64,000 bases of DNA from an uncultured Gammaproteobacteria bacterium. GTDB lineage: Bacteria; Patescibacteriota; Microgenomatia; Levybacterales; UBA12049. The position numbers and the translations under genes are program-made. Shown here piece by piece: positions 1 through 64,000 of this stretch. Location of the stretch: NCBI GenBank assembly GCA_964474445.1, contig CAYYSJ010000001.1, positions 345,377 through 409,376 of the forward strand, read 5' to 3'. Each line of letters opens with the position of its first letter. The stretch's first letter is position 1. The notes beneath the pieces are model-generated. The model was given only the letters and a program-made list of their open reading frames with translations. It had not been told where the DNA came from and searched no databases.

Positions 1-1161
1 AAGCCCACCGGTTGGCAACTTTAATTTGATTGATTCTTTTGTAGGTAACGATTTTTTCACTACTGCAGTTGATGTTGCAACAGATGTCTGAGGAAGGGTA
101 ATAAAACTTGAACCGGTTGGCAGATTCTCTGTAGGAGGGGGGGCTGCAACAATCACTTCACTATTTTTTGCTATTTTCTTCTGAAGCGTATCAGGGAGTT
201 TTGTTTCGGCAAGACCAACGACTTGACCTTGGTTGGTCGTAACAACATTGACAACACGAACAGTTGCTAAAAATCGTTTTGCTGTTGACCCACTAAATGC
301 AAACAGAAGAAGAATACTAATACCAAGGACAGGAATCAGTATTTTTTTCTGCTTGAGAAAAACAAGCGCGAGAACTGCACCAATAAGATAGGCAGTAAAT
401 GATATTCGTGACGCTGTAAAAATAAGAAGCATCAATCCTGTCACAAAAAGCAACGCAACGCCTACTCTTGCAACAACTTTCTTGACTGCAACAAAAATTC
501 CAAGGAGCAAAGGTAAAACAACAACTAAATATGCTGCTAAATCATAATGGCCTCCAAATGTTGAGGTAATTCGTGCATCTTTTGGTAAGCACAGAGGTAT
601 TCCTTTTGCAAATTCTTCGTTTCCCGTTTGGAAAGATGGAAAACAGAACGCGTGATTTACAAAAAAATTAGGAAAAAAGCTCCATAGATCAAGGTAGAAT
701 TTCTGTCCAAATCCATAGAGAATAACCCCTGTGAGCGTTGCACAAAGCGCAATAATGTAATCCCGAACATCTTTGACACTTCTGATTGTTGAGAACGCGG
801 CAAAGAATAAAATCATGTACTCAATACGTCTGAAGTATTGTAGTGCTGCAACGTGAGGGAAAAAATTCGCTAAATGAGGAGCAATAAAAGCAAGGGAGAA
901 AAGAAGCGAACACAATCCAACAACCCAATACATCCCGATCGGTGCTCCCACAGGCCATGCCAACTTTACCTTTCGTCTCAAAAGTTGCACAATCCAAATG
1001 AGCACAACAGCTGCAATTAGAAAGTCTTCAAGACGGATATAGACCCATGTTCTGATAATATGAACACTCGGAAGCTTCGGATATAAAGCCGTAAAAATAA
1101 GAGTCACGATAACGGACCACTTCAGTAGCGCATTATCGACAAGCATCAAGAGCTTTTTCAT
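1..1161 (-). CDS. O-antigen ligase/polymerase-like (Wzy_C-type) polytopic membrane protein; partial, 3' end runs off the window, so it is absent from the ORF track
   Basis: My own minus-strand translation from ATG at 1161..1159 (MKKLLMLVDNALLKWSVIVTLIF...) stays open to position 1, about 387 codons. It has many hydrophobic helices. A large loop carries SRISFTAYLIG and TFGGHYDLAAYL motifs reminiscent of WaaL/Wzy_C proteins. It overlaps the stop of the GT2 gene on its 5' side by 29 nt; Met at 1146 is an alternative start. Confidence 0.5.
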   Translation of the reverse strand, partial: MKKLLMLVDNALLKWSVIVTLIFTALYPKLPSVHIIRTWVYIRLEDFLIAAVVLIWIVQLLRRKVKLAWPVGAPIGMYWVVGLCSLLFSLAFIAPHLANFFPHVAALQYFRRIEYMILFFAAFSTIRSVKDVRDYIIALCATLTGVILYGFGQKFYLDLWSFFPNFFVNHAFCFPSFQTGNEEFAKGIPLCLPKDARITSTFGGHYDLAAYLVVVLPLLLGIFVAVKKVVARVGVALLFVTGLMLLIFTASRISFTAYLIGAVLALVFLKQKKILIPVLGISILLLFAFSGSTAKRFLATVRVVNVVTTNQGQVVGLAETKLPDTLQKKIAKNSEVIVAAPPPTENLPTGSSFITLPQTSVATSTAVVKKSLPTKESIKLKLPTGGL

Positions 1162-2011
1162 AGGTAACAACAAAATACTCTTTGTTGAAGAGCTTTCCAT
1201 ATAGTATCAAAAGAATGGCCTTTGTTTGAAGTAGCAATTTTACAAGCATGTATTCCCAGAAGGATCGATGCTTTTTATAAAAATACAAGAGGTTCTTATA
1301 AATATTCACGATCGCAAATGTTCGGTTACTACTCCCTTGGTCTTTATGCAGTATACCATCTGTGGGGAAAAAGTATGACGAGTAGCCTGCTTTTTTTGCC
1401 CGGTAGCAAAGCTCCATGTCTTCTGTATACATAAAAATGTTTTCATCAAAACCTCCTAATTTTTCAAATACATTCTTTCGTATCATCAAAAGGGCTCCTT
1501 TTACCCAATCAACTTTTGCAATATCTTTTGGGTTTTTATCAACTCCCCCAAAACGCTGCATTCCCAAAAGTAGCAGAAATAAAGGAAATACCGTATAGAA
1601 CTTTCCTGCTGATGGCTGGGGGGTGCCATCGACATTTTTCAATTCTCCCCCTAAAATGGAAATCTCCTGATGTTCCTGCATATAGGAAACCATATCTTTA
1701 ATTCCCATACCAGTGATTGTTGTATCGTTATTTAGAAACAGAAGGTACTCACCTTTTGCATGCTTTGTACCAAGATTATTTCCTGCTCCAAAGCCATTAT
1801 TCTGTGGATTTTGGATAAATGAAAACCCTTTGTATTGCTTCACTGCTTTTTGCAAGATTTTTGCTGAATCATCTTCCGAATGATTATCAACAATGATATA
1901 CTCCCATGCTTTCTGGTCAAAATATGTTTTATACGTACTATACAAACTCTCCATTGATGCAACAGTTAAGTCAGGCTTTCGGAAATTAAGGGAAATAATG
2001 GAAAGTTTCAT
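1133..2011 (-). CDS. GT2 (GT-A fold) glycosyltransferase
   Basis: The track ORF is 1133..2038 with a TTG start. I prefer the internal ATG at 2011 (MKLSIISLNFRKPDLT...). Motifs seen: IVDNHSEDDS, a DxD-like TED, and the typical GT2 N-terminal beta-alpha-beta pattern. Stop TAA is at 1133-1135. Confidence 0.75.
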   Translation of the reverse strand: MKLSIISLNFRKPDLTVASMESLYSTYKTYFDQKAWEYIIVDNHSEDDSAKILQKAVKQYKGFSFIQNPQNNGFGAGNNLGTKHAKGEYLLFLNNDTTITGMGIKDMVSYMQEHQEISILGGELKNVDGTPQPSAGKFYTVFPLFLLLLGMQRFGGVDKNPKDIAKVDWVKGALLMIRKNVFEKLGGFDENIFMYTEDMELCYRAKKAGYSSYFFPTDGILHKDQGSSNRTFAIVNIYKNLLYFYKKHRSFWEYMLVKLLLQTKAILLILYGKLFNKEYFVVTYEKALDACR

Positions 2012-2012
2012 A

Positions 2013-2606
2013 TTATCTAAACAAGCGGGCACGGCCAAGATGGTAGGAGTAGGTAGTTACTTTCCGTTTGCTGATTTCTTTTGCAGGGACCCCTCCAACA
2101 ATAGAATTTTCTTCAACATCTTTTGTTACGACTGCTCCAGCTGCAACCACAGCACCTTTTTTAATATGGACTCCTGGCAAAATAATTGCCCGTGGACCAA
2201 TAAACACATAGTCATCAATGATAACTTCTCTTTCAATAGGCCTAAAATGTTCATCATTCACATCATGTTCTGCGTTATAGATCATGACTTCTGATGCTAT
2301 ATCCACATGATTGCCAATGTGCAAAAGTGACCTTCCATCAAGCACAGCATTTTCTCCAATAATCGTATCCTCTCCTATGCGAATATTTCGACTATCATAA
2401 AAGACTGCACCAGTATGGATCGTTGACCCTTTCCCAATTTTTACTCCTCCCAAACGATAAAAAAATCTGCGTACATGGTGAGAGGGGATGCATCCAACAT
2501 ACTTAAGCACCATCATTTCAAACTCTTGTTCAATGGCATCAATCCTTCGCACAACTTTTGTGAAAAACTCTGAAAATGTTAACGTCTTTCCTGTTCTATC
2601 TTTCAT
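2013..2606 (-). CDS. Left-handed beta-helix (hexapeptide-repeat) sugar O-/N-acetyltransferase
   Basis: Repeated [LIV]-G-x-x-x-x hexapeptides are present (IGKGSTIHTGAVF, IGEDTIIGENAVL, IGNHVDIASEVMI, IGPRAIILPGVHI). The protein is 197 aa and sits 1 nt from the start of the next gene. Confidence 0.75.
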   Translation of the reverse strand: MKDRTGKTLTFSEFFTKVVRRIDAIEQEFEMMVLKYVGCIPSHHVRRFFYRLGGVKIGKGSTIHTGAVFYDSRNIRIGEDTIIGENAVLDGRSLLHIGNHVDIASEVMIYNAEHDVNDEHFRPIEREVIIDDYVFIGPRAIILPGVHIKKGAVVAAGAVVTKDVEENSIVGGVPAKEISKRKVTTYSYHLGRARLFR

Positions 2607-2618
2607 ATCGAATGTAAA

Positions 2619-3746
2619 CTATTTCTTACTGCTTGCAAGTTCTTGCAAAATACCTAGAGTTTCCCTTGCTGCTTTCTCCCAAGAAAATTTTCTTATATGA
2701 TTGTATCCTTTTTTTACCATTTCTTCACGAAGAGAAGGACTACTCATCACTTTCTCCATTTTTTCAGCAATATCTTCAACACTCATCGGATCAACGTATA
2801 AGGCAGCATCCCCTCCTGCTTCTGGAAGACTACTCACATTACTCGTTATCACAGGACAACCATATTTCATGGCCTCAACAACCGGCAACCCAAATCCTTC
2901 ATATAAACTGGGCAACACATAACAAAGCGCATGCTTGTACAATGATGGTAAATCTTCATCACTGACAAAGTCTAAGAATTTTACAGAAGACTCCACCCCA
3001 AATTTTTTTGGAGCCTCAAGAATTGGTTCATATAACCACCCTTTTTTTCCTACAACAACAAGTTGCAGGTCTTTTTCTTTTCCACCTTTCTCTTTTACTT
3101 TCGAAAAAGCCTCAATAAGTCTTTCAATATTTTTCCTTGGCTGCAGTGTTCCAACAAAAAGAATGTAGTTTTCTTTTATTCCAAATGTTTCTTCCAATTC
3201 CTTTTGACTGAGTAGATGATCCATCATACTTTGCTTTATTCCAGGATACGTTACAACGATTTTTTTATCGGTAACCTGATACTCTTTGATTATATCATCA
3301 GCGGATGCCTTGCTAATAGTAAAAATGACTGAAGCATTTTTTACCGAGTACGCAGACCAATTGGTAAGTTGGTACAAATCTTTTTTGGCAAAAAGTTCTG
3401 GGAAATGAAGGTATGACAAATCCATGATAGAAATTGCCGTTGGTACTGGAGAAAATCTGGGGGCATAATGCGTTGGAGTAAAGAAAACATCCGGCCGTGG
3501 GAAGTGGGTAAAAAGGTAGAAAGGAAGTCCAATTTGCGTCCATAATTTCTTCGGTTTCACTATGACATACTTCCACCCTTCCCGCTCTTTTGGCATTTCA
3601 GGTCTGGGCAGTTCCTTTAAATAGATGTGAAATGTCACATGTGAAAGGTGAAATGCTTCAAACTTTTTTAACAGTTCGAAAGCATATTCTCCAATGCCTA
3701 CTTTTCTTTCAACATTTGCCTCATTTCCATCAATGCCAATAATCAT
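2619..3746 (-). CDS. GT4 (GT-B fold) glycosyltransferase
   Basis: Diagnostic C-terminal E-x7-E region is present (LYEGFGLPVVEAMKYGCPVITS). The N-terminal IGIDGNEA fold is also present. Confidence 0.8.
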   Translation of the reverse strand: MIIGIDGNEANVERKVGIGEYAFELLKKFEAFHLSHVTFHIYLKELPRPEMPKEREGWKYVIVKPKKLWTQIGLPFYLFTHFPRPDVFFTPTHYAPRFSPVPTAISIMDLSYLHFPELFAKKDLYQLTNWSAYSVKNASVIFTISKASADDIIKEYQVTDKKIVVTYPGIKQSMMDHLLSQKELEETFGIKENYILFVGTLQPRKNIERLIEAFSKVKEKGGKEKDLQLVVVGKKGWLYEPILEAPKKFGVESSVKFLDFVSDEDLPSLYKHALCYVLPSLYEGFGLPVVEAMKYGCPVITSNVSSLPEAGGDAALYVDPMSVEDIAEKMEKVMSSPSLREEMVKKGYNHIRKFSWEKAARETLGILQELASSKK

Positions 3747-3751
3747 AATAC

Positions 3752-4291
3752 TTACACTCCTGGATACACGACTTCTAATCTCTTTTCATCAATCCCCAGT
3801 ATTTCTTTTGCATCCTGTCTTGTTGCTTCTGAGATACAGAGGATTTTATCTACTTCTTTTTTCACCCACTGCAGACGTCGTTTGTGCACTGCGACAATTT
3901 TCTTTGCTGTTTCTTCGGGGTATTTGTACACAATCAAATCATAGAGAATGGTTACTTTTTTTGCTTTACTTGGAGGCTGCACCCAATCTGAAGAGACAAA
4001 GACATCGACATCACCTATCAACCACTCTATTGGCAAGACATGCAACTTATTCCAAAGAAAATCCAAAAAGGTCGGAGGGAATCTAAATGTTTTTATTTGA
4101 ATACGTGCATCAGCAGCAGTATGTAAAAATTGAAAATGAGAAATAGGAAGTTTTTTCCTTAGACTTGCATAGAACAAAACATAGGAATTGTCCTTATCTT
4201 CTTTCACTAAGGTTTCCACTAATTTACCCAAAAATGCGGCTACTCCAGTTTTCTCAAAAGCAAGCTGTGAAATATCAATGCCGATTCTCAT
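3752..4291 (-). CDS. Stand-alone GT4 N-terminal domain (179 aa) lacking the catalytic C-terminal domain. Either a gene remnant or a half-glycosyltransferase.
   Basis: MRIGIDISQL...CISEATRQDAKEILGIDEKRLEVVYPGV* aligns with the N-domains of the neighbouring GT4s, for example ISKASADDIIKEYQVTDKKIVVTYPGI in 2619..3746. The ORF ends exactly at the N/C domain boundary. The next GT4 starts 5 nt downstream. Confidence 0.55.
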   Translation of the reverse strand: MRIGIDISQLAFEKTGVAAFLGKLVETLVKEDKDNSYVLFYASLRKKLPISHFQFLHTAADARIQIKTFRFPPTFLDFLWNKLHVLPIEWLIGDVDVFVSSDWVQPPSKAKKVTILYDLIVYKYPEETAKKIVAVHKRRLQWVKKEVDKILCISEATRQDAKEILGIDEKRLEVVYPGV

Positions 4292-4502
4292 TCTTTACCC
4301 TCCACAATAATAATAGCGTACTCATTAGGAAAAATCCTGCTGCATACCAGACTAAGTGCTGGGCAGTAAAAAAGACCCAGAAGGCAAAAAGAGGTATTGA
4401 GAGAAGGATACAAAGAAGCCCTGCAATCGTAAAGTACGTTGGATTGTGCTTGTATAATAATCCGGCAAATACAAGAAGAAAAAGAATGTCTTGAAATTTC
4501 AT
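4275..4502 (-). CDS. Small hydrophobic membrane protein (75 aa, 2-3 TM); possible GtrA-like flippase partner
   Basis: Sequence: MKFQDILFLLVFAGLLY...LLCILLSIPLFAFWVFF...AAGFFLMSTLLLLW. It lies immediately downstream of the GtrB-like gene. It overlaps the next ORF by 17 nt. Confidence 0.45.
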   Translation of the reverse strand: MKFQDILFLLVFAGLLYKHNPTYFTIAGLLCILLSIPLFAFWVFFTAQHLVWYAAGFFLMSTLLLLWRVKNENRH

Positions 4503-4508
4503 AGAAGG

Positions 4509-5477
4509 TTATTGAATTGTTACATTTTCAGGCTGTTTTTTATCACTCCGATACTTTAAATGGAAATGCATCCTTTCCTCAATAGAACGTGGAGTGTGAG
4601 AAATATTGATAATCAAATCAGCCAAAAACCCAGTAATCAGTACCTGAAGCCCTGCTAGTAACAGCAAAATTCCTAAGAAAAAAAGAGGTCTTGTACCGAT
4701 AGAATGACCACTAAAATGTACCCCTGTTAAGTACAGGAGCACCAAAATACCAAGAGAAAAAAGTATTCCTCCTACCATGCCAAAAAAATGCAGTGGCCTC
4801 TTACTATACTTGGTAATAAAAAGCATAGTCATAATATCAGGCAAATCTTTCCACAGTTTAGAGAACCCATACTTTGATGTGCCATAAAGCCTTTTACTAT
4901 GTTCAACAGCAACCTCAGTTACCGTAAAACCTTGACCATAGGTAAGAAGTGGAATAAACCGGTGCATGCCACCATAAAGCCTTAAGCTTTTTGCCGCATC
5001 AGCAGTGTAAACCTTTAAGCCACAATTATAATCATGTAGATCAAGCCCCCAGAAGAATTTTGCTAACAGATTAAAAAGCTTTGAAGAAAGTACCTTTTTC
5101 AACGGATCTTTTCTGTCTTTTCTCCACCCGGAAACCAATTCATATCCTTCTTGTGCTTTTCTATGTAATTTCTCAATTTCCTCTGGCAAATCCTGTAAAT
5201 CAGCATCCAACGTTACAATATAGTCTCCTTTTGCCATCTGAAATCCAAGCGTCAAGCCTTCAGACTTTCCCTGGTTTTTACGGAAAGAGTAAATTTTTAC
5301 ATGCTTATCTTTTTTCTCAAACTGTTGCAAAAGAGAAAGTGTGTGGTCTGTTGACCCATCGTCAATAAAAATAATTTCATAAGCTTCTTTTAACTTTTCT
5401 GCAACTTTGGTGAGACGGGTATAAAAAGTAGGCAAACTCTCTTCTTCATTATAAGCTGGAATAACAAAACTAATCAT
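4509..5477 (-). CDS. GtrB/CsbB/DPM1-type polyprenyl-phosphate sugar synthase (GT2 with two C-terminal TM helices)
   Basis: The GT-A core motifs are present: SFVIPAYNEEESL, IFIDDGSTDHT, LDADLQDLPEE. Two hydrophobic helices follow (FFGMVGGILFSLGILVLLYL, LFFLGILLLLAGLQVLITGFL), as is typical of the Und-P-sugar synthase family. Confidence 0.8.
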   Translation of the reverse strand: MISFVIPAYNEEESLPTFYTRLTKVAEKLKEAYEIIFIDDGSTDHTLSLLQQFEKKDKHVKIYSFRKNQGKSEGLTLGFQMAKGDYIVTLDADLQDLPEEIEKLHRKAQEGYELVSGWRKDRKDPLKKVLSSKLFNLLAKFFWGLDLHDYNCGLKVYTADAAKSLRLYGGMHRFIPLLTYGQGFTVTEVAVEHSKRLYGTSKYGFSKLWKDLPDIMTMLFITKYSKRPLHFFGMVGGILFSLGILVLLYLTGVHFSGHSIGTRPLFFLGILLLLAGLQVLITGFLADLIINISHTPRSIEERMHFHLKYRSDKKQPENVTIQ

Positions 5478-5597
5478 ACGTTTAACTTACACAAGCATTC
5501 TTAATTCTTAAATAAATCTTGAATCGTATATGTTCTCTTCTATTCTACCATTTTTGTACCTTGAAACCAAACACGAGGAGATTTCTTTCGTTACTTG

Positions 5598-7550
5598 CTA
5601 TAAACCGCTAATTGAAGTAATTGTTGCAGATGTGGAGCCACTATTTGTATTTACACCAACCCAAACAGCAACTCTTGTGTTAGCATTAATACCACTTACT
5701 ACACCATTTTTAAGATCTGAAAAACTATGGTTTTTTCCATCAGAAATAAGATAAAACAGAGAGGATCCAGTAACAACGTCTGTTCCGCTCTGAGAAGTTG
5801 GACCTAGACCATAGGTATCGCCATTTAATCCTGTCATAACGCCATTTGAATTCCATGCAAAAAATTCATTATCATTGTTTACGTCAAACCATAAGTTTAG
5901 TCCAAAGGGACTACCGCTACCATTTACTGTAAAGTTAGGCAAGTTGCCCAACGCTCCTTTATATAAGACAAATCCTGAATCAGCATAGCCAATGGCATTG
6001 TTAACACTAACAGTGACACTCCCATTACTATTTTTTGTTTGTGTAGCAACTCCTGATGAAAAAGGGCTGGTAGACCTAATAAAGTTCGTCCCATCATTAA
6101 TTGTGTAGTAGGTAATTTTATTCTGCAAAAGACTTTGAAAAGGGTAATACGCTGCTAATCCTGACTCTGTACCAATTAATTCTTGATTATAATTAGTACT
6201 AATTTGTGTTCCTGTTCTCACAACATTCCATATTCGTATATCATCCATTTTTGCATCAATAAATCTCATTACTTGGTGGTTAAAATAGAGAGCACCAATA
6301 AGCGGATGTTGCACACTTTCATAGGATAAGGTAATTGGAGCGGTAATCATACCATCAGACGAGCCATCACGGTAGAATTTAACGATTGTCCCATCAAAAG
6401 TAACAGCATAGTGATGCCATGAGCCAGTGGTAGGTGATGTGGTAGCTGCTACATTAATACTGGAACTGGAAGTTTGCACATAAAAACGCATCTTTCCATT
6501 ATCTCCATCATAGAAGACCTCCCACCCTAATCCATTCGTATCACCTAAATTACTTACAAGTGCTGGGTAATTACCAGGCCCAGGCAAACTATTAAACTTA
6601 GCCCAAAATTCAACGGTAATATTTGGCGACGGCTTCCATGCAGAATTGTCTGTTGTATTTAAATATTGGGAAGAAGCGCCTGACAAATTTACAGCTTCTG
6701 ATAAGCCAGTAAAAGGAAAGTCCGTTGTCCACTCTGTTGCTCCATGATTTGTAAGATTATTTCCATTAGTTGATTTATCCCCTAAATCCCACTTGGGTTG
6801 AGGTAAATTTTCAAAAGGATAATATGCTGCTAACCCGTCTTCGGTTCCTGTTAATTCTACACTTTTACTATCATTAATTTGTGCTCCTGTTCTCACAACA
6901 TTCCATATTCGCACATCATCAATCTTTGCATCAATAAATCGAGTTACAGTACCTCCAAAATAAATTGCACCAATAAGTGGGTTTTGCCCGCTTTCATAGG
7001 CCATTGTAATTGGAGCATTAACACTCCCATCAGCAGAACCATCTAGATAGAATTTCACGGTTGTTCCATCAAAAGTAACTGCATAATGATGCCAAACTCC
7101 TGTAGTAACTGTGGTATTTGCGGCAACGTTTATACTAGATCCTAATCGCTGCACATAAAAATGAATCTTTCCATCATCCCCACTATAAAAGTAATCCCAA
7201 CCCAAGCCATTCATTCCACTCAAATTGCTTACTAAAACAGGATAATTACCCGATCCTGGAAGACTGTTAAACTTCGCCCAGAGTTCAATAGTAATATTTG
7301 GTGTTGGTTTCCAGGCAGAGTTATCAGAAACACTTATGTACTGAGACGAAACTGCAGATAAATTAACAGCTTCTGATGAAGTGACAAAAGGAGTATCAGT
7401 TGTGACTTCTGTTGCACCATGATTTGTGAGGTTGTTTCCATTAGGCGATTTATCGCCTAAATCAAACGAAGCAAATACATGAGTCGTGGAGATAGATATA
7501 AAAAGGAAGAGAAAAATAAACGAGGAAAAAATCTGAATAAATTTTTTCAT
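5598..7550 (-). CDS. Secreted protein with two tandem ~225-aa LamG/ConA-like (laminin-G_3 type) jelly-roll domains plus an S/T/G/N-rich C-terminal region
   Basis: A signal peptide is visible (MKKFIQIFSSFIFLFLFISISTTHVFA|S). Each repeat contains WAKFNSLPG...HHYAVTFDG...FY.DGS...FIDAK.DD.RIWN. Many N-x-S/T sequons are present. The gene is flanked by the two largest ordinary intergenic gaps. Confidence 0.65.
   Translation of the reverse strand: MKKFIQIFSSFIFLFLFISISTTHVFASFDLGDKSPNGNNLTNHGATEVTTDTPFVTSSEAVNLSAVSSQYISVSDNSAWKPTPNITIELWAKFNSLPGSGNYPVLVSNLSGMNGLGWDYFYSGDDGKIHFYVQRLGSSINVAANTTVTTGVWHHYAVTFDGTTVKFYLDGSADGSVNAPITMAYESGQNPLIGAIYFGGTVTRFIDAKIDDVRIWNVVRTGAQINDSKSVELTGTEDGLAAYYPFENLPQPKWDLGDKSTNGNNLTNHGATEWTTDFPFTGLSEAVNLSGASSQYLNTTDNSAWKPSPNITVEFWAKFNSLPGPGNYPALVSNLGDTNGLGWEVFYDGDNGKMRFYVQTSSSSINVAATTSPTTGSWHHYAVTFDGTIVKFYRDGSSDGMITAPITLSYESVQHPLIGALYFNHQVMRFIDAKMDDIRIWNVVRTGTQISTNYNQELIGTESGLAAYYPFQSLLQNKITYYTINDGTNFIRSTSPFSSGVATQTKNSNGSVTVSVNNAIGYADSGFVLYKGALGNLPNFTVNGSGSPFGLNLWFDVNNDNEFFAWNSNGVMTGLNGDTYGLGPTSQSGTDVVTGSSLFYLISDGKNHSFSDLKNGVVSGINANTRVAVWVGVNTNSGSTSATITSISGL
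6111..7466 (-). repeat. Intragenic tandem duplication, 2 units of about 675 nt, encoding the two LamG domains
   Basis: The nucleotide repeat is visible directly. For example, cctgttctcacaacattccatattcg occurs at 6211 and at 6886 with similar flanking sequence. The two protein repeat units are visibly similar, with scattered substitutions. Confidence 0.8.
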
Positions 7551-7570
7551 GGAAAGCTTATCTTAATTTA

Positions 7571-7598
7571 AGCATAACAGTAAGAATTATCTTGTCAA
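7571..7598 (-). promoter_or_regulatory. Candidate sigma70-like promoter for the LamG gene (TTGACA-N16-TATGCT)
   Basis: The minus strand reads TTGACAagataattcttactgtTATGCT about 20 nt upstream of the ATG at 7550. It is the only good -35/-10 pair in the 151-nt gap. The call rests on sequence match only. Confidence 0.3.
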
Positions 7599-7624
7599 GG
7601 AGTATTTTTACTTCAGACAAGATA
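7588..7624. promoter_or_regulatory. 9-bp inverted repeat (tatcttgtc...gacaagata) with 19-nt spacer; either a hairpin/terminator for the 7702..8532 gene or an operator overlapping the -35 box of the LamG promoter
   Basis: tatcttgtc at 7588-7596 is the exact reverse complement of gacaagata at 7616-7624. One arm contains the TTGACA hexamer. Confidence 0.3.
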
Positions 7625-7701
7625 TAACCAAAGACACATGACAGAAATTAAAGAGCTCTACTAGTCAAAAGACTGAAATAGAAGATGAAGCTAACATCAT
7701 A

Positions 7702-8532
7702 TTATTTTTTCCGCATAAATAGTACTGCTAGTGTAAAAACAAGAATTACTAAACTTATCCCACTCACCCATACCCCTTTATCCACCCACTCTTGTGGCTG
7801 ATAATAGACACGAAGAGTATATGATCCATTTTGGGGTAAAACAAAACTATTTAATGATTTTTCAAAAGGTTGGGAAGTAATGAGTATTTTGCCTAGAGAA
7901 GCTTTCCACCCACTATCAAAACTCTCCGCAAAAACTATTCTATCGCCTTTTTGTACATTTTTTACGCTCACGTTATATCTTGTTGGATTAATAAATTTGT
8001 AAGAAAGAGTTAGTTGGCCTTCCATCCAGAAACGACCTTTTGGATTACTTACTTCAAAAACGTGAATTCTCCCAAACCCTGGAATCTCATGTAGCCAGGA
8101 AATTTGTCTTACTGCATCAAGTGTTTTCTGATATGTAAACTCATCATACTTTCTATCTTTCAGGAAAAGTTCTCCTTCACTATCAAAAGGGATTATGACA
8201 TACTTTACACTTCTCTCTTGAAGTAGCTTTTCAGCGCCATCTTTTTCTAGGTTATCCAAAACTCCTGAAATGCTTGAGACATGATAATAGTCCTGTGCTG
8301 GAATAGCAGGATTGTTACTGGTAAAAAAACTAAACCTCTGGAAATTAGGTATCCAAAGACTTCGAGAAAATGAATCATGAGATGAAAGATATCTTTCTAA
8401 TTTTTTATAATCATTTGGTATAGTATGGGGCTTGAAAGTACCTCCCAATTTTCCCATTAAAGCAAAGCGTACAGGCCACAAAAGTAGTATTACAATGCTA
8501 AAAATAAAAATAAAATTAAGTATTTTTTTCAT
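7702..8532 (-). CDS. Membrane-anchored extracytoplasmic domain protein homologous to the C-terminal domain of YfhO-like GT-C proteins; appears to be a separately encoded half of a split GT-C
   Basis: It has an N-terminal signal anchor (FIFIFSIVILLLWPV) and a C-terminal TM (VWVSGISLVILVFTLAVLF). RIVFAESFDSGWKASLGK...YYQPQEW matches LLFISDQFYPGWKAFMDGQ...SYQPTSF of 54770..57139. Start and stop overlap the next gene as ATGA. Confidence 0.6.
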   Translation of the reverse strand: MKKILNFIFIFSIVILLLWPVRFALMGKLGGTFKPHTIPNDYKKLERYLSSHDSFSRSLWIPNFQRFSFFTSNNPAIPAQDYYHVSSISGVLDNLEKDGAEKLLQERSVKYVIIPFDSEGELFLKDRKYDEFTYQKTLDAVRQISWLHEIPGFGRIHVFEVSNPKGRFWMEGQLTLSYKFINPTRYNVSVKNVQKGDRIVFAESFDSGWKASLGKILITSQPFEKSLNSFVLPQNGSYTLRVYYQPQEWVDKGVWVSGISLVILVFTLAVLFMRKK

Positions 8533-9722
8533 TTACTAACCCTTACTTTTATAATTTCATATATTCTGTTAAGACTATATGGGATAAGGACAATATAGCT
8601 AACTGCAACCAACATGTACCATTTTGTCGGATCCCGAAACATAATAAATCCTGGAACATGATCAAACATCCAAAGGTATAGTCCACCGAATGGATCATTT
8701 GCTCCTTTTGCTAAAAAAACACCCATAAGTCCTACCAACACAAAACACAAGATATATATTCGTTCCTTTTTTTCCCTGAGCAAACGGAGTGAATCGTAGG
8801 GTTTAAGAAATAGCAATGAACCAAAAGCAAGAAGTGGATACACTAGGAATTCGGGTCTCATAAAATTTACCTTCCCAAAGATATTTTCTGGCCAATTCGG
8901 ATGCAATAGTCCTAATGCATTCTCAAAAAATGCAAAACTAAAAAATTTTACAGCTCCTACTCCTGTATAAACTTCTCCAAATTGACTCATGGCAGACCCG
9001 CGACTAAACAGAAGAGGTAATATCCAAAATGCATGCAGGCCAAGAGTGAAAAGGGCAGGAACACCAACGGTGTAAAAAAATCTTTTAATTAACTTATTCC
9101 CTGGAAAGTAATAAAGAAAATAGAAAAATGTTATGATGGCAAGTATTGGGAGACTTACATACACTATTCTAAAATCAAAGAGAATCAAGATACTCAAACT
9201 ATATGTAAATAAAAGTGATAAAAAGAATGAATCAGAATTTTCTAAAAGGTTTAAATATGTTAATACAAGAAATGGAAGACAAGAATAAGCTAAGGCAACA
9301 CCATTTTGCCCTCCTCCAATAAGCATTAATGCATATGTGTTTGTCGTATATAGAAAGCTTCCAATGAGTGCGAAAGAAGAGTTGCCAACTATTTTTTTTG
9401 TTAATAAATATGCTGATGTTAGAGAGAGTACAAGAAAAGGGAAAAACCAAAATATTCTTTCATACATTTTCCAATCTATTCCCTGCGCTAATTTCATCGT
9501 TCCTACAAAATATACCTCAAGAGGTAACTTAATAACTTTATTATTGCCTACTCCAGAATACCTATCGTCCCATGAAGTAAGCAATGTTGTGTTTTTCACC
9601 ATAGTAGACGAGTAGTATGTCCAATCACCACCCGTTAATAACTCTCCTCCCAACCAATTCCTAAAGATAAAAATAACAGCCAATACAAAAATGACAAATG
9701 AAAACGCAAAGATTTTTTTCAT
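8529..9722 (-). CDS. YfhO-like GT-C membrane module (397 aa, multi-TM) lacking the usual C-terminal soluble domain
   Basis: It has about 10 hydrophobic helices and a first-loop GGDWTYY motif like the other YfhO-like paralogs. It ends right after the TM region. Stop TGA is at 8529-8531, overlapping the ATG of 7702..8532. Confidence 0.6.
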   Translation of the reverse strand: MKKIFAFSFVIFVLAVIFIFRNWLGGELLTGGDWTYYSSTMVKNTTLLTSWDDRYSGVGNNKVIKLPLEVYFVGTMKLAQGIDWKMYERIFWFFPFLVLSLTSAYLLTKKIVGNSSFALIGSFLYTTNTYALMLIGGGQNGVALAYSCLPFLVLTYLNLLENSDSFFLSLLFTYSLSILILFDFRIVYVSLPILAIITFFYFLYYFPGNKLIKRFFYTVGVPALFTLGLHAFWILPLLFSRGSAMSQFGEVYTGVGAVKFFSFAFFENALGLLHPNWPENIFGKVNFMRPEFLVYPLLAFGSLLFLKPYDSLRLLREKKERIYILCFVLVGLMGVFLAKGANDPFGGLYLWMFDHVPGFIMFRDPTKWYMLVAVSYIVLIPYSLNRIYEIIKVRVSK

Positions 9723-9725
9723 ATA

Positions 9726-10766
9726 TTATTTGTCAAACCCTCTTACAGCATATACTTGATTGATGATTTTTGAATAGCCCTCTATTTTCCCTCGCCCTTT
9801 GACATTTTCTATGTAGATTTTTCTAACAAAATCAAGGACAAATCTTGGAATAATAAATGCAGACAATAGGAATAACCAATATTTTATAGAAAATGTATAA
9901 GATGAATTCAATTCTCTAATCCTCTTTGCGTATTTTAAAAGGTTTGAATTATTTGAGTTATATTTGATAATTGCTAGAAAACTGACATTAATGGCCAATT
10001 GTCGATTAAGCGTTTTTTTATAATACTCCTCCCCTGCTACGACTCGAATTGCATTATATAACTCTTCCCATGCTATTTTTCCTTTTTTGACGTAATAGCC
10101 TGGATGCTTTTGCTGATGGGACCAGGATGCAATAATAGAATACTTTTGCTGGAAAAATCCTCCATATTTTTGAATATTTGAGTAGCACATGTCAAACCAT
10201 GGGATAAGCTCAGAGTCAAGGATAGTAATTTTTTTAGGGTGTATGTTTTTAAAAATAATTCCAGTTATAAAATACAAATCAATTTTTTCAATATACCCAA
10301 CTATTTCTGCAGGTGTAGCACCTGCTTTTAATTGCAAATCTGCTCTCAGAAATTTATTTCTCACATAATCAAAAACATCCTTTTTATCAAATGTCTGGTA
10401 AACATAATTAAGTCTTATTAAACCATAGTGGTGTTTTGCGATTAAATTATATACACCTTCCAAAACATCATCATAGAGAAGATAATCATCATCCCCATGT
10501 ATAAAAACATATTCACCTTTAGCATAAGACAAAACATTACCAATATTTTTCACTGCACCTAAATTCTTTGGATTTTTATAATACCTAACTCTTTTATCTT
10601 TATATGCTTTTACTCTTTTAGCAGTGTCATCTGTGGAATTATCATCACAAATAATAATTTCAAAATCTTTAAAGGTTTGTGCTAATAAACGTTTTATAGC
10701 AAAATCTACTTCTTCCGATCTATTGTATGTAGCGATTGGAATGGAAAAAAATGGACGTTTCTTCAT
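9726..10766 (-). CDS. GT2 glycosyltransferase
   Basis: Motifs seen: FSIPIATYNRSEEV, IICDDNSTDDT, VFIHGDDDYL. Confidence 0.75.
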   Translation of the reverse strand: MKKRPFFSIPIATYNRSEEVDFAIKRLLAQTFKDFEIIICDDNSTDDTAKRVKAYKDKRVRYYKNPKNLGAVKNIGNVLSYAKGEYVFIHGDDDYLLYDDVLEGVYNLIAKHHYGLIRLNYVYQTFDKKDVFDYVRNKFLRADLQLKAGATPAEIVGYIEKIDLYFITGIIFKNIHPKKITILDSELIPWFDMCYSNIQKYGGFFQQKYSIIASWSHQQKHPGYYVKKGKIAWEELYNAIRVVAGEEYYKKTLNRQLAINVSFLAIIKYNSNNSNLLKYAKRIRELNSSYTFSIKYWLFLLSAFIIPRFVLDFVRKIYIENVKGRGKIEGYSKIINQVYAVRGFDK

Positions 10767-11866
10767 AGTACTTTCTGAAGCATAGCAAGACTTTTTTCTA
10801 CTCTTTTTTTATCAATCTCTCGTCCTATTGTATTATAGTAACCCACCTTAGATCTACTAATAGTTTTTAAAAGTGAAACACGAAGGTAATACATCCAGTA
10901 TTTGGGCAATGCATATAAAGTACTTACCTCTATACCGTACCCCTTACAAAAATAAAGAAATTTTTGACTATCTTCCTCTCTAAAAAGAAATGTATCAATA
11001 AAAGCTATTTCCCATAGTTGATCACCAAAAATACTGTCCTCCCAATCAAATATAGCACTGATAACTCCTCCAAAAGTTTTGATATTCCTTGTTCCTGGAT
11101 CATTATGCAACAAGGATAAATTTTGTGTCGCTAACACTTGTTTAGAATTCTTAAAAACAATTTGTATCAAATCAGCATCTTTTTTATCAATAATTCCTAT
11201 TTCTCTTGTTTGTTGTATATGGGAAAGCAGTTGAGTGGTGAAAAACTCATTCCAGGAATTAAAGGATCCTATAAGAGTATTCCTTTGTACTAATTCAGTG
11301 AAATTAAGCGTACCCGCTTTATCGGCAGTAATAGTATGTATTTTTTTAAAAATTTTCCCTAAATTTTTGTAAATATTCTTGATCTCTTGTCCATTATAGA
11401 AATCTAAATTGTCTCCTTTCTCATATGCCATAATCATGAAGTCGAATGGGTAAATACTTCGTGAAATATCAACAGCATACACTGTAAGAAAAGGTAATTT
11501 TTTTTCTTCTAGCAATTTTTGAATCTTCGCCTCTTGGAAAAAAGAGAAATCTCTGTATCTCTCTATAATGTTCACTTTTAATACATATGTAGATCTATTT
11601 GTTGTTACTGCAAAAAGAACATGAAAGGTCGTTTTTACTTCAATCTTTTTTATCATTATAACAATTTCATCAAGGTTCTCCCTAAAAATTTTCTTAATCG
11701 TATTTTCATCAATATAAGAATATGTTTGTTGGAGATCTCCTAAGTTTTTGGATAGGAATTCTGAATCCGATTTTGGATGGAACATAGATTCCCGTAACAC
11801 TTGATATTGTTCTAGAGATTTCTGAGGATATTGATAATTAAAATTCTTTGTAACCAAAGTATTCAT
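10763..11866 (-). CDS. Aminoglycoside-phosphotransferase/choline-kinase-fold kinase (APH-like)
   Basis: A catalytic-loop HxDxxxxN is present (LLHNDPGTRNI), as is a DFG-equivalent (IFDWEDSIFGD). Length is 367 aa. Confidence 0.6.
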   Translation of the reverse strand: MNTLVTKNFNYQYPQKSLEQYQVLRESMFHPKSDSEFLSKNLGDLQQTYSYIDENTIKKIFRENLDEIVIMIKKIEVKTTFHVLFAVTTNRSTYVLKVNIIERYRDFSFFQEAKIQKLLEEKKLPFLTVYAVDISRSIYPFDFMIMAYEKGDNLDFYNGQEIKNIYKNLGKIFKKIHTITADKAGTLNFTELVQRNTLIGSFNSWNEFFTTQLLSHIQQTREIGIIDKKDADLIQIVFKNSKQVLATQNLSLLHNDPGTRNIKTFGGVISAIFDWEDSIFGDQLWEIAFIDTFLFREEDSQKFLYFCKGYGIEVSTLYALPKYWMYYLRVSLLKTISRSKVGYYNTIGREIDKKRVEKSLAMLQKVL

Positions 11867-12758
11867 TAAAGTGAGCTGTCAACAATTTAATTTTCTCGTA
11901 TTCTTTCTTGGAAAGCTCATTCCTTTTTGCCATATTATATTCAACTGTTGGATACTGAACTGTCCCCCATGGATAGATATTCTCCAATTTTTCCCCATTC
12001 CAGGAAGGATAAAGGAGTGAATTATCAAATGATATCTCTAATTTTTTGCAAAGACCTGTAAAGAATTTCTTTTGATTATCAATCATATCTTCAAATCGCA
12101 TAATAATAACGTTGTCTGGATAAATTTTTGAAAAATTAATTGCTGTTAATTGAATAATATTCCAGGTGTTAATATATCTATCAAGAGTCAGTGGTGCGGG
12201 TCGATGTTTAGTCTCCGCGAAGGAAGAAAATGGGTTTCTAACAACATGAAGTATTTTAGCCTTTGGAAAATCAGCAATAATTTTATCTGCATCCAAAATC
12301 TGTACTGGATTATATCCCACATAAATTTTTTCTTTTCCTGATGCATTAAAATTTTTCCATGCTTTAAAGGTCGAAATATAAAAAGCCTTTACAATATTTG
12401 CTCGTGTCAATTCTTCATTTTTTAAAAGTTCTAGGAAAATTTCCTTTCTCTCTTTATCAACAAGTTGAATATCAGCATCTTTAAATTTACTCATGTGTGG
12501 AGTTTTTACTCGAATTTTTACTTCTTCATCAAAAATATCCTCATATATTTCATCAAGCCCTTGTCCTAGAGCAAATTGTGGCCATCGATATTTATATGGA
12601 ACCAAAGAGGCTAAATAATCTGATACCCGTCTATTACCAACTTGTGATTCAAATGGATAAGTAAAAAGAAGAGGATGCCCATCAAGGTGACGCTGTGTAG
12701 TATTTCCGCCATTCTCATACATTGCGGAAATCATAATAAATCGAAATGCCTTATCCAT
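11838..12758 (-). CDS. Sulfotransferase-like P-loop protein (putative PAPS-dependent)
   Basis: An N-terminal 5'-PSB-like segment is present (ISAMYENGGNTTQRHL). A 3'-PB-like segment is also present (KILHVVRNPFSSF, compare the consensus RDPRD...S). Length is 306 aa. Confidence 0.45.
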   Translation of the reverse strand: MDKAFRFIMISAMYENGGNTTQRHLDGHPLLFTYPFESQVGNRRVSDYLASLVPYKYRWPQFALGQGLDEIYEDIFDEEVKIRVKTPHMSKFKDADIQLVDKERKEIFLELLKNEELTRANIVKAFYISTFKAWKNFNASGKEKIYVGYNPVQILDADKIIADFPKAKILHVVRNPFSSFAETKHRPAPLTLDRYINTWNIIQLTAINFSKIYPDNVIIMRFEDMIDNQKKFFTGLCKKLEISFDNSLLYPSWNGEKLENIYPWGTVQYPTVEYNMAKRNELSKKEYEKIKLLTAHFNEYFGYKEF

Positions 12759-12813
12759 AAAGAGTATTATAGCTGGTAAAAATGCATAATTCTATAGTTA
12801 ATTTCCAAATTTA

Positions 12814-13830
12814 CTATGTATTTTTTGTGAAATTCCACTTTGCACTATTATACTGTACTTCTTTTTGCCACTGGATTGTTGCTCTCAAACCTTGTTCTAG
12901 AGTAAAGAGAGGCTTCCACCTCAGTTTTTTTTTAATGTTTTCGTTATTACCATACCAATCTTCCAAATCCCAATTTCTATTTTTCATCCCTCCAAATGTA
13001 GGAGAAATTTTCATTTTTACTATTTTCTTTACCAGTAAAGCAAGCTGCCGTATAGTCGTTTTTTTGCCAGTTGCAACATTAAATACTTCACCATAAAGCA
13101 GAGGAGACATGCATACTGCCGCATAAATAAATGCAGATACAATATCATCTACATAAATAAAGTCTCTTGAAATTGAAGGATCTACAAAATGAGGAAATTC
13201 TCCATGTCGCGCCTTTTCTAAAAGGGTAGGAATGAGTCTGTCTTGCTCCTCCCAAGGACCAAAAGCTGAATAAAGTCGCAAATGTATAACAGGCATCTTT
13301 TCAACTTTTCCGTAATATTTTAAAGTGAAGTAGTTTGATACTTTTGAAACTGCATAATGACTATTTGGACTTAGCTCCCCATCTTCTTTTGGAGCCGATG
13401 AGTTAAGTCCATATTCTGACTGTGATCCAGCATGGATATATGCTGCAATTTTTTTATCCCTCAGTGTCTCAAGAAGCTGAATTGTTGAAAAGACATTTGT
13501 CTCATAAATCTTTTTAACCTCTTGCTGTTTGGAATAAGCACCATAAGCTGCTAAATTAAATACGGTTTTTGGCTTTATCTTCTTGATTACTTTCTCCAAC
13601 TGTTCATTATTGGTAAGATCGCAGTCTAGAAAATGTTTGCGAGGAATTTTTGCTGCTATAAAGCGCCAGTTATGCATGCTGTCATGAGAAACTCCATAAA
13701 CATCTTTTCTGAAAAGGAGAATTTTTTGAATAAGATTTACTCCAATAAATCCTCCAGCACCAAAAATCAGTATCGGACCTTGTACTTTTTTTATTTGCGT
13801 TTTCAAGTCTTTTTTTATTGCCATCTTCAT
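12814..13830 (-). CDS. NAD-dependent sugar epimerase/dehydratase (extended SDR)
   Basis: Motifs seen: IFGAGGFIG, catalytic YAVSK, and serine AGSQSEYG. Confidence 0.75.
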   Translation of the reverse strand: MKMAIKKDLKTQIKKVQGPILIFGAGGFIGVNLIQKILLFRKDVYGVSHDSMHNWRFIAAKIPRKHFLDCDLTNNEQLEKVIKKIKPKTVFNLAAYGAYSKQQEVKKIYETNVFSTIQLLETLRDKKIAAYIHAGSQSEYGLNSSAPKEDGELSPNSHYAVSKVSNYFTLKYYGKVEKMPVIHLRLYSAFGPWEEQDRLIPTLLEKARHGEFPHFVDPSISRDFIYVDDIVSAFIYAAVCMSPLLYGEVFNVATGKKTTIRQLALLVKKIVKMKISPTFGGMKNRNWDLEDWYGNNENIKKKLRWKPLFTLEQGLRATIQWQKEVQYNSAKWNFTKNT

Positions 13831-14729
13831 AGAAGTCTTTTAATATTTTTCAATATACCCTCTGGATCCAATTCATTTTCTTTCTGATGGAAAGCGTGGT
13901 TTCCGTAAAGGTGAGAAAGATAACCTTTTGCAAAAAGATGCACAAAATTTCCGGAAGACAGATTTCTTTTTCCTAAAATAGAGAATAGCTTTTCTCCAAG
14001 TCCACCTACTCCCGAATGTTCCTCAACAACAAGTAACTTTTGAGTCTTGCGAATAGAAACAAATATTTCATCTGACAACTCGGTTGGTAATTCTGTTATA
14101 ACAAAAAGATCTATAACGTTTTCTTCTTTCAACTGATCAATTGCCTGCAGAACATTGTGAATAAGTGGTCCTAAAACAACAAGAGTTATTTTTTCTCCAT
14201 TTTTAATATGCCGAATTGGTGCATATGGAGGAAGCTGTATAGTTGTTTGAGGAGCTAAATTGAGACGAAGATACGAAGGTGCATTATTTTTATAGATTTT
14301 CTCCACAACAAAAGGCATATCCTCGACAAAAGCAGGAATATAAAGTTGCATATTGGGAAAAGATGAGTAAATTGCCACATCTTCCAACAGATGATGAGAT
14401 TCTCCCATAATGCCATACCCATAGCCACCACCAAACCCAGCTAGTTTTACTGGAAGATTGAGGTGGCATACATCATTCCTTACTTGTTCAACGGTCTTAA
14501 GAGTTAAAAATGTTGAGATACTATATACCCAAGGTTTAAGTCCTACATAGCAAAGGCCTGCAGCTACTGAAATCATATTTTGTTCAGCAACACCAGCATT
14601 GATAAAGCGTTCTCCGATACCATATCTTATCCCTTCAAATGCATTAAACCCTAAATCACCTGTGAGAAAGAAAATTTTTTTATCTTTTTTAGCGATTTTT
14701 TCCAGCTCTGTGATAAATTCTTTTTTCAT
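13827..14729 (-). CDS. Transketolase C-terminal section (Pyr and C-terminal domains of a split transketolase)
   Basis: ERFINAGVAEQNMISVAAGL matches the transketolase pyrimidine-binding motif. Length is 300 aa. It has a 4-nt overlap with the downstream epimerase. Confidence 0.8.
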   Translation of the reverse strand: MKKEFITELEKIAKKDKKIFFLTGDLGFNAFEGIRYGIGERFINAGVAEQNMISVAAGLCYVGLKPWVYSISTFLTLKTVEQVRNDVCHLNLPVKLAGFGGGYGYGIMGESHHLLEDVAIYSSFPNMQLYIPAFVEDMPFVVEKIYKNNAPSYLRLNLAPQTTIQLPPYAPIRHIKNGEKITLVVLGPLIHNVLQAIDQLKEENVIDLFVITELPTELSDEIFVSIRKTQKLLVVEEHSGVGGLGEKLFSILGKRNLSSGNFVHLFAKGYLSHLYGNHAFHQKENELDPEGILKNIKRLL

Positions 14730-14732
14730 ACG

Positions 14733-15548
14733 TCATTGTACCTTCCTATCAATTGATAAAAGTGCTTTTTTGTACAGATCATCTGTAAGAGTATGATAAT
14801 GCCAACCAATTTGGTTTTCCATAAATGTTACGCCATGACCTTTGATAGTATCAAAAATAATTACTTTGGGTTTGTTTCCTTTTAATTTCCCTACTTTCTT
14901 GAATACCTTTTCTATATGAACAGGATTATGACCATCAGCAGTAAAGACTTCAAAACCAAATGCCTCCCATTTTTCAGGAGTTGTTGATTTTCCTAGTACT
15001 TCTGCTGTCTTTCCAAATGCCTGAATCTTATTGTTATCTACTAGTACTACTAAATTTTTTAACTTTTTGGCTGTGGCATATTGGGCTGCTTCCCATACTT
15101 GACCTTCATTACATTCGCCATCAGACATCAAACAATAGACCATTGCTGGCTTTTTTGATTTTCGTAAATAAAGGTACGCTTGTGCCATTCCTGAAGCTAT
15201 TGATAATCCATGTCCTAAACTACCTGATGGGAAAGGAATGAATTCATCTAAGTCAGCAGCAGGATGAGCTGGTAATTTTGTTCCATTAGTATGAAAAGTC
15301 TGTAAATCTTTATCAGATAACCTGCCAATAGCATTCAAAACAACATACAGTGCAGGAACAGCATGACCTTTTGAGAGAATGAACTTATCATTTTTTTTAA
15401 TAACAGAAGAAAATAGCACTCTTAAGATGTCCAAGCAGGACAATGAACTTCCAATATGGCCCGCATGAGCATTATACAAGAGAGTAAGCAGATTTTTATG
15501 CAAAATATTTCTATTGAGTTTTTTTCGGATAGATATAGCTTTGGCCAT
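14733..15548 (-). CDS. Transketolase N-terminal section (TPP-binding domain of a split transketolase)
   Basis: Motifs seen: GHIGSSLSCLDIL, GSLGHGLSIASGMA and the TPP motif MSDGECNEGQVWEAAQYA. The track start is TTG at 15569. I prefer the ATG at 15548 (MAKAISIRKK). Confidence 0.8.
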   Translation of the reverse strand: MAKAISIRKKLNRNILHKNLLTLLYNAHAGHIGSSLSCLDILRVLFSSVIKKNDKFILSKGHAVPALYVVLNAIGRLSDKDLQTFHTNGTKLPAHPAADLDEFIPFPSGSLGHGLSIASGMAQAYLYLRKSKKPAMVYCLMSDGECNEGQVWEAAQYATAKKLKNLVVLVDNNKIQAFGKTAEVLGKSTTPEKWEAFGFEVFTADGHNPVHIEKVFKKVGKLKGNKPKVIIFDTIKGHGVTFMENQIGWHYHTLTDDLYKKALLSIDRKVQ

Positions 15549-15671
15549 TTGTTGCTCAATTATACACAAAAAATTATCCTTGTATACACCTAAGAATTAT
15601 CAGTTCTATCAGATTTCTTCATTATTGCAAAAACTATTGCTAATTGAGAAAATCATTGATGGTAAAATCAT

Positions 15672-16376
15672 ATGAGAAAAACTTTTTCCGTTATACTTCC
15701 CGTATACCATCAGTCCAACCAAATTGCACTTATTATTAAAAACTATACACATGGATTAACAAAATTAAAAAAGCCATTTGAGCTTCTGCTTGTTATCAAT
15801 GGAAATGACACTGCATCCTATAAAGAGGCAGTAAGGCTGGCAAGAAATAATTCCTCTATCCGGGTTATTTTCATAAAAGAATCTGGGTGGGGAAACGCCG
15901 TTTTGGTAGGATTGCAAAAAGCACAAGGCAAACTTATTTGTTATACCAATTCCGCACGTACACAGATTGACGATCTACTTGCAATGCTACGCTTTGCAGA
16001 CAAAAACCCTTCTATTGTTATTAAAGCAACAAGAATGCTTCACGTCAGTCCACTTAGAAAAATTGGCTCAACGCTTTACAATATAGAATGCCGACTTCTT
16101 CTGCATACTCCTGTGTGGGATGTCAATGGAACTCCGAAAGTTATTCCATATATGGTTACAAAAAAAATAAATCTTCAATCAAAGGATGACCTTATTGATG
16201 CAGAGCTTGTCGCAAAATGCATTGCCCTGCATATACCTATATTAGAAGTTCCAATTCTTTTTCCTCCTCGCTTTGGGGGCAAAAGTACAACAAATTATTT
16301 TTCTGCAATAAAGATGTATCTAGGGGTATTACGAATTCGAAAAATGGTGAGAAATATATTTCTTCATCAAGGGTAA
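15672..16376 (+). CDS. GT2 glycosyltransferase (one of three plus-strand genes in the glycan locus)
   Basis: FSVILPVYHQSNQIA is a GT-A N-terminal signature. Length is 234 aa. It is divergent from the transketolase operon. Its 3' end overlaps the convergent 16329..18302 gene by 48 nt. Confidence 0.65.
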   Translation: MRKTFSVILPVYHQSNQIALIIKNYTHGLTKLKKPFELLLVINGNDTASYKEAVRLARNNSSIRVIFIKESGWGNAVLVGLQKAQGKLICYTNSARTQIDDLLAMLRFADKNPSIVIKATRMLHVSPLRKIGSTLYNIECRLLLHTPVWDVNGTPKVIPYMVTKKINLQSKDDLIDAELVAKCIALHIPILEVPILFPPRFGGKSTTNYFSAIKMYLGVLRIRKMVRNIFLHQG

Positions 16377-18302
16377 CAAAAGAAGCATTCCCCATATAAT
16401 AAATGAGATAAAGGAAATAAGAAGCCCAATGCGAAAGGTACGTGAAGCATAAGAGAAGACATATGTATGATTTCCTTCGAGTGTTTGTACCTCTAGAAAA
16501 CGATGAGACAAAAGCTGTTGGTTTTTACCATCTATCCAAACATTCCATCCAGGATAATTCATTTGAGCAAGGGAAAGAATTTGTTTACTTTGTGCATTTG
16601 TCTTAATTCGAAAGGTATTAACACCAACATCCACATGTTGTGCTTGTGTACTTCCCTTTCCATCATATAACACAGCGAAGGGTCTTCCGGTTGATAATTC
16701 ATATACCGATGTGTCATCTTTTTGATACACTTTTTTTGCAGTCTCAGGGATATTATTGATTTGATTATGGGGAGTAATAAAATACCCCGGCTGAATGTCT
16801 TGGTAATTTGCAGCATAATCATATGGAGAGGGTCTTTTAACAAAGGCAAATGCTAAAGCAGGGCTATTTTTTAAAACAAAACCATAATTCGTATTTAACA
16901 ATCTTTGATTATGGTAATAAATAACGTCCTCAGGTACTTCATTAATCCAATTTTCCGCTAACACATAGTAGTTTTGTGTATTGTGTTTTTCAATCCAAGA
17001 AAAAATATCGTTGTATAAAGAATAATTTGCAGGGAACACACTATATGCAACAAGAGACGGATTAATAAGCATAGTTTCAAAGAAAAAAATTGTACAAAAG
17101 AGATTTAAAACAAGCATTGGAAAAACAAAGATACGGTATTTTTTACTTCTTAGAAGATATTCAGAAAAAAGGCCAAAAATCACCAAGATGATAACAACAA
17201 AATATGCATATGCTCTGCTCGGTACTCTAAAATATTGTAGTGAGGGTATAAAGGTTATTAACCAATGATAAGGGTTTACTAATAAAGCTGGCATAAGCAT
17301 AAGAAAGAAAGTGCAAAAAAGAAGTACCAGAAATATTTTTGACGGAATGTTTATCTTTTTATATTCCTTTATCATCCAAACAATTCCGATGAAGGGGAAA
17401 ATACCGATGAACGCTGTTTTCTCAAGATCTCCCCAAGCTGTTGAAATAAAAGAAGACAAATACGTAAGTTGAAATGGTTTATCAAATGGTATAAAAAGAT
17501 ATCGTATCATGCTTATAATTGTTTGACTTCCCTCAAACGGTTCTTTAGACTTCCCCAAGTACGTTTGCAACTCAACTATTGGTAATATTTTAACTGCAGA
17601 AAATAGCCCCATTAAGACAGCGGTGACAAAGAAATAAAAGAATACTTTTTTTTCTTTGAAAAAGAAATAACAGGCTAGTACAGAAAGTGAAAGCATTCCA
17701 TACATAACAAAATAAATACTTCCTGCTGACAAAACATAGAAAAAAGAAAGCGCTGCAATACCGGCCCAAAGAACGTTTTTCTTTCTACCTACTTGCATCA
17801 GAGAAAATATAACAAATGGAAGAATGCCATAAGGGACAACAGACTCAATGTGGCCTGCTGTAATTCGAGCAGCAGGATACCCACATACTGCATACGTGAG
17901 GGCAATAAAGAAAGCGATTGCCTCTGAAGAAACAAAAGACTTTGCCAAAAGGTACATAGTCTCGCATGCAAGAAATAATGAAAGGACATAAATTAGTTTT
18001 ATTGCACCATCATAGGATGGCATAATAATAAGAGGAATACTCATTACTGGGTTATATGCACTATACATAGGATCAGCTATCAAAGGCAACCCTTCTTGTA
18101 TGGTAGGATTCCATTGAGGAAACGTATGACTATGCACTATTGCATCACGAAAGTATAATTCCTGAAGATCCGTACCATTAAGATCGTTGGCATGGACAAC
18201 ATGATTATCTAGAATTACTGGAAGTAAAATTAATAAGCTAAAAATGAGGAATATACCATGAAAAAAAAGTTTATTAGAAAAGAGGATAAGCAATTTATTC
18301 AT
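16329..18302 (-). CDS. YfhO-like GT-C membrane protein with extracytoplasmic C-terminal domain and C-terminal TM anchor
   Basis: Length is 657 aa, with about 12 TM helices. First-loop motifs are GTDLQELYFRD and FPQWNPT...G.P. The C-terminal anchor is FRIGLLISFISFIIWGMLLLL. Confidence 0.6.
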   Translation of the reverse strand: MNKLLILFSNKLFFHGIFLIFSLLILLPVILDNHVVHANDLNGTDLQELYFRDAIVHSHTFPQWNPTIQEGLPLIADPMYSAYNPVMSIPLIIMPSYDGAIKLIYVLSLFLACETMYLLAKSFVSSEAIAFFIALTYAVCGYPAARITAGHIESVVPYGILPFVIFSLMQVGRKKNVLWAGIAALSFFYVLSAGSIYFVMYGMLSLSVLACYFFFKEKKVFFYFFVTAVLMGLFSAVKILPIVELQTYLGKSKEPFEGSQTIISMIRYLFIPFDKPFQLTYLSSFISTAWGDLEKTAFIGIFPFIGIVWMIKEYKKINIPSKIFLVLLFCTFFLMLMPALLVNPYHWLITFIPSLQYFRVPSRAYAYFVVIILVIFGLFSEYLLRSKKYRIFVFPMLVLNLFCTIFFFETMLINPSLVAYSVFPANYSLYNDIFSWIEKHNTQNYYVLAENWINEVPEDVIYYHNQRLLNTNYGFVLKNSPALAFAFVKRPSPYDYAANYQDIQPGYFITPHNQINNIPETAKKVYQKDDTSVYELSTGRPFAVLYDGKGSTQAQHVDVGVNTFRIKTNAQSKQILSLAQMNYPGWNVWIDGKNQQLLSHRFLEVQTLEGNHTYVFSYASRTFRIGLLISFISFIIWGMLLLLPLMKKYISHHFSNS

Positions 18303-19348
18303 ACCATTTTTTGTCTTTTAGCAAAAATAAAATGCAAAAGTATTTGAAAAACAGCTATAACTAAAGTGTAATATCCCCACATTGCTAACTTATTTTCCTG
18401 TGGTAATAGATAAATAATTCCACAAAACTCTGCAAGTAATAAAAAGATAATTGAAAACAGTAATGAGTATGTGTAAGGTAATTTTGAACGTACAATAAAG
18501 ATAATGAGAATTCCAAGAATTCCTAATGTGATTCCATAAAAAATATCATTTAAAAAAACGACATCAGCAATGATTAATAGAAAAGGAGCAATAACTTTTT
18601 TTGACAAAAGGAAAAGGAATATATTTGAAAATGGTAAAGGTGCTATTTCATGAGCTATAGTATTTGAAACAGTGAATACTAACAAAAAATATAAATAAAA
18701 AAACAATGGCAATAAATACAATGATGAAACAAGGAGCATATGAGTACTTGAAAATAACTCAATTACCTTTTCATACAGTAAGGAAAAAAGATATAGTTTT
18801 TTATGGTAAAGTTCTTTAAATGAATATATATATCGTGTAATAAAAGCATTATCTTTTTTTAAAAAAAATACAGCATTTGTCTTATCTCCATCTAGAGAAA
18901 GTACTTCAAACTGATATGTTTTACCAAGGGCTGATGTTATTTTAGGGAAACCAAAAACAAGAAAATTATTTTCTTTTATAGCATCTATCGTATACGTGTG
19001 TTGATAATATGGAACTTGTGCATTTTTCTCTTTGAGAGTAAATTGAATTTTATGTGCTTTATCTGGTTGTACAGAAAGTGTATTACTGACTTGTATTGCA
19101 ATAATACCTAAATTATGTTCTTTCACCCTAAACTCACCTATTAAACTTTCCCCTTGCATTAATAAATTATTTTTAGGCATATGCGTGTATTGATGAAAAC
19201 TATGGAAGTAAAGAAATGTCGTAAAACTTTCATGAGGATTGAATAGAATTGAGGCAATAATCCAGAAAAATAGCAAAAATAATGGAATAATTACCCAAAG
19301 TATTAAAAATTTAAAGCTGATTAAAGTTTGTAATGTTTTTTGTTTCAT
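18299..19348 (-). CDS. Hypothetical membrane protein (N-terminal TM, ~170-aa extracytoplasmic domain, ~6 C-terminal TM)
   Basis: There are no recognisable motifs. It is co-operonic, with 4-nt overlaps, between two YfhO-like genes. Confidence 0.5.
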   Translation of the reverse strand: MKQKTLQTLISFKFLILWVIIPLFLLFFWIIASILFNPHESFTTFLYFHSFHQYTHMPKNNLLMQGESLIGEFRVKEHNLGIIAIQVSNTLSVQPDKAHKIQFTLKEKNAQVPYYQHTYTIDAIKENNFLVFGFPKITSALGKTYQFEVLSLDGDKTNAVFFLKKDNAFITRYIYSFKELYHKKLYLFSLLYEKVIELFSSTHMLLVSSLYLLPLFFYLYFLLVFTVSNTIAHEIAPLPFSNIFLFLLSKKVIAPFLLIIADVVFLNDIFYGITLGILGILIIFIVRSKLPYTYSLLFSIIFLLLAEFCGIIYLLPQENKLAMWGYYTLVIAVFQILLHFIFAKRQKMV

Positions 19349-21651
19349 GTCTTATGTCTCCTTACAATAAACATGCTTATTATGAGTCCTATAAAAGAGA
19401 AAATACTTATCAAAATCCCCAAGTAAAAGTTTAATTGAGGAGTAAAATAAATCGTTAGCAATACATCTATTGATCCATTAGTGTTTACTTTATAAAATGA
19501 TGCATCGTATTGTTTTCGGATAATATTTGGATTAATGATCCATTCATTACTATAGTTTGAATTATGATGATGGATATTATTAAAATTAGCGGTTCTTAAA
19601 AAATAACTTAATTCATCCCCCTCATAAAGAGTGTCTTTGGGTGCGCATTCAATTACATTATCACTCCTCTTTATCCCGTTTTGACATTGTAGTGCTGCAT
19701 TATATTTTTCTATAAAAACTTTCCATCCATTATGATATGATTCTAAAAATTGTAATTTCTCTGGAAATTGAAGGTTTTTTATATAAACTCTATACTTAGT
19801 AGGATTAATTCTTTGAAAAAAACCCTCAGGTATTTGTATCGCTGTATTAGTCTTTTTCATTGTATAGAGTTCAAAATTATCATTTTTACTGACCAAAACC
19901 TTTTGATCTGTAAGGTTATTAATCATAGTCTGATCTTGATTTTGCAATCTAGATCCACCAAAAAAAAGATAAGAGTGTTTTACTTCATTTGGGATGTTTT
20001 TTGTAAATATAATAGCCCCTACATTATATGTGTAAAGCATATTACTTAATTTTTCATAATCACTATTTGCAATATATTGCCACATTTTTCCTGACTCTGA
20101 AGGAGGAAACGATAGTTCACCAGAAAAATCATTTATACCAGTAAAAAATTTGAAAGGAGAAGTTCCCGCGAATATGTTATTACTATTATCTTCTTTTATA
20201 ATCGCATAACCTGCAATATTAAGAGGAACATTCAGGATATTTGTTGTTGGGTCGATCGTTTGTTTTACTTTGGAAATAAAATCAAGATACTCCTGGGAAA
20301 TATTTACATTCTTATGTATTGATTTTGTTGTCCAAAGAGGAGCATTGATAATTTGTTCTATTGGGAGCGTATTTGTTACAATCACTAGAAAGGTAATTCC
20401 TGTAATTAAAAATTTTAGAGGAGAAAATTGTTTATTTACGATAATAAGTGAAAGAGTAAAAAAAACTGCATAAATAAATACATATCCAGGAGCAAATTTG
20501 TCATAAAAATTTCTGAACATAAAAAATCCAGGAAGATGTCCTAACATAAGAAATACTTCCTTAAGAGGACCTATATTTACAGTAAAGAAGAATAGAGATA
20601 AAATAAATGCAACTAAAAAGAATAAATATATACGCTTTTCAGTACTGTTAAGTTTCTTTTCCCAGTAAATAATTCCACCAAAGACAACTGCCACAAATAT
20701 GGTATTAAGGAAAAATGTTTTATCATAAAAACTCAAAAATATATTTCTTAATGGCCACTGATAATCAAATGTTAATTGTCTATGAGGTAGATTTAGAAGT
20801 GGATATAAAATATTACCTGTAGCAGTTTGGATAACAGTTGTGCGAAAAGTACTCGCAATATTAAAAAGATCTCCAAGATTGTTCCCGCCTTTAATAAGGA
20901 ATGTTGTCAAAAAAGGTAAAATCCAAAATGCTTGAGAAACTAAAAGGAAACTAAAAAATAGAATAGCTCGTTTTGCAAAGATAGTTATTATCCTACGTGG
21001 GAAAATAAAGGTCCCAACAAATAAAGTAAGAACTAAAGGAATGAATAATCCTAATATCCACGGGATACTATAAAGGCCTAGAGAAAGAAAAATACTCATT
21101 GTCATTGCATATACAATATATTTCCATTGATTGGTTTTTACGAATTTAATAAATGTCCAAAACAGGAAAGGGATAAGTGGAATAAGCCAAGCAGACATAA
21201 GAAATACAGAGAGTTGATTGACTATCATAATAGGAGAAAAAATATAGAAGAGAGCTCCTACATAGGGTTCTATATAGTTTGGTTTACTAACTAATTCTGA
21301 TATAAGTCTTTTGAAATAAATAAAACCGAGAATAAGAGGTAAAGAGAATGCCAAATAATCTACAACAATCCTTGATTTCAGTAACCAAAAGATAAATGAC
21401 CATATGGCAACAAATGGAAAAGAGTAGTGATTGGGATTAAAATATCCTATTGAAGAGATCGTGGTCCATGAAAAAAAAGACATTGACTTAAAATATTCAA
21501 TTGGATAAGCATATAGTAACCTAGTATCATCACCTCCTACGAATAATTTCCCATTAAATAAGTAGTAAGGAAGTGCAAAAAGCAGGACAATAGTAACCAG
21601 ATCTATAATAAGCTCGTAGTATTTTAGGAAAAGCTGTTTCAATGCAAACAT
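19345..21651 (-). CDS. Large YfhO-like GT-C membrane protein (about 768 aa from the preferred start)
   Basis: The first loop reads FVGGDDTRLLYAYPIEYF. There are many TM helices, then a long soluble domain and a C-terminal TM (FYLGILISIFSFIGLIISMFIV). The track start at 21780 would overlap the divergent gene at 21713. I prefer the internal ATG at 21651 (MFALKQLF...). Confidence 0.6.
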   Translation of the reverse strand: MFALKQLFLKYYELIIDLVTIVLLFALPYYLFNGKLFVGGDDTRLLYAYPIEYFKSMSFFSWTTISSIGYFNPNHYSFPFVAIWSFIFWLLKSRIVVDYLAFSLPLILGFIYFKRLISELVSKPNYIEPYVGALFYIFSPIMIVNQLSVFLMSAWLIPLIPFLFWTFIKFVKTNQWKYIVYAMTMSIFLSLGLYSIPWILGLFIPLVLTLFVGTFIFPRRIITIFAKRAILFFSFLLVSQAFWILPFLTTFLIKGGNNLGDLFNIASTFRTTVIQTATGNILYPLLNLPHRQLTFDYQWPLRNIFLSFYDKTFFLNTIFVAVVFGGIIYWEKKLNSTEKRIYLFFLVAFILSLFFFTVNIGPLKEVFLMLGHLPGFFMFRNFYDKFAPGYVFIYAVFFTLSLIIVNKQFSPLKFLITGITFLVIVTNTLPIEQIINAPLWTTKSIHKNVNISQEYLDFISKVKQTIDPTTNILNVPLNIAGYAIIKEDNSNNIFAGTSPFKFFTGINDFSGELSFPPSESGKMWQYIANSDYEKLSNMLYTYNVGAIIFTKNIPNEVKHSYLFFGGSRLQNQDQTMINNLTDQKVLVSKNDNFELYTMKKTNTAIQIPEGFFQRINPTKYRVYIKNLQFPEKLQFLESYHNGWKVFIEKYNAALQCQNGIKRSDNVIECAPKDTLYEGDELSYFLRTANFNNIHHHNSNYSNEWIINPNIIRKQYDASFYKVNTNGSIDVLLTIYFTPQLNFYLGILISIFSFIGLIISMFIVRRHKT

Positions 21652-21712
21652 ATAAACTTTTCTTATTGTAACAAATATAATTGTATGGTAAAGTGGTAAT
21701 CTATAAGATCGA

Positions 21713-22666
21713 ATGAAAAGAGTACTCGTTACAGGAGGAGCTGGGTTTATCGGAAGCCATATGGTTGAAAGACTCCTCAAGGAAGGTTACAAAGTAACAG
21801 TTTTGGACAACCTCTCAACAGGCCTCATGGAAAATGTCCCTAACGAAGTAACTTTTATCAAAGGAGATACTTCAGTAAAAGAAGATATTGATAAAGCCTT
21901 CGAAGAAAATGTTGACCTTGTTTTTCATATTGCAGGCTGTGCATCTGCTATCAATTCTTTTACCGATCCATATACAGATATTTACGCCAATTTCATCGGT
22001 ACGGTAAATATTATCCAAAAATGTGTCGAGAAAAAGGTTCCACGACTCCTTTACGCAAGCTCAATGACAACCTATGGACTAGTTAACAAGTTACCTGTTG
22101 GTGAGACGCATCCGGCAGTACCAATCTCCTACTATGGTATCAGTAAATATGCAGCAGAGCGTTTTGTGCATGCAACGGGAATGAGAAAAGATTTGTCTTC
22201 TCAATTCAATGTCACTTCTTTCAGAATGTTTAATGTTTATGGACCCCACCAAAGTCTCACCAATCCCTACCAAGGAGTCATGGCAATTTTTATTGGAAAT
22301 GTTCTAAGACATGAGCCCATCAATATTTTTGGGGACGGTGAGCAATCTCGCGATTTTGTGTATATCGATGATGTTGTTGATGCATGGGTTACTACTATAG
22401 ATAAACCACAAACATTTGGAGAAGTATATAATGTTGGTCTTGGGATAGATACATCAATGAATACACTTACTCAAACAATTATTCGTGTACTAAAAGAAGA
22501 TCCTAAATCCTATCCTATTCTTAGAAAAGAAGGAAGGCCAGGAGATCAAAGATATATGAGAGCAGACATTTCAAAAATAGGGCAAGCTATTGGGTGGAAA
22601 CCCAGATACTCATTAGAGAAGGGCCTTCAAAAAACGCTGGAATGGGCAAAGCAATATAGTGTATAA
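21713..22666 (+). CDS. NAD-dependent sugar epimerase/dehydratase (extended SDR)
   Basis: Motifs seen: VLVTGGAGFIGSH, catalytic YYGISKYAAE, and the conserved ASSMTTYG. Confidence 0.8.
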   Translation: MKRVLVTGGAGFIGSHMVERLLKEGYKVTVLDNLSTGLMENVPNEVTFIKGDTSVKEDIDKAFEENVDLVFHIAGCASAINSFTDPYTDIYANFIGTVNIIQKCVEKKVPRLLYASSMTTYGLVNKLPVGETHPAVPISYYGISKYAAERFVHATGMRKDLSSQFNVTSFRMFNVYGPHQSLTNPYQGVMAIFIGNVLRHEPINIFGDGEQSRDFVYIDDVVDAWVTTIDKPQTFGEVYNVGLGIDTSMNTLTQTIIRVLKEDPKSYPILRKEGRPGDQRYMRADISKIGQAIGWKPRYSLEKGLQKTLEWAKQYSV

Positions 22667-22681
22667 TATGTCTTTTGTATT

Positions 22682-23911
22682 ATGAAATCGTTTTCTTCTA
22701 TACTTATTTCAACTTTCTCTCCTTGGAAAAAAGGACTACGGTCCCCTACCAACGGCATGATAGAGCCAATGCTCTCATATTTTCTCCCTCGTTTTAAAAG
22801 AGTTTGGTTACTTGATCAACCATATCCAGGTAGTGATAGTGTTATCCCCTTTGTTGAAGAATATGCCCTTGGAAAATTACAAAAAAAAGAGGTAATAAAA
22901 AATTATATATTCCCACTTATCCCTTTTCTCCATCTTACTAACAAACCAGGAACACAGGCCCCGCACAAATTAAGAGATTTTTTAAGTACTTTAGAGGTAG
23001 GTTGTCAAACCTCAGAGCCATTTGACCTCTTCATAGGAATGGAGGCAATCAATGCTCTTGCTGGAATAATGCTACGAAAAATAGGGAAAGTTAAAAAAGT
23101 AGTTTATTATGTTTCAGATTACTCTCCAAATCGTTTTCCTAATCCTCTCTTCAATATGGTGTATCTCTGGCTGGATCGAACAGCAGCAATGTATAGTGAT
23201 TTTATTTGGGATGTCTCTCTAGCTATGCAACCTGCCAGAATAAAAGCAGGACTCAATCTGACAAAAAGCGCTCCTGTCATTCATGTTCCTAATGCGCTCT
23301 TTAAAGAACAAATTACCTATTTACCGTGGAACAAAAGAAAAAAGCATACCGTCGTATTTGTAGGAACACTAGGACTTGAAAATGGTCCAGATATTGCAAT
23401 AGAAGCCTTTCAAAAAGTTGTTGCAGAAATTCCAGATGCTACTTTACATATTATTGGCGGAGGAGGCCTAGGATTTGAATCTGAGTATCTAAAAAAACTT
23501 TCTGAAAAATATCATCTGGAAAAAAATGTTATTTTTCATGGTTTTATATCAGACCTAAAAAAATTATCGCAGCTTATTAAGCAATACGAAGTGGCCATAG
23601 CTCCTTATAAGAAAATTCCTGGCTCTCATAGACTATATGGAGATGCTACTAAACTACGATTATATATGGCCGTAGGTTTACCAATTATTGTTACCGATGT
23701 TCCACCACTAGGGAAAGAACTTGAAAAAAAAGGTGCTGCACTAACTATAAAATCTTCAAAAGGTGAGCTTGCAAGAGCAATTATTTCTATTCTCAATAAC
23801 CCTCAAAAAAGAAAAATTCTCATCAATAATGCTATTAAAACAGCAAAGGACAATTTGTGGGAAAAAACATATCAAAATGCACTAGATGAAATAGGAAAGA
23901 TTATTGATTGA
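22682..23911 (+). CDS. GT4 glycosyltransferase
   Basis: The C-terminal domain reads HIIGGGGLGFESEYL...LYMAVGLPIIVTDV. Length is 409 aa. Confidence 0.65.
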   Translation: MKSFSSILISTFSPWKKGLRSPTNGMIEPMLSYFLPRFKRVWLLDQPYPGSDSVIPFVEEYALGKLQKKEVIKNYIFPLIPFLHLTNKPGTQAPHKLRDFLSTLEVGCQTSEPFDLFIGMEAINALAGIMLRKIGKVKKVVYYVSDYSPNRFPNPLFNMVYLWLDRTAAMYSDFIWDVSLAMQPARIKAGLNLTKSAPVIHVPNALFKEQITYLPWNKRKKHTVVFVGTLGLENGPDIAIEAFQKVVAEIPDATLHIIGGGGLGFESEYLKKLSEKYHLEKNVIFHGFISDLKKLSQLIKQYEVAIAPYKKIPGSHRLYGDATKLRLYMAVGLPIIVTDVPPLGKELEKKGAALTIKSSKGELARAIISILNNPQKRKILINNAIKTAKDNLWEKTYQNALDEIGKIID

Positions 23912-25592
23912 TCTTCTTTAAGCTAAACTGTACTTCTTTTGTAATATTTTTTAAGGTTTTCGTCTGTGAATCGTACGAAAATGCATGGACATCTGAAGGA
24001 TTAAAATGATATGTTAGCATCTCCTTTTTTAGGTGGTCTAATGATGAATAGTATCCATAATCTAATCCACCAATCTTCTTGTAGCCTTCACTTCCTAAAG
24101 CCCAAAGGTATCCTGAAACAAGAAGCTGTTTTGGAATTTTGTGTGAGGCGTAATAAATTACAGGGACAGAGTACCCAAATCCATGTTGAAAAGGAACAAA
24201 GTTATTTTCGCCATACCATACCTTATCACCTGTAAAATAAAAAATATTGGTGTTATCTTTCAATGATGGTAACTGAATCTGCAATTGTCTCAAGAAACCT
24301 CTTCTTTCATTTGCTATCACTGCTTGCATTTGAATAAACTGTCGTGTTTCATTCACATGTAAAAAGAGAAGCCAAAAGGAAGATAGAACAAAGAGAACCT
24401 TCATGACCTTGCCAATATTTTGCTTCATTGAAAAAATGCGAAGAGCTATAGCACCCAACAATATACTCGAAGCTGCAATTGGTATATAGTAATACCTAGG
24501 TTCCATATATGCAAATGTTTTCCCGACAATAATATAAGGAATAATACTTAAGAAGAAAAAAAGAAGGACAAAATAAATCACCTGCATAGAATATTTGTTT
24601 GCCATTAGTTTTCTTACTATAAAATGTAAAAGTAACAATGAAGCTGCCACAGCAAGCAAATCCAATACAACTGTTTCACTAATTAAGTCCGTTTTTGTAG
24701 TAATAAAAGGATAATAGAGATTCATAAATTCCGAAGCAATTTTCAAGGCTGCATATACTGGTATAAAAACTAATGAAAAACTTGTTAAAGGATACATGAT
24801 AATTCTTGAGAGTATTGTTTCAATAAAAAATATTTTCCCTTGATTTGTACTAGCATATACTGACGAAGCAATAATACTTTGTCCTGCCAACTGACGTACA
24901 ATAGTCATTTCAATAAACCTATAAAGAACAAAAAATGAAGCAAAAATGATAAATGGACTAAATATGGTTATGTATTTTTTAATTTTTATCTTTTCTTTAA
25001 AAACCGCCGGCAATAACGGAAGAAAAATAAAAAGGAAAATTCCACTTTCCTTAAAATAAAGAGATAATAACGCAAAGAAGAGTGATGCATGTGCAAAAAT
25101 ATTCTTCTTTTTTTCTAAAAAATGAAGAAATAAATATATTGAAGAAAATATACAAAATGAAGCTGGCTGTACTCCGAAAGAAGCAGCAAACCATGTTATC
25201 GATTGCTGGGAAACACTGGAAAGGCCAAAATAAGCTGCGCTTATCATTGCTGCAAGATGATTTTTAAGAATCTTTCTAGAGATTAAAAAAATAAGCAAAG
25301 TATTAATTATATGGAATAGCACTCCATAAAGAGCTAATGGTAGTGATGCAAAGCCAAATGACTTAAAAAAAATAACTCCTAAAATCCCTGTTAGTGGCCT
25401 TGAGTCCCCAAAAATAATCTGAAAGGGAGATAGTCCAAATGTTACTGTCTGGAATCCCAAAGCTAATACTCTTCCTGATCCTAACCACTCATCCTGTTGA
25501 TAGAATGTTTTCGGTAAATCCCAATATGTATAAAAAATAGCAACAATAAGCAATAAAAAAAGAAAAAAATTGAATGAAAGAATGTGCTTCAT
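23901..25592 (-). CDS. GT-C membrane glycosyltransferase of PMT/ArnT-like type (GT39/83-like)
   Basis: A first extracytoplasmic-loop DE motif is present ([11 protein letters not shown]). About 11 TM helices precede a soluble C-terminal domain. Length is 563 aa. Confidence 0.6.
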
Positions 25593-26671
25593 TGAAGGAA
25601 ATGGCCACTTTTACATATATCCTCGATAATTCTATTGTTATCATATGTGTACTCCCAATCAGGATAGTGGGACTTAAATTTAGATACATCAGAGATATAC
25701 CAAATATGATCTCCAATTCTATTGTCGTCAACATACTTTACATTTGCTTTTTTGCCTAAAATTTTTTCTGTCTTTGCTATTGCTTCAAGCATAGAAGTAT
25801 TTGAATGACGTGATCCTCCAATATTGTATGCCTCTCCACTTCTTGGGTTTTGATAAACATGATAAAACGCGTTAACTAAGTCAAACGAGTGGATATTATC
25901 TCTCACTTGCTTTCCTTTATATCCAAATATCGTATATTCGGTACCTGTTGCAACACACTTAATAAGGTATGCTAAAAACCCGTGTAATTTTGTGCCACTA
26001 TGAGCAGGGCCTGTGAGACATCCTCCACGGAAAACGGTTGTATGAAGTCCAAAATATTTTCCGTATTCTTGGACCATGACATCAGCAGCAACTTTCGATG
26101 CGCCAAAAATACTATGCTTTGAATTATCAATACTCATTGTTTCGTCAATCCCTATATAGAATGGATGACCTTTTGGTAACTCATATCTTGTCTCAAGCTC
26201 TATTAGAGGAAGTCTATTTGGTGTATCACCGTAAACTTTATTTGTTGAGGTAAAAATAAAAGTAGCCTCTGGCGAATATTTGCGATAATGCTCAAGAAGA
26301 TACATTGTGCCAAGCGCATTTATTGTGAAGTCTGTCAAAGGTTCTTTTGCAGCCCAGTCGTGGGATGGTTGTGCAGCAGTGTGAATAATGAGGTCAAACT
26401 TATGAGTCTTAAATATTGCTTCCAATTTTCCATTATCTCGAATATCTGCAGAATAATGTGTGTACTTATCACCTAATGTTTCCTCAAGTCTATTTCTATT
26501 CCATTTTGTACTTGCCTCTTTCCCAAAAAAGTATTGGCGCATATCATTATCCACGCCAATAATATGAAATCCTTTTTCAGCAAAAAATTTTGCAGCTTCT
26601 GATCCAATAAGCCCTGCAGAACCAGTAATTAAGACATTCTTTGTCATTATTTTACACTTTATAATAGGCAA
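25589..26671 (-). CDS. Extended-SDR protein of the CDP-paratose 2-epimerase (Tyv)-like family, with Phe in place of the catalytic Tyr
   Basis: Motifs seen: [11 protein letters not shown] and [11 protein letters not shown]. The Y-x-x-x-K position reads FGASKVAAD; this is ttt at the nucleotide level, which I checked. The flanking [11 protein letters not shown] resembles the Tyv motif FGLNTVVFRHS. Confidence 0.65.
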
Positions 26672-26696
26672 TAATCACACAAAAAGCAATCAGCAT

Positions 26697-27803
26697 TTAC
26701 CTTTCTTCCTGTTTCTCGAATTCGTTTACATTCTTACAAATATATTGTACTTCTTTATCAGTCAGTTCTGCATATATGGGAAGAGAAAGAATTGTGTTTG
26801 CAAGCCTTTCAGCTATTAGAAAATCTCCTTTTTTATAACCCAAGAAAGAAAAGCATGGTTGCATGTGTATGGGAATTGGATAATGAATAAGTGTATGAAT
26901 TCCCTTTTTATTTAAAAACTGCTGCAGTGCATCTCGTCTTCGACTCTCAATAACAAACAGATGATAACAAGAATGGTATGTATCCATTATTTTTTGATAG
27001 CTTGAGAATAATAAACCTTTTTTGTACAGGGAAGCTATCCTATTTCGTTGTTTATTCCAACGATTGAGATATTGTAGCTTTACAGAAAGAAGAGAAGCCT
27101 GTATCTCATCAAGCCTACTATTATAGCCTATTTCTTCATGATAGTATTTCTTTGTTTGTCCATAATTTCTTAATTTAAGCAGTTTTTCGTAGATCTTTTT
27201 GCTATTTGTCGCAAGGGCACCCGCATCACCATAAGCTCCCAAATTTTTACCAGGATAAAAGCTAAAGACAGATATATCTCCAAAGGTGCCAACTTTCTTT
27301 TCACCTATTGTAGCCCCATGAGCTTGAGCAGCATCTTCAACTAAATAAATGTTATGTCTATCTGCTATTTTTCTGAGAGTAGCAACATCACATGGTGCCC
27401 CATAAAGATGTACGGGCAGAATAGCTTTCGTCTTTTTTGTTATTTTTTTCTCAACTTCTGTTATATCAATTTGATACGAATCGGGATCACAATCAACAAG
27501 GACCGGAGTGGCTCCAACAGTCACAATAGCAAGGGTTGTTGCAATAAAGCTATTAGCAGGTGTAATGACTTCATCTCCCACACCAATTTCTAGAGCTCGA
27601 AGAGCGAGTATAAGCCCATCTGTCCCAGAATTTACTCCAACAACATATCTAATCCCTAAATACTCTCCGAATTTTTCCTCAAAAGCTTTCAACTCACCTC
27701 CCAAAAGAAACATTTGACTATCTACAACTCTTTGTATTGCAACATCAACTTTTTCTTTTATAGTTTTGTATTGTCTTTGTAAATCTAAAAAGGGTATTTT
27801 CAT
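26697..27803 (-). CDS. DegT/DnrJ/EryC1/StrS-family PLP-dependent nucleotide-sugar aminotransferase
   Basis: A lysine motif is present (SVFSFYPGKNLGAYGDAGA). The N-terminal region reads VVGVNSGTDGL. Length is 368 aa. Confidence 0.85.
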   Translation of the reverse strand: MKIPFLDLQRQYKTIKEKVDVAIQRVVDSQMFLLGGELKAFEEKFGEYLGIRYVVGVNSGTDGLILALRALEIGVGDEVITPANSFIATTLAIVTVGATPVLVDCDPDSYQIDITEVEKKITKKTKAILPVHLYGAPCDVATLRKIADRHNIYLVEDAAQAHGATIGEKKVGTFGDISVFSFYPGKNLGAYGDAGALATNSKKIYEKLLKLRNYGQTKKYYHEEIGYNSRLDEIQASLLSVKLQYLNRWNKQRNRIASLYKKGLLFSSYQKIMDTYHSCYHLFVIESRRRDALQQFLNKKGIHTLIHYPIPIHMQPCFSFLGYKKGDFLIAERLANTILSLPIYAELTDKEVQYICKNVNEFEKQEER

Positions 27804-27810
27804 AGATACA

Positions 27811-28704
27811 TTATAAATAAAAATAGCCTCCCTTGCTTACTTTTTGCCCACTTTCTGCAATACAAATAGTTATGGAACCATTCTTTACCGCTACTTCAAT
27901 ACCATTCTTTTTTATTGAAATAATCTTACCTGGAAATGCTTTTCTTTTTTTCTTCGTTATTTTTATGACACCTACCACAGTCATTTCTTGTGCAGCATAT
28001 CGTGTTTTTGGAAATTGGAAAGGTGGAAAAATGAATGTCTGTATATACTTTGCAATTTTTTTTCCGTCTTGATTCCAGTCAATAAAAAGATTAGAAAAAT
28101 CAAGAGAATATCGCGAGTAATAATTAGAAAAAGTGTCACTTTGTTTAACGGCCTTGTAGGATTTCTCGACAAGATTCGTTAGGTTTCTTTTGAGAAGTGG
28201 CAATACTTGCTCACAGCACCATTCATAGACTGATCTACCTGTATCAGCTAGAGTGATTTTCTTTTTGATTTTATCAATGATTGGACCATCATCAATTCCC
28301 TCTGTTAATTTATGCAATGTTACACCAATATACTCATCATTAAGTAAATGCCAAAGTCCTGGGTAGCATCCTCTATTTTTAGGTAAATCTGCAAAATGAA
28401 AATTAAATATTTCTCCTTTTACCATATCGATAATTTCTTTTTTAATAATCTTTCGACATTGTATAGAGAATATAATGGAAGGCATAAATGCTGAGAGCTT
28501 CTCTAAAAAATCATTGTTTCGAAAGGATGAAGGAGATAGAAATGAAATTTTATTTTTAGAGCAATAGGATTTTAATGAGGGCTGCCAACTATCTTCTCCA
28601 TTATCATCAGGATCGACAATAACAAGTATGTCATATTGTTTATCTCGCAAAAAATTAATACTTGGTATTGCTGCCTTTCCGTTAGCAAAAATAGCTATTT
28701 TCAT
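27811..28704 (-). CDS. Sugar N-formyltransferase (FMT-fold N-terminal domain; WlaRD/QdtF/FdtF/ArnA-Nterm-like)
   Basis: Catalytic motif is present (FNFHFADLPKNRG, N..H...LP..RG). The conserved Asp loop is present (DDGPIIDK). Length is 297 aa, with a C-terminal extension. Confidence 0.7.
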   Translation of the reverse strand: MKIAIFANGKAAIPSINFLRDKQYDILVIVDPDDNGEDSWQPSLKSYCSKNKISFLSPSSFRNNDFLEKLSAFMPSIIFSIQCRKIIKKEIIDMVKGEIFNFHFADLPKNRGCYPGLWHLLNDEYIGVTLHKLTEGIDDGPIIDKIKKKITLADTGRSVYEWCCEQVLPLLKRNLTNLVEKSYKAVKQSDTFSNYYSRYSLDFSNLFIDWNQDGKKIAKYIQTFIFPPFQFPKTRYAAQEMTVVGVIKITKKKRKAFPGKIISIKKNGIEVAVKNGSITICIAESGQKVSKGGYFYL

Positions 28705-28707
28705 AGG

Positions 28708-29112
28708 TTACTTTATTATTTCATAAGGAAACGTGTCTTCTGCAGACCACTCTTTATCTGTATAGTTGAGAAGTGATGCTTGAGTAGATAGACTTTTGAA
28801 AGCATGAACAATATTAGGCCCTATTTCAAGACGAATATATTTGTTTGAATCCCCATTCAATGTCAGTCTTTTTTTCTCTTTTGTTTTAATATCCATAAGT
28901 TTTACTTGCAATTTACCAGATACTACACCAAACCATTCTCTCCATTTTTTGTGATAATGATTGCCACGAATAATACTTTTTTTATCAAATGTAACGAAGT
29001 AAATCTGACCAAATTCCTTTAGTTTTTTATTTAAGTCACTGTTACGCAGAAAAACAACAAGTTGCCCTCTCTTATCATTAAATTTTTCAAAATATTCTAT
29101 TTTGTAATCCAT
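28708..29112 (-). CDS. Cupin nucleotide-sugar 3,4-ketoisomerase (FdtA/QdtA/WxcM-C-like)
   Basis: It is a 134-aa cupin with IIRGNHYHKK (RG.H.H metal/acid-base motif). It lies immediately upstream of the formyltransferase and aminotransferase genes. Confidence 0.55.
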   Translation of the reverse strand: MDYKIEYFEKFNDKRGQLVVFLRNSDLNKKLKEFGQIYFVTFDKKSIIRGNHYHKKWREWFGVVSGKLQVKLMDIKTKEKKRLTLNGDSNKYIRLEIGPNIVHAFKSLSTQASLLNYTDKEWSAEDTFPYEIIK

Positions 29113-29117
29113 ATCTT

Positions 29118-30116
29118 CTAAAGACGTGAAGGATCTTTCCCAAGACCTAGTAGTATTCGCGCTAACTCATACTGGATAGCACATGCCGAAATAAAGGATA
29201 TTACTGGATGAAAAAACCACATAGGCTCTCCATCTTCTACAAAACCATATATGCTTCTGATGATGGGAAAAATAATACTCCATGCATAGAAAGGAAATAT
29301 AAAAAATTTAAACCATTGAAAGAGAGTAAAATATTTTACTCGTTTTACAATCCCTATACGTTTATCTTTAATTGCCATCATAGTAAACCAACGTTGTTTA
29401 CGAAAGTAATGTTCAGTGCTTCTAATTGTATGATGATATAGTGACAATGAGTAAATATAAGCAATTTTATAATTTAGATAAATATCTCTAACTGGAGTAA
29501 TATCATCATACATATTTTTTCGTATTTTACAAAATTCTTTTCTTACAGTAAAACCTTGAGCCAAACCCAATATGGGAACAGTCTTTGAAGAAGCATAATC
29601 ATATATTTCAAATGAGTTATTCGTATTTGTCGTCTTGTATATCTTTTTAAACGTTCTTGCATTGGCAGCATGCCCATAGATAAAATGATTTATCGGATCT
29701 GTAAAGGTATTAATATATTTAGTAAATAGTGTGTCTGAAGGAAGGCTGTCATGTTTGGGAAATGCAGCAAACACATCTTGCTTTGAAAATGTCTTAACAA
29801 TTTTTAAAAAAGCATTTTTATCATGAAAAATATTATCTGATGCTAAAATCATTAGTAAATCACCCTTACTTTTTTTCATACCTAAATATATTCCAGGTTC
29901 TGCAAATACATACTTGTTATGTACAATCGTTAACTTATTTTTTTTCGCAATTTCCAATGTCTTATCTGTAGATCCTCCATCAGCAATAACCATTTCAATC
30001 CTTGACGATGGATAATTTTGTCTTCTCACAGATTGTATTAAACTAGGTAAATCGTTTGCTGAATTAAGTGTAGGGGTAATAATAGATATAAGTGGAAATG
30101 TGTGTTTTTTTTGCAT
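29118..30116 (-). CDS. GT2 glycosyltransferase
   Basis: Motifs seen: LISIITPTLNSANDL, VIADGGSTDKT. Confidence 0.75.
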   Translation of the reverse strand: MQKKHTFPLISIITPTLNSANDLPSLIQSVRRQNYPSSRIEMVIADGGSTDKTLEIAKKNKLTIVHNKYVFAEPGIYLGMKKSKGDLLMILASDNIFHDKNAFLKIVKTFSKQDVFAAFPKHDSLPSDTLFTKYINTFTDPINHFIYGHAANARTFKKIYKTTNTNNSFEIYDYASSKTVPILGLAQGFTVRKEFCKIRKNMYDDITPVRDIYLNYKIAYIYSLSLYHHTIRSTEHYFRKQRWFTMMAIKDKRIGIVKRVKYFTLFQWFKFFIFPFYAWSIIFPIIRSIYGFVEDGEPMWFFHPVISFISACAIQYELARILLGLGKDPSRL

Positions 30117-30160
30117 TGCTATACAGTATTATGATTTACTCTAAATTTACTCTGCGTCCA

Positions 30161-31261
30161 TTATGACATATAAACATTTTTTATTAAAAATAAACTTTTC
30201 TTTGCTGCACTATCCCATGTTAATGTTCTTGCCCAATTTTGAGCATTTTTACTAATTGAGCCTAGTAATTTATTTTTTGATATAACTTTAACTACTGTAT
30301 CAACAAACTCATCTTCGTTTTTACACAGAAACCCGGTCTTATTTTCTATAACCGCATCTGATAATCCTGGAACTTTAAAAGCAACAGCAGGAGTACCATA
30401 GTGATTTGCTTCAATAACTGATATTCCCCACCCCTCATGCAACGAAGGGTTTACCATTAGCCATGACCTTTGTAACAGTGTCTTTTTTTCGTTTTCTGAC
30501 ACAGGGCCAAGAAGAAGAATATTCTTCCTATAGCCATTTTTCATAACAATATCACTTATTTGTGGAGCTTCAGTACCCCATCCTGCAATAATAAGCCTTA
30601 CTTTAGGAACTTTTTGAAGGACCTTTGGGAAAATTTCCATTAATAAATCCAACCGCTTATATCTCTTGATTCGACCAAGGTATATCAGAGTTGGACGTTT
30701 ATATTTCTCTTTTTTCATATATGGCTTGTAGCTTACTCCAGGATTAACAATATGGATATGCGAATGGATAAAGCCTAACTTCATTAGTTCTGACTTAGTA
30801 CTTTTTGATATTGATATGACCGGAACATTTCTGTAAAGGAAAGAGAAAATGTACCTTTCTATAACATATCCAATAACATTTAGCGGAAAACCAAATTCAT
30901 AAAAGAATTGTTTTCCGTGGACATGATACACAAGAACAACTTTTTTCTTTATGCTAAAAAGAGGTGTAAAGAAGGGAATACCATTCTCAACATCAACAAT
31001 AAAGTCAGTGTGTTTTCTTAATTTGGTCAAATAGGTAAGAAAGGCCCAGAAATAAACGGTGAACCTATTACCCTTTCTATAGATAGTTATTCCATCTATT
31101 GTTTCTTGTTTGGGTAATTTTCTTGTTGGATCTTGAGAAGTAACTATTGATACGTTATTCCCTTTTTCTTTCCACCTTTTTGCCAATTCATGAATATACA
31201 ATTCTCCTCCTCCTGCCCAACTATTTTTCATATCTCTCCAATTGAAAATAAGTATGTTCAT
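30161..31261 (-). CDS. GT4 glycosyltransferase
   Basis: I prefer the start MNILIFNWRDMKN at 31261; the track start at 31342 overlaps the MTase gene by 74 nt. EGWGISVIEANHYGTPAVAF is present. It is a paralog of 33873..34979. Confidence 0.75.
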   Translation of the reverse strand: MNILIFNWRDMKNSWAGGGELYIHELAKRWKEKGNNVSIVTSQDPTRKLPKQETIDGITIYRKGNRFTVYFWAFLTYLTKLRKHTDFIVDVENGIPFFTPLFSIKKKVVLVYHVHGKQFFYEFGFPLNVIGYVIERYIFSFLYRNVPVISISKSTKSELMKLGFIHSHIHIVNPGVSYKPYMKKEKYKRPTLIYLGRIKRYKRLDLLMEIFPKVLQKVPKVRLIIAGWGTEAPQISDIVMKNGYRKNILLLGPVSENEKKTLLQRSWLMVNPSLHEGWGISVIEANHYGTPAVAFKVPGLSDAVIENKTGFLCKNEDEFVDTVVKVISKNKLLGSISKNAQNWARTLTWDSAAKKSLFLIKNVYMS

Positions 31262-31268
31262 ATTGAAG

Positions 31269-32147
31269 TTATTTTTTTGTCTTTGAGAGGACAACCAGTT
31301 TCCAAGCACTGACAGAGGTATTTTTAAATACGTCCAACTCAAATAAAGATAAATTCCTTATAATATTAATAAAGAACATCCACATATGTCGCCATGACAT
31401 AATTACATCAAATTTTCTCTTTTTTTGAGACATTGCTTTAATAACACCTCTATCAGAATATTTCACTGCCTTTTTCCCTAAAAATAAATCCATTAATTCT
31501 AAAGGTACAAAATATGTCAAAACACTAATGAGTTGATAGAGAAAGTGCTCACTATACATAGTTTTTTGTATTTTAAACCCTTTCTCTTTTAAAAGATTCT
31601 TTACATATAAGTGAGTAAATTCTGGGTGAATATGTCCATATCTTTTAAAAGTCATGTTTTGACCTATTCCTAACTTTTGCCACAGCCATGTGTGAGTTAG
31701 TACTTGCCCTTCACAAGGTACTATGAGGAAAAACTCTCCTCCCTTTTTAAGAATCCTTTTTACTTCTTTCAGAAAAAAATCAACATCAGGGATATGTTCC
31801 ATTACATCCAAACAAATACAAACATCAAAAGTGTTATCTTTATATGGAAGTTTTTTTCCACGTATAACTCCATAGGTAACCTTTCCACTACCAAATTTTC
31901 TTGCATAGTCTATTGCCTTCTTGCTAACATCACAACCATAAACTTTTGCTTGAGGATAATAGTATGGTAAACTTTCTGTTGTAATACCTCCACCACATCC
32001 AATATCAAGTAATTTTCCTTTTACCGTTTTTAGAGATTCTGTAAGTCGTTTTAATCTGTAATCATCCTTGAAGGTGCGATAGTAGGTTTTTTGTTTACCT
32101 TCCATAACACCCATGAATACATCTTCATAATTAAATTCGTTTTCCAT
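31269..32147 (-). CDS. Class I SAM-dependent methyltransferase
   Basis: Motif I is LLDIGCGGG. An acidic motif II is present (VYGCDVS). Length is 292 aa. Confidence 0.75.
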   Translation of the reverse strand: MENEFNYEDVFMGVMEGKQKTYYRTFKDDYRLKRLTESLKTVKGKLLDIGCGGGITTESLPYYYPQAKVYGCDVSKKAIDYARKFGSGKVTYGVIRGKKLPYKDNTFDVCICLDVMEHIPDVDFFLKEVKRILKKGGEFFLIVPCEGQVLTHTWLWQKLGIGQNMTFKRYGHIHPEFTHLYVKNLLKEKGFKIQKTMYSEHFLYQLISVLTYFVPLELMDLFLGKKAVKYSDRGVIKAMSQKKRKFDVIMSWRHMWMFFINIIRNLSLFELDVFKNTSVSAWKLVVLSKTKK

Positions 32148-32157
32148 ACTTTAAGAA

Positions 32158-33018
32158 TTATACTATTATAGAACGCAAAATGTCAGTAAGCTCCCCAACA
32201 GAAACAAGAGGAACGTCTCCCACATAGTTTTCATGAGATTTCTCTCCTTCTCTTTTACCTTGAATTTTTAATTTGATTTTTTGCTCTGGAAAAAGACTGA
32301 TAAATGCTTTTGCCAAATCTCCAAGCTTAAACTTCTTCGTATAAGAAAAAGGGTAAAACATTTCGTCTGCATTTATCCTCGTTTTTAGACTGGTAGATAC
32401 AATAAATCGAGCTGCATCGGGCAAAGTCACGAAAAAGCGTGTCATCTCAGGATCTGTAACTGTAATTTCGTTTCTGGTTTTTACCTGATGTTTCCATACA
32501 TCAATAACACTTCCTCTTGATCCTAAAAAGTTAGGACAGCGAACGTTAATGAACAAACCAGTACTAAACTTATTCGTTTCTTCAACTAAATATTCAGCAA
32601 ATAATTTACTCGCTCCATAGCAATTCACAACACCTATTGCTTTATCAGATGAAAGGTTAATAAAACGTTTGACGTTTTCCGCATGATCGAGTAAGTTCAA
32701 TACTCCTAAAATATTTGATTTTAGCACTTCTCGGGGATGCCTCTCTGCAAAAATAACATCCTTCATTGCTGCAGTATGATAAATAAAGTCTGCATTTTTA
32801 AACATTCTTTTAATCGTTACAGAATCGTTAATGTCTCCTACTTGAAAGGTAACCTTTGAGGAATGGATAAATTCTTTTGCTTCTTTTATGAGTCCTTCAT
32901 CACGACTAAGTGAGGTTATATCTGTAGCACCACTTTTTAAAAGTTCTTTTATAATATGTCTTCCAAGACTGCCGCTACCACCTGTAACGATTATTTTCTT
33001 ATTTTTTAGAGAGATCAT
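32158..33018 (-). CDS. UDP-GlcNAc 4,6-dehydratase-like (PseB/CapD/FlaA1, Polysacc_synt_2 family)
   Basis: Motifs seen: IIVTGGSGSLG, YGASKLFAE, DPEMTRFFVT. Confidence 0.7.
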   Translation of the reverse strand: MISLKNKKIIVTGGSGSLGRHIIKELLKSGATDITSLSRDEGLIKEAKEFIHSSKVTFQVGDINDSVTIKRMFKNADFIYHTAAMKDVIFAERHPREVLKSNILGVLNLLDHAENVKRFINLSSDKAIGVVNCYGASKLFAEYLVEETNKFSTGLFINVRCPNFLGSRGSVIDVWKHQVKTRNEITVTDPEMTRFFVTLPDAARFIVSTSLKTRINADEMFYPFSYTKKFKLGDLAKAFISLFPEQKIKLKIQGKREGEKSHENYVGDVPLVSVGELTDILRSIIV

Positions 33019-33883
33019 TGTTTTTATAGGTTAGAATTCCTTTTGTAAATCCTACCATACCCCCTGTATATTTTACAACTAGCATTATCATAAACCCCAT
33101 GGCTAAAGATGGATTTTTTAGGAATTTCTTCCAATGTCCAAAATATGATGTTCTTATAGGATTTACCTGTTGAAATCCTCTCTTAGTAGAATTATGTTTT
33201 AAGAAAGAAACCATTTCCTGACCATAGAAGATACTTTTTCTAAATAACTCTGTTATCGTTTTTGGCTCCCCTAAATGATATTCTCTGGATCGAATTCTTC
33301 CCCATTTAAAACCAGCATTAATAAATCTATTATGTAAATCATAGTCATCCCAAACAACTTCTTCATTGTATCCTCCGATTTTTTTCCATGCAGATTTTTT
33401 GTAAAAACGCAGCCCTACAATAAGATCATCGTTCACATACATATCTCTTTCAAACTGTCTGACTTTTGCCCAAAAACTTATGCTTGGTACGGAAACATTA
33501 TGAACAGCAACACCATCCAAGTGCTCTTTTTCACATTTTTCTACTGCTTCCTTAACAATATCTTTATCAAGAACAAAATCTCCATCAATTCTATAACAGT
33601 ATTTCCCTTTCGCTTTACGTATACCATAATTTGTTTGCGCACCTCTTTCGTTACCTTTGAAATAAATATTCTTAGTATACTTTTTCGCTATTTTCACTGT
33701 ATTGTCAGTTGAGTAATTATCTACAAGAATAACTTCTAAATGTTTATACGTCTGAGCTTTCACACTTGTTAAGGTCTTTTCCAAAAATTCAGCAGCATTT
33801 TTTGTGGGTATAATTATTGAAACAAGCGGGTTTTTCATATGAGAAATATTATATATAGTAAAAGGTCTATTTTCAAATACCAT
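32999..33883 (-). CDS. GT2 glycosyltransferase
   Basis: Motifs seen: LVSIIIPTKNAAEFL, VILVDNYSTDNT. An alternative start is Met at 33838. Confidence 0.75.
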   Translation of the reverse strand: MVFENRPFTIYNISHMKNPLVSIIIPTKNAAEFLEKTLTSVKAQTYKHLEVILVDNYSTDNTVKIAKKYTKNIYFKGNERGAQTNYGIRKAKGKYCYRIDGDFVLDKDIVKEAVEKCEKEHLDGVAVHNVSVPSISFWAKVRQFERDMYVNDDLIVGLRFYKKSAWKKIGGYNEEVVWDDYDLHNRFINAGFKWGRIRSREYHLGEPKTITELFRKSIFYGQEMVSFLKHNSTKRGFQQVNPIRTSYFGHWKKFLKNPSLAMGFMIMLVVKYTGGMVGFTKGILTYKNNDLSKK

Positions 33884-34979
33884 TTAAAGCTTTGCTTAGT
33901 ATTGATAAACTTTCTTTAATATTTGTACTCCAAGAAAAAGATTTTGCCCATGCAAAACAATTTTTTTGAAATATTTTGTACCTTTTTGTATCATTAACGA
34001 GATTCAATGCGGCTTGAGCCATGTCTTTAGGTGAATTTTCTGCTAAAATTATCCCTGTTTTATTGTTGATAACACTATCTCGTAATCCTGCAACATTATA
34101 TACAATAGCTGGAGTACCCTGACTTGCTGCTTCAATAACAACCAACCCCCACCCTTCCTTTACTGATGCATGTAAGAGTATGTGAGATTTTGCCATGAGT
34201 GAAAGTTTTTCTTTTTGACTAATAAATCCTTTAAAAGTAACGTTGCTTGCAACACCGAGATCTTGTGCGAGCCTTCGCAGGTAAGCAACATAGCGTTTTT
34301 CACCTGATCCTACAATAATAAGCTGCGAATTCGGATCTTGTTGATAGATAGATGAGTAGGATCTTAATATATCTTCTATTCCCTTCATTTTAACAAGTCT
34401 GCTCACAAAAAGAAACGTATGATTGTCATTCTTTTTGAGAGGTAAGGGGGCAGATTGATTAGATAATCCATTATGCAAAATATGAATACGTTTTTCGTTT
34501 ACCCCCATCTTTATAAGGTCGTCTTTTGTAGATTTGGAAACGGTAATAAATGATATGTTTGCATAAGGAAAGAAAAAAAATCTTTCAAGAATTTTTCCTA
34601 TCATTGATATTGGGAATGCGTACATTGAATCCCAAATCTCCCCAGCAATTTCATGGATAAATCCAATAATAGGTTTTTTGACATATAAAGGAGTCAAAAA
34701 AGGAAGTCCATGAATCTCATCAACAACAATATCAAAATGATTTCCAGAGAAAAAATAAAAAAGAGGAAAGAGGAAAAAAGATGTTAATACTGTACCCAAT
34801 CTCTGAATTACTATGCCATCAAGAATCTCTTGTCGCGGTGCACCTTGAAATGCTGTTGCAAGCCAAACTACTTTATGTCCTGCTTTTCTCCATCCTCTTG
34901 CATATTCTAGTGTAACAATTTCTGCTCCCCCTGATTTAGGATTTTTTGGATCTCTCCAATTGAGTATCAAAATATTCAT
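33873..34979 (-). CDS. GT4 glycosyltransferase
   Basis: Motifs seen: MNILILNWRDPKNPKSGGAE...EGWGLVVIEAASQGTPAIVY. Confidence 0.8.
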   Translation of the reverse strand: MNILILNWRDPKNPKSGGAEIVTLEYARGWRKAGHKVVWLATAFQGAPRQEILDGIVIQRLGTVLTSFFLFPLFYFFSGNHFDIVVDEIHGLPFLTPLYVKKPIIGFIHEIAGEIWDSMYAFPISMIGKILERFFFFPYANISFITVSKSTKDDLIKMGVNEKRIHILHNGLSNQSAPLPLKKNDNHTFLFVSRLVKMKGIEDILRSYSSIYQQDPNSQLIIVGSGEKRYVAYLRRLAQDLGVASNVTFKGFISQKEKLSLMAKSHILLHASVKEGWGLVVIEAASQGTPAIVYNVAGLRDSVINNKTGIILAENSPKDMAQAALNLVNDTKRYKIFQKNCFAWAKSFSWSTNIKESLSILSKALNGI

Positions 34980-34984
34980 GACAA

Positions 34985-35791
34985 TTAGGAAACATTAATA
35001 CGAAAATTGAGTTCTGGATCATATCTCCATTTCCGTTTACTACCTTTTGCATAGTACTTAACTATTTTTAAACGATAGAAAACAGCAAATGTGTCCCACA
35101 ACATCGAGAGCACTGTTTTCCAGAAATTTTTTGATGTAATTGATGACCAATTATTAAATGTAAGCTCTATTGGGGCCTCATAAATGCGCAGATATCCTAA
35201 TGAATAAGCTACTGCAAGCATTTCTATGTCAAAGGCGTATTTTTTAACTAATAACCGTGGCAATACTTTTTCTAAAACGTTTCTTTTAAATAACTTAAGA
35301 CCAACTTGTGTATCACTAATAGAAAGTCCAAAAAGTGTATGAATTATACTTCTATATCCCCAAGAAAGTATCTTCCTTTGCCAGGGATACACAACTTTTG
35401 AATGAGGGTGTAGTTTAGAACCAATAATGATGTCTGCTTTTTTTTGTTTCATATCTTCGAGAAGCGTTCTTATTCCTTCTGGATTTAAATCCATACCTGC
35501 ATCAATAAATGCGATAAGATTCCCTTTTGCTCTTGCCATACCAAACCGTACGGCATATCCTTTACCATGATTATGAGAATATCCAACAGTCTTTACCTTT
35601 GCAATTTGTGCTGAATCCAGAATCTCTCTCGTTTTTTCTAGTTCCCCATCCACCACAACAATAATCTCAAAGGGATATCTCACATTATCCATTATTTTTT
35701 TAACTGATTGAATATCTCGAACGATAGTTGCTTCTTGTCGATAAGCTGGCACAATGAGAGAAATAAAGTTAGAAGGTTTCTTTTTGACCAT
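34985..35791 (-). CDS. DPM1/GtrB-like GT2 (soluble form), a candidate polyprenyl-phosphate sugar synthase
   Basis: Motifs seen: ISLIVPAYRQE, IIVVVDGELEKT, HNHGKGYAVRFG, IAFIDAGMDLNP. Confidence 0.7.
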   Translation of the reverse strand: MVKKKPSNFISLIVPAYRQEATIVRDIQSVKKIMDNVRYPFEIIVVVDGELEKTREILDSAQIAKVKTVGYSHNHGKGYAVRFGMARAKGNLIAFIDAGMDLNPEGIRTLLEDMKQKKADIIIGSKLHPHSKVVYPWQRKILSWGYRSIIHTLFGLSISDTQVGLKLFKRNVLEKVLPRLLVKKYAFDIEMLAVAYSLGYLRIYEAPIELTFNNWSSITSKNFWKTVLSMLWDTFAVFYRLKIVKYYAKGSKRKWRYDPELNFRINVS

Positions 35792-37052
35792 AGTGTTTGC
35801 TGTAATATAACAAAAGTAAAATTAAGAGTACAAGAGTTACCATTGTTGAAATGCTAATAACTTGAAAAAAGGTTGCGTGAAATAAGCTTATTAGCACACC
35901 TTGTAAAAAGGCACCTAGTACAACAAGATAGACAACTTCTGTTTTCTTTAAAGATAGGAAAAAGTTGACTAAAACATTTAGCAGACTAAATAGTGTTAAA
36001 AATACACCAAAATAACCTAAAAATCCCGCTACACTTTGATACTGTTTGCCTCCTAAAAAGATCATGACAACAAGATGAGGGAAAAGAAAGTATATGAGAG
36101 TCAATATCAAGGAAGGCAATGATACTAAACATAATGCAGCAAAAAAAAGGTTATGATAATTTTTCCCTTCTTCAAATCGTTTTATGACAAGAGGAAACAT
36201 AACAGTTGTTATGGGAGCAGTAAAATAAAAAATAATTTTCCCAACAAGAGACATCCCTGAATACAGTCCAGCGTCATGAGCACTAAAGAAATGTTTCACA
36301 AGCAATATATCTGTGGAGGTAAAAGATGAAAGAGCAAAAAGAGAAAGCGCAGTGGGAAGCCCATATGTAAAAACATTCTTAAACTCAAATAGAATAGCTG
36401 TTTGCTTCTTAAATCTTAAAATATCTTTAAGAGGGATATAAGTAAAAAGTATTGGAAGAAAAGATGCAATAAAAATTGCTCCTAATGCTCCATTTATTTG
36501 CCAACCAAGCAAAACAAAGAGAACTCCAAACACAACTTTCAGCACCCCTGTTAGCATATAGTAGCAAGCTAGGTAGTCAAATCTCATTAATGCTTGGAGA
36601 AAGGCAACATTTGGGATTCCAAAATACATTACCATTGCAGAAAAGCCTGCAATAATAACGGGAAGGGTAGTTTCAATATGGAAAAATCCTTTAATAGAGG
36701 GCTGAAACATAATAAATAAAAACAAAATAATTATTGAAGTAATCGTAAAGAAACGGAATGTCTGAAAATAAAACTCATGCACCCGGCTTAAATCTTTTTT
36801 TGTAAAATATCGTGAAACAAATTGCACAATTATTTGTGTAAATGATTGGCCTGGTATACTAATGAGTGTTATTAAAGAGAGCAGAACAGTATATTCTCCG
36901 TAGTTTGCATATGACAATTTTCTTACTAAAAAAAGATTAAAAATAAAAGCAAAAATATTTGCAAAAGTAGATCCTAAAAAAATAAAAGTACTACCAGCAA
37001 CTAACTCATGTGTCATAACTCTTTTCCCTAGTGCAAAAGCCTTGTCTTTCAT
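35769..37052 (-). CDS. Wzx-like oligosaccharide flippase (MOP superfamily)
   Basis: Length is 427 aa with about 12 TM helices and a typical polysaccharide-biosynthesis-protein topology. Confidence 0.6.
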   Translation of the reverse strand: MKDKAFALGKRVMTHELVAGSTFIFLGSTFANIFAFIFNLFLVRKLSYANYGEYTVLLSLITLISIPGQSFTQIIVQFVSRYFTKKDLSRVHEFYFQTFRFFTITSIIILFLFIMFQPSIKGFFHIETTLPVIIAGFSAMVMYFGIPNVAFLQALMRFDYLACYYMLTGVLKVVFGVLFVLLGWQINGALGAIFIASFLPILFTYIPLKDILRFKKQTAILFEFKNVFTYGLPTALSLFALSSFTSTDILLVKHFFSAHDAGLYSGMSLVGKIIFYFTAPITTVMFPLVIKRFEEGKNYHNLFFAALCLVSLPSLILTLIYFLFPHLVVMIFLGGKQYQSVAGFLGYFGVFLTLFSLLNVLVNFFLSLKKTEVVYLVVLGAFLQGVLISLFHATFFQVISISTMVTLVLLILLLLYYSKHYGQKETF

Positions 37053-38098
37053 ATATTTGAAACTTTCTTATATACCTCAACTGTCTCCTCTGCCGTTTTT
37101 TTCCAGGAAAATTTTTTCGCCTGCAAAAGACCCTTTGCTTTCATTTTCTTTGTAAGCTGTGCATCTCCCATGACTTTTTGTATTCCTTGTTCTATAGACT
37201 CGACTGAATATGCATCAATAAAATAAGCAGAATCTCCAGCTACTTCAGAAAGTGAGCCTTCTTTACTTGTAATAACAGGACACCCACATGCCATTGCTTC
37301 AAGTACTGGTAGTCCGAATCCTTCATAAAGGCTTGGCATCACAAAAGCACTTGCAAGATTATATATTCCAACCAAATCTTCATCATCGACAAATCCTAAT
37401 CGAATACATTGTTCTTTATCTTTTACCATATCCAATACTTCTTTTAAATCGCTATTCCATGGATTTTCGAAATCTGCAGTTTCATTAACAAGCGCTTTCC
37501 CAACCATCACTAAAGGGATTTTTGTTCGAAGAACCGCCTTGACTAACCGAGGGACATTTTTATTGGGAGTAATATCACCAACATATAAAAGAAATTTTTC
37601 AGGTAAATGAAACTTTTCTTTTACTTTTTGTAGAGTTTGTTTATCGCTAATAACACGAAAATGTTCAGCAGCTGCCAAGTAAGCAACATGTATTTTTTCT
37701 TTTGGATAGTTAAGGAGATTTGCAATATCTTTTTGAGAAGAAAAGGAGTCAGTAATAATTGCATCCACTTTTTTTAACGCTCTTTTTTGTAACCACCACT
37801 TTATTTCCCCTTTTATTCCAACAGGAAAGCTTTCCGGAAAAAGCAGTGGAGTCATGTCGTGGACAGTAACAATTGTTTTTTTCCCTTTCAACACTGGTAA
37901 TGTTAAAAAAAATGGCTCAAAATATGGATAATGAACTATTTTCACCTCTTTGGGTATATTTTTTGTTTGAGTAAAAAAAGTGAATGAAATATATGGAAAA
38001 TATTCCTCTAGTGAGCTTTTCAGATTTTTTAAATAGAAGCCGACACCTCGTACTTTGTGTCCAGAAGAAAGGGGTGAAATATCAATTGCAACATTCAT
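37049..38098 (-). CDS. GT4 glycosyltransferase
   Basis: LYEGFGLPVLEAMACGCPVITS is present, with an N-terminal IDISPL fold. Confidence 0.8.
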   Translation of the reverse strand: MNVAIDISPLSSGHKVRGVGFYLKNLKSSLEEYFPYISFTFFTQTKNIPKEVKIVHYPYFEPFFLTLPVLKGKKTIVTVHDMTPLLFPESFPVGIKGEIKWWLQKRALKKVDAIITDSFSSQKDIANLLNYPKEKIHVAYLAAAEHFRVISDKQTLQKVKEKFHLPEKFLLYVGDITPNKNVPRLVKAVLRTKIPLVMVGKALVNETADFENPWNSDLKEVLDMVKDKEQCIRLGFVDDEDLVGIYNLASAFVMPSLYEGFGLPVLEAMACGCPVITSKEGSLSEVAGDSAYFIDAYSVESIEQGIQKVMGDAQLTKKMKAKGLLQAKKFSWKKTAEETVEVYKKVSNI

Positions 38099-38107
38099 GA
38101 GTAGATT

Positions 38108-39070
38108 TTATTTCTTTTGCTTCTGCCATTCCCACGCAGTTTTTACTATTGTTTCCAAATCTGAATATTTTGGAGAGAACCCTAATACTTCCTGAGACCT
38201 TTTGTTATCAGCAAGCAAAACTGACGGATCGCCAGGACGGCGGGGTTGTATTGTTACAGGGAAATCACTACCTGTTACTTTCTTGACCATATCAATAACT
38301 TCTTTGTTTGAATACCCTTTTCCAACCCCCAAATTAAATGCATTACTCTTTTTTTCTCTTTCCAAATAGTTAAGAGCCAGAATATGAGCCTGCGCTAAAT
38401 CTTCTACGTGGATATAATCTCTCACACAGCTTCCATCTGGAGTATCATAATCATCACCAAAAAGAGAAAAGCTTTCACCCTTCAATGCCTTTTGTATAGC
38501 AACAGGGATAATATGCGTTTCAGGATTATGATTTTCCCCTAATGTTCCATCTAATGCCGCACCTGCTGCATTAAAATAGCGAAGGGCAACTGACTTTATG
38601 TCAAAGATTCTGTCATACCAAGACAAAACCTTTTCAAACAGTAACTTTGATTCTCCATACACACTTGTTGGATTTTTGGGGGCATCTTCTTCAATAGGCG
38701 TGTGTTCTGGAGTTCCGAAAATAGCAGCAGTTGAAGAAAAAACAATAAAGGGGATATGCTTTTCTCTCATATATTCCAGAAGATTAACTCCCCCTTGGAT
38801 ATTATTTTCAAAGTATTTTGCAGGCTCCGTCATTGACTCTGCAACTTGTAAATATGCAGCAAAATGGATAACCGCATCAAAAGGATACTCATCAAGCTGA
38901 TGAAGACTTTCTTTATCAAGTAAATTTCCAGTAACCAGTGGTGCTGAGACTGCTTCTTTATGTCCGTATTCAAGACTATCAAATACCACAACCTCATGCC
39001 CTGCATTTTGCAAAGCACGCACTGTAACGCTGCCAATAAAACCTGCTCCCCCAGTTACTAAAATTTTCAT
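38108..39070 (-). CDS. galE: UDP-glucose 4-epimerase
   Basis: Motifs seen: ILVTGGAGFIGS, SSTAAIFG, VYGESK, YFNAAGA, VRDYIHVEDL. Confidence 0.85.
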   Translation of the reverse strand: MKILVTGGAGFIGSVTVRALQNAGHEVVVFDSLEYGHKEAVSAPLVTGNLLDKESLHQLDEYPFDAVIHFAAYLQVAESMTEPAKYFENNIQGGVNLLEYMREKHIPFIVFSSTAAIFGTPEHTPIEEDAPKNPTSVYGESKLLFEKVLSWYDRIFDIKSVALRYFNAAGAALDGTLGENHNPETHIIPVAIQKALKGESFSLFGDDYDTPDGSCVRDYIHVEDLAQAHILALNYLEREKKSNAFNLGVGKGYSNKEVIDMVKKVTGSDFPVTIQPRRPGDPSVLLADNKRSQEVLGFSPKYSDLETIVKTAWEWQKQKK

Positions 39071-39074
39071 AGCA

Positions 39075-39842
39075 TTATTTCTTTTTTAAATATTTTGTAT
39101 AGCCAACAGCAAACCGAATGGATGAGAAAAATGCCCATACAAACCCTTGCCATCCATCCATGAAGCCCTTGTGGCGTAGATAAATTTTCCCAAACCACCA
39201 CAAAGGTAAAAGTACTTCATATTGTAGCATAACTAATACATTTCTAGGTGTTTTTTTCTCTGCCAGTCCTGTTGCTATTAAATCAGTATAGCGATTAAAC
39301 CTGAGTAAGTATCGTCCAAATTCTGGATCTGCAATATGAATAAGAGGCTCTTTTAAGAAACCCACCTCACCCTCAACTACCGCCTGTTCATGAACATCCT
39401 TTTGAGGAAGTCTCCCTTTACCACGTTTGTATAATCTCAGCGTATAATCAGGGTATACTCCTCCTTTCATTAAAAACCTTCCTAAAAACCAATTTTTCCG
39501 TGGTATCCAATATCCATCTTTACTTGCGGATTGATTATTGATCGCAGCATTGATTTCTTCTGCCAATTGAAGAGTGACCCGCTCGTCTGCATCCAGTTGT
39601 AACACCCAATCTTTTGTTACCATATCAATGGCTTTTTGTTTATTGATATGAAACATTGGATTGTTTTCTCTTACCACTACTTTTGCACCGTATGATTTTG
39701 CTATTTCTACTGTTCTGTCTTGAGAAGTACCATCAACAATAATGATTTCGTCAGCAAAACCTTTTACTGATTCCAAACAACCAGGTAAATTTTTTTCTTC
39801 GTTATATGTTGCAAGAACAACTGAAATTGTTTGTTGTTTCAT
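39075..39842 (-). CDS. WaaE/KdtX-like GT2 glycosyltransferase
   Basis: Motifs seen: ISVVLATYNEEKNL, IIVDGTSQDRT, LDADERV, GVYPDYTLRLY. There is a 4-nt overlap with the upstream GT-C gene. Confidence 0.7.
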   Translation of the reverse strand: MKQQTISVVLATYNEEKNLPGCLESVKGFADEIIIVDGTSQDRTVEIAKSYGAKVVVRENNPMFHINKQKAIDMVTKDWVLQLDADERVTLQLAEEINAAINNQSASKDGYWIPRKNWFLGRFLMKGGVYPDYTLRLYKRGKGRLPQKDVHEQAVVEGEVGFLKEPLIHIADPEFGRYLLRFNRYTDLIATGLAEKKTPRNVLVMLQYEVLLPLWWFGKIYLRHKGFMDGWQGFVWAFFSSIRFAVGYTKYLKKK

Positions 39843-41479
39843 ATATTCATTCTGAGCTTCTTGGGTAAAGGTAATAAAAGAACTCCAACAATTACTACTG
39901 TAAGGAGACTAAGATAATCTGCTACTTGTCGTAATTTTGTATCCTTGAAAATAACAGTGATATCATGTCTTCCGGGTGGCGCAAAAAATGTCATAATACC
40001 ACGATGCATCCCATCCTGAAATTCTACCTGCGTCTCTTTTCCATCAACAAGTACATGCCAACCAGGAAAGTATAACGTATTTTCCATCAGTCTTACTTGA
40101 GTATCTGCATTCACTTGGTAAAGATGTCTCGTTGATGTCCTTTGTAGTACTTTGACAACTGCTTTCCCGTTCAGAATTTCTAAAGGATTTGTATACCCTT
40201 TTTCCATAAATCGTACACCCCAGATAGGCGAACTTTCACCTGTGTCAGAGGGTCCTTTATAAATGCCTGCAAAGGTGGTGTCAGGACGCAGAACATATCC
40301 TTTGGCATGCCAATAGGAGTTCTCTACTATTATACAAATTGCAACAAGACTAAGAATGCTGATAAGACGAAGTTTTCTTGGGAGGACGTCAACAAGCAGT
40401 GCACCTAAAACGCTTGAAGTAAATATGGTAATAAGAAGGAATCTCCAAGGGAATTGAAAATTTTGGAGTAGCAATATTTTTGACCAGACAAATCCAGAGA
40501 TCGGTAACATCAAAAAAATTGCAATGAGGGTATAGAGAAGGAGTGAGGCAATAAGTATTTTTTGTTTGGCATATGTTGTAACAAAGAGGAAAATACTTCC
40601 TACAATGACTAGCCATTCTACAATGCCAACTTGAATCGTAAAATCTCCTGTCCCTCCATAACTCCATGGTCCATAGAAAAGTGCGGCAAATGAGGCAAAT
40701 CTTCTACTATATTCACCCTTTGTGACAATGTCTTTTAATGTATATTTTGCTTCAAAAAGTCCTGGAAGCCAGAAGAAAGCGGATAACAGAAACCCGAGTG
40801 CTATAGCAAAAAGTAAGTTTACCCCGTCTTGTCTATTTCTTCCATTTTTCACCCATATGTATGCTCCATAAAAAAGAATAAATGGTAACATCATGAGACT
40901 CACAATATTGTGACAAAGAATAAGAAGAGCAAGGGAAACCCCACTGAAAAGTAATGGGTATTTCCTTTTGCTTTTTACTGTTAGCGTCAGAAAATAAAGA
41001 ACAAGCGGTACAAAGACAAGCGCAAGACTCTCGCCAACATCACCCCTCACATACAGGTCAACAAACCGATATGGCGCAAACATATACAAAAATGCACCAA
41101 AGAATGCTGCCCATCGAGAAGAAAACTCCCTAAGCCAAAGATACATGGTAAATCCTGAAAGAAGCATCGATAAACCCAACAAAAGTTTTAAACTATTGGC
41201 AAAGGATAAACCTGCCGCATGTAACAATGACGCTAAGTATGAAGGCAATGGATAGAAAAATTCAAAGACAGGTTGTCCATATCCAAAGTTGACATTTGCT
41301 GCCCACCGAGGAACCCATATCCCCTCAGAAAGGCTTTGGTAAAAATTTGTAAGGCGAAGCAAATGCACATCTCCATCATGAGTCAAAGGAAACCTGATAT
41401 GCAGTAAATCAGTGGTACTCAAAAAACCTGCCGCGAGCAAACAGCATAAAGGAAGAAACGATGCAATACGTTTTATCAT
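39839..41479 (-). CDS. GT-C-like membrane protein of the HD...YVRGD[VI]GE family (possibly PTPS-related type) with C-terminal beta-rich domain and TM anchor
   Basis: Motifs seen: THDGDVHLLRL, FAPYRFVDLYVRGDVGESLALVFVPLV, C-terminal YFPGWHVLVDGKE, and anchor LSLLTVVIVGVLLL. Length is 546 aa. Confidence 0.55.
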   Translation of the reverse strand: MIKRIASFLPLCCLLAAGFLSTTDLLHIRFPLTHDGDVHLLRLTNFYQSLSEGIWVPRWAANVNFGYGQPVFEFFYPLPSYLASLLHAAGLSFANSLKLLLGLSMLLSGFTMYLWLREFSSRWAAFFGAFLYMFAPYRFVDLYVRGDVGESLALVFVPLVLYFLTLTVKSKRKYPLLFSGVSLALLILCHNIVSLMMLPFILFYGAYIWVKNGRNRQDGVNLLFAIALGFLLSAFFWLPGLFEAKYTLKDIVTKGEYSRRFASFAALFYGPWSYGGTGDFTIQVGIVEWLVIVGSIFLFVTTYAKQKILIASLLLYTLIAIFLMLPISGFVWSKILLLQNFQFPWRFLLITIFTSSVLGALLVDVLPRKLRLISILSLVAICIIVENSYWHAKGYVLRPDTTFAGIYKGPSDTGESSPIWGVRFMEKGYTNPLEILNGKAVVKVLQRTSTRHLYQVNADTQVRLMENTLYFPGWHVLVDGKETQVEFQDGMHRGIMTFFAPPGRHDITVIFKDTKLRQVADYLSLLTVVIVGVLLLPLPKKLRMNI

Positions 41480-43152
41480 TTGGCTACAAAAGCAACAAGT
41501 CGCACAACATGTCCAAGTCCTGTAAATTGTTGGACGATAGTTATATTATCTGGCAAAACATTTATCTTTCCATCTGTTACATTCCCTATATAGAGCGTAT
41601 TTTGTTCAAGTTTTATATCTTTCGCGACAGGAATAAAATCTATATTATCAATATGATGGAATTCTCTAAATCCTCCTGATTTTGTCCCTCCAGCATTCTG
41701 ATATTTTTTAGGATCGTATTTACTCTCAAAAAGGTAAAACATATAGGATTGGGTAGCATTTGCTTGATTGGAAACCACAATATGGGAATATTCTTTTTGA
41801 TGTAAAATAACATACTTCATTGCTCGATGCAGAGCACACTGATATGGTGCTGATCCTTGTTTAACAAAGGTGACAAAATATGCTTGGGAAAACTGCACGA
41901 TACTTACTACTACACAAGCCCCAATAAGTCCAACAAAAAGTATTTGAGATTGCTTCCCATAGTTTTTTATATTTCCTAGTAATGCAACAACGCCAAGACA
42001 TCCAATTCCTTCCAAAAGTTGTGGTATAGGAAGAATATTAAAAGATCGCATCGCATGGGGAGTTTCAGTAGTTATTCCCGGGGCTACAAATGCAATGAGA
42101 ATCCATACAATTGGCAATATTTTGAGTGGTAGTGAAACAGGCAAACGCCATAGGAAGAAAAGTCCAAGCAAAAAGAGTGGCAACTCCCATTGATAGGAAA
42201 GTCCAAATCCAGGAGCCTTAAATCTTTCAAGCCCGCTGTTTCCTAGCCACCATTCTGGACTAAAATGAGGAAGGTAATTCCACAAAAAGACACTGACAGG
42301 GACAAAGCGTCGATTATAAGTAATTTCTCCCACCAAATCATGATGTTTCGTTGCTTCTGCTAACCGAAGAGAGGTCTCTATAAAAGGGCGTTGATCAGTA
42401 AAGACTGATGTCCCCTTCAATCGTAAGAGTGCACCGGGTTGCAATGATGCAAAAACGATTGGCAACGATAAAACAAGCGCTAACAAGAGGCTGGCTATCA
42501 CAACTTTTTTATTCTGAAATACTTGCTTATAAAATAAACCTAAAAGAGTAACAACAATAAGCGGCACAAACACCTTTTCACTTTGATAGGTATATAGAGA
42601 TCCTGCCCAGAAAATACCAGAGAGGATCACAAGCCATTTTCTTTCAGAAAGTAATCCCCAGAGGAAAAAGAGTACTCCGAGAAAGGCAAACGTAAGTCCT
42701 GGATTTACCTCATGTCCCAAACGGGATATGTAAATATGAAAAGGAGAAATAGCAAATAAACCCATGACCGTAAGTGACACCCATTTTTCATATTTATATC
42801 CTCTTACAACGATTTTTGCTAAGAAAAAGCTGGCAATAACAGTAACAAGAGAAAGGATCGCTGATGGCAAGCGAACAGCAAGAACCGTAAGTCCAAGAAG
42901 CTTCACAAAAGGAATAACCAAATATAAATACCCTGCAGGTCTAAAGTCATCATAGGCTTGCATAATAATCGGGAATGACCTTCCGTACTCTCCTTTTCCG
43001 GTAAGGAGAATTGCATATGCATTCCACCCAATACTTACTTCATCTAATGACCCTGAAGGCGGTACTGAATTAAGTAACATAAATCGGAACAAAATTGCGA
43101 CAAGAACTATGACGATAAAAAGAATCGTATAGAGGTTGAAAAGTTTTTTCAT
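41476..43152 (-). CDS. GT39/PMT_2-like (ArnT/PMT-type) GT-C glycosyltransferase, tandem paralog A
   Basis: The first-loop DE motif reads LDEVSIGWNAY. Also present are AVRLPSAILSL and about 11 TM helices. Length is 558 aa. Confidence 0.7.
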   Translation of the reverse strand: MKKLFNLYTILFIVIVLVAILFRFMLLNSVPPSGSLDEVSIGWNAYAILLTGKGEYGRSFPIIMQAYDDFRPAGYLYLVIPFVKLLGLTVLAVRLPSAILSLVTVIASFFLAKIVVRGYKYEKWVSLTVMGLFAISPFHIYISRLGHEVNPGLTFAFLGVLFFLWGLLSERKWLVILSGIFWAGSLYTYQSEKVFVPLIVVTLLGLFYKQVFQNKKVVIASLLLALVLSLPIVFASLQPGALLRLKGTSVFTDQRPFIETSLRLAEATKHHDLVGEITYNRRFVPVSVFLWNYLPHFSPEWWLGNSGLERFKAPGFGLSYQWELPLFLLGLFFLWRLPVSLPLKILPIVWILIAFVAPGITTETPHAMRSFNILPIPQLLEGIGCLGVVALLGNIKNYGKQSQILFVGLIGACVVVSIVQFSQAYFVTFVKQGSAPYQCALHRAMKYVILHQKEYSHIVVSNQANATQSYMFYLFESKYDPKKYQNAGGTKSGGFREFHHIDNIDFIPVAKDIKLEQNTLYIGNVTDGKINVLPDNITIVQQFTGLGHVVRLVAFVAK

Positions 43153-43155
43153 ATC

Positions 43156-44814
43156 TTATTTTTGGCCGACAATACTCATTGCTTCTTGGCCATTTGGATA
43201 ATAAATTGTTTGCAGTTTATTGACTTTCTGTGGAAAATCAGATGGTCTTCCAACATAGAGGATATCAGAGCTTTTAACTTCTTTTTCCCAGACAATAGGT
43301 CTAAATTCATACTTTCCAAATATATGGTTCTCTCTGAAACCACCCGATGCGAGAGCACTTTCCTTTTGATACGCAGATGGCGAATATCTCAAATAGAAAA
43401 GAAAGAACATATATGATTGGTCAAGAGAAGGTTGATTGCTCACAATAATTTTTTTGTATTCTGCTTCGTGCGATTTCACAAAAGACACAGCTTGAGCATA
43501 TCCATATTGCCAATCGTTGGCCGTGTAATAGGATTGCTGTACAAAATACTGATCCAGATAATAGGAAAAGTTAAAGACCGCAATACCTATCAAACAAGCA
43601 CTAACAACCCAAAGAATTTTTTCCTTTTTCCCTAGCCACCCCAATACTCCTACTACCCCCAATGCTGTCATTACCTGAAATAATGGAAGAAAGTTAAGCG
43701 CTCTGACCGCATGCGGAACTCCCGTTGTTACTGAGGCAGGGATAGGTGTTATCAAAAGCCAGGCAAAAAGTAGTATCTTTGTTTGTTTGGGGAAACTGCC
43801 AAATAACAGCATATAGATACCAACAAGCATGAATGGTAATTCCCAAAGGTATAAGAGTCCCATATTCGGAGCATGATGTCTTGCCAAATCTCCTGTTATA
43901 AAAAGCCAGTTGAAGTCAAAATGGGACAAATAATTTGCTACGACTTCCCTGCCATAAATAACCCGTCTGTTATCCAACAAGAGGCCAAGATAATCTTTTT
44001 TTGTCTTGTCATCCTGCACCCTTTGCACGCTTCTCTGGATAATCGTTTGGTCAGATAGTACACTGACCCCTTTTGCACGCGCCAACGCATTCTTATTTGT
44101 TAATAAGTACGTCGCAAGTGGTAAGGTAAGAATTGCCCCAAAAATAACAACGGCAAAAAGATACTTTTTGGGAATAGAAAGTACTTGCTTTTGAAAGATA
44201 TACAACAAGGCAAGGACAAGAAGCGGGACAAATACTTTTTCACTTTGATACACATACATGCTTGCAACAAAAAAGAGTGCAGAAAGGAAAAGCAGCCACG
44301 GTTTTCGTAAGCCTTTCAGAAAAAATAACGCTCCAAAAATATTGCATGAAAGGCCAACATTTGACTCAAAAGCAATTCGTGAGAATTGTAAATGCCATGG
44401 AGAAATTGCCAAAAGAGAAGAGGCAAGCAGAGCAACAGACTCTTTCTTAAATAACTCTTTCATGAGGAAATAGACAGCAACAACAGTCAAAATACCAAAA
44501 ATGGCTGAAGGAAGACGTACAGCAAAAACATTGAGTCCAAAAACTTCTGTTGTTGGAATAGTAAGATAACTATACAAAGCAGGTTTGTAGTCATCATAGG
44601 AGCGCATCACAACAGGCATAAATGCACCATATTCATCTCTCCCGGTTTGTGACACAGAGTACCCATTATACCCAAGCGCTACTTCATCCCAATCAGGTGA
44701 TGAAGGAACTGCTCCCAATTGCCATAATCGCAAGACGGCGGCAATTAACACAATCGCTCCCAGAATAACCCATTGCACACGTTTCATCGATAATTTTGCA
44801 TTTGGAATAATCAT
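43156..44814 (-). CDS. GT39/PMT_2-like GT-C glycosyltransferase, tandem paralog B
   Basis: Motifs seen: WDEVALGYNGY and AVRLPSAIFGIL. There is a 3-nt gap to paralog A. Confidence 0.7.
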   Translation of the reverse strand: MIIPNAKLSMKRVQWVILGAIVLIAAVLRLWQLGAVPSSPDWDEVALGYNGYSVSQTGRDEYGAFMPVVMRSYDDYKPALYSYLTIPTTEVFGLNVFAVRLPSAIFGILTVVAVYFLMKELFKKESVALLASSLLAISPWHLQFSRIAFESNVGLSCNIFGALFFLKGLRKPWLLFLSALFFVASMYVYQSEKVFVPLLVLALLYIFQKQVLSIPKKYLFAVVIFGAILTLPLATYLLTNKNALARAKGVSVLSDQTIIQRSVQRVQDDKTKKDYLGLLLDNRRVIYGREVVANYLSHFDFNWLFITGDLARHHAPNMGLLYLWELPFMLVGIYMLLFGSFPKQTKILLFAWLLITPIPASVTTGVPHAVRALNFLPLFQVMTALGVVGVLGWLGKKEKILWVVSACLIGIAVFNFSYYLDQYFVQQSYYTANDWQYGYAQAVSFVKSHEAEYKKIIVSNQPSLDQSYMFFLFYLRYSPSAYQKESALASGGFRENHIFGKYEFRPIVWEKEVKSSDILYVGRPSDFPQKVNKLQTIYYPNGQEAMSIVGQK

Positions 44815-46454
44815 AGTGTATATGCTACCAAGACAGGGCTACCATTTGGTAAAGTAATTGTTTGTTGTATATGCGCAGCAGCAGGAATTTGGTTTGGTGT
44901 ATTAATATAGAGAGCTCCTTTTTCCTCTGGTAAGTCTTTTGCAAAATAATACATGCCAATAGAATTTACGTGAACAAATCCAAACGCATCTCGAGTAATT
45001 TGTGCTTGTTTTCTAAATGTTGTGGGTGAGACATGATTGTAAAAGAGATAATATATGTACGGTCTTCCCAATCCTTCAGTCATATATATTTTCTTCACAT
45101 GATTTTGTTGGCCTCTGGCATAGGAAAGAGCACTAACATACCCATATTGCCATTCCCCAGCGAACTCTTTTGTGTAATGAGCATAGTAACCATGTTGAAA
45201 GTAGAGAACACTGAGAAAAAGCAAGGCTAAACTAAGAGGAACAAAGCCCTTGAGGTATTTTCTTAGGAAAAAAGCTGTCTGGACAAAGCCATATGCTATA
45301 AGTATGTGAAATGTCGGAAGTGTGCCTTCAATTCTGAGGGCATGAGGAGTCTCACGAGCTGTTGCTGCAGGGATAATGCCGATAAGAAGCCATAGCGGAA
45401 TAATCCACCACATTCCTTCCTTTCTTCTAAAAAGAAGAAGTATTCCTCCTACCAAAAATGGTATATCCCACAAATACATTTCGCCAACATCTTGTGTCGA
45501 GAATTTCGGATTACCATCGCCTTTGATAAATAAGAAAGATGGATTGAGGTTATCAAAGTAATGATGCAGATATTCAGCTGTATAGACAAGACGTCTGTTG
45601 TGAAGTATTTTCGACCACCAAGAATTGTGATCGTTTTGTACTTCCTGATTGGATTCTTTTACCAAAGAAACATCTGAAAAAATATTTACCTCCTTAAACC
45701 GTAAACTTGCTTGGGGAGACACTAAAAATGGAGCAGTTGGCAATATCAGTACAACTCCCACAATGAGTGCAACAAACAGTTGTTTTTTGTATTGCAATAA
45801 CCGTTTTATAAAAAGAACACCTAAAACAAGAAGAAGTAATGGTGCAACAATTCGTGCACTATTAAACGTGTACACTGAGGCAACAAAAGAGGCAACAGAG
45901 AAAGGAAGATACCAGGGCCTGTCTTCAACGGCTCCCAAGAATAACCATACTCCAGTAACAATAAAAAATGTGGCAACATTTGCCTCAAACGCTGCTCGAG
46001 ATAGCATGGTGTGCCAGGGAGAAACAGCTAAGAAGCAGGCTGCAGCAAGAGCATACCACTGTGCTTTCTCTGATTTCCAAAATAGTCTTTTTACTAAAAG
46101 GTACGTAACAATAACAGTCAACACACCAAATAATGCAGAAGGAAACCTGGTTGCAAACTCAGTTAACCCAAATACTTTTACCGGCACTACCCCAAGATAG
46201 GCATACATTGGTGGTTTAAAGTCTCCAAATGATTCTAAGTAGTCATGTGGTAACAATCTCCCAAATTCATCTTTCCCGTCAATACCAAGACTATACGAGT
46301 TATATCCCCATGCTACCTCATCCCATGTCAACGATGCAGGAATTGCTCCTAACTGCCAAAAACGGAAAAAAGCTGCAAGAAGAACAATTGCAATAAGGAG
46401 CAAATACTTTTTCATAGGTCTATTATATAGTGTTTGTATCAAAACGAAAAGCAA
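44811..46454 (-). CDS. GT39/PMT_2-like GT-C glycosyltransferase, tandem paralog C
   Basis: Motifs seen: WDEVAWGYNSY and ATRFPSALFGVL. There is an ATGA overlap with paralog B. Confidence 0.7.
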   Translation of the reverse strand: MLFVLIQTLYNRPMKKYLLLIAIVLLAAFFRFWQLGAIPASLTWDEVAWGYNSYSLGIDGKDEFGRLLPHDYLESFGDFKPPMYAYLGVVPVKVFGLTEFATRFPSALFGVLTVIVTYLLVKRLFWKSEKAQWYALAAACFLAVSPWHTMLSRAAFEANVATFFIVTGVWLFLGAVEDRPWYLPFSVASFVASVYTFNSARIVAPLLLLVLGVLFIKRLLQYKKQLFVALIVGVVLILPTAPFLVSPQASLRFKEVNIFSDVSLVKESNQEVQNDHNSWWSKILHNRRLVYTAEYLHHYFDNLNPSFLFIKGDGNPKFSTQDVGEMYLWDIPFLVGGILLLFRRKEGMWWIIPLWLLIGIIPAATARETPHALRIEGTLPTFHILIAYGFVQTAFFLRKYLKGFVPLSLALLFLSVLYFQHGYYAHYTKEFAGEWQYGYVSALSYARGQQNHVKKIYMTEGLGRPYIYYLFYNHVSPTTFRKQAQITRDAFGFVHVNSIGMYYFAKDLPEEKGALYINTPNQIPAAAHIQQTITLPNGSPVLVAYTL

Positions 46455-46486
46455 ATAGTATAAAACAAGGAGGAAAATATATAGGA

Positions 46487-47740
46487 TTATGCTTTCGTTT
46501 CTTGAGGCCAGAAATATGCAGTTAAAAAGACCATTGAGAGGTATCCCAAGTGGCTATTATTAAAATATCTTGAAAAATACCAAAAGACAAAAAGAAAGAT
46601 GCCATAACTAAAAATAAGCATTGGTATTGTTGGTCGTTTCCACAAAAGATATCCTAATGCAAAAAGGGTTGGTATTCCTAATCCAATTTCCCAAAGAGTA
46701 AAGGGATAATAGGCATGGACATTTTTTATCCAGCCAAATTGATATGCCACCATTCCAAACCCATATCCAGATATTGGATAACTATGAATGTCATTGCCTG
46801 CCAGATAAAAGACCGTACTATCCAAAAATGCTTTACTATTCCACAGAAGGAATGGCGACATAAAACTCAAACACACTCCAATAAATCCACTGATATTTTT
46901 TACGAGATAAAGCGTGACAGTTCGAACATCCCTTTTCTCCTGCAAAGCAAGGATAACTATATAGAAAAGATACAGCGGAAGAAATGGCCAAATGGACTGC
47001 TTAATCATAAAAGCCAAACCAATGGCTATCCCTGCCCAAAATACCCTTTTTTTATACAGTAAGAACAATCCTGCAAACATAAATGCAAACATATAGATAT
47101 CAGACCTTCCTTCGAGGGTATAGCCAAGCATTGCCGGATTAAATGCTAAAAGGCTAACAAATGTACGTTTTTTCTCCTCATCCTTTACGAGGGTAAATGC
47201 AAGTATTAATAAACTCAAAAAAAGAGCGAGTAAAGGAATTCTCCCGTCAAAATACCCTATCGCGTGATTACTCACAAAGTAAAAAGGCACTGCAAAAAGA
47301 AGATAAAACGGCTCCATCACAAAATGATACAGTGCCGGATTAACGTCTGTATCAGAGTAATGCCAATCTTGAAGTGGGGTACCAAAATACGTCTCTTGAT
47401 ACGGATTTTTGCCATGAATGAAATAACGGATAGCAGCTTCCTGTTGCAAAACAACGTCATGGACACCATAAATAGGCGCAACTTGATGTCGTACGATAAT
47501 GGTAGAACCAAACGCAGACCCTAACACTGTCAAAATGGTAATCCATAGGACAATATTTTTATATCTGTTATAGAGTAATTCCTTCAGTGGTAGTAGATCC
47601 AACACGATATATCCCAATAGAGCGACAAAAATAAAACCAAACAGCCAAAAAGGAGTGTCTCCTGGACCTATGCGGTATTGCATAATAAAGTAGATAACCA
47701 GCGGGAAAAGTAAAACTGATGAGAATGAAAGATTCTTCAT
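46487..47740 (-). CDS. Polytopic membrane protein (about 12 TM), unknown; possibly GT-C-like (DUF2029/GT87-like) or polymerase-like
   Basis: The protein is strongly hydrophobic throughout. I prefer the start MKNLSFSSV at 47740, since the track start overlaps the upstream gene by 74 nt. Confidence 0.45.
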   Translation of the reverse strand: MKNLSFSSVLLFPLVIYFIMQYRIGPGDTPFWLFGFIFVALLGYIVLDLLPLKELLYNRYKNIVLWITILTVLGSAFGSTIIVRHQVAPIYGVHDVVLQQEAAIRYFIHGKNPYQETYFGTPLQDWHYSDTDVNPALYHFVMEPFYLLFAVPFYFVSNHAIGYFDGRIPLLALFLSLLILAFTLVKDEEKKRTFVSLLAFNPAMLGYTLEGRSDIYMFAFMFAGLFLLYKKRVFWAGIAIGLAFMIKQSIWPFLPLYLFYIVILALQEKRDVRTVTLYLVKNISGFIGVCLSFMSPFLLWNSKAFLDSTVFYLAGNDIHSYPISGYGFGMVAYQFGWIKNVHAYYPFTLWEIGLGIPTLFALGYLLWKRPTIPMLIFSYGIFLFVFWYFSRYFNNSHLGYLSMVFLTAYFWPQETKA

Positions 47741-47741
47741 A

Positions 47742-49253
47742 TTAGTGTTTATTGTTATACCAATCTTCTGTTGTATCGTAGACTTTCTGAGGAGTAATAA
47801 AAACCCACTGTGCACGCTGTAACTCTGCTGAAGAACTCCCTTGCAAATCTACTAAGGTAAACCCAGTAGTATTTTCTGAAATAATCAAATCCATATAGAA
47901 ATTATGTCCTCTTGCATCTTGAATTGCAGGCAATCCAAAACCAATTCTGTGACCAGTATTACTAATATGATTAGTATACTGAAGATACATTAAAAAAGGA
48001 AACGTATACCCTGTAGATTGGTATTTATAGTCATACAGTGCAACAGATTGGCTTTTGTATTTTTCTCTTAACATATTGTTCCATGAAGATGCCCGATATG
48101 CCATATAATTAGTCCCTGCTTTTATTTGCGTAATATCTGATTGCAGAGAATAAAAACAGGTAACACAAACAAGAATAGCACCGAGGAACCAGTATTTTTT
48201 CAAAAGATAATAACAAAGAGCTCCTGTAAAAAGAAAGATAAACGGATGCAAAAACATAACATAGTTATCAAAAATAGGAGTTCTCGTATAACGAATGAGT
48301 GTAAATGCAAAAAGAAAAACTCCTACCAGCAATATCCATTGTTTTGTGACAACTCTCTTATAGATTGCACCGAGTAAAAGAAGCAGACTTCCTCCCATGA
48401 GGGTAAAACCCACCCAATTATTTCCCCCAATTGCTCCATTCCATAGATGTGGCCATAACGTACTTATATACGTTTGCCATCTTCTCCCTAGTACATTGAG
48501 TGAAATTTTATATTGATCATGAAAGTAATATTGAATCATGTGTCCAACATTGAAGAAATGATTGGTTACATCGACGTAGATAAGAGGAATCAAAGGAAGT
48601 AAGCCTCCTAATGCTAAAAAGAACAGACCTTTCTTGTTTCGTAATCTGTCAAGGATAACCACGCCTATTGCAAGTCCTACAAGAGGAACTCCTTGCAGGT
48701 GGATAGTTGCACCGAGTGTGGAAAAGAAACCTAACCAAAAAAGATACTTTGTCTTCGGATATTTTATAGAGAGCACTGCGAAGAGTATTGCTATTGCGGC
48801 AATGATGTTCAGAAGAGATTGGTTTGTTAAATTAATTGATTGAGAAATACCAATTGGAGAAATAGCACTGAAAAGTCCTACAAGCATCCCATACCATTTC
48901 CCTATCATTTTATAGCCAACATACATCATAAGTCCCGTAAAGCACACTTGAAGAAAAGTCAGAAAAATCCACGGTCCTAAAATAGAAAATGGAAGGACGA
49001 GAGCTCCTGCCATGATAAACCAATACCATTCTCCTCCTGTTTGAAAAGGACCAGCTGATGAAAAAGGTCCAAGAAGTGGTAATTTATGAGCCGCTAGCGC
49101 ATATCGTGCAATAATAACATCGTGCGCTTGATCAAAGGCAAGACCCCATCTGTTGAAATAATTATAAAACCGAAGGACTGCTGCTAGTCCAATAACTGCA
49201 ATGACAAGAATTGTGTATCCATGTGTTTTATAAAAAGAAAGGATATGCTTCAT
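47742..49253 (-). CDS. GT-C-like membrane glycosyltransferase (ArnT/PMT-like candidate)
   Basis: Length is 503 aa, with TM1 followed by a loop reading AFDQAHDVIIARYALA, then about 11 TM helices and a soluble C-terminal domain. Confidence 0.5.
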   Translation of the reverse strand: MKHILSFYKTHGYTILVIAVIGLAAVLRFYNYFNRWGLAFDQAHDVIIARYALAAHKLPLLGPFSSAGPFQTGGEWYWFIMAGALVLPFSILGPWIFLTFLQVCFTGLMMYVGYKMIGKWYGMLVGLFSAISPIGISQSINLTNQSLLNIIAAIAILFAVLSIKYPKTKYLFWLGFFSTLGATIHLQGVPLVGLAIGVVILDRLRNKKGLFFLALGGLLPLIPLIYVDVTNHFFNVGHMIQYYFHDQYKISLNVLGRRWQTYISTLWPHLWNGAIGGNNWVGFTLMGGSLLLLLGAIYKRVVTKQWILLVGVFLFAFTLIRYTRTPIFDNYVMFLHPFIFLFTGALCYYLLKKYWFLGAILVCVTCFYSLQSDITQIKAGTNYMAYRASSWNNMLREKYKSQSVALYDYKYQSTGYTFPFLMYLQYTNHISNTGHRIGFGLPAIQDARGHNFYMDLIISENTTGFTLVDLQGSSSAELQRAQWVFITPQKVYDTTEDWYNNKH

Positions 49254-49518
49254 GGTATTTGAGTGCTCTTAGTATACGATATTTTGAGAGAGAGAAATAG
49301 TGAATACCGCATAATTCACCTATGCTATACTTATACCACATTTTACTATAACTACTTCCCTGCGCTTGATTTTCTCCCGTTCCTTTTTGTCTTTCTTCTT
49401 CCCACGCTTCCTCCAAAATTATCAACAGAAGTACTTGTATTAATAACCGTGGGAGTTTTTTAATGCAATTTATATACCAAGTCTTTGGGGGGTGTATCCA
49501 GTCATAGGGATCTATCAC
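49228..49518 (-). CDS. Questionable small ORF (96 codons, GTG start) filling the only large gap of the array; may instead be non-coding
   Basis: The ORF starts 1 nt inside the stop of 49518..50279 and ends 26 nt into 47742..49253. It includes a short hydrophobic segment, LLIQVLLLIIL, and a purine-rich stretch that translates as EEAWEEERQKGTGEN. Confidence 0.25.
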   Translation of the reverse strand: MIDPYDWIHPPKTWYINCIKKLPRLLIQVLLLIILEEAWEEERQKGTGENQAQGSSYSKMWYKYSIGELCGIHYFSLSKYRILRALKYHEAYPFFL

Positions 49519-50237
49519 TAATTAACAAATCTATATTTTAGCAATGTCCACAATGCTTTTCTTCCATCCCTAAAGGTATTAAGTTTTTTCCCTTCAGCAT
49601 ATCCACGGGGTATTACCATAATAGGAATTTCATGAATAGAAAATCCTTTTTTAATAAGACGAGCAGTTATTTCTGGCTCAAATTCAAATCCTTTTGCTTT
49701 CAATTTCATCTGCAAGACAGCTTTTCTTGGAAAAAGTTTATAACATGTTTCCATATCCGTTAACCACTGACCATACAGGATACTTGTTACTAAACTTAAA
49801 AATTTATTTCCAAGGTAATGCATCACAAACCGTATTGTTCGCTCTTCTTTTAAAAAATGAGGAAGCCGATTTAACCGTGTTCCATAGACAACAGAAGATC
49901 CTTTTTTTACTGCTTCCAACATTCGAACAATATCTTTCGGATTGTATTCTAAGTCAGCATCTTGAATGACAATGTAGTCTCCTGTTGCTTTTTCAATACC
50001 CGTCCGAACTGCAGCTCCCTTTCCTTGATTTTTCGTATGTTGATAAAAGAAAAAATTTCCCTTTTTATTGGACGCAAGAAACTTTTTAATAGTTGTCGCA
50101 CTACTATCTCTTGACCCATCATCCACAATAACGACTTCTTTTTCAACATCTCCCAATGATAGCTTGAGTAAACGCTCTAGAACAGCAATAATTGTTTTTT
50201 GTTCATTAAATACTGGGATAATGATTGATAATTTCAT
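49518..50237 (-). CDS. DPM1/GtrB-like GT2 polyprenyl-phosphate sugar synthase (soluble form)
   Basis: I prefer the start MKLSIIIPVFNEQ at 50237. Motifs seen: VVIVDDGSRDSS, KNQGKGAAVRTG, VIQDADLEYNP. Confidence 0.7.
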   Translation of the reverse strand: MKLSIIIPVFNEQKTIIAVLERLLKLSLGDVEKEVVIVDDGSRDSSATTIKKFLASNKKGNFFFYQHTKNQGKGAAVRTGIEKATGDYIVIQDADLEYNPKDIVRMLEAVKKGSSVVYGTRLNRLPHFLKEERTIRFVMHYLGNKFLSLVTSILYGQWLTDMETCYKLFPRKAVLQMKLKAKGFEFEPEITARLIKKGFSIHEIPIMVIPRGYAEGKKLNTFRDGRKALWTLLKYRFVN

Positions 50238-51196
50238 TGGTAGCAAAGTTGTATTACTTGCGCATCTGTCCTTTTCCATAGCTTCCTCATGGTACTTCTA
50301 TAGAAAAGAACACGAGGAATACGCCATAATGCCATTCCTAACCCATAAAAAAATGCCACATCCTGATGCTGAACCGCTTTGGCAATGTGATATGGCAACC
50401 AAAAGACATGTTTTGCAATAAGCATTGTATCAGTAAGATTTAGCCATGTAAACAAGAATTGGTTACGATACACAATCTTCCTTACACGCAGTGGCTTATA
50501 AAATGTTTTGATAGCCCCTTTACTATGTTCATGTCTCACAACACTTTTTTGCTCAAAAAGTACGGTAAATCCTGCTTTTTGTGCCCTATATGACAAATCA
50601 ATATCTTCCCAATAGAATGGGTTATACAATTCATTTAACCCTCCCAACTTTTCCCATATACTTTTTCTAAAAGCACCGCTTCCTCCACTCACCCATAGAG
50701 TGTGAGGACTATTCAACGATCCGGCGCTATGTGCCAAAAATCCTCTCTCCCATTTTCCGACACCACGACCCCGTAAAACAATTTTCCCCTCTTCAACACT
50801 TTCATCCATGCACCCCACGGCAAACACATTAGGATCTTTAAAATGTGACAATAACGGTGTTAAAAATCCTTTTTTAGGAACAACATCACTATTAAGAAGG
50901 ATAAGGATATCTCCCTTTGCTGCTCTTACTCCTACATTGACGTTTCCTGAAAACCCTCGATTTTTCCCAAGAGGATTTTCCAAAACAACAGAGGAAAGTT
51001 TTTTACTATTTTTAGGAACAAGATCTTCTAAGAGGTGCTTTACTGCACCAACAGACCCATCTTGGGACGCATCGTCTGTGATGATAATTTCTACAAAACC
51101 TGCTCCATACTCTTCAACAGCTTTCACAACAAGAGGAATATTGTGTAAAAGTAAATCTCGTCCGTTGAAATTTGGAATAACAATACTAATATTCAT
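50234..51196 (-). CDS. GT2 glycosyltransferase
   Basis: Motifs seen: ISIVIPNFNGRDLL, IIITDDASQDGS, FYWEDIDLSYR. Confidence 0.75.
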   Translation of the reverse strand: MNISIVIPNFNGRDLLLHNIPLVVKAVEEYGAGFVEIIITDDASQDGSVGAVKHLLEDLVPKNSKKLSSVVLENPLGKNRGFSGNVNVGVRAAKGDILILLNSDVVPKKGFLTPLLSHFKDPNVFAVGCMDESVEEGKIVLRGRGVGKWERGFLAHSAGSLNSPHTLWVSGGSGAFRKSIWEKLGGLNELYNPFYWEDIDLSYRAQKAGFTVLFEQKSVVRHEHSKGAIKTFYKPLRVRKIVYRNQFLFTWLNLTDTMLIAKHVFWLPYHIAKAVQHQDVAFFYGLGMALWRIPRVLFYRSTMRKLWKRTDAQVIQLCYQ

Positions 51197-51207
51197 ATCT
51201 ATTAAGA

Positions 51208-53454
51208 TTAAAACAGTACGACGTTAAATGCAATTGTGTGCTTCCCTTTTGGCACAAATACCCCTCGCAAAACATAATCTGTCATATATACTCTTGTTTC
51301 CCTTCCGTCGATAAAGACATGCCATGTTGGATAATAGGCATCTGTTACTACCAAAAAACCATCACCACTACTGTCTGTCTGTATGGATACTTTCGAAGGA
51401 GTATAGAGAGTAATCCATGCTTTTCCTTGCATCAAAGTAATTCTTTGTTGTACTCCTTCAACGACTGCTTTGGTATTCAATGAATCTTTTTCTGCAAAGA
51501 GTTTTTCTATTGCTTGTTGTTTGGAGAAAGCGGGGATGATTTCTTTAATAAAAAATGCTCTCGGCAGTACCTGGCTGTTTTCATATACTTTTGTTTGTCC
51601 TTCTTCAAAAACTTTTTTCAATGAAAGATCATTAAGATCATCCAGACTCAGTATAAACTTTACTCCTAAAAGATTCATAAAGGGATTGTTTATGGTATGT
51701 GGAGTAATAATTCTATTAAACCCAAAAGGAGGAGTAACATCTGGCTTTCCTCTTCCAAGAGCAGCAATAAATTCACCATATCTTTGCAGATATAATGGAT
51801 CATAGACATCAAGACTCTGCAGTTGGTAGTATGCATTTACATTTGGAGGAAGTAACCTATCATCTGTTGTCATATACCGATATCCATTAAGATGCTGTTG
51901 TAAAAAAGAGATAGTTTTTGTGGAAGAATATAAAAGTTGTTGCTGCGTAAAAGGAGTAAATTTCTCTCCGAATCGTATGCCATCATAAACAGAAAGCAGC
52001 AATATAAAGGAAAACATAATCAAAAATGTTTTTCGATACCTTAAAAAAGAACCAGTAACGAGAATAAAAGAAGCAATCAGAAATAATCCAGTTGGCAACA
52101 TACTATTTCTTTTTGCTGTCAATAAATTTTCAACTGGAAAAGCAGGAATCATTTTTGTACCAAATAACAAAAATACCCATACTCCGACAAATACGAATCC
52201 AAAGATACTAATAATGAAAAGCAATTGTTTTTTTGACATGTTCCTCGCATAATCGACTCCAAAGGCTGCAAGAATAATGAGAGCAAAATCAATCAGCGAT
52301 AACAGTCTTGTCGGTTGTGATGTTGAGAGAAAAGGAATATGAAACAGAAATGGCAATGTAGCAATTGGATTTGCAGTTGCAAAAAGCAGTGATAGAAGAA
52401 GTATTCCTAAGAAGAAATAGACAACTTTTCTTCTGACAAAAAATCCTCCAATACAGGCAAAAATCAGTGGAATGATGCCAATATAGCCAACTAATTCTCC
52501 ATAATTCCATACTCCCCAATAGTTCATTGTTGTTGGGTTACCAAAAAAATCAGGAATAATAAATTGAAGAAGATGTTGATAAGGGATAAACCAACCTGTT
52601 GCATGCCAATCAAGATCAACTGTTCGTGCGGAGAGCGAAATAAGTTGCAGTGTTGGAATAAGCTGGACTAAAGAGATAAACAGCGTAAGTAGGAAGAATG
52701 TTACGAACAACATCACAAACTGTTTTCGACCACTTCTCTCCTGCCACAGTTTTAGCAAAAAGTAGAGAGTACTTACTACAGAAACATAAAAAAACGTCTG
52801 CAAATGTCCTGCTAAGAGGGACAATACTAATCCCAAGGAAACAATCACTATATAGAGAAGTCTTTTTTTTAGTACCGTTGATATAAACAACTTCTCTATA
52901 CTCCACAACAGAAACGGTAGCCACAAGAAACTTTGGACAATGGTGTTCCATTCAAGCCATGCAATGACAAATCCAGAAAACGAAAAGGAAATTCCTGCAA
53001 ATACACTTCCAAAAAAAGACACCTTTACTTGTCTTAGATAAAGAAAGAGAAATAATGCTCCTAGTACAGGGGAGAGAAAGACCTGGAATGACCATGCAGT
53101 TGCAAAAGGAAGAATAAAGAAAAGAAGGTTGAAGGGATACAAAACAGCAGATTGTTGATTCCCAAGAAGGGGCATACCTAAGCCGTTATACGGATTCCAT
53201 AATGGAAGTATTCCTTTTGTTTCTAGCTGGTATGCTAAAAATCTCCAAACATACTGTTGTCTGACAGGATCTGTAATCAGAAAATTTTTAAAAGGCAATC
53301 CTCGTGGATATTGCGCAGCAAAAGCATCTCGAAAAGGATGGTATAAGCCGACAAGACTATCTGATGGAATAGGGAGTTTATGTTGGAAAAAGAACGATCC
53401 AAAAAACATACTAATGATACTACCTATGACAAGAACACTGAGGATGTTTTTCAT
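51208..53454 (-). CDS. YfhO-like GT-C membrane glycosyltransferase (748 aa)
   Basis: First-loop motifs are LPLWNPYNGLGMPLLGNQQSAVLYPFNLLFF and D...QY. There are many TM helices and a large extracytoplasmic C-terminal domain. Confidence 0.65.
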   Translation of the reverse strand: MKNILSVLVIGSIISMFFGSFFFQHKLPIPSDSLVGLYHPFRDAFAAQYPRGLPFKNFLITDPVRQQYVWRFLAYQLETKGILPLWNPYNGLGMPLLGNQQSAVLYPFNLLFFILPFATAWSFQVFLSPVLGALFLFLYLRQVKVSFFGSVFAGISFSFSGFVIAWLEWNTIVQSFLWLPFLLWSIEKLFISTVLKKRLLYIVIVSLGLVLSLLAGHLQTFFYVSVVSTLYFLLKLWQERSGRKQFVMLFVTFFLLTLFISLVQLIPTLQLISLSARTVDLDWHATGWFIPYQHLLQFIIPDFFGNPTTMNYWGVWNYGELVGYIGIIPLIFACIGGFFVRRKVVYFFLGILLLSLLFATANPIATLPFLFHIPFLSTSQPTRLLSLIDFALIILAAFGVDYARNMSKKQLLFIISIFGFVFVGVWVFLLFGTKMIPAFPVENLLTAKRNSMLPTGLFLIASFILVTGSFLRYRKTFLIMFSFILLLSVYDGIRFGEKFTPFTQQQLLYSSTKTISFLQQHLNGYRYMTTDDRLLPPNVNAYYQLQSLDVYDPLYLQRYGEFIAALGRGKPDVTPPFGFNRIITPHTINNPFMNLLGVKFILSLDDLNDLSLKKVFEEGQTKVYENSQVLPRAFFIKEIIPAFSKQQAIEKLFAEKDSLNTKAVVEGVQQRITLMQGKAWITLYTPSKVSIQTDSSGDGFLVVTDAYYPTWHVFIDGRETRVYMTDYVLRGVFVPKGKHTIAFNVVLF

Positions 53455-54515
53455 AATAATTTTTGTAATGCTTCAACAAACCGTTCAGTAGTAAACTGTT
53501 TTGCAGTTTCCTTTGCTTTTTTCTGAAAGTCGTCATATAACGTAGTACTGCGAATAAGAGACTGTGTTTTCTCAATGAGTTCATCCTCTGTTTGCCAGAG
53601 AAATCCGTTGATTCCATCGGTAACAATCTCGGGTTGTCCTCCACTACCGATGACAACAGGTACTGCTCCTTGTTGCATTGCTTCAACCGTTGAAATACCA
53701 AAATGTTCAGTTCTATCAGGGTATTCAGTTATGTTTTCTTTAAATCCAGTTGCATGCCAGTAAATTTTTGCTTCACAATACAATTTGTGTAACTCCCCAA
53801 GTGAAATATTTTCCATAATACGAATGGAATAGTTTTTTATCATATCGTTTAACTCTTGCATATATTTCTTATCTTCCGGGAGAAAACTCCCAGCTAATAC
53901 AAGTTCCCAACCTTTCAACCCACCGTCAATCATTTTTTTAAATGTTTCAATCAATACGTCTTGTTTTTTTACCCATCGTCCATCACTATTTTTTTGGAAT
54001 CTCCCAACAGAAAGAATGATATTTTTCTTCGTAACAATATTTGGTGAAAACGTATCAACAGGAGGATAAATAACAAGACTATGAACTCCAAAGGTTTTAT
54101 CTATATATGACTTGGTAAAAGCTGAGTTACAAATAAATTTTGTGACTCGTTTGATTTTAAATCTATTAAGAAGACCTGTTGTACTTACCCATTCTACAGG
54201 GAATTGAAAATGAACATATAATTTTTTACACCCTAAAAGAGGAATACTTCCGTCGCTTAAATAAAAGATCACATCATAATCTTGCGTTAAGAAGATACGT
54301 TGTAGAACAGAATATGAAGAAGAAAAAATATTTCTTGTTACATGTATTTTTTCTGTATCAAACCCAAATTTTTCTTGCGCTTTTTTCACTATATCAGCAT
54401 CATCCCAAAAGATAGATACGTGGTGTTTTTTGGAGAAAAATGAAGCTGCTGTCAACATATATTTCTCTCCACCTCCAAGAGTATTCAGGTAAGGATCAAA
54501 AAAACCTATCTTCAC
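53451..54515 (-). CDS. GT4 glycosyltransferase
   Basis: HFGISTVEAMQQGAVPVVIGSGG is present, with an N-terminal MKIGFFDPYLNTLGGGE. Confidence 0.8.
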   Translation of the reverse strand: MKIGFFDPYLNTLGGGEKYMLTAASFFSKKHHVSIFWDDADIVKKAQEKFGFDTEKIHVTRNIFSSSYSVLQRIFLTQDYDVIFYLSDGSIPLLGCKKLYVHFQFPVEWVSTTGLLNRFKIKRVTKFICNSAFTKSYIDKTFGVHSLVIYPPVDTFSPNIVTKKNIILSVGRFQKNSDGRWVKKQDVLIETFKKMIDGGLKGWELVLAGSFLPEDKKYMQELNDMIKNYSIRIMENISLGELHKLYCEAKIYWHATGFKENITEYPDRTEHFGISTVEAMQQGAVPVVIGSGGQPEIVTDGINGFLWQTEDELIEKTQSLIRSTTLYDDFQKKAKETAKQFTTERFVEALQKLL

Positions 54516-54534
54516 AAAGCAATTGTAGCAATTT

Positions 54535-54562
54535 TTGACAATCTCTGAAAGTATGCTATCAT
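54535..54562 (+). promoter_or_regulatory. Near-consensus sigma70-type promoter TTGACA-N16-TATCAT ending 6 nt before the ATG of the small ORF, implying a leaderless transcript
   Basis: TTGACA is at 54535-54540. The spacer is atctctgaaagtatgc. TATCAT is at 54557-54562. The ATG is at 54569. Confidence 0.4.
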
Positions 54563-54568
54563 TGATGT

Positions 54569-54790
54569 ATGAACCTTCCTAATATCCCTGCGTGGGGACT
54601 TTTTGTTCTTTTCGTATGGTCTTTGCTCTGGAAAGGATTGGCTCTGTGGACCTCTGCAAGACAAGATCAGCGAAATTGGTTTGTTGTTATGCTTATTCTC
54701 AATACCGTTGGACTTTTAGAAATTGCCTATCTTTTCTTTTTCGCAAAAGAAAAATTAAGAATTCGCAGCTTACAATTTTGGAGAAAATAG
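54569..54790 (+). CDS. Small 2-TM membrane protein (73 aa) on the opposite strand inside the array
   Basis: Sequence: MNLPNIPAWGLFVLFVWSLLWKGLALW...WFVVMLILNTVGLLEIAYLFFF. It has two clear hydrophobic helices, lies in the only ~250-nt non-minus-coding pocket, and follows a near-consensus promoter. Confidence 0.5.
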   Translation: MNLPNIPAWGLFVLFVWSLLWKGLALWTSARQDQRNWFVVMLILNTVGLLEIAYLFFFAKEKLRIRSLQFWRK

Positions 54791-57139
54791 TTTCTTTTTA
54801 AGCATCACACTCGCTAGTAGTGCCACGAGTCCTATACATGCCCCCCATAATCCCATATAAAAGCTTGTGGGCTGGTATGAAAAAACAATGGTATGAACTC
54901 CGGCTGGTACCTCAACAGCTCTGAAAGCAAAATCTGCACGATACAAATGGGTATCTTGTCCATCCATAAAGGCTTTCCACCCAGGATAAAATTGGTCAGA
55001 AATAAAAAGTAACATTGCCGTTTTGGCTGATGTTTGAATCTTCACGTTATTTGCTTTATAGAAAACAATCTTAGTATGAGCTTGTGTATCTTCTGAGATT
55101 GCCTGGTTTGGTTTTTCTTCCAAAACAACTGTCCTTCTCAGATCAGTGTCCTTTGCAAACATGGTATCAAGAATCGACTGTTTTTTTTGCTTCAACACAT
55201 AGTTTCCAACAAGAAAAGCTCTTGGATAGACAGACGTATTTTCTAATATTCTATATGAAGCATCCGTATACAAAGGTGAAAACTGGTTTGATGGATAATT
55301 CCAATATGGCAATGTCCATCCCATATTATCGTCAGAAACCTTATGGACAAGGTATTTTACATTCAAAAGATTCAGAACTTGTGAAGTATAGAGACCTTGT
55401 CGAGGAAACGTTACAACTGATCGATCAGCCTCATGGAATTCCCCGTCATTTAACGATGCAATAAACTCACCATATCGTCTTGGATATAACGCATCATATC
55501 CTTCAAGTCCTGGGAGTTTATAGTAGTCTGATACTTGCGCTCCAAAATTTCCCAAAACTCTTTCATATCCTGCAATCCGACTGAACGCTTGTGTCACTGG
55601 TACGTTCTCGTACACAAAATTTTTGGGATCAAACGATTGCCATTTTGTGACAAATCGATACATATCAAAAGCAACAAAACAGAGAAGGAGTACGAAACAA
55701 ATATATTTCACTCTTTTCTGAGGAACCATTCCTATAAACAGACAAAGAATAAAACCCAAAGCGATACTCGTTGGAAGAATAAGATTTTGCTTGGCAATAG
55801 GTATTTTCTCGAGTGGAAGAAAAAGCTTTTTTGCAATCACGATCCACAACAACCCGAATGCAATAATAACAAAACCCATCAATAATCCTGGTATTTTCTT
55901 TTTATTGTCTGAGAGGAAATGATAGAGACTATCCAACCCAAATCCCGCAAGAAGTGCAAAAAAGAAACTATATACACCCACAATACGGCTTAATGCGCTT
56001 GTTGATAAAACAGGAATATGAAGTCTTACAAACACATCGGTAATGGGAGTATCAAGAGCAAGAAGAACGCAAAGGATTCCTGTTACAAAGGCGAATCGTA
56101 CAATAGATTTTTTCCAAAGCGTAAGTGAGAACAATGCAAGGAAAAAAGGAATAATACCAATATACATATTCCATTCAGCATAATGCCCAAACCAGTCATT
56201 TCGCGTAACAGGATTTCCAAGAAAATCAGGAGCAAGAAGCGTTGGTAGATAAGCAAGAGGAATGGCTTCTCCTTTTTGGAATAGTCCACTTCTCAGAGAT
56301 TGCGTATAAAATTCAAGGGACGGGAGGATTTGTGGTAAGCATAACAATATTCCACTGAAAAGAGCTATCCCTGAGAACAAAGAGAGAAATAATGATTTTT
56401 TTTGAAACGATTTATAAAGATAGTAGGCAAGTGTTGCTAACAAGACATAGAGGCTAATCTGAAAATGACCGCTAAAAAACGACAAAGGAAGAGAAAATGA
56501 AAGAAGGAAAAGATACTTTGTTTGTTTGGTTGAAAAAAATCCTTCAAGTCCAGTGAGTGCATACGGTAAAAAAAGCAATGCATATCCTAATGTTGCGTAT
56601 CCCATCCAGACTACCAAAAATCCACAAAACATAAAGGATATGCTTGATAAAAGTCCTCCCCATTTGCTCACTCCTACCTGTCTGGCAAAAAGATACATAC
56701 CAATTCCGGCAAGAAGCGGTTGGAAGAGGACAAGCAAACTCCATCCTTCTACAAAAGGCGTAAAAAAGAAAAGAACGTTAAGAGGTGATAAGACAGCAGA
56801 TTGATAATTAGCAAGAAGGGGTGTCCCTCCAAAACTGGACATATTCCACAAGGGAAGTTGTCGGTGCTTCCAAAGCGATATTGCTTCATACCTCCACGGA
56901 TAGATTTGTGTAATAACATCAGGCATTGCTCCATTTTTTACAGGAATTCCATTTTGAGGGTATGCACTCCATGGAGCAAACGTGGTGACTTGGTAGGTTG
57001 AGGAAAAAGGAACTTTATTATGAAAAAAATACGGTATACAAAAAATGAACCAGAGAGCGATAATACAGATAACAGGATGAAATAATTTTTGCAGTAAATA
57101 AGTCTTCATAGTCAATTCTTTTTTTGTTGCATCTCCCAC
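54770..57139 (-). CDS. YfhO-like GT-C membrane glycosyltransferase (789 aa; alternative start Met at 57109)
   Basis: First-loop motifs are LPLWNMSSFGGTPLLANYQSAVLSPLNVLFF and D...IYPW. The C-terminal domain ends with the anchor MGLWGACIGLVALLASVML. Confidence 0.65.
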   Translation of the reverse strand: MGDATKKELTMKTYLLQKLFHPVICIIALWFIFCIPYFFHNKVPFSSTYQVTTFAPWSAYPQNGIPVKNGAMPDVITQIYPWRYEAISLWKHRQLPLWNMSSFGGTPLLANYQSAVLSPLNVLFFFTPFVEGWSLLVLFQPLLAGIGMYLFARQVGVSKWGGLLSSISFMFCGFLVVWMGYATLGYALLFLPYALTGLEGFFSTKQTKYLFLLSFSLPLSFFSGHFQISLYVLLATLAYYLYKSFQKKSLFLSLFSGIALFSGILLCLPQILPSLEFYTQSLRSGLFQKGEAIPLAYLPTLLAPDFLGNPVTRNDWFGHYAEWNMYIGIIPFFLALFSLTLWKKSIVRFAFVTGILCVLLALDTPITDVFVRLHIPVLSTSALSRIVGVYSFFFALLAGFGLDSLYHFLSDNKKKIPGLLMGFVIIAFGLLWIVIAKKLFLPLEKIPIAKQNLILPTSIALGFILCLFIGMVPQKRVKYICFVLLLCFVAFDMYRFVTKWQSFDPKNFVYENVPVTQAFSRIAGYERVLGNFGAQVSDYYKLPGLEGYDALYPRRYGEFIASLNDGEFHEADRSVVTFPRQGLYTSQVLNLLNVKYLVHKVSDDNMGWTLPYWNYPSNQFSPLYTDASYRILENTSVYPRAFLVGNYVLKQKKQSILDTMFAKDTDLRRTVVLEEKPNQAISEDTQAHTKIVFYKANNVKIQTSAKTAMLLFISDQFYPGWKAFMDGQDTHLYRADFAFRAVEVPAGVHTIVFSYQPTSFYMGLWGACIGLVALLASVMLKKKLFSPKL

Positions 57140-57852
57140 AGTCTTGCATAGGTAATAAACATACTGTAGGACTGATACATACTCTCAATTAACCCCATTG
57201 TTCCTGCTTTCCATCCTCCCTGCTTTATATACGAGTCGAAAAAGCCTGTAAGCATAACACGTATGAGTCTCCATGTAACAATACGCGGATGGTTGGTATC
57301 AAGACGAAGTTGCGCTTCTGTTTGTGACCACTGAATTGTCTTCTCAAGCATTGAGGTTAAATTACGATGTGTGTAGTGAAAAAGGAAACCATGCAAGTCC
57401 CCAATTCTTCCATGTACTTTTGCTGTTTCATGCAATTTCCCAAACCATCCTTCTAAGTGACTCTTTTTAAAAAGTCTTTCTAATTGTTCTATCTTTGGCC
57501 ATGGGTAATTGCCTAAATAAAAGTTTTTCCTTTTGACTCGAAAAGCATCGTAGGAATCTTTTTGAATAGCTGCAAGAATTTGTTCCTTAAGCTGAGGACT
57601 TACCCTCTCGTCGGTATCAATATAGAGTAACCATTCTCCTTTTGCCTCCTGCATTCCGATATTTCGCTGTTTTGCAAAATCAACATCTGTTCCCCGAACT
57701 ACTCGAGCTCCTAATTGTTTGGCTAGTGTCACGGTATTATCAGTAGACCCAGCATCTACTAAAACAACCTCATCACAAAAATGCAGTGACTCAATACAAT
57801 CTTTTAGAAGGTATGCTCCATTTTTTGCAATAATAATTCCTGAAAGTTTCAT
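57112..57852 (-). CDS. WaaE/KdtX-like GT2 glycosyltransferase
   Basis: Motifs seen: LSGIIIAKNGAYLL, VVLVDAGSTDNT, IDTDERV. Its C-terminal half is similar to 39075..39842 and 58763..59674. Confidence 0.65.
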   Translation of the reverse strand: MKLSGIIIAKNGAYLLKDCIESLHFCDEVVLVDAGSTDNTVTLAKQLGARVVRGTDVDFAKQRNIGMQEAKGEWLLYIDTDERVSPQLKEQILAAIQKDSYDAFRVKRKNFYLGNYPWPKIEQLERLFKKSHLEGWFGKLHETAKVHGRIGDLHGFLFHYTHRNLTSMLEKTIQWSQTEAQLRLDTNHPRIVTWRLIRVMLTGFFDSYIKQGGWKAGTMGLIESMYQSYSMFITYARLWEMQQKKN

Positions 57853-58766
57853 CAGCGGCCAAAACTTCCCTTCCCCATATTCCCTCTGTAAAAATCAATA
57901 ATGCCCTTTTTCTGCCATTCTCTGCCACGTACTAACAAACGCATACTTTCCCTGATAAGAGCTACTTTTGAACGAAGAGGCGCATATCGCATACCAAAAA
58001 GCATTCTATTGCGCGTGAGATAGTAATCATGCAAAATTGATCCAGAACCACCACCTGATGCAGCGGTGATATGCCACAAAACAGCTTGAGGGTGGTAAAC
58101 AATGCGAAAACCTGCTTTCAGAAGTCTCTGACTTAAATCACCATCTTCAAAGTAAAGAAAATACTTATTATCAAACATCCCAACCTTTTGCAGTGCTTGT
58201 CTTGATAACAGCATGCAACAGCCTGTTGCAAAACTGATGTCTTCTTCCCTGTCATATTGTCCCTTATCTACTTCATCTACTCCGCGATGTCTCGTAAATA
58301 CGTTAGCCCAATCAACATAGCCACCAGCAAACCAAAAGACTCTTCCTAACTCGTCCTTTTTATATTTTTCTAAATGATATTCATGGCCTTTTGCAAAATA
58401 AATCTTTGGCACAACAAGCCCTACATTTGCATCATGCTCAAATGGTTTGAGAAGCTCCTGGAGAAGCTCAGGATCTACAATCGTGTCATTATTGATAAGC
58501 ATGACGTAGTCTGCTTCATTCCCAAGGCCATATTCTATGCCAACATTACTTCCCCCTGTAAATCCTAAATTTTTCCCTGTGCTTAATAGCGCTATCCCTT
58601 TTTCCTTTTCTTCAGGAGTTAACGTAAAGGGTATTTTTGATCCATTATCGATAACAACTATTTCTACAATAAGACCTTTTGTATTCAACTTTTCTAAAGA
58701 CTGCAGACACGCATGTGTCTCCTTCTCACTATTGAAATTTATTGTTGCTATAACGACTTTCTTCAT
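57852..58766 (-). CDS. GT2 glycosyltransferase (rhamnosyltransferase-like WbbL-type layout)
   Basis: Motifs seen: VVIATINFNSEKETHACL, IVVIDNGSK, LINNDTIVDP, FYFEDGDLSQR. Confidence 0.75.
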   Translation of the reverse strand: MKKVVIATINFNSEKETHACLQSLEKLNTKGLIVEIVVIDNGSKIPFTLTPEEKEKGIALLSTGKNLGFTGGSNVGIEYGLGNEADYVMLINNDTIVDPELLQELLKPFEHDANVGLVVPKIYFAKGHEYHLEKYKKDELGRVFWFAGGYVDWANVFTRHRGVDEVDKGQYDREEDISFATGCCMLLSRQALQKVGMFDNKYFLYFEDGDLSQRLLKAGFRIVYHPQAVLWHITAASGGGSGSILHDYYLTRNRMLFGMRYAPLRSKVALIRESMRLLVRGREWQKKGIIDFYRGNMGKGSFGR

Positions 58767-59674
58767 ACGGTCAGTTTCCTCACAATTTTATATGCAACTT
58801 TCTTCAAAGGATTTTTTGTCGTCTCTATCGTTTTTGTATGTTCCCAATATCGTAATTCTTTTTGCAATACACGTGTTTCCCGACTCAGATGGGGTAAAAG
58901 CGTATGAGAGTCTACTTCAACAAACTTATGTTTCTCCCATAGGTATCCAAAAACAATGAGGTGGTAAAAGGCCATCAATAAGGAAAGCACCAGTCCATGC
59001 AGACCATCCTTATACCCTTGTCGTGCAAAATAACGACTGAAGAATTCTTTTGCAGGGAAACGGATACTATCTAAAAAATCAAATTTGTATCCTTTTTGCA
59101 GGAGTACTTCTGCCTCATTGGGAGCATAGGTCATTACCATTTTGTATAAAAATTCATGAATTGATTCGTAATTTGTGTGCTCCATTGGAGAAGAAAGATA
59201 TTCTAGAGAACCTTCAACCGCAACCATTTCATGGACGTGTACCTCTGGAAATTTTCCTTTTTCCCTTCTGAAGAGTCGAAGTTGATAATCTGGATACCAA
59301 CCCGTATGCTCTATCCACTTTCCAAAAATACTATTTTTTCGAGGAATCCAGTATCCATTTGCCACCGCTGATGTATTCGTAATAACTTCAGTAATTTCCT
59401 TTCCTAATTCTGATGTAATGCTTTCATCATCGTCTAAATATAAAATCCATTCTTTGCTTGCCTTAGTAAAACCAAAATTTTTATTTACATTCAGCATTGG
59501 ATTATTTTTTCGAATAAAGACATGCGGAGTAAATGTTTTTGCGACCTTCACACTATCATCAGAGGAGGTGTTATCAACGACAATAATTTCATCAGCAATG
59601 TCTTTTATAGACAGTAGACAGCGCTGTAGTTTTTCTTGACGATTAAAGGTCGAAATAACAACAGAGAGTGACAT
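58763..59674 (-). CDS. WaaE/KdtX-like GT2 glycosyltransferase
   Basis: Motifs seen: LSVVISTFNRQEKL, IIVVDNTSSDDS, LDDDE, YWIPRKNSIFGKWIEHTGWYPDYQLRLF. Compare the WaaE motif GWYPDRVTRLY. Confidence 0.7.
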   Translation of the reverse strand: MSLSVVISTFNRQEKLQRCLLSIKDIADEIIVVDNTSSDDSVKVAKTFTPHVFIRKNNPMLNVNKNFGFTKASKEWILYLDDDESITSELGKEITEVITNTSAVANGYWIPRKNSIFGKWIEHTGWYPDYQLRLFRREKGKFPEVHVHEMVAVEGSLEYLSSPMEHTNYESIHEFLYKMVMTYAPNEAEVLLQKGYKFDFLDSIRFPAKEFFSRYFARQGYKDGLHGLVLSLLMAFYHLIVFGYLWEKHKFVEVDSHTLLPHLSRETRVLQKELRYWEHTKTIETTKNPLKKVAYKIVRKLTV

Positions 59675-59676
59675 AG

Positions 59677-61128
59677 TTACTTAATAAAATGTGCCTTTAG
59701 TATTAGTATATCCTTTTTTACTTCTTCTTTTGCAAGAAGGTATGTGCAGGTAAGGTAGAACGCTGAAGCTACAATAATTTCTCCAAGAATAGCAGGGAGC
59801 GATACAGGCATCATTTTTATAAGAACCAGCAATACAACACCCATCATGAATGCTGACAATGCAGGAACAAATACGCCCTTTAATGAAAAAGAAACATACC
59901 GCTTGGTAAGTATAACAACAAGTACTACAGAAAAGGCAATAAAGGCAGAGGCAATAGCAACACCATTAAATCCAAAAAGATAGATACAAAGGGGGGTAAA
60001 TACCCACGTGGTAACTACCCAAAAGACCATGAGGGAAAGTGATACTTTTATTTTCCCTATCGCATTTAACGCATTTGTGAGCGGTGTAGAGATCGACGAC
60101 AATCCTGCATTAAGTGCAAAAAATGCTAAAGAAACAAGAGCAGGCTCCCACTTTTTATATTTTGGAATAATATCAATGAATTGAGGGGCAAGCAGAACAA
60201 GGCCGATAAGGGATGGAAAAATAAGCAGTGATAAAACAAAAAGAGACTTTTCTATTGCTTTTCCTAAAGAATTCTTTTCATGCTGAAGTCGTGAAAAAGA
60301 AGGAAAGGTAATGCGGATGATGTTATCCATAATAAGGCGAAGAGGAGTAAAAGCCCATTTCTGAGCAAAACCAATATAGCCAACTTGTGTTAACGGTAAT
60401 ACTTTTCCAATATAGGCAATCAGCAAATCATCTTTTATCAAGGCTAAGAGGCTATTTGTTTGGAATGGAATGCCAAATGATAACAATTTTTTAGCAACTT
60501 CTTTTGAGAAACCAACCTGGATTCTCCATGGTGAAATGATATAAATGGCAATAACCCCTGAGAGACCTCGAGCAAGCACTGCATAGGTAAAACTTGCAAC
60601 TCCCCACCCTTTTATTGCTAATACTACAACAACAATATTAAAAAAGAGCGTTTCAATAATTTGTGGAATAACAAGCTTCTCAAAGTGAAGGTCTCGTTCC
60701 AAAAGTACAGAAGGGATGGTCTTTAGAGAGGAAAGGAAAAATGACACAATTAACGCTTGGAAAAGAAATATCCCATTACTGTCTAAGTGGTAAAACTTTC
60801 CAATAAGAGGAGATAGCAGCAACGCTATAAGAACAACTGTTACCACAAGTCCTTCTTGAATCGTAAAGGTGGTTTTTAAATCCTCTTTTGTAATAGGCTC
60901 TTTTTTTTGAATTAAAGCAGCTGCAAGCCCGATATCTGAGAAATATTGTAAAAAAGCGATCACTGCACTGACGACAAAGTAAATTCCAAAAACTGCAGGA
61001 GAAAGGAAAATGGTCAGAAGTAAATTGACAACAAAACTGACTATTTGGATAAAAAATGTACGGGTTACTAAAGCAAATACTCCATGAATCGACCGCTTTG
61101 TAACCGCAGCGATATCAAGATCTTCCAT
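59677..61128 (-). CDS. Wzx-like oligosaccharide flippase (MOP superfamily)
   Basis: It has about 12 to 14 TM helices. I prefer the start MEDLDIAAVTKRSIHG at 61128, since the track start at 61245 overlaps the upstream GT2 gene by 130 nt. Confidence 0.6.
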   Translation of the reverse strand: MEDLDIAAVTKRSIHGVFALVTRTFFIQIVSFVVNLLLTIFLSPAVFGIYFVVSAVIAFLQYFSDIGLAAALIQKKEPITKEDLKTTFTIQEGLVVTVVLIALLLSPLIGKFYHLDSNGIFLFQALIVSFFLSSLKTIPSVLLERDLHFEKLVIPQIIETLFFNIVVVVLAIKGWGVASFTYAVLARGLSGVIAIYIISPWRIQVGFSKEVAKKLLSFGIPFQTNSLLALIKDDLLIAYIGKVLPLTQVGYIGFAQKWAFTPLRLIMDNIIRITFPSFSRLQHEKNSLGKAIEKSLFVLSLLIFPSLIGLVLLAPQFIDIIPKYKKWEPALVSLAFFALNAGLSSISTPLTNALNAIGKIKVSLSLMVFWVVTTWVFTPLCIYLFGFNGVAIASAFIAFSVVLVVILTKRYVSFSLKGVFVPALSAFMMGVVLLVLIKMMPVSLPAILGEIIVASAFYLTCTYLLAKEEVKKDILILKAHFIK

Positions 61129-61843
61129 AATGCAAGTTCTTCCATAATTGAAAACTCTCGACAATAGCACGAACAATGACACGAAGATTCCCACCACTTT
61201 GGTCTCCATACTTTCTTGGATAGTGATGAACTTCAACTTGGACAATTTTTAAATGGGCTTTCTTTGCTTTGGCTAAAATTTCCGTTGTAATCATCGCTCC
61301 TTCTGAATTGAGTGGAAGAATTTTCTTTATGGCAGAACGCTTAAACATTTTAAAACCACAATCGATATCCTTGAAATAAAATCCAAAGAAAATAAAATCC
61401 CAAATTTTCAGAAGATTCATCAATAAATGTCTAAAGGGATGATCAAGTCGCTTCATCCTACTTCCTATAACCATATCTGCTTGGTCAATCTTTTCCAAAA
61501 AACGCGTCACTTCAGAAAAATCAAATTGACCATCCCCATCTGTAAAAACAACCAAGTTATACTTTGCAGTTTCAAGACCGCTTTTTAGGGCAGCTCCATA
61601 ACCTCTATTTGGTTTATGTGTGATAACGCGAAGATGCTGAGGATCTGTTTTTGCTAATGTCTCCGCTTTTTCAAGTGTATGATCCGAGGATCCATCATCT
61701 ACCATGATAATTTCCCACTTGCTGGCTACTTGTTTTGCAACAGAGATTGCTTCTTTCACAACTTTTTCTATATTTTTTTCTTCGTTCCAGAAGGGAAAGA
61801 ATACGGAGAGCTCAGGTACTTTTGCGGTCATATATTTTGCCAA
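61115..61843 (-). CDS. DPM1/GtrB-like GT2 polyprenyl-phosphate sugar synthase (soluble form)
   Basis: Motifs seen: LSVFFPFWNEEKNI, IIMVDDGSSDHT, NRGYGAALKSG, VVFTDGDGQFD. Confidence 0.7.
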   Translation of the reverse strand: MAKYMTAKVPELSVFFPFWNEEKNIEKVVKEAISVAKQVASKWEIIMVDDGSSDHTLEKAETLAKTDPQHLRVITHKPNRGYGAALKSGLETAKYNLVVFTDGDGQFDFSEVTRFLEKIDQADMVIGSRMKRLDHPFRHLLMNLLKIWDFIFFGFYFKDIDCGFKMFKRSAIKKILPLNSEGAMITTEILAKAKKAHLKIVQVEVHHYPRKYGDQSGGNLRVIVRAIVESFQLWKNLHYGRS

Positions 61844-63542
61844 TCTCCCAAATTATAGCAAGAATAAGTATGATTACGCTAGTCAGAGAGATAGCATTAC
61901 TCAGATTTTCAACAAATGTTCCACGGTACGCAAAGGTGAGTTTATGCATTCCTGAAGAAAGGTACACCTTCATCCCTTGTGGAGCTCTTTGTATCTGGAT
62001 GGCTCTCCCATTATCAAATGCCTTCCACCCTGGAAAATACGCTTGATTCACAAAAACATAATGAGGAACACTCACCGTTAATACATCGTTTTTTTCTTGT
62101 GTTTTGAGCATTTCTTTTTGCACCATATGATCACGTGAAGGGACAATAAAAGAGTGAGGCAATTCTTCAGAACGTTTTGGCTTGGTAAAACGCTTTGGCA
62201 TGTATTCATCCGAAATCTTTGACGTTGTCCATTCAAGAAAACGTATTGCAGTTAAAGAATCAGTATTTACTGGTATATACAATTGTGGTTTAAAGTATTT
62301 ACCATACAGAAAAAGACCACTCATGACCACGATCAAGCATAGTCCTACACCAAGCATTTTTTGCTTTGAAAAAGCAAAAGAAACAACCATACCTCCTAAA
62401 AGAGAAGAAAAAAGTGACGCAAGGAGTAAATACCTCCAAGGATATTGTAGAAATGCCATTTGATGAATAACATTCCATATCACTGTTGAGATAGATAACA
62501 TGAAGAAAACACTTACGAGAAGTCCTGCAATACAAAGGATAGTTGCAACAAAAAGTTTTTTTTGTTTTATCACAAACGGGAGTAGCATAACTGCTAGAAC
62601 ACTCAGGAGTATATGCACTTTCCCTATCATAAATGAGAAACCGTCAATACATCCTGGAACCGATCCTCCAAAACCCCACGGACTTTGCCACAGTTGTTCT
62701 AAACACACGAAGTGATCATGAAAATCAGCAGTACCCCCCACTTGGGAAAGAACGTTGGTATATTGCATCTCTGTAAAAACAGGCAACCAATAAAACGTAC
62801 TCAGAAAAAGACCAAAAAGAACGGTAAGTAACAAATAAAACGCAGTCTGCAGTTTATATCGTGAACTAAGGATAAGGGCAACGCAGGTAGTAAGCAAAAA
62901 CGGAGTTATCATAAATGCTGAAAGATTATGGGAAAGTATAATCCCAGCAAACCCAATAGCTCCAACTATTGCCCACTTAACAATCGAAAATTGTACAATT
63001 AATATTTTATTTGGGACCTGTGGTAAAGAATGTATCGCAAGAAAAAGTTTATAAAATCCCCAAAATACGAGTGGGAAAAACACATATGCCCATAATTCTC
63101 CTATATCACCTCGCACATACATATCAACAGCATGGTACGGAGCAAAAAGGTAGAGTATAGAAGCAGCAAGTCCTCCCCATTTTCCCCACAACGAAGAAGC
63201 AAGAGCATACATCGTGACACCACTCCCAACCATTGCTATTCCAATCATTATTTTTGTTCCCAAAAGACTATTTGAAAAAAGAAAGACGAAAAAAGCACCT
63301 ATGTAATAGGCAAGTGGACCGTAAAAATTAAAGAGCGGATATCCATACCCATACCCCAAATCTTGAACCCATCGTACTGGAGCCATTCCATCCTTCAATG
63401 CCTTATACATTTCATAGACACGTTGTACCTGCACGTTGTCATGCACGGGGTAAAACCCATTATGAAAAAGTGGAACTATTGTGATAAGAGATAACCCAAG
63501 AACGATAATCAGTGGTATAAAAGAGAAAAGTTTACTTTTCAT
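61812..63542 (-). CDS. GT-C-like membrane protein of the HD...YVRGD[VI]GE family
   Basis: Motifs seen: PVHDNVQVQRV, FAPYHAVDMYVRGDIGELWAYVFFPLV, C-terminal YFPGWKAFDNGRAIQ and anchor LTSVIILILAIIW. Length is 576 aa. Confidence 0.55.
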   Translation of the reverse strand: MKSKLFSFIPLIIVLGLSLITIVPLFHNGFYPVHDNVQVQRVYEMYKALKDGMAPVRWVQDLGYGYGYPLFNFYGPLAYYIGAFFVFLFSNSLLGTKIMIGIAMVGSGVTMYALASSLWGKWGGLAASILYLFAPYHAVDMYVRGDIGELWAYVFFPLVFWGFYKLFLAIHSLPQVPNKILIVQFSIVKWAIVGAIGFAGIILSHNLSAFMITPFLLTTCVALILSSRYKLQTAFYLLLTVLFGLFLSTFYWLPVFTEMQYTNVLSQVGGTADFHDHFVCLEQLWQSPWGFGGSVPGCIDGFSFMIGKVHILLSVLAVMLLPFVIKQKKLFVATILCIAGLLVSVFFMLSISTVIWNVIHQMAFLQYPWRYLLLASLFSSLLGGMVVSFAFSKQKMLGVGLCLIVVMSGLFLYGKYFKPQLYIPVNTDSLTAIRFLEWTTSKISDEYMPKRFTKPKRSEELPHSFIVPSRDHMVQKEMLKTQEKNDVLTVSVPHYVFVNQAYFPGWKAFDNGRAIQIQRAPQGMKVYLSSGMHKLTFAYRGTFVENLSNAISLTSVIILILAIIWEIGKIYDRKST

Positions 63543-64000
63543 ATTGTTTTCGCATGATGAGTACTATGAGAACAAGCAAGCTACAAAGAGAAAGTACATC
63601 TGCAAAAAGTCTTACTGGCGTTTCTCGAAAACGCGCGATAACCGTATGATCTCCAGCAGAGAGAGGAAACTGCATCAATCCAAATGCATTTGCATAAGAT
63701 ACACTTACTCGTTTTCCATCAACCAAGACTTCCCAACCGGGGAAATAAATAAGATTGATTTGAACAACAGCATTTGTGCGAGATATGACATGTGCAGCCA
63801 GGTAACTCCCTTTAAATTGGACATTTGAGACAACACCATTACCTTGGCGTATTTCTATTTTTTTGTCAGTATACACAGTTGGCTGATTTTTCACCCAGCT
63901 TGGCATATATTCATTTTTTACTGTTGTTGAATCTTGGTTTGTACTGTAAAACGTATCAGGGAAGTTTTGATAGTTCGTTGGGAAAAGAAGACTCCAGGAG
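63532..64000 (-). CDS. C-terminal part of a further GT-C-like protein of the same family; N-terminus lies beyond the right edge
   Basis: The track shows only MPSW... from 63906. In my own translation the frame stays open from 63907 to 64000 with no stop (...SWSLLFPTNYQNFPDTFYSTNQDSTTVKNEY-MPSW). The C-terminal YFPGWEVLVDGKRVSV and anchor LSLCSLLVLIVLIM match 39839 and 61812. Confidence 0.6.
   Translation of the reverse strand, partial: SWSLLFPTNYQNFPDTFYSTNQDSTTVKNEYMPSWVKNQPTVYTDKKIEIRQGNGVVSNVQFKGSYLAAHVISRTNAVVQINLIYFPGWEVLVDGKRVSVSYANAFGLMQFPLSAGDHTVIARFRETPVRLFADVLSLCSLLVLIVLIMRKQYEK

Follow-up and report, generated by a model that had tools for sequence, protein, structure and literature searches.

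Among the described systems closest to the locus examined here is the dTDP-Fuc3NAc pathway of Aneurinibacillus thermoaerophilus (FdtA, FdtB and FdtC), with which it shares the His49/His51/His95 cluster of the cupin and a C-3 aminotransferase. Shewanella denitrificans has a bifunctional FdtD, and an FdtD-like N-acetyltransferase fills the same slot in close relatives of our cassette. The best-scoring solved relatives of the formyltransferase, FdtF of Salmonella enterica O60 and QdtF of Providencia alcalifaciens O40, have the N-domain, the middle domain and the Asn-His-Asp triad in common with it. The same three-enzyme logic, with a short 3-N-formyltransferase that lacks ankyrin repeats, is found with WlaRD of Campylobacter jejuni and in the Helicobacter canadensis set (HCAN_0198, 7n67, together with the aminotransferase 7n63 and the formyltransferase 7n7a, which we presume to come from that organism); structures from this group are among the top matches for all three proteins considered below.

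A four-gene cassette and its proposed pathway

Within the window, by which we mean the whole 64-kb stretch of DNA analysed, four genes (Table 1) run in the same direction and are tightly packed, with gaps of 5 nt between the family-2 glycosyltransferase (GT2) and the cupin, 3 nt between the cupin and the formyltransferase, and 7 nt between the formyltransferase and the DegT aminotransferase. The open reading frames of the last three have the coordinates and strand given in the initial annotation, which had read this trio as a 3-formamido-3,6-dideoxyhexose pathway; family placement, catalytic residues and synteny support that interpretation. Because of these three lines of evidence and the 3-7 nt gaps, we propose that the four genes form one cassette for a nucleotide-activated 3-formamido-3,6-dideoxyhexose that is installed in a surface glycan (probability roughly 0.78). 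Synteny is the strongest evidence for this reading.

Table 1. Genes of the cassette and of the adjoining module
Feature	Position	Strand	Description
GT2 (family-2 glycosyltransferase)	29118-30116	-	332 aa; first gene of cassette
FdtA-type cupin	28708-29112	-	134 aa; Pfam FdtA
Sugar N-formyltransferase	27811-28704	-	297 aa; Formyl_trans_N and Formyl_trans_C
DegT aminotransferase	26697-27803	-	368 aa; DegT_DnrJ_EryC1; FdtB/QdtB type, PLP-dependent, predicted sugar C-3
Extended SDR, TyvE-like	25589-26647	-	352 aa; neighbouring module
Membrane protein	23901-25592	-	563 aa; about 11 hydrophobic segments; neighbouring module

In the proposed route, an NDP-4-keto-6-deoxyhexose, most likely dTDP-4-keto-6-deoxy-D-glucose formed by RmlA and RmlB, would be made elsewhere in the genome. 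The cupin would convert it to the 3-keto sugar, with H52 as the base and with H103, at the inverting position, giving the galacto form; DegT, with PLP on K186, would transaminate C-3 to yield the 3-amino sugar (Fuc3N); the formyltransferase would use N101, H103 and D138 with N10-formyl-tetrahydrofolate to give NDP-Fuc3NFo; and GT2 would move this sugar onto the growing glycan. Family placement, catalytic residues and cassette synteny are what the analysis shows; we infer which substrate and which nucleotide are used, the configuration at C-4, the source of the formyl group and the acceptor of GT2.

No RmlA, RmlB or other RmlB-type 4,6-dehydratase is encoded in the window, in agreement with the earlier remark that RmlA and RmlB are not obvious there: a scan of 52 listed ORFs no shorter than 150 aa (every such ORF except a 183-aa antisense one at 45649-46200) found neither a nucleotidyltransferase nor a bona fide dTDP-glucose 4,6-dehydratase. 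Genes of the RmlA/RmlB type were not found in the related cassettes either, and the precursor and nucleotide are therefore assumed. Their absence from the window would also fit a different activated sugar, either UDP-2-acetamido-4-keto-2,6-dideoxyhexose, leading to a 2-acetamido-3-formamido-trideoxyhexose, or GDP-4-keto-6-deoxymannose, leading to a product of the N-formyl-mycosamine type. A PseB/FnlA-like, Polysacc_synt_2 dehydratase-like gene (32158-33018) lies 3 kb upstream and scores 174 bits with the PseB model, as the UDP option would have it, but it is only 286 aa long, falls well under the model cut-offs, and has no counterpart in L003 and L016, which are syntenic but have a GT2 at that place. 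In favour of the GDP option, locus L018 has guanylyltransferase-like and GDP-fucose-synthase-like genes near its cassette. The top-scoring relatives of the three enzymes (FdtA/QdtA, FdtF/QdtF/WlaRD and QdtB/DesV), however, act on what we take to be dTDP-linked 3,6-dideoxy substrates, and we consider another activated sugar improbable.

Family placement of the three enzymes

The cupin, which carries the motif RGNHYHKK, scores 53.2 bits with Pfam FdtA (gathering threshold 23) and 25.4 bits with dTDP_sugar_isom, under the cut-off of 27; it also matches Polysacc_synt_C (48.6 bits), a point against the pathway reading. With its family profile, ketoisomerases score 39.9, 33.4 and 32.3 bits and RmlC-like proteins 26, and the length of the cupin is close to that of FdtA (139-141 aa) and not to that of RmlC (about 180 aa). 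On these grounds it groups with the 3,4-ketoisomerases, where the initial annotation had put it, rather than with RmlC. The histidine cluster of FdtA is kept as H52/H54/H103, which are conserved among homologues, H103 being invariant in the family. We predict that the cupin is an NDP-4-keto-6-deoxyhexose 3,4-ketoisomerase of the inverting (galacto) type.

This choice of configuration follows from the third histidine: His at the FdtA His95 position is found in inverting isomerases, and Arg there in retaining ones (PMC2943079). Cupin H103 aligns with FdtA His95, and R15 matches FdtA Arg15. Because of this histidine the product is predicted to be Fuc3NFo, which narrows the Qui3NFo/Fuc3NFo-type product proposed earlier. 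The QdtA variant 4zu7, presumably the Y17R/R97H mutant, has Arg and His at the positions aligned with R15 and H103, and its score with the family profile exceeds that of wild-type QdtA (32.3 versus 25.4 bits). All of this speaks against the gluco product, Qui3NFo, made in the same pathway by a cupin that retains the C-4 configuration as QdtA does. Yet Arg stands at the His95 position in HCAN_0198, the solved protein nearest to the cupin in both sequence and fold, so that a single residue may not settle the configuration; moreover, the best named relative of DegT is QdtB, and the formyltransferase scores nearly equally against FdtF and QdtF. We regard Qui3NFo as the clearly less likely product.

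The motifs that had been named for the formyltransferase are present (N101-F-H103, L107-P108-K-N-R111-G112 and G-I-D138-D-G-P-I-I), and the triad N101, H103 and D138 is invariant in 14 homologues. In Pfam it matches Formyl_trans_N (58 bits) and Formyl_trans_C (30 bits). Against solved structures its family profile scores 160 bits with FdtF (covering FdtF residues 8-279), 156 with QdtF and 142 with WlaRD, compared with 102 for Fmt and 99 for ArnA, a preference for the 3-N-formyltransferases of about 60 bits. With the NCBIfam models it stays under the cut-offs of both Fmt (98 bits versus 201.5) and ArnA (134 versus 777), although ArnA is its top score there. The Formyl_trans_C-like region aligns to the middle domain common to FdtF and QdtF and thus gives no evidence for tRNA binding; the protein groups with the sugar 3-N-formyltransferases. 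Distant relatives adjoin GFO_IDH_MocA oxidoreductases and so use other 3-amino substrates, a point that counts against the main reading.

The DegT protein (392.7 bits with Pfam DegT_DnrJ_EryC1) has its PLP lysine at K186, a residue conserved among homologues, and also keeps D157. Its ranking against the PDB runs from 7b0d (407 bits) through QdtB (361), DesV (338) and 7n63 (313) to the aminotransferase 5u1z (297), QdtB and DesV being its nearest named relatives. NCBIfam places PseC and 4-aminotransferase models first because it holds no FdtB or QdtB model.

All three enzymes thus score best against the 3-amino-sugar branch. The E-values of these matches, and of those between the SDR and its solved relatives, lie well outside what chance would give. 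In the Arn system (PmrHFIJKLM), too, one locus combines a formyltransferase whose second subdomain is Fmt-like with a DegT protein, a GT2 and a GT-C-type protein that crosses the membrane several times, and the order of GT2, formyltransferase, aminotransferase, SDR and GT-C-like genes here superficially resembles arnBCADT. An Arn-type or other C-4 pathway (to Ara4FN, or to Qui4NFo as with VioF/WbtJ), with the cupin as an epimerase or as a protein without catalytic activity, could also draw on the NCBIfam rankings of both enzymes. Against it, the 4-N enzymes VioF, WbtJ and Rv3404c reach only 42-58 bits with the formyltransferase, and the C-4 aminotransferases score far below the C-3 enzymes with DegT (perosamine synthase 186 bits, ArnB 148-169). 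Arn aminates C-4 of a pentose and depends on the decarboxylase domain of ArnA and on the deformylase ArnD; there is no ArnD in the window, and no ArnA or UDP-glucuronate decarboxylase among the solved-structure matches of the SDR at E <= 1e-10. The C-4 reading is very improbable, and we uphold the earlier rejection of Arn-type Ara4FN.

Related loci and the neighbouring module

The cupin has more than 260 close relatives. Of four distinct cupin-anchored loci examined, three (L007/L008, L009/L010 and L011) are of the acetyltransferase type, with a Fuc3NAc/Qui3NAc layout. The gene order is GT2-cupin-LbH-DegT in L007/L008 and L011, whereas in L009/L010 the cupin-LbH pair has a DegT converging on it and lacks an adjoining GT2. 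The LbH protein resembles FdtD (4mzu, 190 bits), and the DegT of the acetyl-type cassettes is 62-64% identical to ours. In the window and a few metagenomic relatives (L001/L002, L003 and L018/L019) a formyltransferase takes the acetyltransferase slot, and cassette orthologues are 48-88% identical across the related loci. The cassette is a version of a widespread acetyl-type cassette, with a formyltransferase in place of the left-handed beta-helix N-acetyltransferase, and the acetyl-type synteny lends independent support to the 3-amino-sugar reading. L016 shares the flanking methyltransferase, GT4, SDR, 563-aa, GT4 and SDR genes but has a different insert; the cassette occupies a slot that varies, while the rest of the glycan locus is conserved.

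Synteny also bears on GT2, which scores 62 bits with Pfam Glycos_transf_2, has one or two C-terminal hydrophobic helices, and is matched by solved relatives over its N-terminal 100 residues only (TarS, 33 bits). All formyl-type loci (L003 and L018) have a GT2 of 330-331 aa, 48-70% identical to ours, directly upstream of the cupin. So do L007 and L011, which are of the acetyl type, and the fragments L008 and L012, but L009/L010 does not. From this arrangement, GT2 is probably the transferase of the 3-acylamido sugar.

The start codon of the SDR is the ATG at 26647 and not the TTG at 26671, as the 352-aa form matches the sequence on record and the 360-aa form does not. Its best solved relatives are the CDP-tyvelose 2-epimerases of Thermodesulfatator atlanticus (TaTyvE, 9rl0; 141 bits) and Salmonella (1orr; 121 bits), with which it shares the Thr-Asn-Lys segment and the catalytic Lys (K185). 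With the catalytic Tyr164 and VAM segment of TyvE as reference (PMC13098431), F181 sits at the Tyr site and Pro-Ser-His replaces VAM. Most of the 780 family representatives at E < 1e-30 likewise have Phe at that site, and some members are fused to WecG/TagA-type transferases, which use manno-configured donors.

These fusions, the C-2 epimerase relatives and the position of the SDR directly after DegT in the window and L003 would suit a fourth pathway enzyme that epimerises C-2 to give 3-formamido-3,6-dideoxy-talose or -mannose. We think this quite unlikely: the SDR lacks the catalytic Tyr and the VAM segment of TyvE, lies 49 nt from DegT while overlapping the membrane-protein gene by 4 nt, is absent from the formyl cassette L018 and the acetyl cassettes L007 and L011, and recurs in L016/L017 with a 562-aa membrane protein but without cupin, formyltransferase or DegT. 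Because of this pairing and its recurrence without the trio, we do not assign the SDR to the formamido-sugar pathway; it opens a conserved module of its own further downstream. The "Tyv-like SDR" of the initial annotation keeps its likeness to TyvE but belongs to this neighbouring module. Translationally coupled to it is the gene for the 563-aa protein, which has no Pfam match even at E = 1 and is 58% identical to the product of the gene after the SDR in L016. Its N-terminal 200 residues align by hhalign to PMT_2 paralogues in the window (92% probability, E = 5e-7), and D34-E35 is invariant in its first loop; it is probably a GT-C-fold glycosyltransferase.

Comparison with described systems

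Set against the dTDP-Fuc3NAc systems, the window has a folate-dependent formyltransferase in place of an acetyl-CoA transferase, rmlA and rmlB are unlinked, and identity between the cupin and solved ketoisomerases is only about 25-32%. FdtF (405 aa) and QdtF (417 aa) carry a C-terminal ankyrin-repeat domain, whereas the window enzyme consists of the catalytic N-domain and middle domain and stops at residue 297. From the WlaRD and H. canadensis enzymes the window's trio is set apart by low identity in the cupin and formyltransferase, and by a cupin His in place of the HCAN_0198 Arg. Their hosts are Epsilonproteobacteria with lipopolysaccharide, whereas the bacterium here is uncultured and low in GC, and probably belongs to the candidate phyla radiation. 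The trio corresponds to the enzymes already described for making an N-formylated 3-amino-3,6-dideoxy sugar; the pathway is ordinary, and the host is new.

Composition of the glycan locus and layout of the cassette

Genes for glycan synthesis fill nearly all of the 64-kb window, in which GC content varies from about 28 to 39%. They include many GT2 and GT4 transferases, several SDRs, two flippase-type proteins (one Polysacc_synt and one MOP/Wzx-like), and a membrane set of four tandem PMT_2/YfhO-type proteins. The cassette of a GT2, a cupin, a formyltransferase and a DegT aminotransferase is closely packed. Gaps of 5, 3, 7, and 49 nt separate these genes, in that order, from one another and from the following SDR, whose gene overlaps by 4 nt with that of a 563-aa membrane protein. 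Promoter and terminator scans returned sites no more commonly than in shuffled sequence. The coordinates and motifs in the initial annotation were all correct with the exception of the SDR start, which lies at the ATG at 26647 and yields a 352-aa protein that matches the recorded sequence. A possible further identity for the GT2 is an ArnC/GtrB-type polyprenyl-phosphate sugar synthase.

Coordinates of the cassette, its neighbors, and the related loci discussed in the text (L-numbers denote loci compared with the window)
Feature	Positions	Strand	Order in transcription
GT2	29118-30116	minus	first
Cupin	28708-29112	minus	second
Formyltransferase	27811-28704	minus	third
DegT aminotransferase	26697-27803	minus	fourth
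SDR	25589-26647	minus	fifth
563-aa membrane protein	23901-25592	minus	sixth
Insert of the window (GT2, cupin, formyltransferase, DegT)	26697-30116	minus	
Insert of L016 (GT2 and divergent 130-aa cupin)	L016:4779-6004		
L016 counterpart of the 563-aa protein	L016:7056-8744		
Four tandem PMT_2/YfhO-type GT-C proteins (546-558 aa) and two larger YfhO proteins	39839-46454, 51208-53454, 54770-57139	minus	
Short PseB/FnlA-like Polysacc_synt_2 protein (286 aa)	32158-33018	minus	
Three successive large ORFs (657, 349, and 811 aa)	16329-21780	minus	
Sub-cluster: split transketolase-like pair (278 and 300 aa), SDR (338 aa), sulfotransferase (306 aa), APH-type kinase (367 aa)	10763-15569	minus	
Distant formyltransferase relative with its neighbors	L004:7867-10900		
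Distant formyltransferase relative with its neighbors	L005:8291-12017		
Genes following the formyl cassette of L018	L018:5047-8080		

Elsewhere in the window, three PMT_2-type members of the tandem GT-C set are 38-39% identical to one another and the fourth only 21%, and transferases that depend on polyprenyl-phosphate sugars are unusually dense in this locus. The product of the sub-cluster containing the sulfotransferase may be a branched or sulfated sugar. None of the three successive large ORFs has a Pfam match, and they occupy the part of the window with the lowest GC content (28-31%). The gene for the short PseB/FnlA-like protein overlaps the upstream GT2 gene by 20 nt, and its position is taken by a GT2 in the syntenic loci L003 and L016.

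Synteny and the exchangeable segment

Synteny is the strongest evidence for our reading of the cassette. Two full acetyl-type cassettes (L007/L008 and L011) encode a GT2 (331 aa), a cupin (134 aa), a left-handed beta-helix acyltransferase (187-189 aa), and a DegT aminotransferase (approximately 360 aa), which is the classical Fuc3NAc/Qui3NAc layout. A partial example, L009/L010, has the cupin (134 aa), an acyltransferase (150 aa), and a convergent DegT, without an adjacent GT2. The acyltransferase of these loci is FdtD-like, scoring 190 bits against the acetyltransferase domain of 4mzu. In the formyl-type loci, namely the window, the identical short contigs L001/L002, L003, and L018/L019, the GT2, cupin, and DegT are again present, and the slot of the acyltransferase is held by the formyltransferase. 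Compared with the window proteins, orthologs of the GT2 are 48-70% identical, those of the cupin 63-88%, and those of DegT 51-75%. The DegT of the window is nearer to those of the acetyl cassettes (62-64%) than to that of the formyl cassette of L018 (51%), suggesting that cassette genes have been exchanged repeatedly.

Comparison with L016 delimits the segment concerned. Its gene order is methyltransferase, GT4, an insert of a GT2 and a divergent 130-aa cupin, SDR, 562-aa protein, methyltransferase, GT4, and SDR. The backbone genes (methyltransferase, GT4, SDR, membrane protein, GT4, SDR) are 55-80% identical to those of the window, and the second methyltransferase of L016, between the 562-aa protein and GT4, has no counterpart there. 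Because the flanks are conserved and the insert differs, the backbone is stable and the cassette segment occupies a variable slot within it.

After the formyl cassette, L018 encodes a GDP-fucose-synthase-like SDR and then a second gene set, for an uncharacterized protein of 135 aa, an acyltransferase of the hexapeptide type, and a LegC/PseC-like aminotransferase. In the acetyl-type L011, DegT is likewise followed by an Fcl-like SDR.

Family placement of the three enzymes

Against the Pfam FdtA family (PF05523; gathering score 23) the cupin scores 53.2 bits over residues 1-126 of 134, and it also passes Polysacc_synt_C at 48.6 bits. It is a small single-domain cupin fold near the expected 140 residues, with more than 260 close homologs at 60-88% identity. 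An alternative assignment as an RmlC 3,5-epimerase is disfavored: the score against the RmlC family (PF00908) is 25.4 bits, which is under the threshold of 27, and the protein departs from the length of approximately 180 aa with a C-terminal catalytic Asp. A family profile built from 24 homologs and scored against solved structures ranked HCAN_0198 (39.9 bits), FdtA (33.4 bits), and the QdtA variant in 4zu7 (32.3 bits) ahead of RmlC-like proteins (26 bits) and CapF (23 bits). We read 4zu7 as the QdtA Y17R/R97H mutant, and its Arg and His align with R15 and H103. These margins are modest, and taken without its gene neighborhood the cupin could be assigned no more than probably.

We set the register of the alignment with the FdtA mutant entries 2pae (H49N) and 2pak (H51N), by which H52 and H54 of the cupin correspond to His49 and His51 of FdtA and H103 to His95; these three residues and R15 are invariant among the 24 homologs. 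The active site of FdtA is formed by His49, His51, and His95, with His49 the proposed base, and residue 95 is His in inverting isomerases (FdtA) and Arg in retaining ones (QdtA) (PMC2943079). The presence of H103 at the position of His95 therefore indicates the FdtA (galacto) subtype, and we predict the cupin to be an NDP-4-keto-6-deoxyhexose 3,4-ketoisomerase of that subtype, probably acting on dTDP-4-keto-6-deoxyglucose. The initial annotation as a ketoisomerase rather than RmlC agrees with the family thresholds and the retained His trio.

The single formyltransferase sequence best matches QdtF (105 bits), FdtF, WlaRD, and 7n7a (which we take to be the H. canadensis formyltransferase), followed by ArnA (80 bits) and Fmt (76 bits). 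With a 14-sequence profile the lead of the enzymes acting on 3-amino sugars (3-N enzymes) widens: they score 160, 156, 142, and 138 bits, as against 102 for Fmt and 99 for ArnA, and the 4-N enzymes VioF, Rv3404c, and 4nv1 (presumably WbtJ) score 42-58 bits. The triad N101/H103/D138 of the Formyl_trans_N fold is invariant in the 14 homologs and aligns with the FdtF/QdtF motifs.

A methionyl-tRNA formyltransferase would be the housekeeping alternative, and the protein does give a Pfam Formyl_trans_C signal. Since the alignment spans FdtF residues 8-279, however, this signal corresponds to a middle domain that is also present in FdtF and QdtF. The score against the Fmt model (TIGR00460) is 98.2 bits, compared with an equivalog cut-off of 201.5, and approximately 15 relatives above 43% identity, all metagenomic, were found among 5.8 billion proteins, a rarity that fits a housekeeping gene poorly. 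These results agree with the initial annotation as a sugar formyltransferase. We found no ankyrin Pfam match in the protein, which ends at residue 297, the alignment stopping at FdtF residue 279; lacking an ankyrin-repeat domain, it belongs in the broad 3-N family, outside the QdtF/FdtF subtype. Its gene also lies between that of the predicted ketoisomerase and that of the C-3 aminotransferase, the order cupin-formyltransferase-DegT being kept in the window, L003, and L018/L019.

More distant formyltransferase relatives (32-43% identity) in L004 and L005 adjoin a GFO_IDH_MocA oxidoreductase and a DegT protein, without a cupin. The oxidoreductase neighbor suggests that these relatives formylate 3-amino sugars whose precursors are oxidized directly at C-3, a WbpB/WbpE-type route.

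Against solved structures, DegT scored 407 bits to the unnamed entry 7b0d, 361 to QdtB, 338 to DesV, 313 to 7n63, 297 to 5u1z, and approximately 242 to WbpE. The named or characterized enzymes among these top matches (QdtB, DesV, and WbpE) act at C-3, several other entries in the top ten being unnamed or uncharacterized. We take 7n63 to be the H. canadensis aminotransferase and 5u1z to be WlaRG, both presumably also acting at C-3. Enzymes acting at C-4 scored much lower: 186 bits for perosamine synthase and 148-169 for ArnB. The lysine forming the PLP Schiff base is K186, in SFYPGKNLG. By this lysine and its best similarity, DegT is a predicted FdtB/QdtB-type C-3 sugar aminotransferase.

The same comparisons bear on an Arn-type pathway, which would likewise pair a formyltransferase with an aminotransferase and had been argued against from the outset. 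We consider it excluded: the formyltransferase scores 133.8 bits against an ArnA cut-off of 777, DegT is far from ArnB relative to its 361 bits to QdtB, the solved relatives of the SDR are TyvE, GalE, and RmlB rather than ArnA, and neither ArnD nor a fused or adjacent UDP-GlcA decarboxylase accompanies the cassette.

The dehydrogenase and its membrane partner

The SDR had been described as Tyv-like and as following the trio of cupin, formyltransferase, and DegT. It is part of the backbone and not of the trio: together with the 562/563-aa protein it recurs in a locus without formyltransferase or DegT, whereas neither the L018 formyl cassette nor the acetyl-type cassettes contain it. The hallmarks of TyvE (SDR1E) are a Thr124/Tyr164/Lys168 triad, a TNK segment, and a VAM segment (PMC13098431). 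Overall the SDR does resemble TyvE, with the Thr, Lys185, and Thr-Asn-Lys kept, but Tyr164 is replaced by F181 and VAM by P94-S95-H96. With the catalytic Tyr and VAM missing, it resembles the CDP-tyvelose 2-epimerases but falls outside that family.

The family of the SDR is large, with over 8000 proteins at E < 1e-30 and 780 representatives when reduced to 50% identity; between different MAG lineages the identity is 73-86%. Of 90 full-length representatives, 72 carry Phe at the canonical Tyr site, 11 carry Tyr, and 5 carry Leu, and a Pro-Ser-His-Asp motif is kept at the position of Val-Ala-Met in TyvE. Fusions of some members to methyltransferases or to glycosyltransferases (GT2, GT11, WecG/TagA) indicate that the family acts on activated sugars. 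One 740-aa homolog, P0290, is interrupted by an inserted LAGLIDADG domain, probably belonging to an intein or homing endonuclease.

The 563-aa protein has no Pfam family match. It is distantly related to the PMT_2/ArnT-type GT-C proteins of the window (hhalign probability 92%), with approximately 11 hydrophobic segments and a first loop in which an Asp-Glu pair is invariant. It always lies downstream of the SDR; in L013, a Levybacteria genome, the same SDR precedes a GT-C_AftD protein instead. This pair is more unusual than the trio. A speculative joint reading, to which we give little weight, would place the SDR in a large uncharacterized nucleotide-sugar family in which Phe replaces Tyr in most members and Pro-Ser-His-Asp may supply the base, and would make its partner a new, Pfam-less GT-C glycosyltransferase. 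The SDR might also epimerize the formamido sugar to 3-formamido-3,6-dideoxy-talose or -mannose, which have not yet been described.

Proposed pathway and relation to known systems

Family placement, catalytic residues, and synteny all agree with the 3-formamido-3,6-dideoxyhexose pathway proposed in the initial annotation, and the logic of the cassette is evident from its gene content. The substrate and its nucleotide, the stereochemistry, and the formyl donor and sugar acceptor are our inferences, as follows. An NDP-4-keto-6-deoxyhexose, most likely dTDP-linked, would be made elsewhere; as had been noted, neither RmlA nor RmlB was found in the 64-kb window, nor in the related cassettes, and five SDRs of the window, checked as candidates for RmlB, all lack the Asp-Glu pair of the dehydratases and score below the dehydratase cut-offs. 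The cupin would isomerize this precursor, inverting it at C-4, to give the 3-keto sugar, DegT would aminate it at C-3, the formyltransferase would formylate the amino sugar from N10-formyl-THF, and the GT2 would transfer the product to the glycan.

N-formylated amino sugars are rare and have been described mostly in the O-antigens of Gram-negative pathogens. The cassette suggests that such a sugar is present on the surface of an uncultured, probably ultra-small bacterium of the candidate phyla radiation; placement in the Microgenomates group is probable, from two named relatives, Shapirobacteria and Levybacteria. It also illustrates how such variation arises, in a way akin to serotype switching: an acetyltransferase gives way to a formyltransferase at one position of an otherwise conserved glycan locus. 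The formyltransferase, a compact relative of FdtF/QdtF without ankyrin repeats, may serve chemoenzymatic synthesis. Knowledge of the pathway itself is unchanged by the cassette: the pathway is of a known type, with the modest twists of an FdtF/QdtF-like enzyme that lacks ankyrin repeats and of an acetyl-to-formyl swap in a variable slot.
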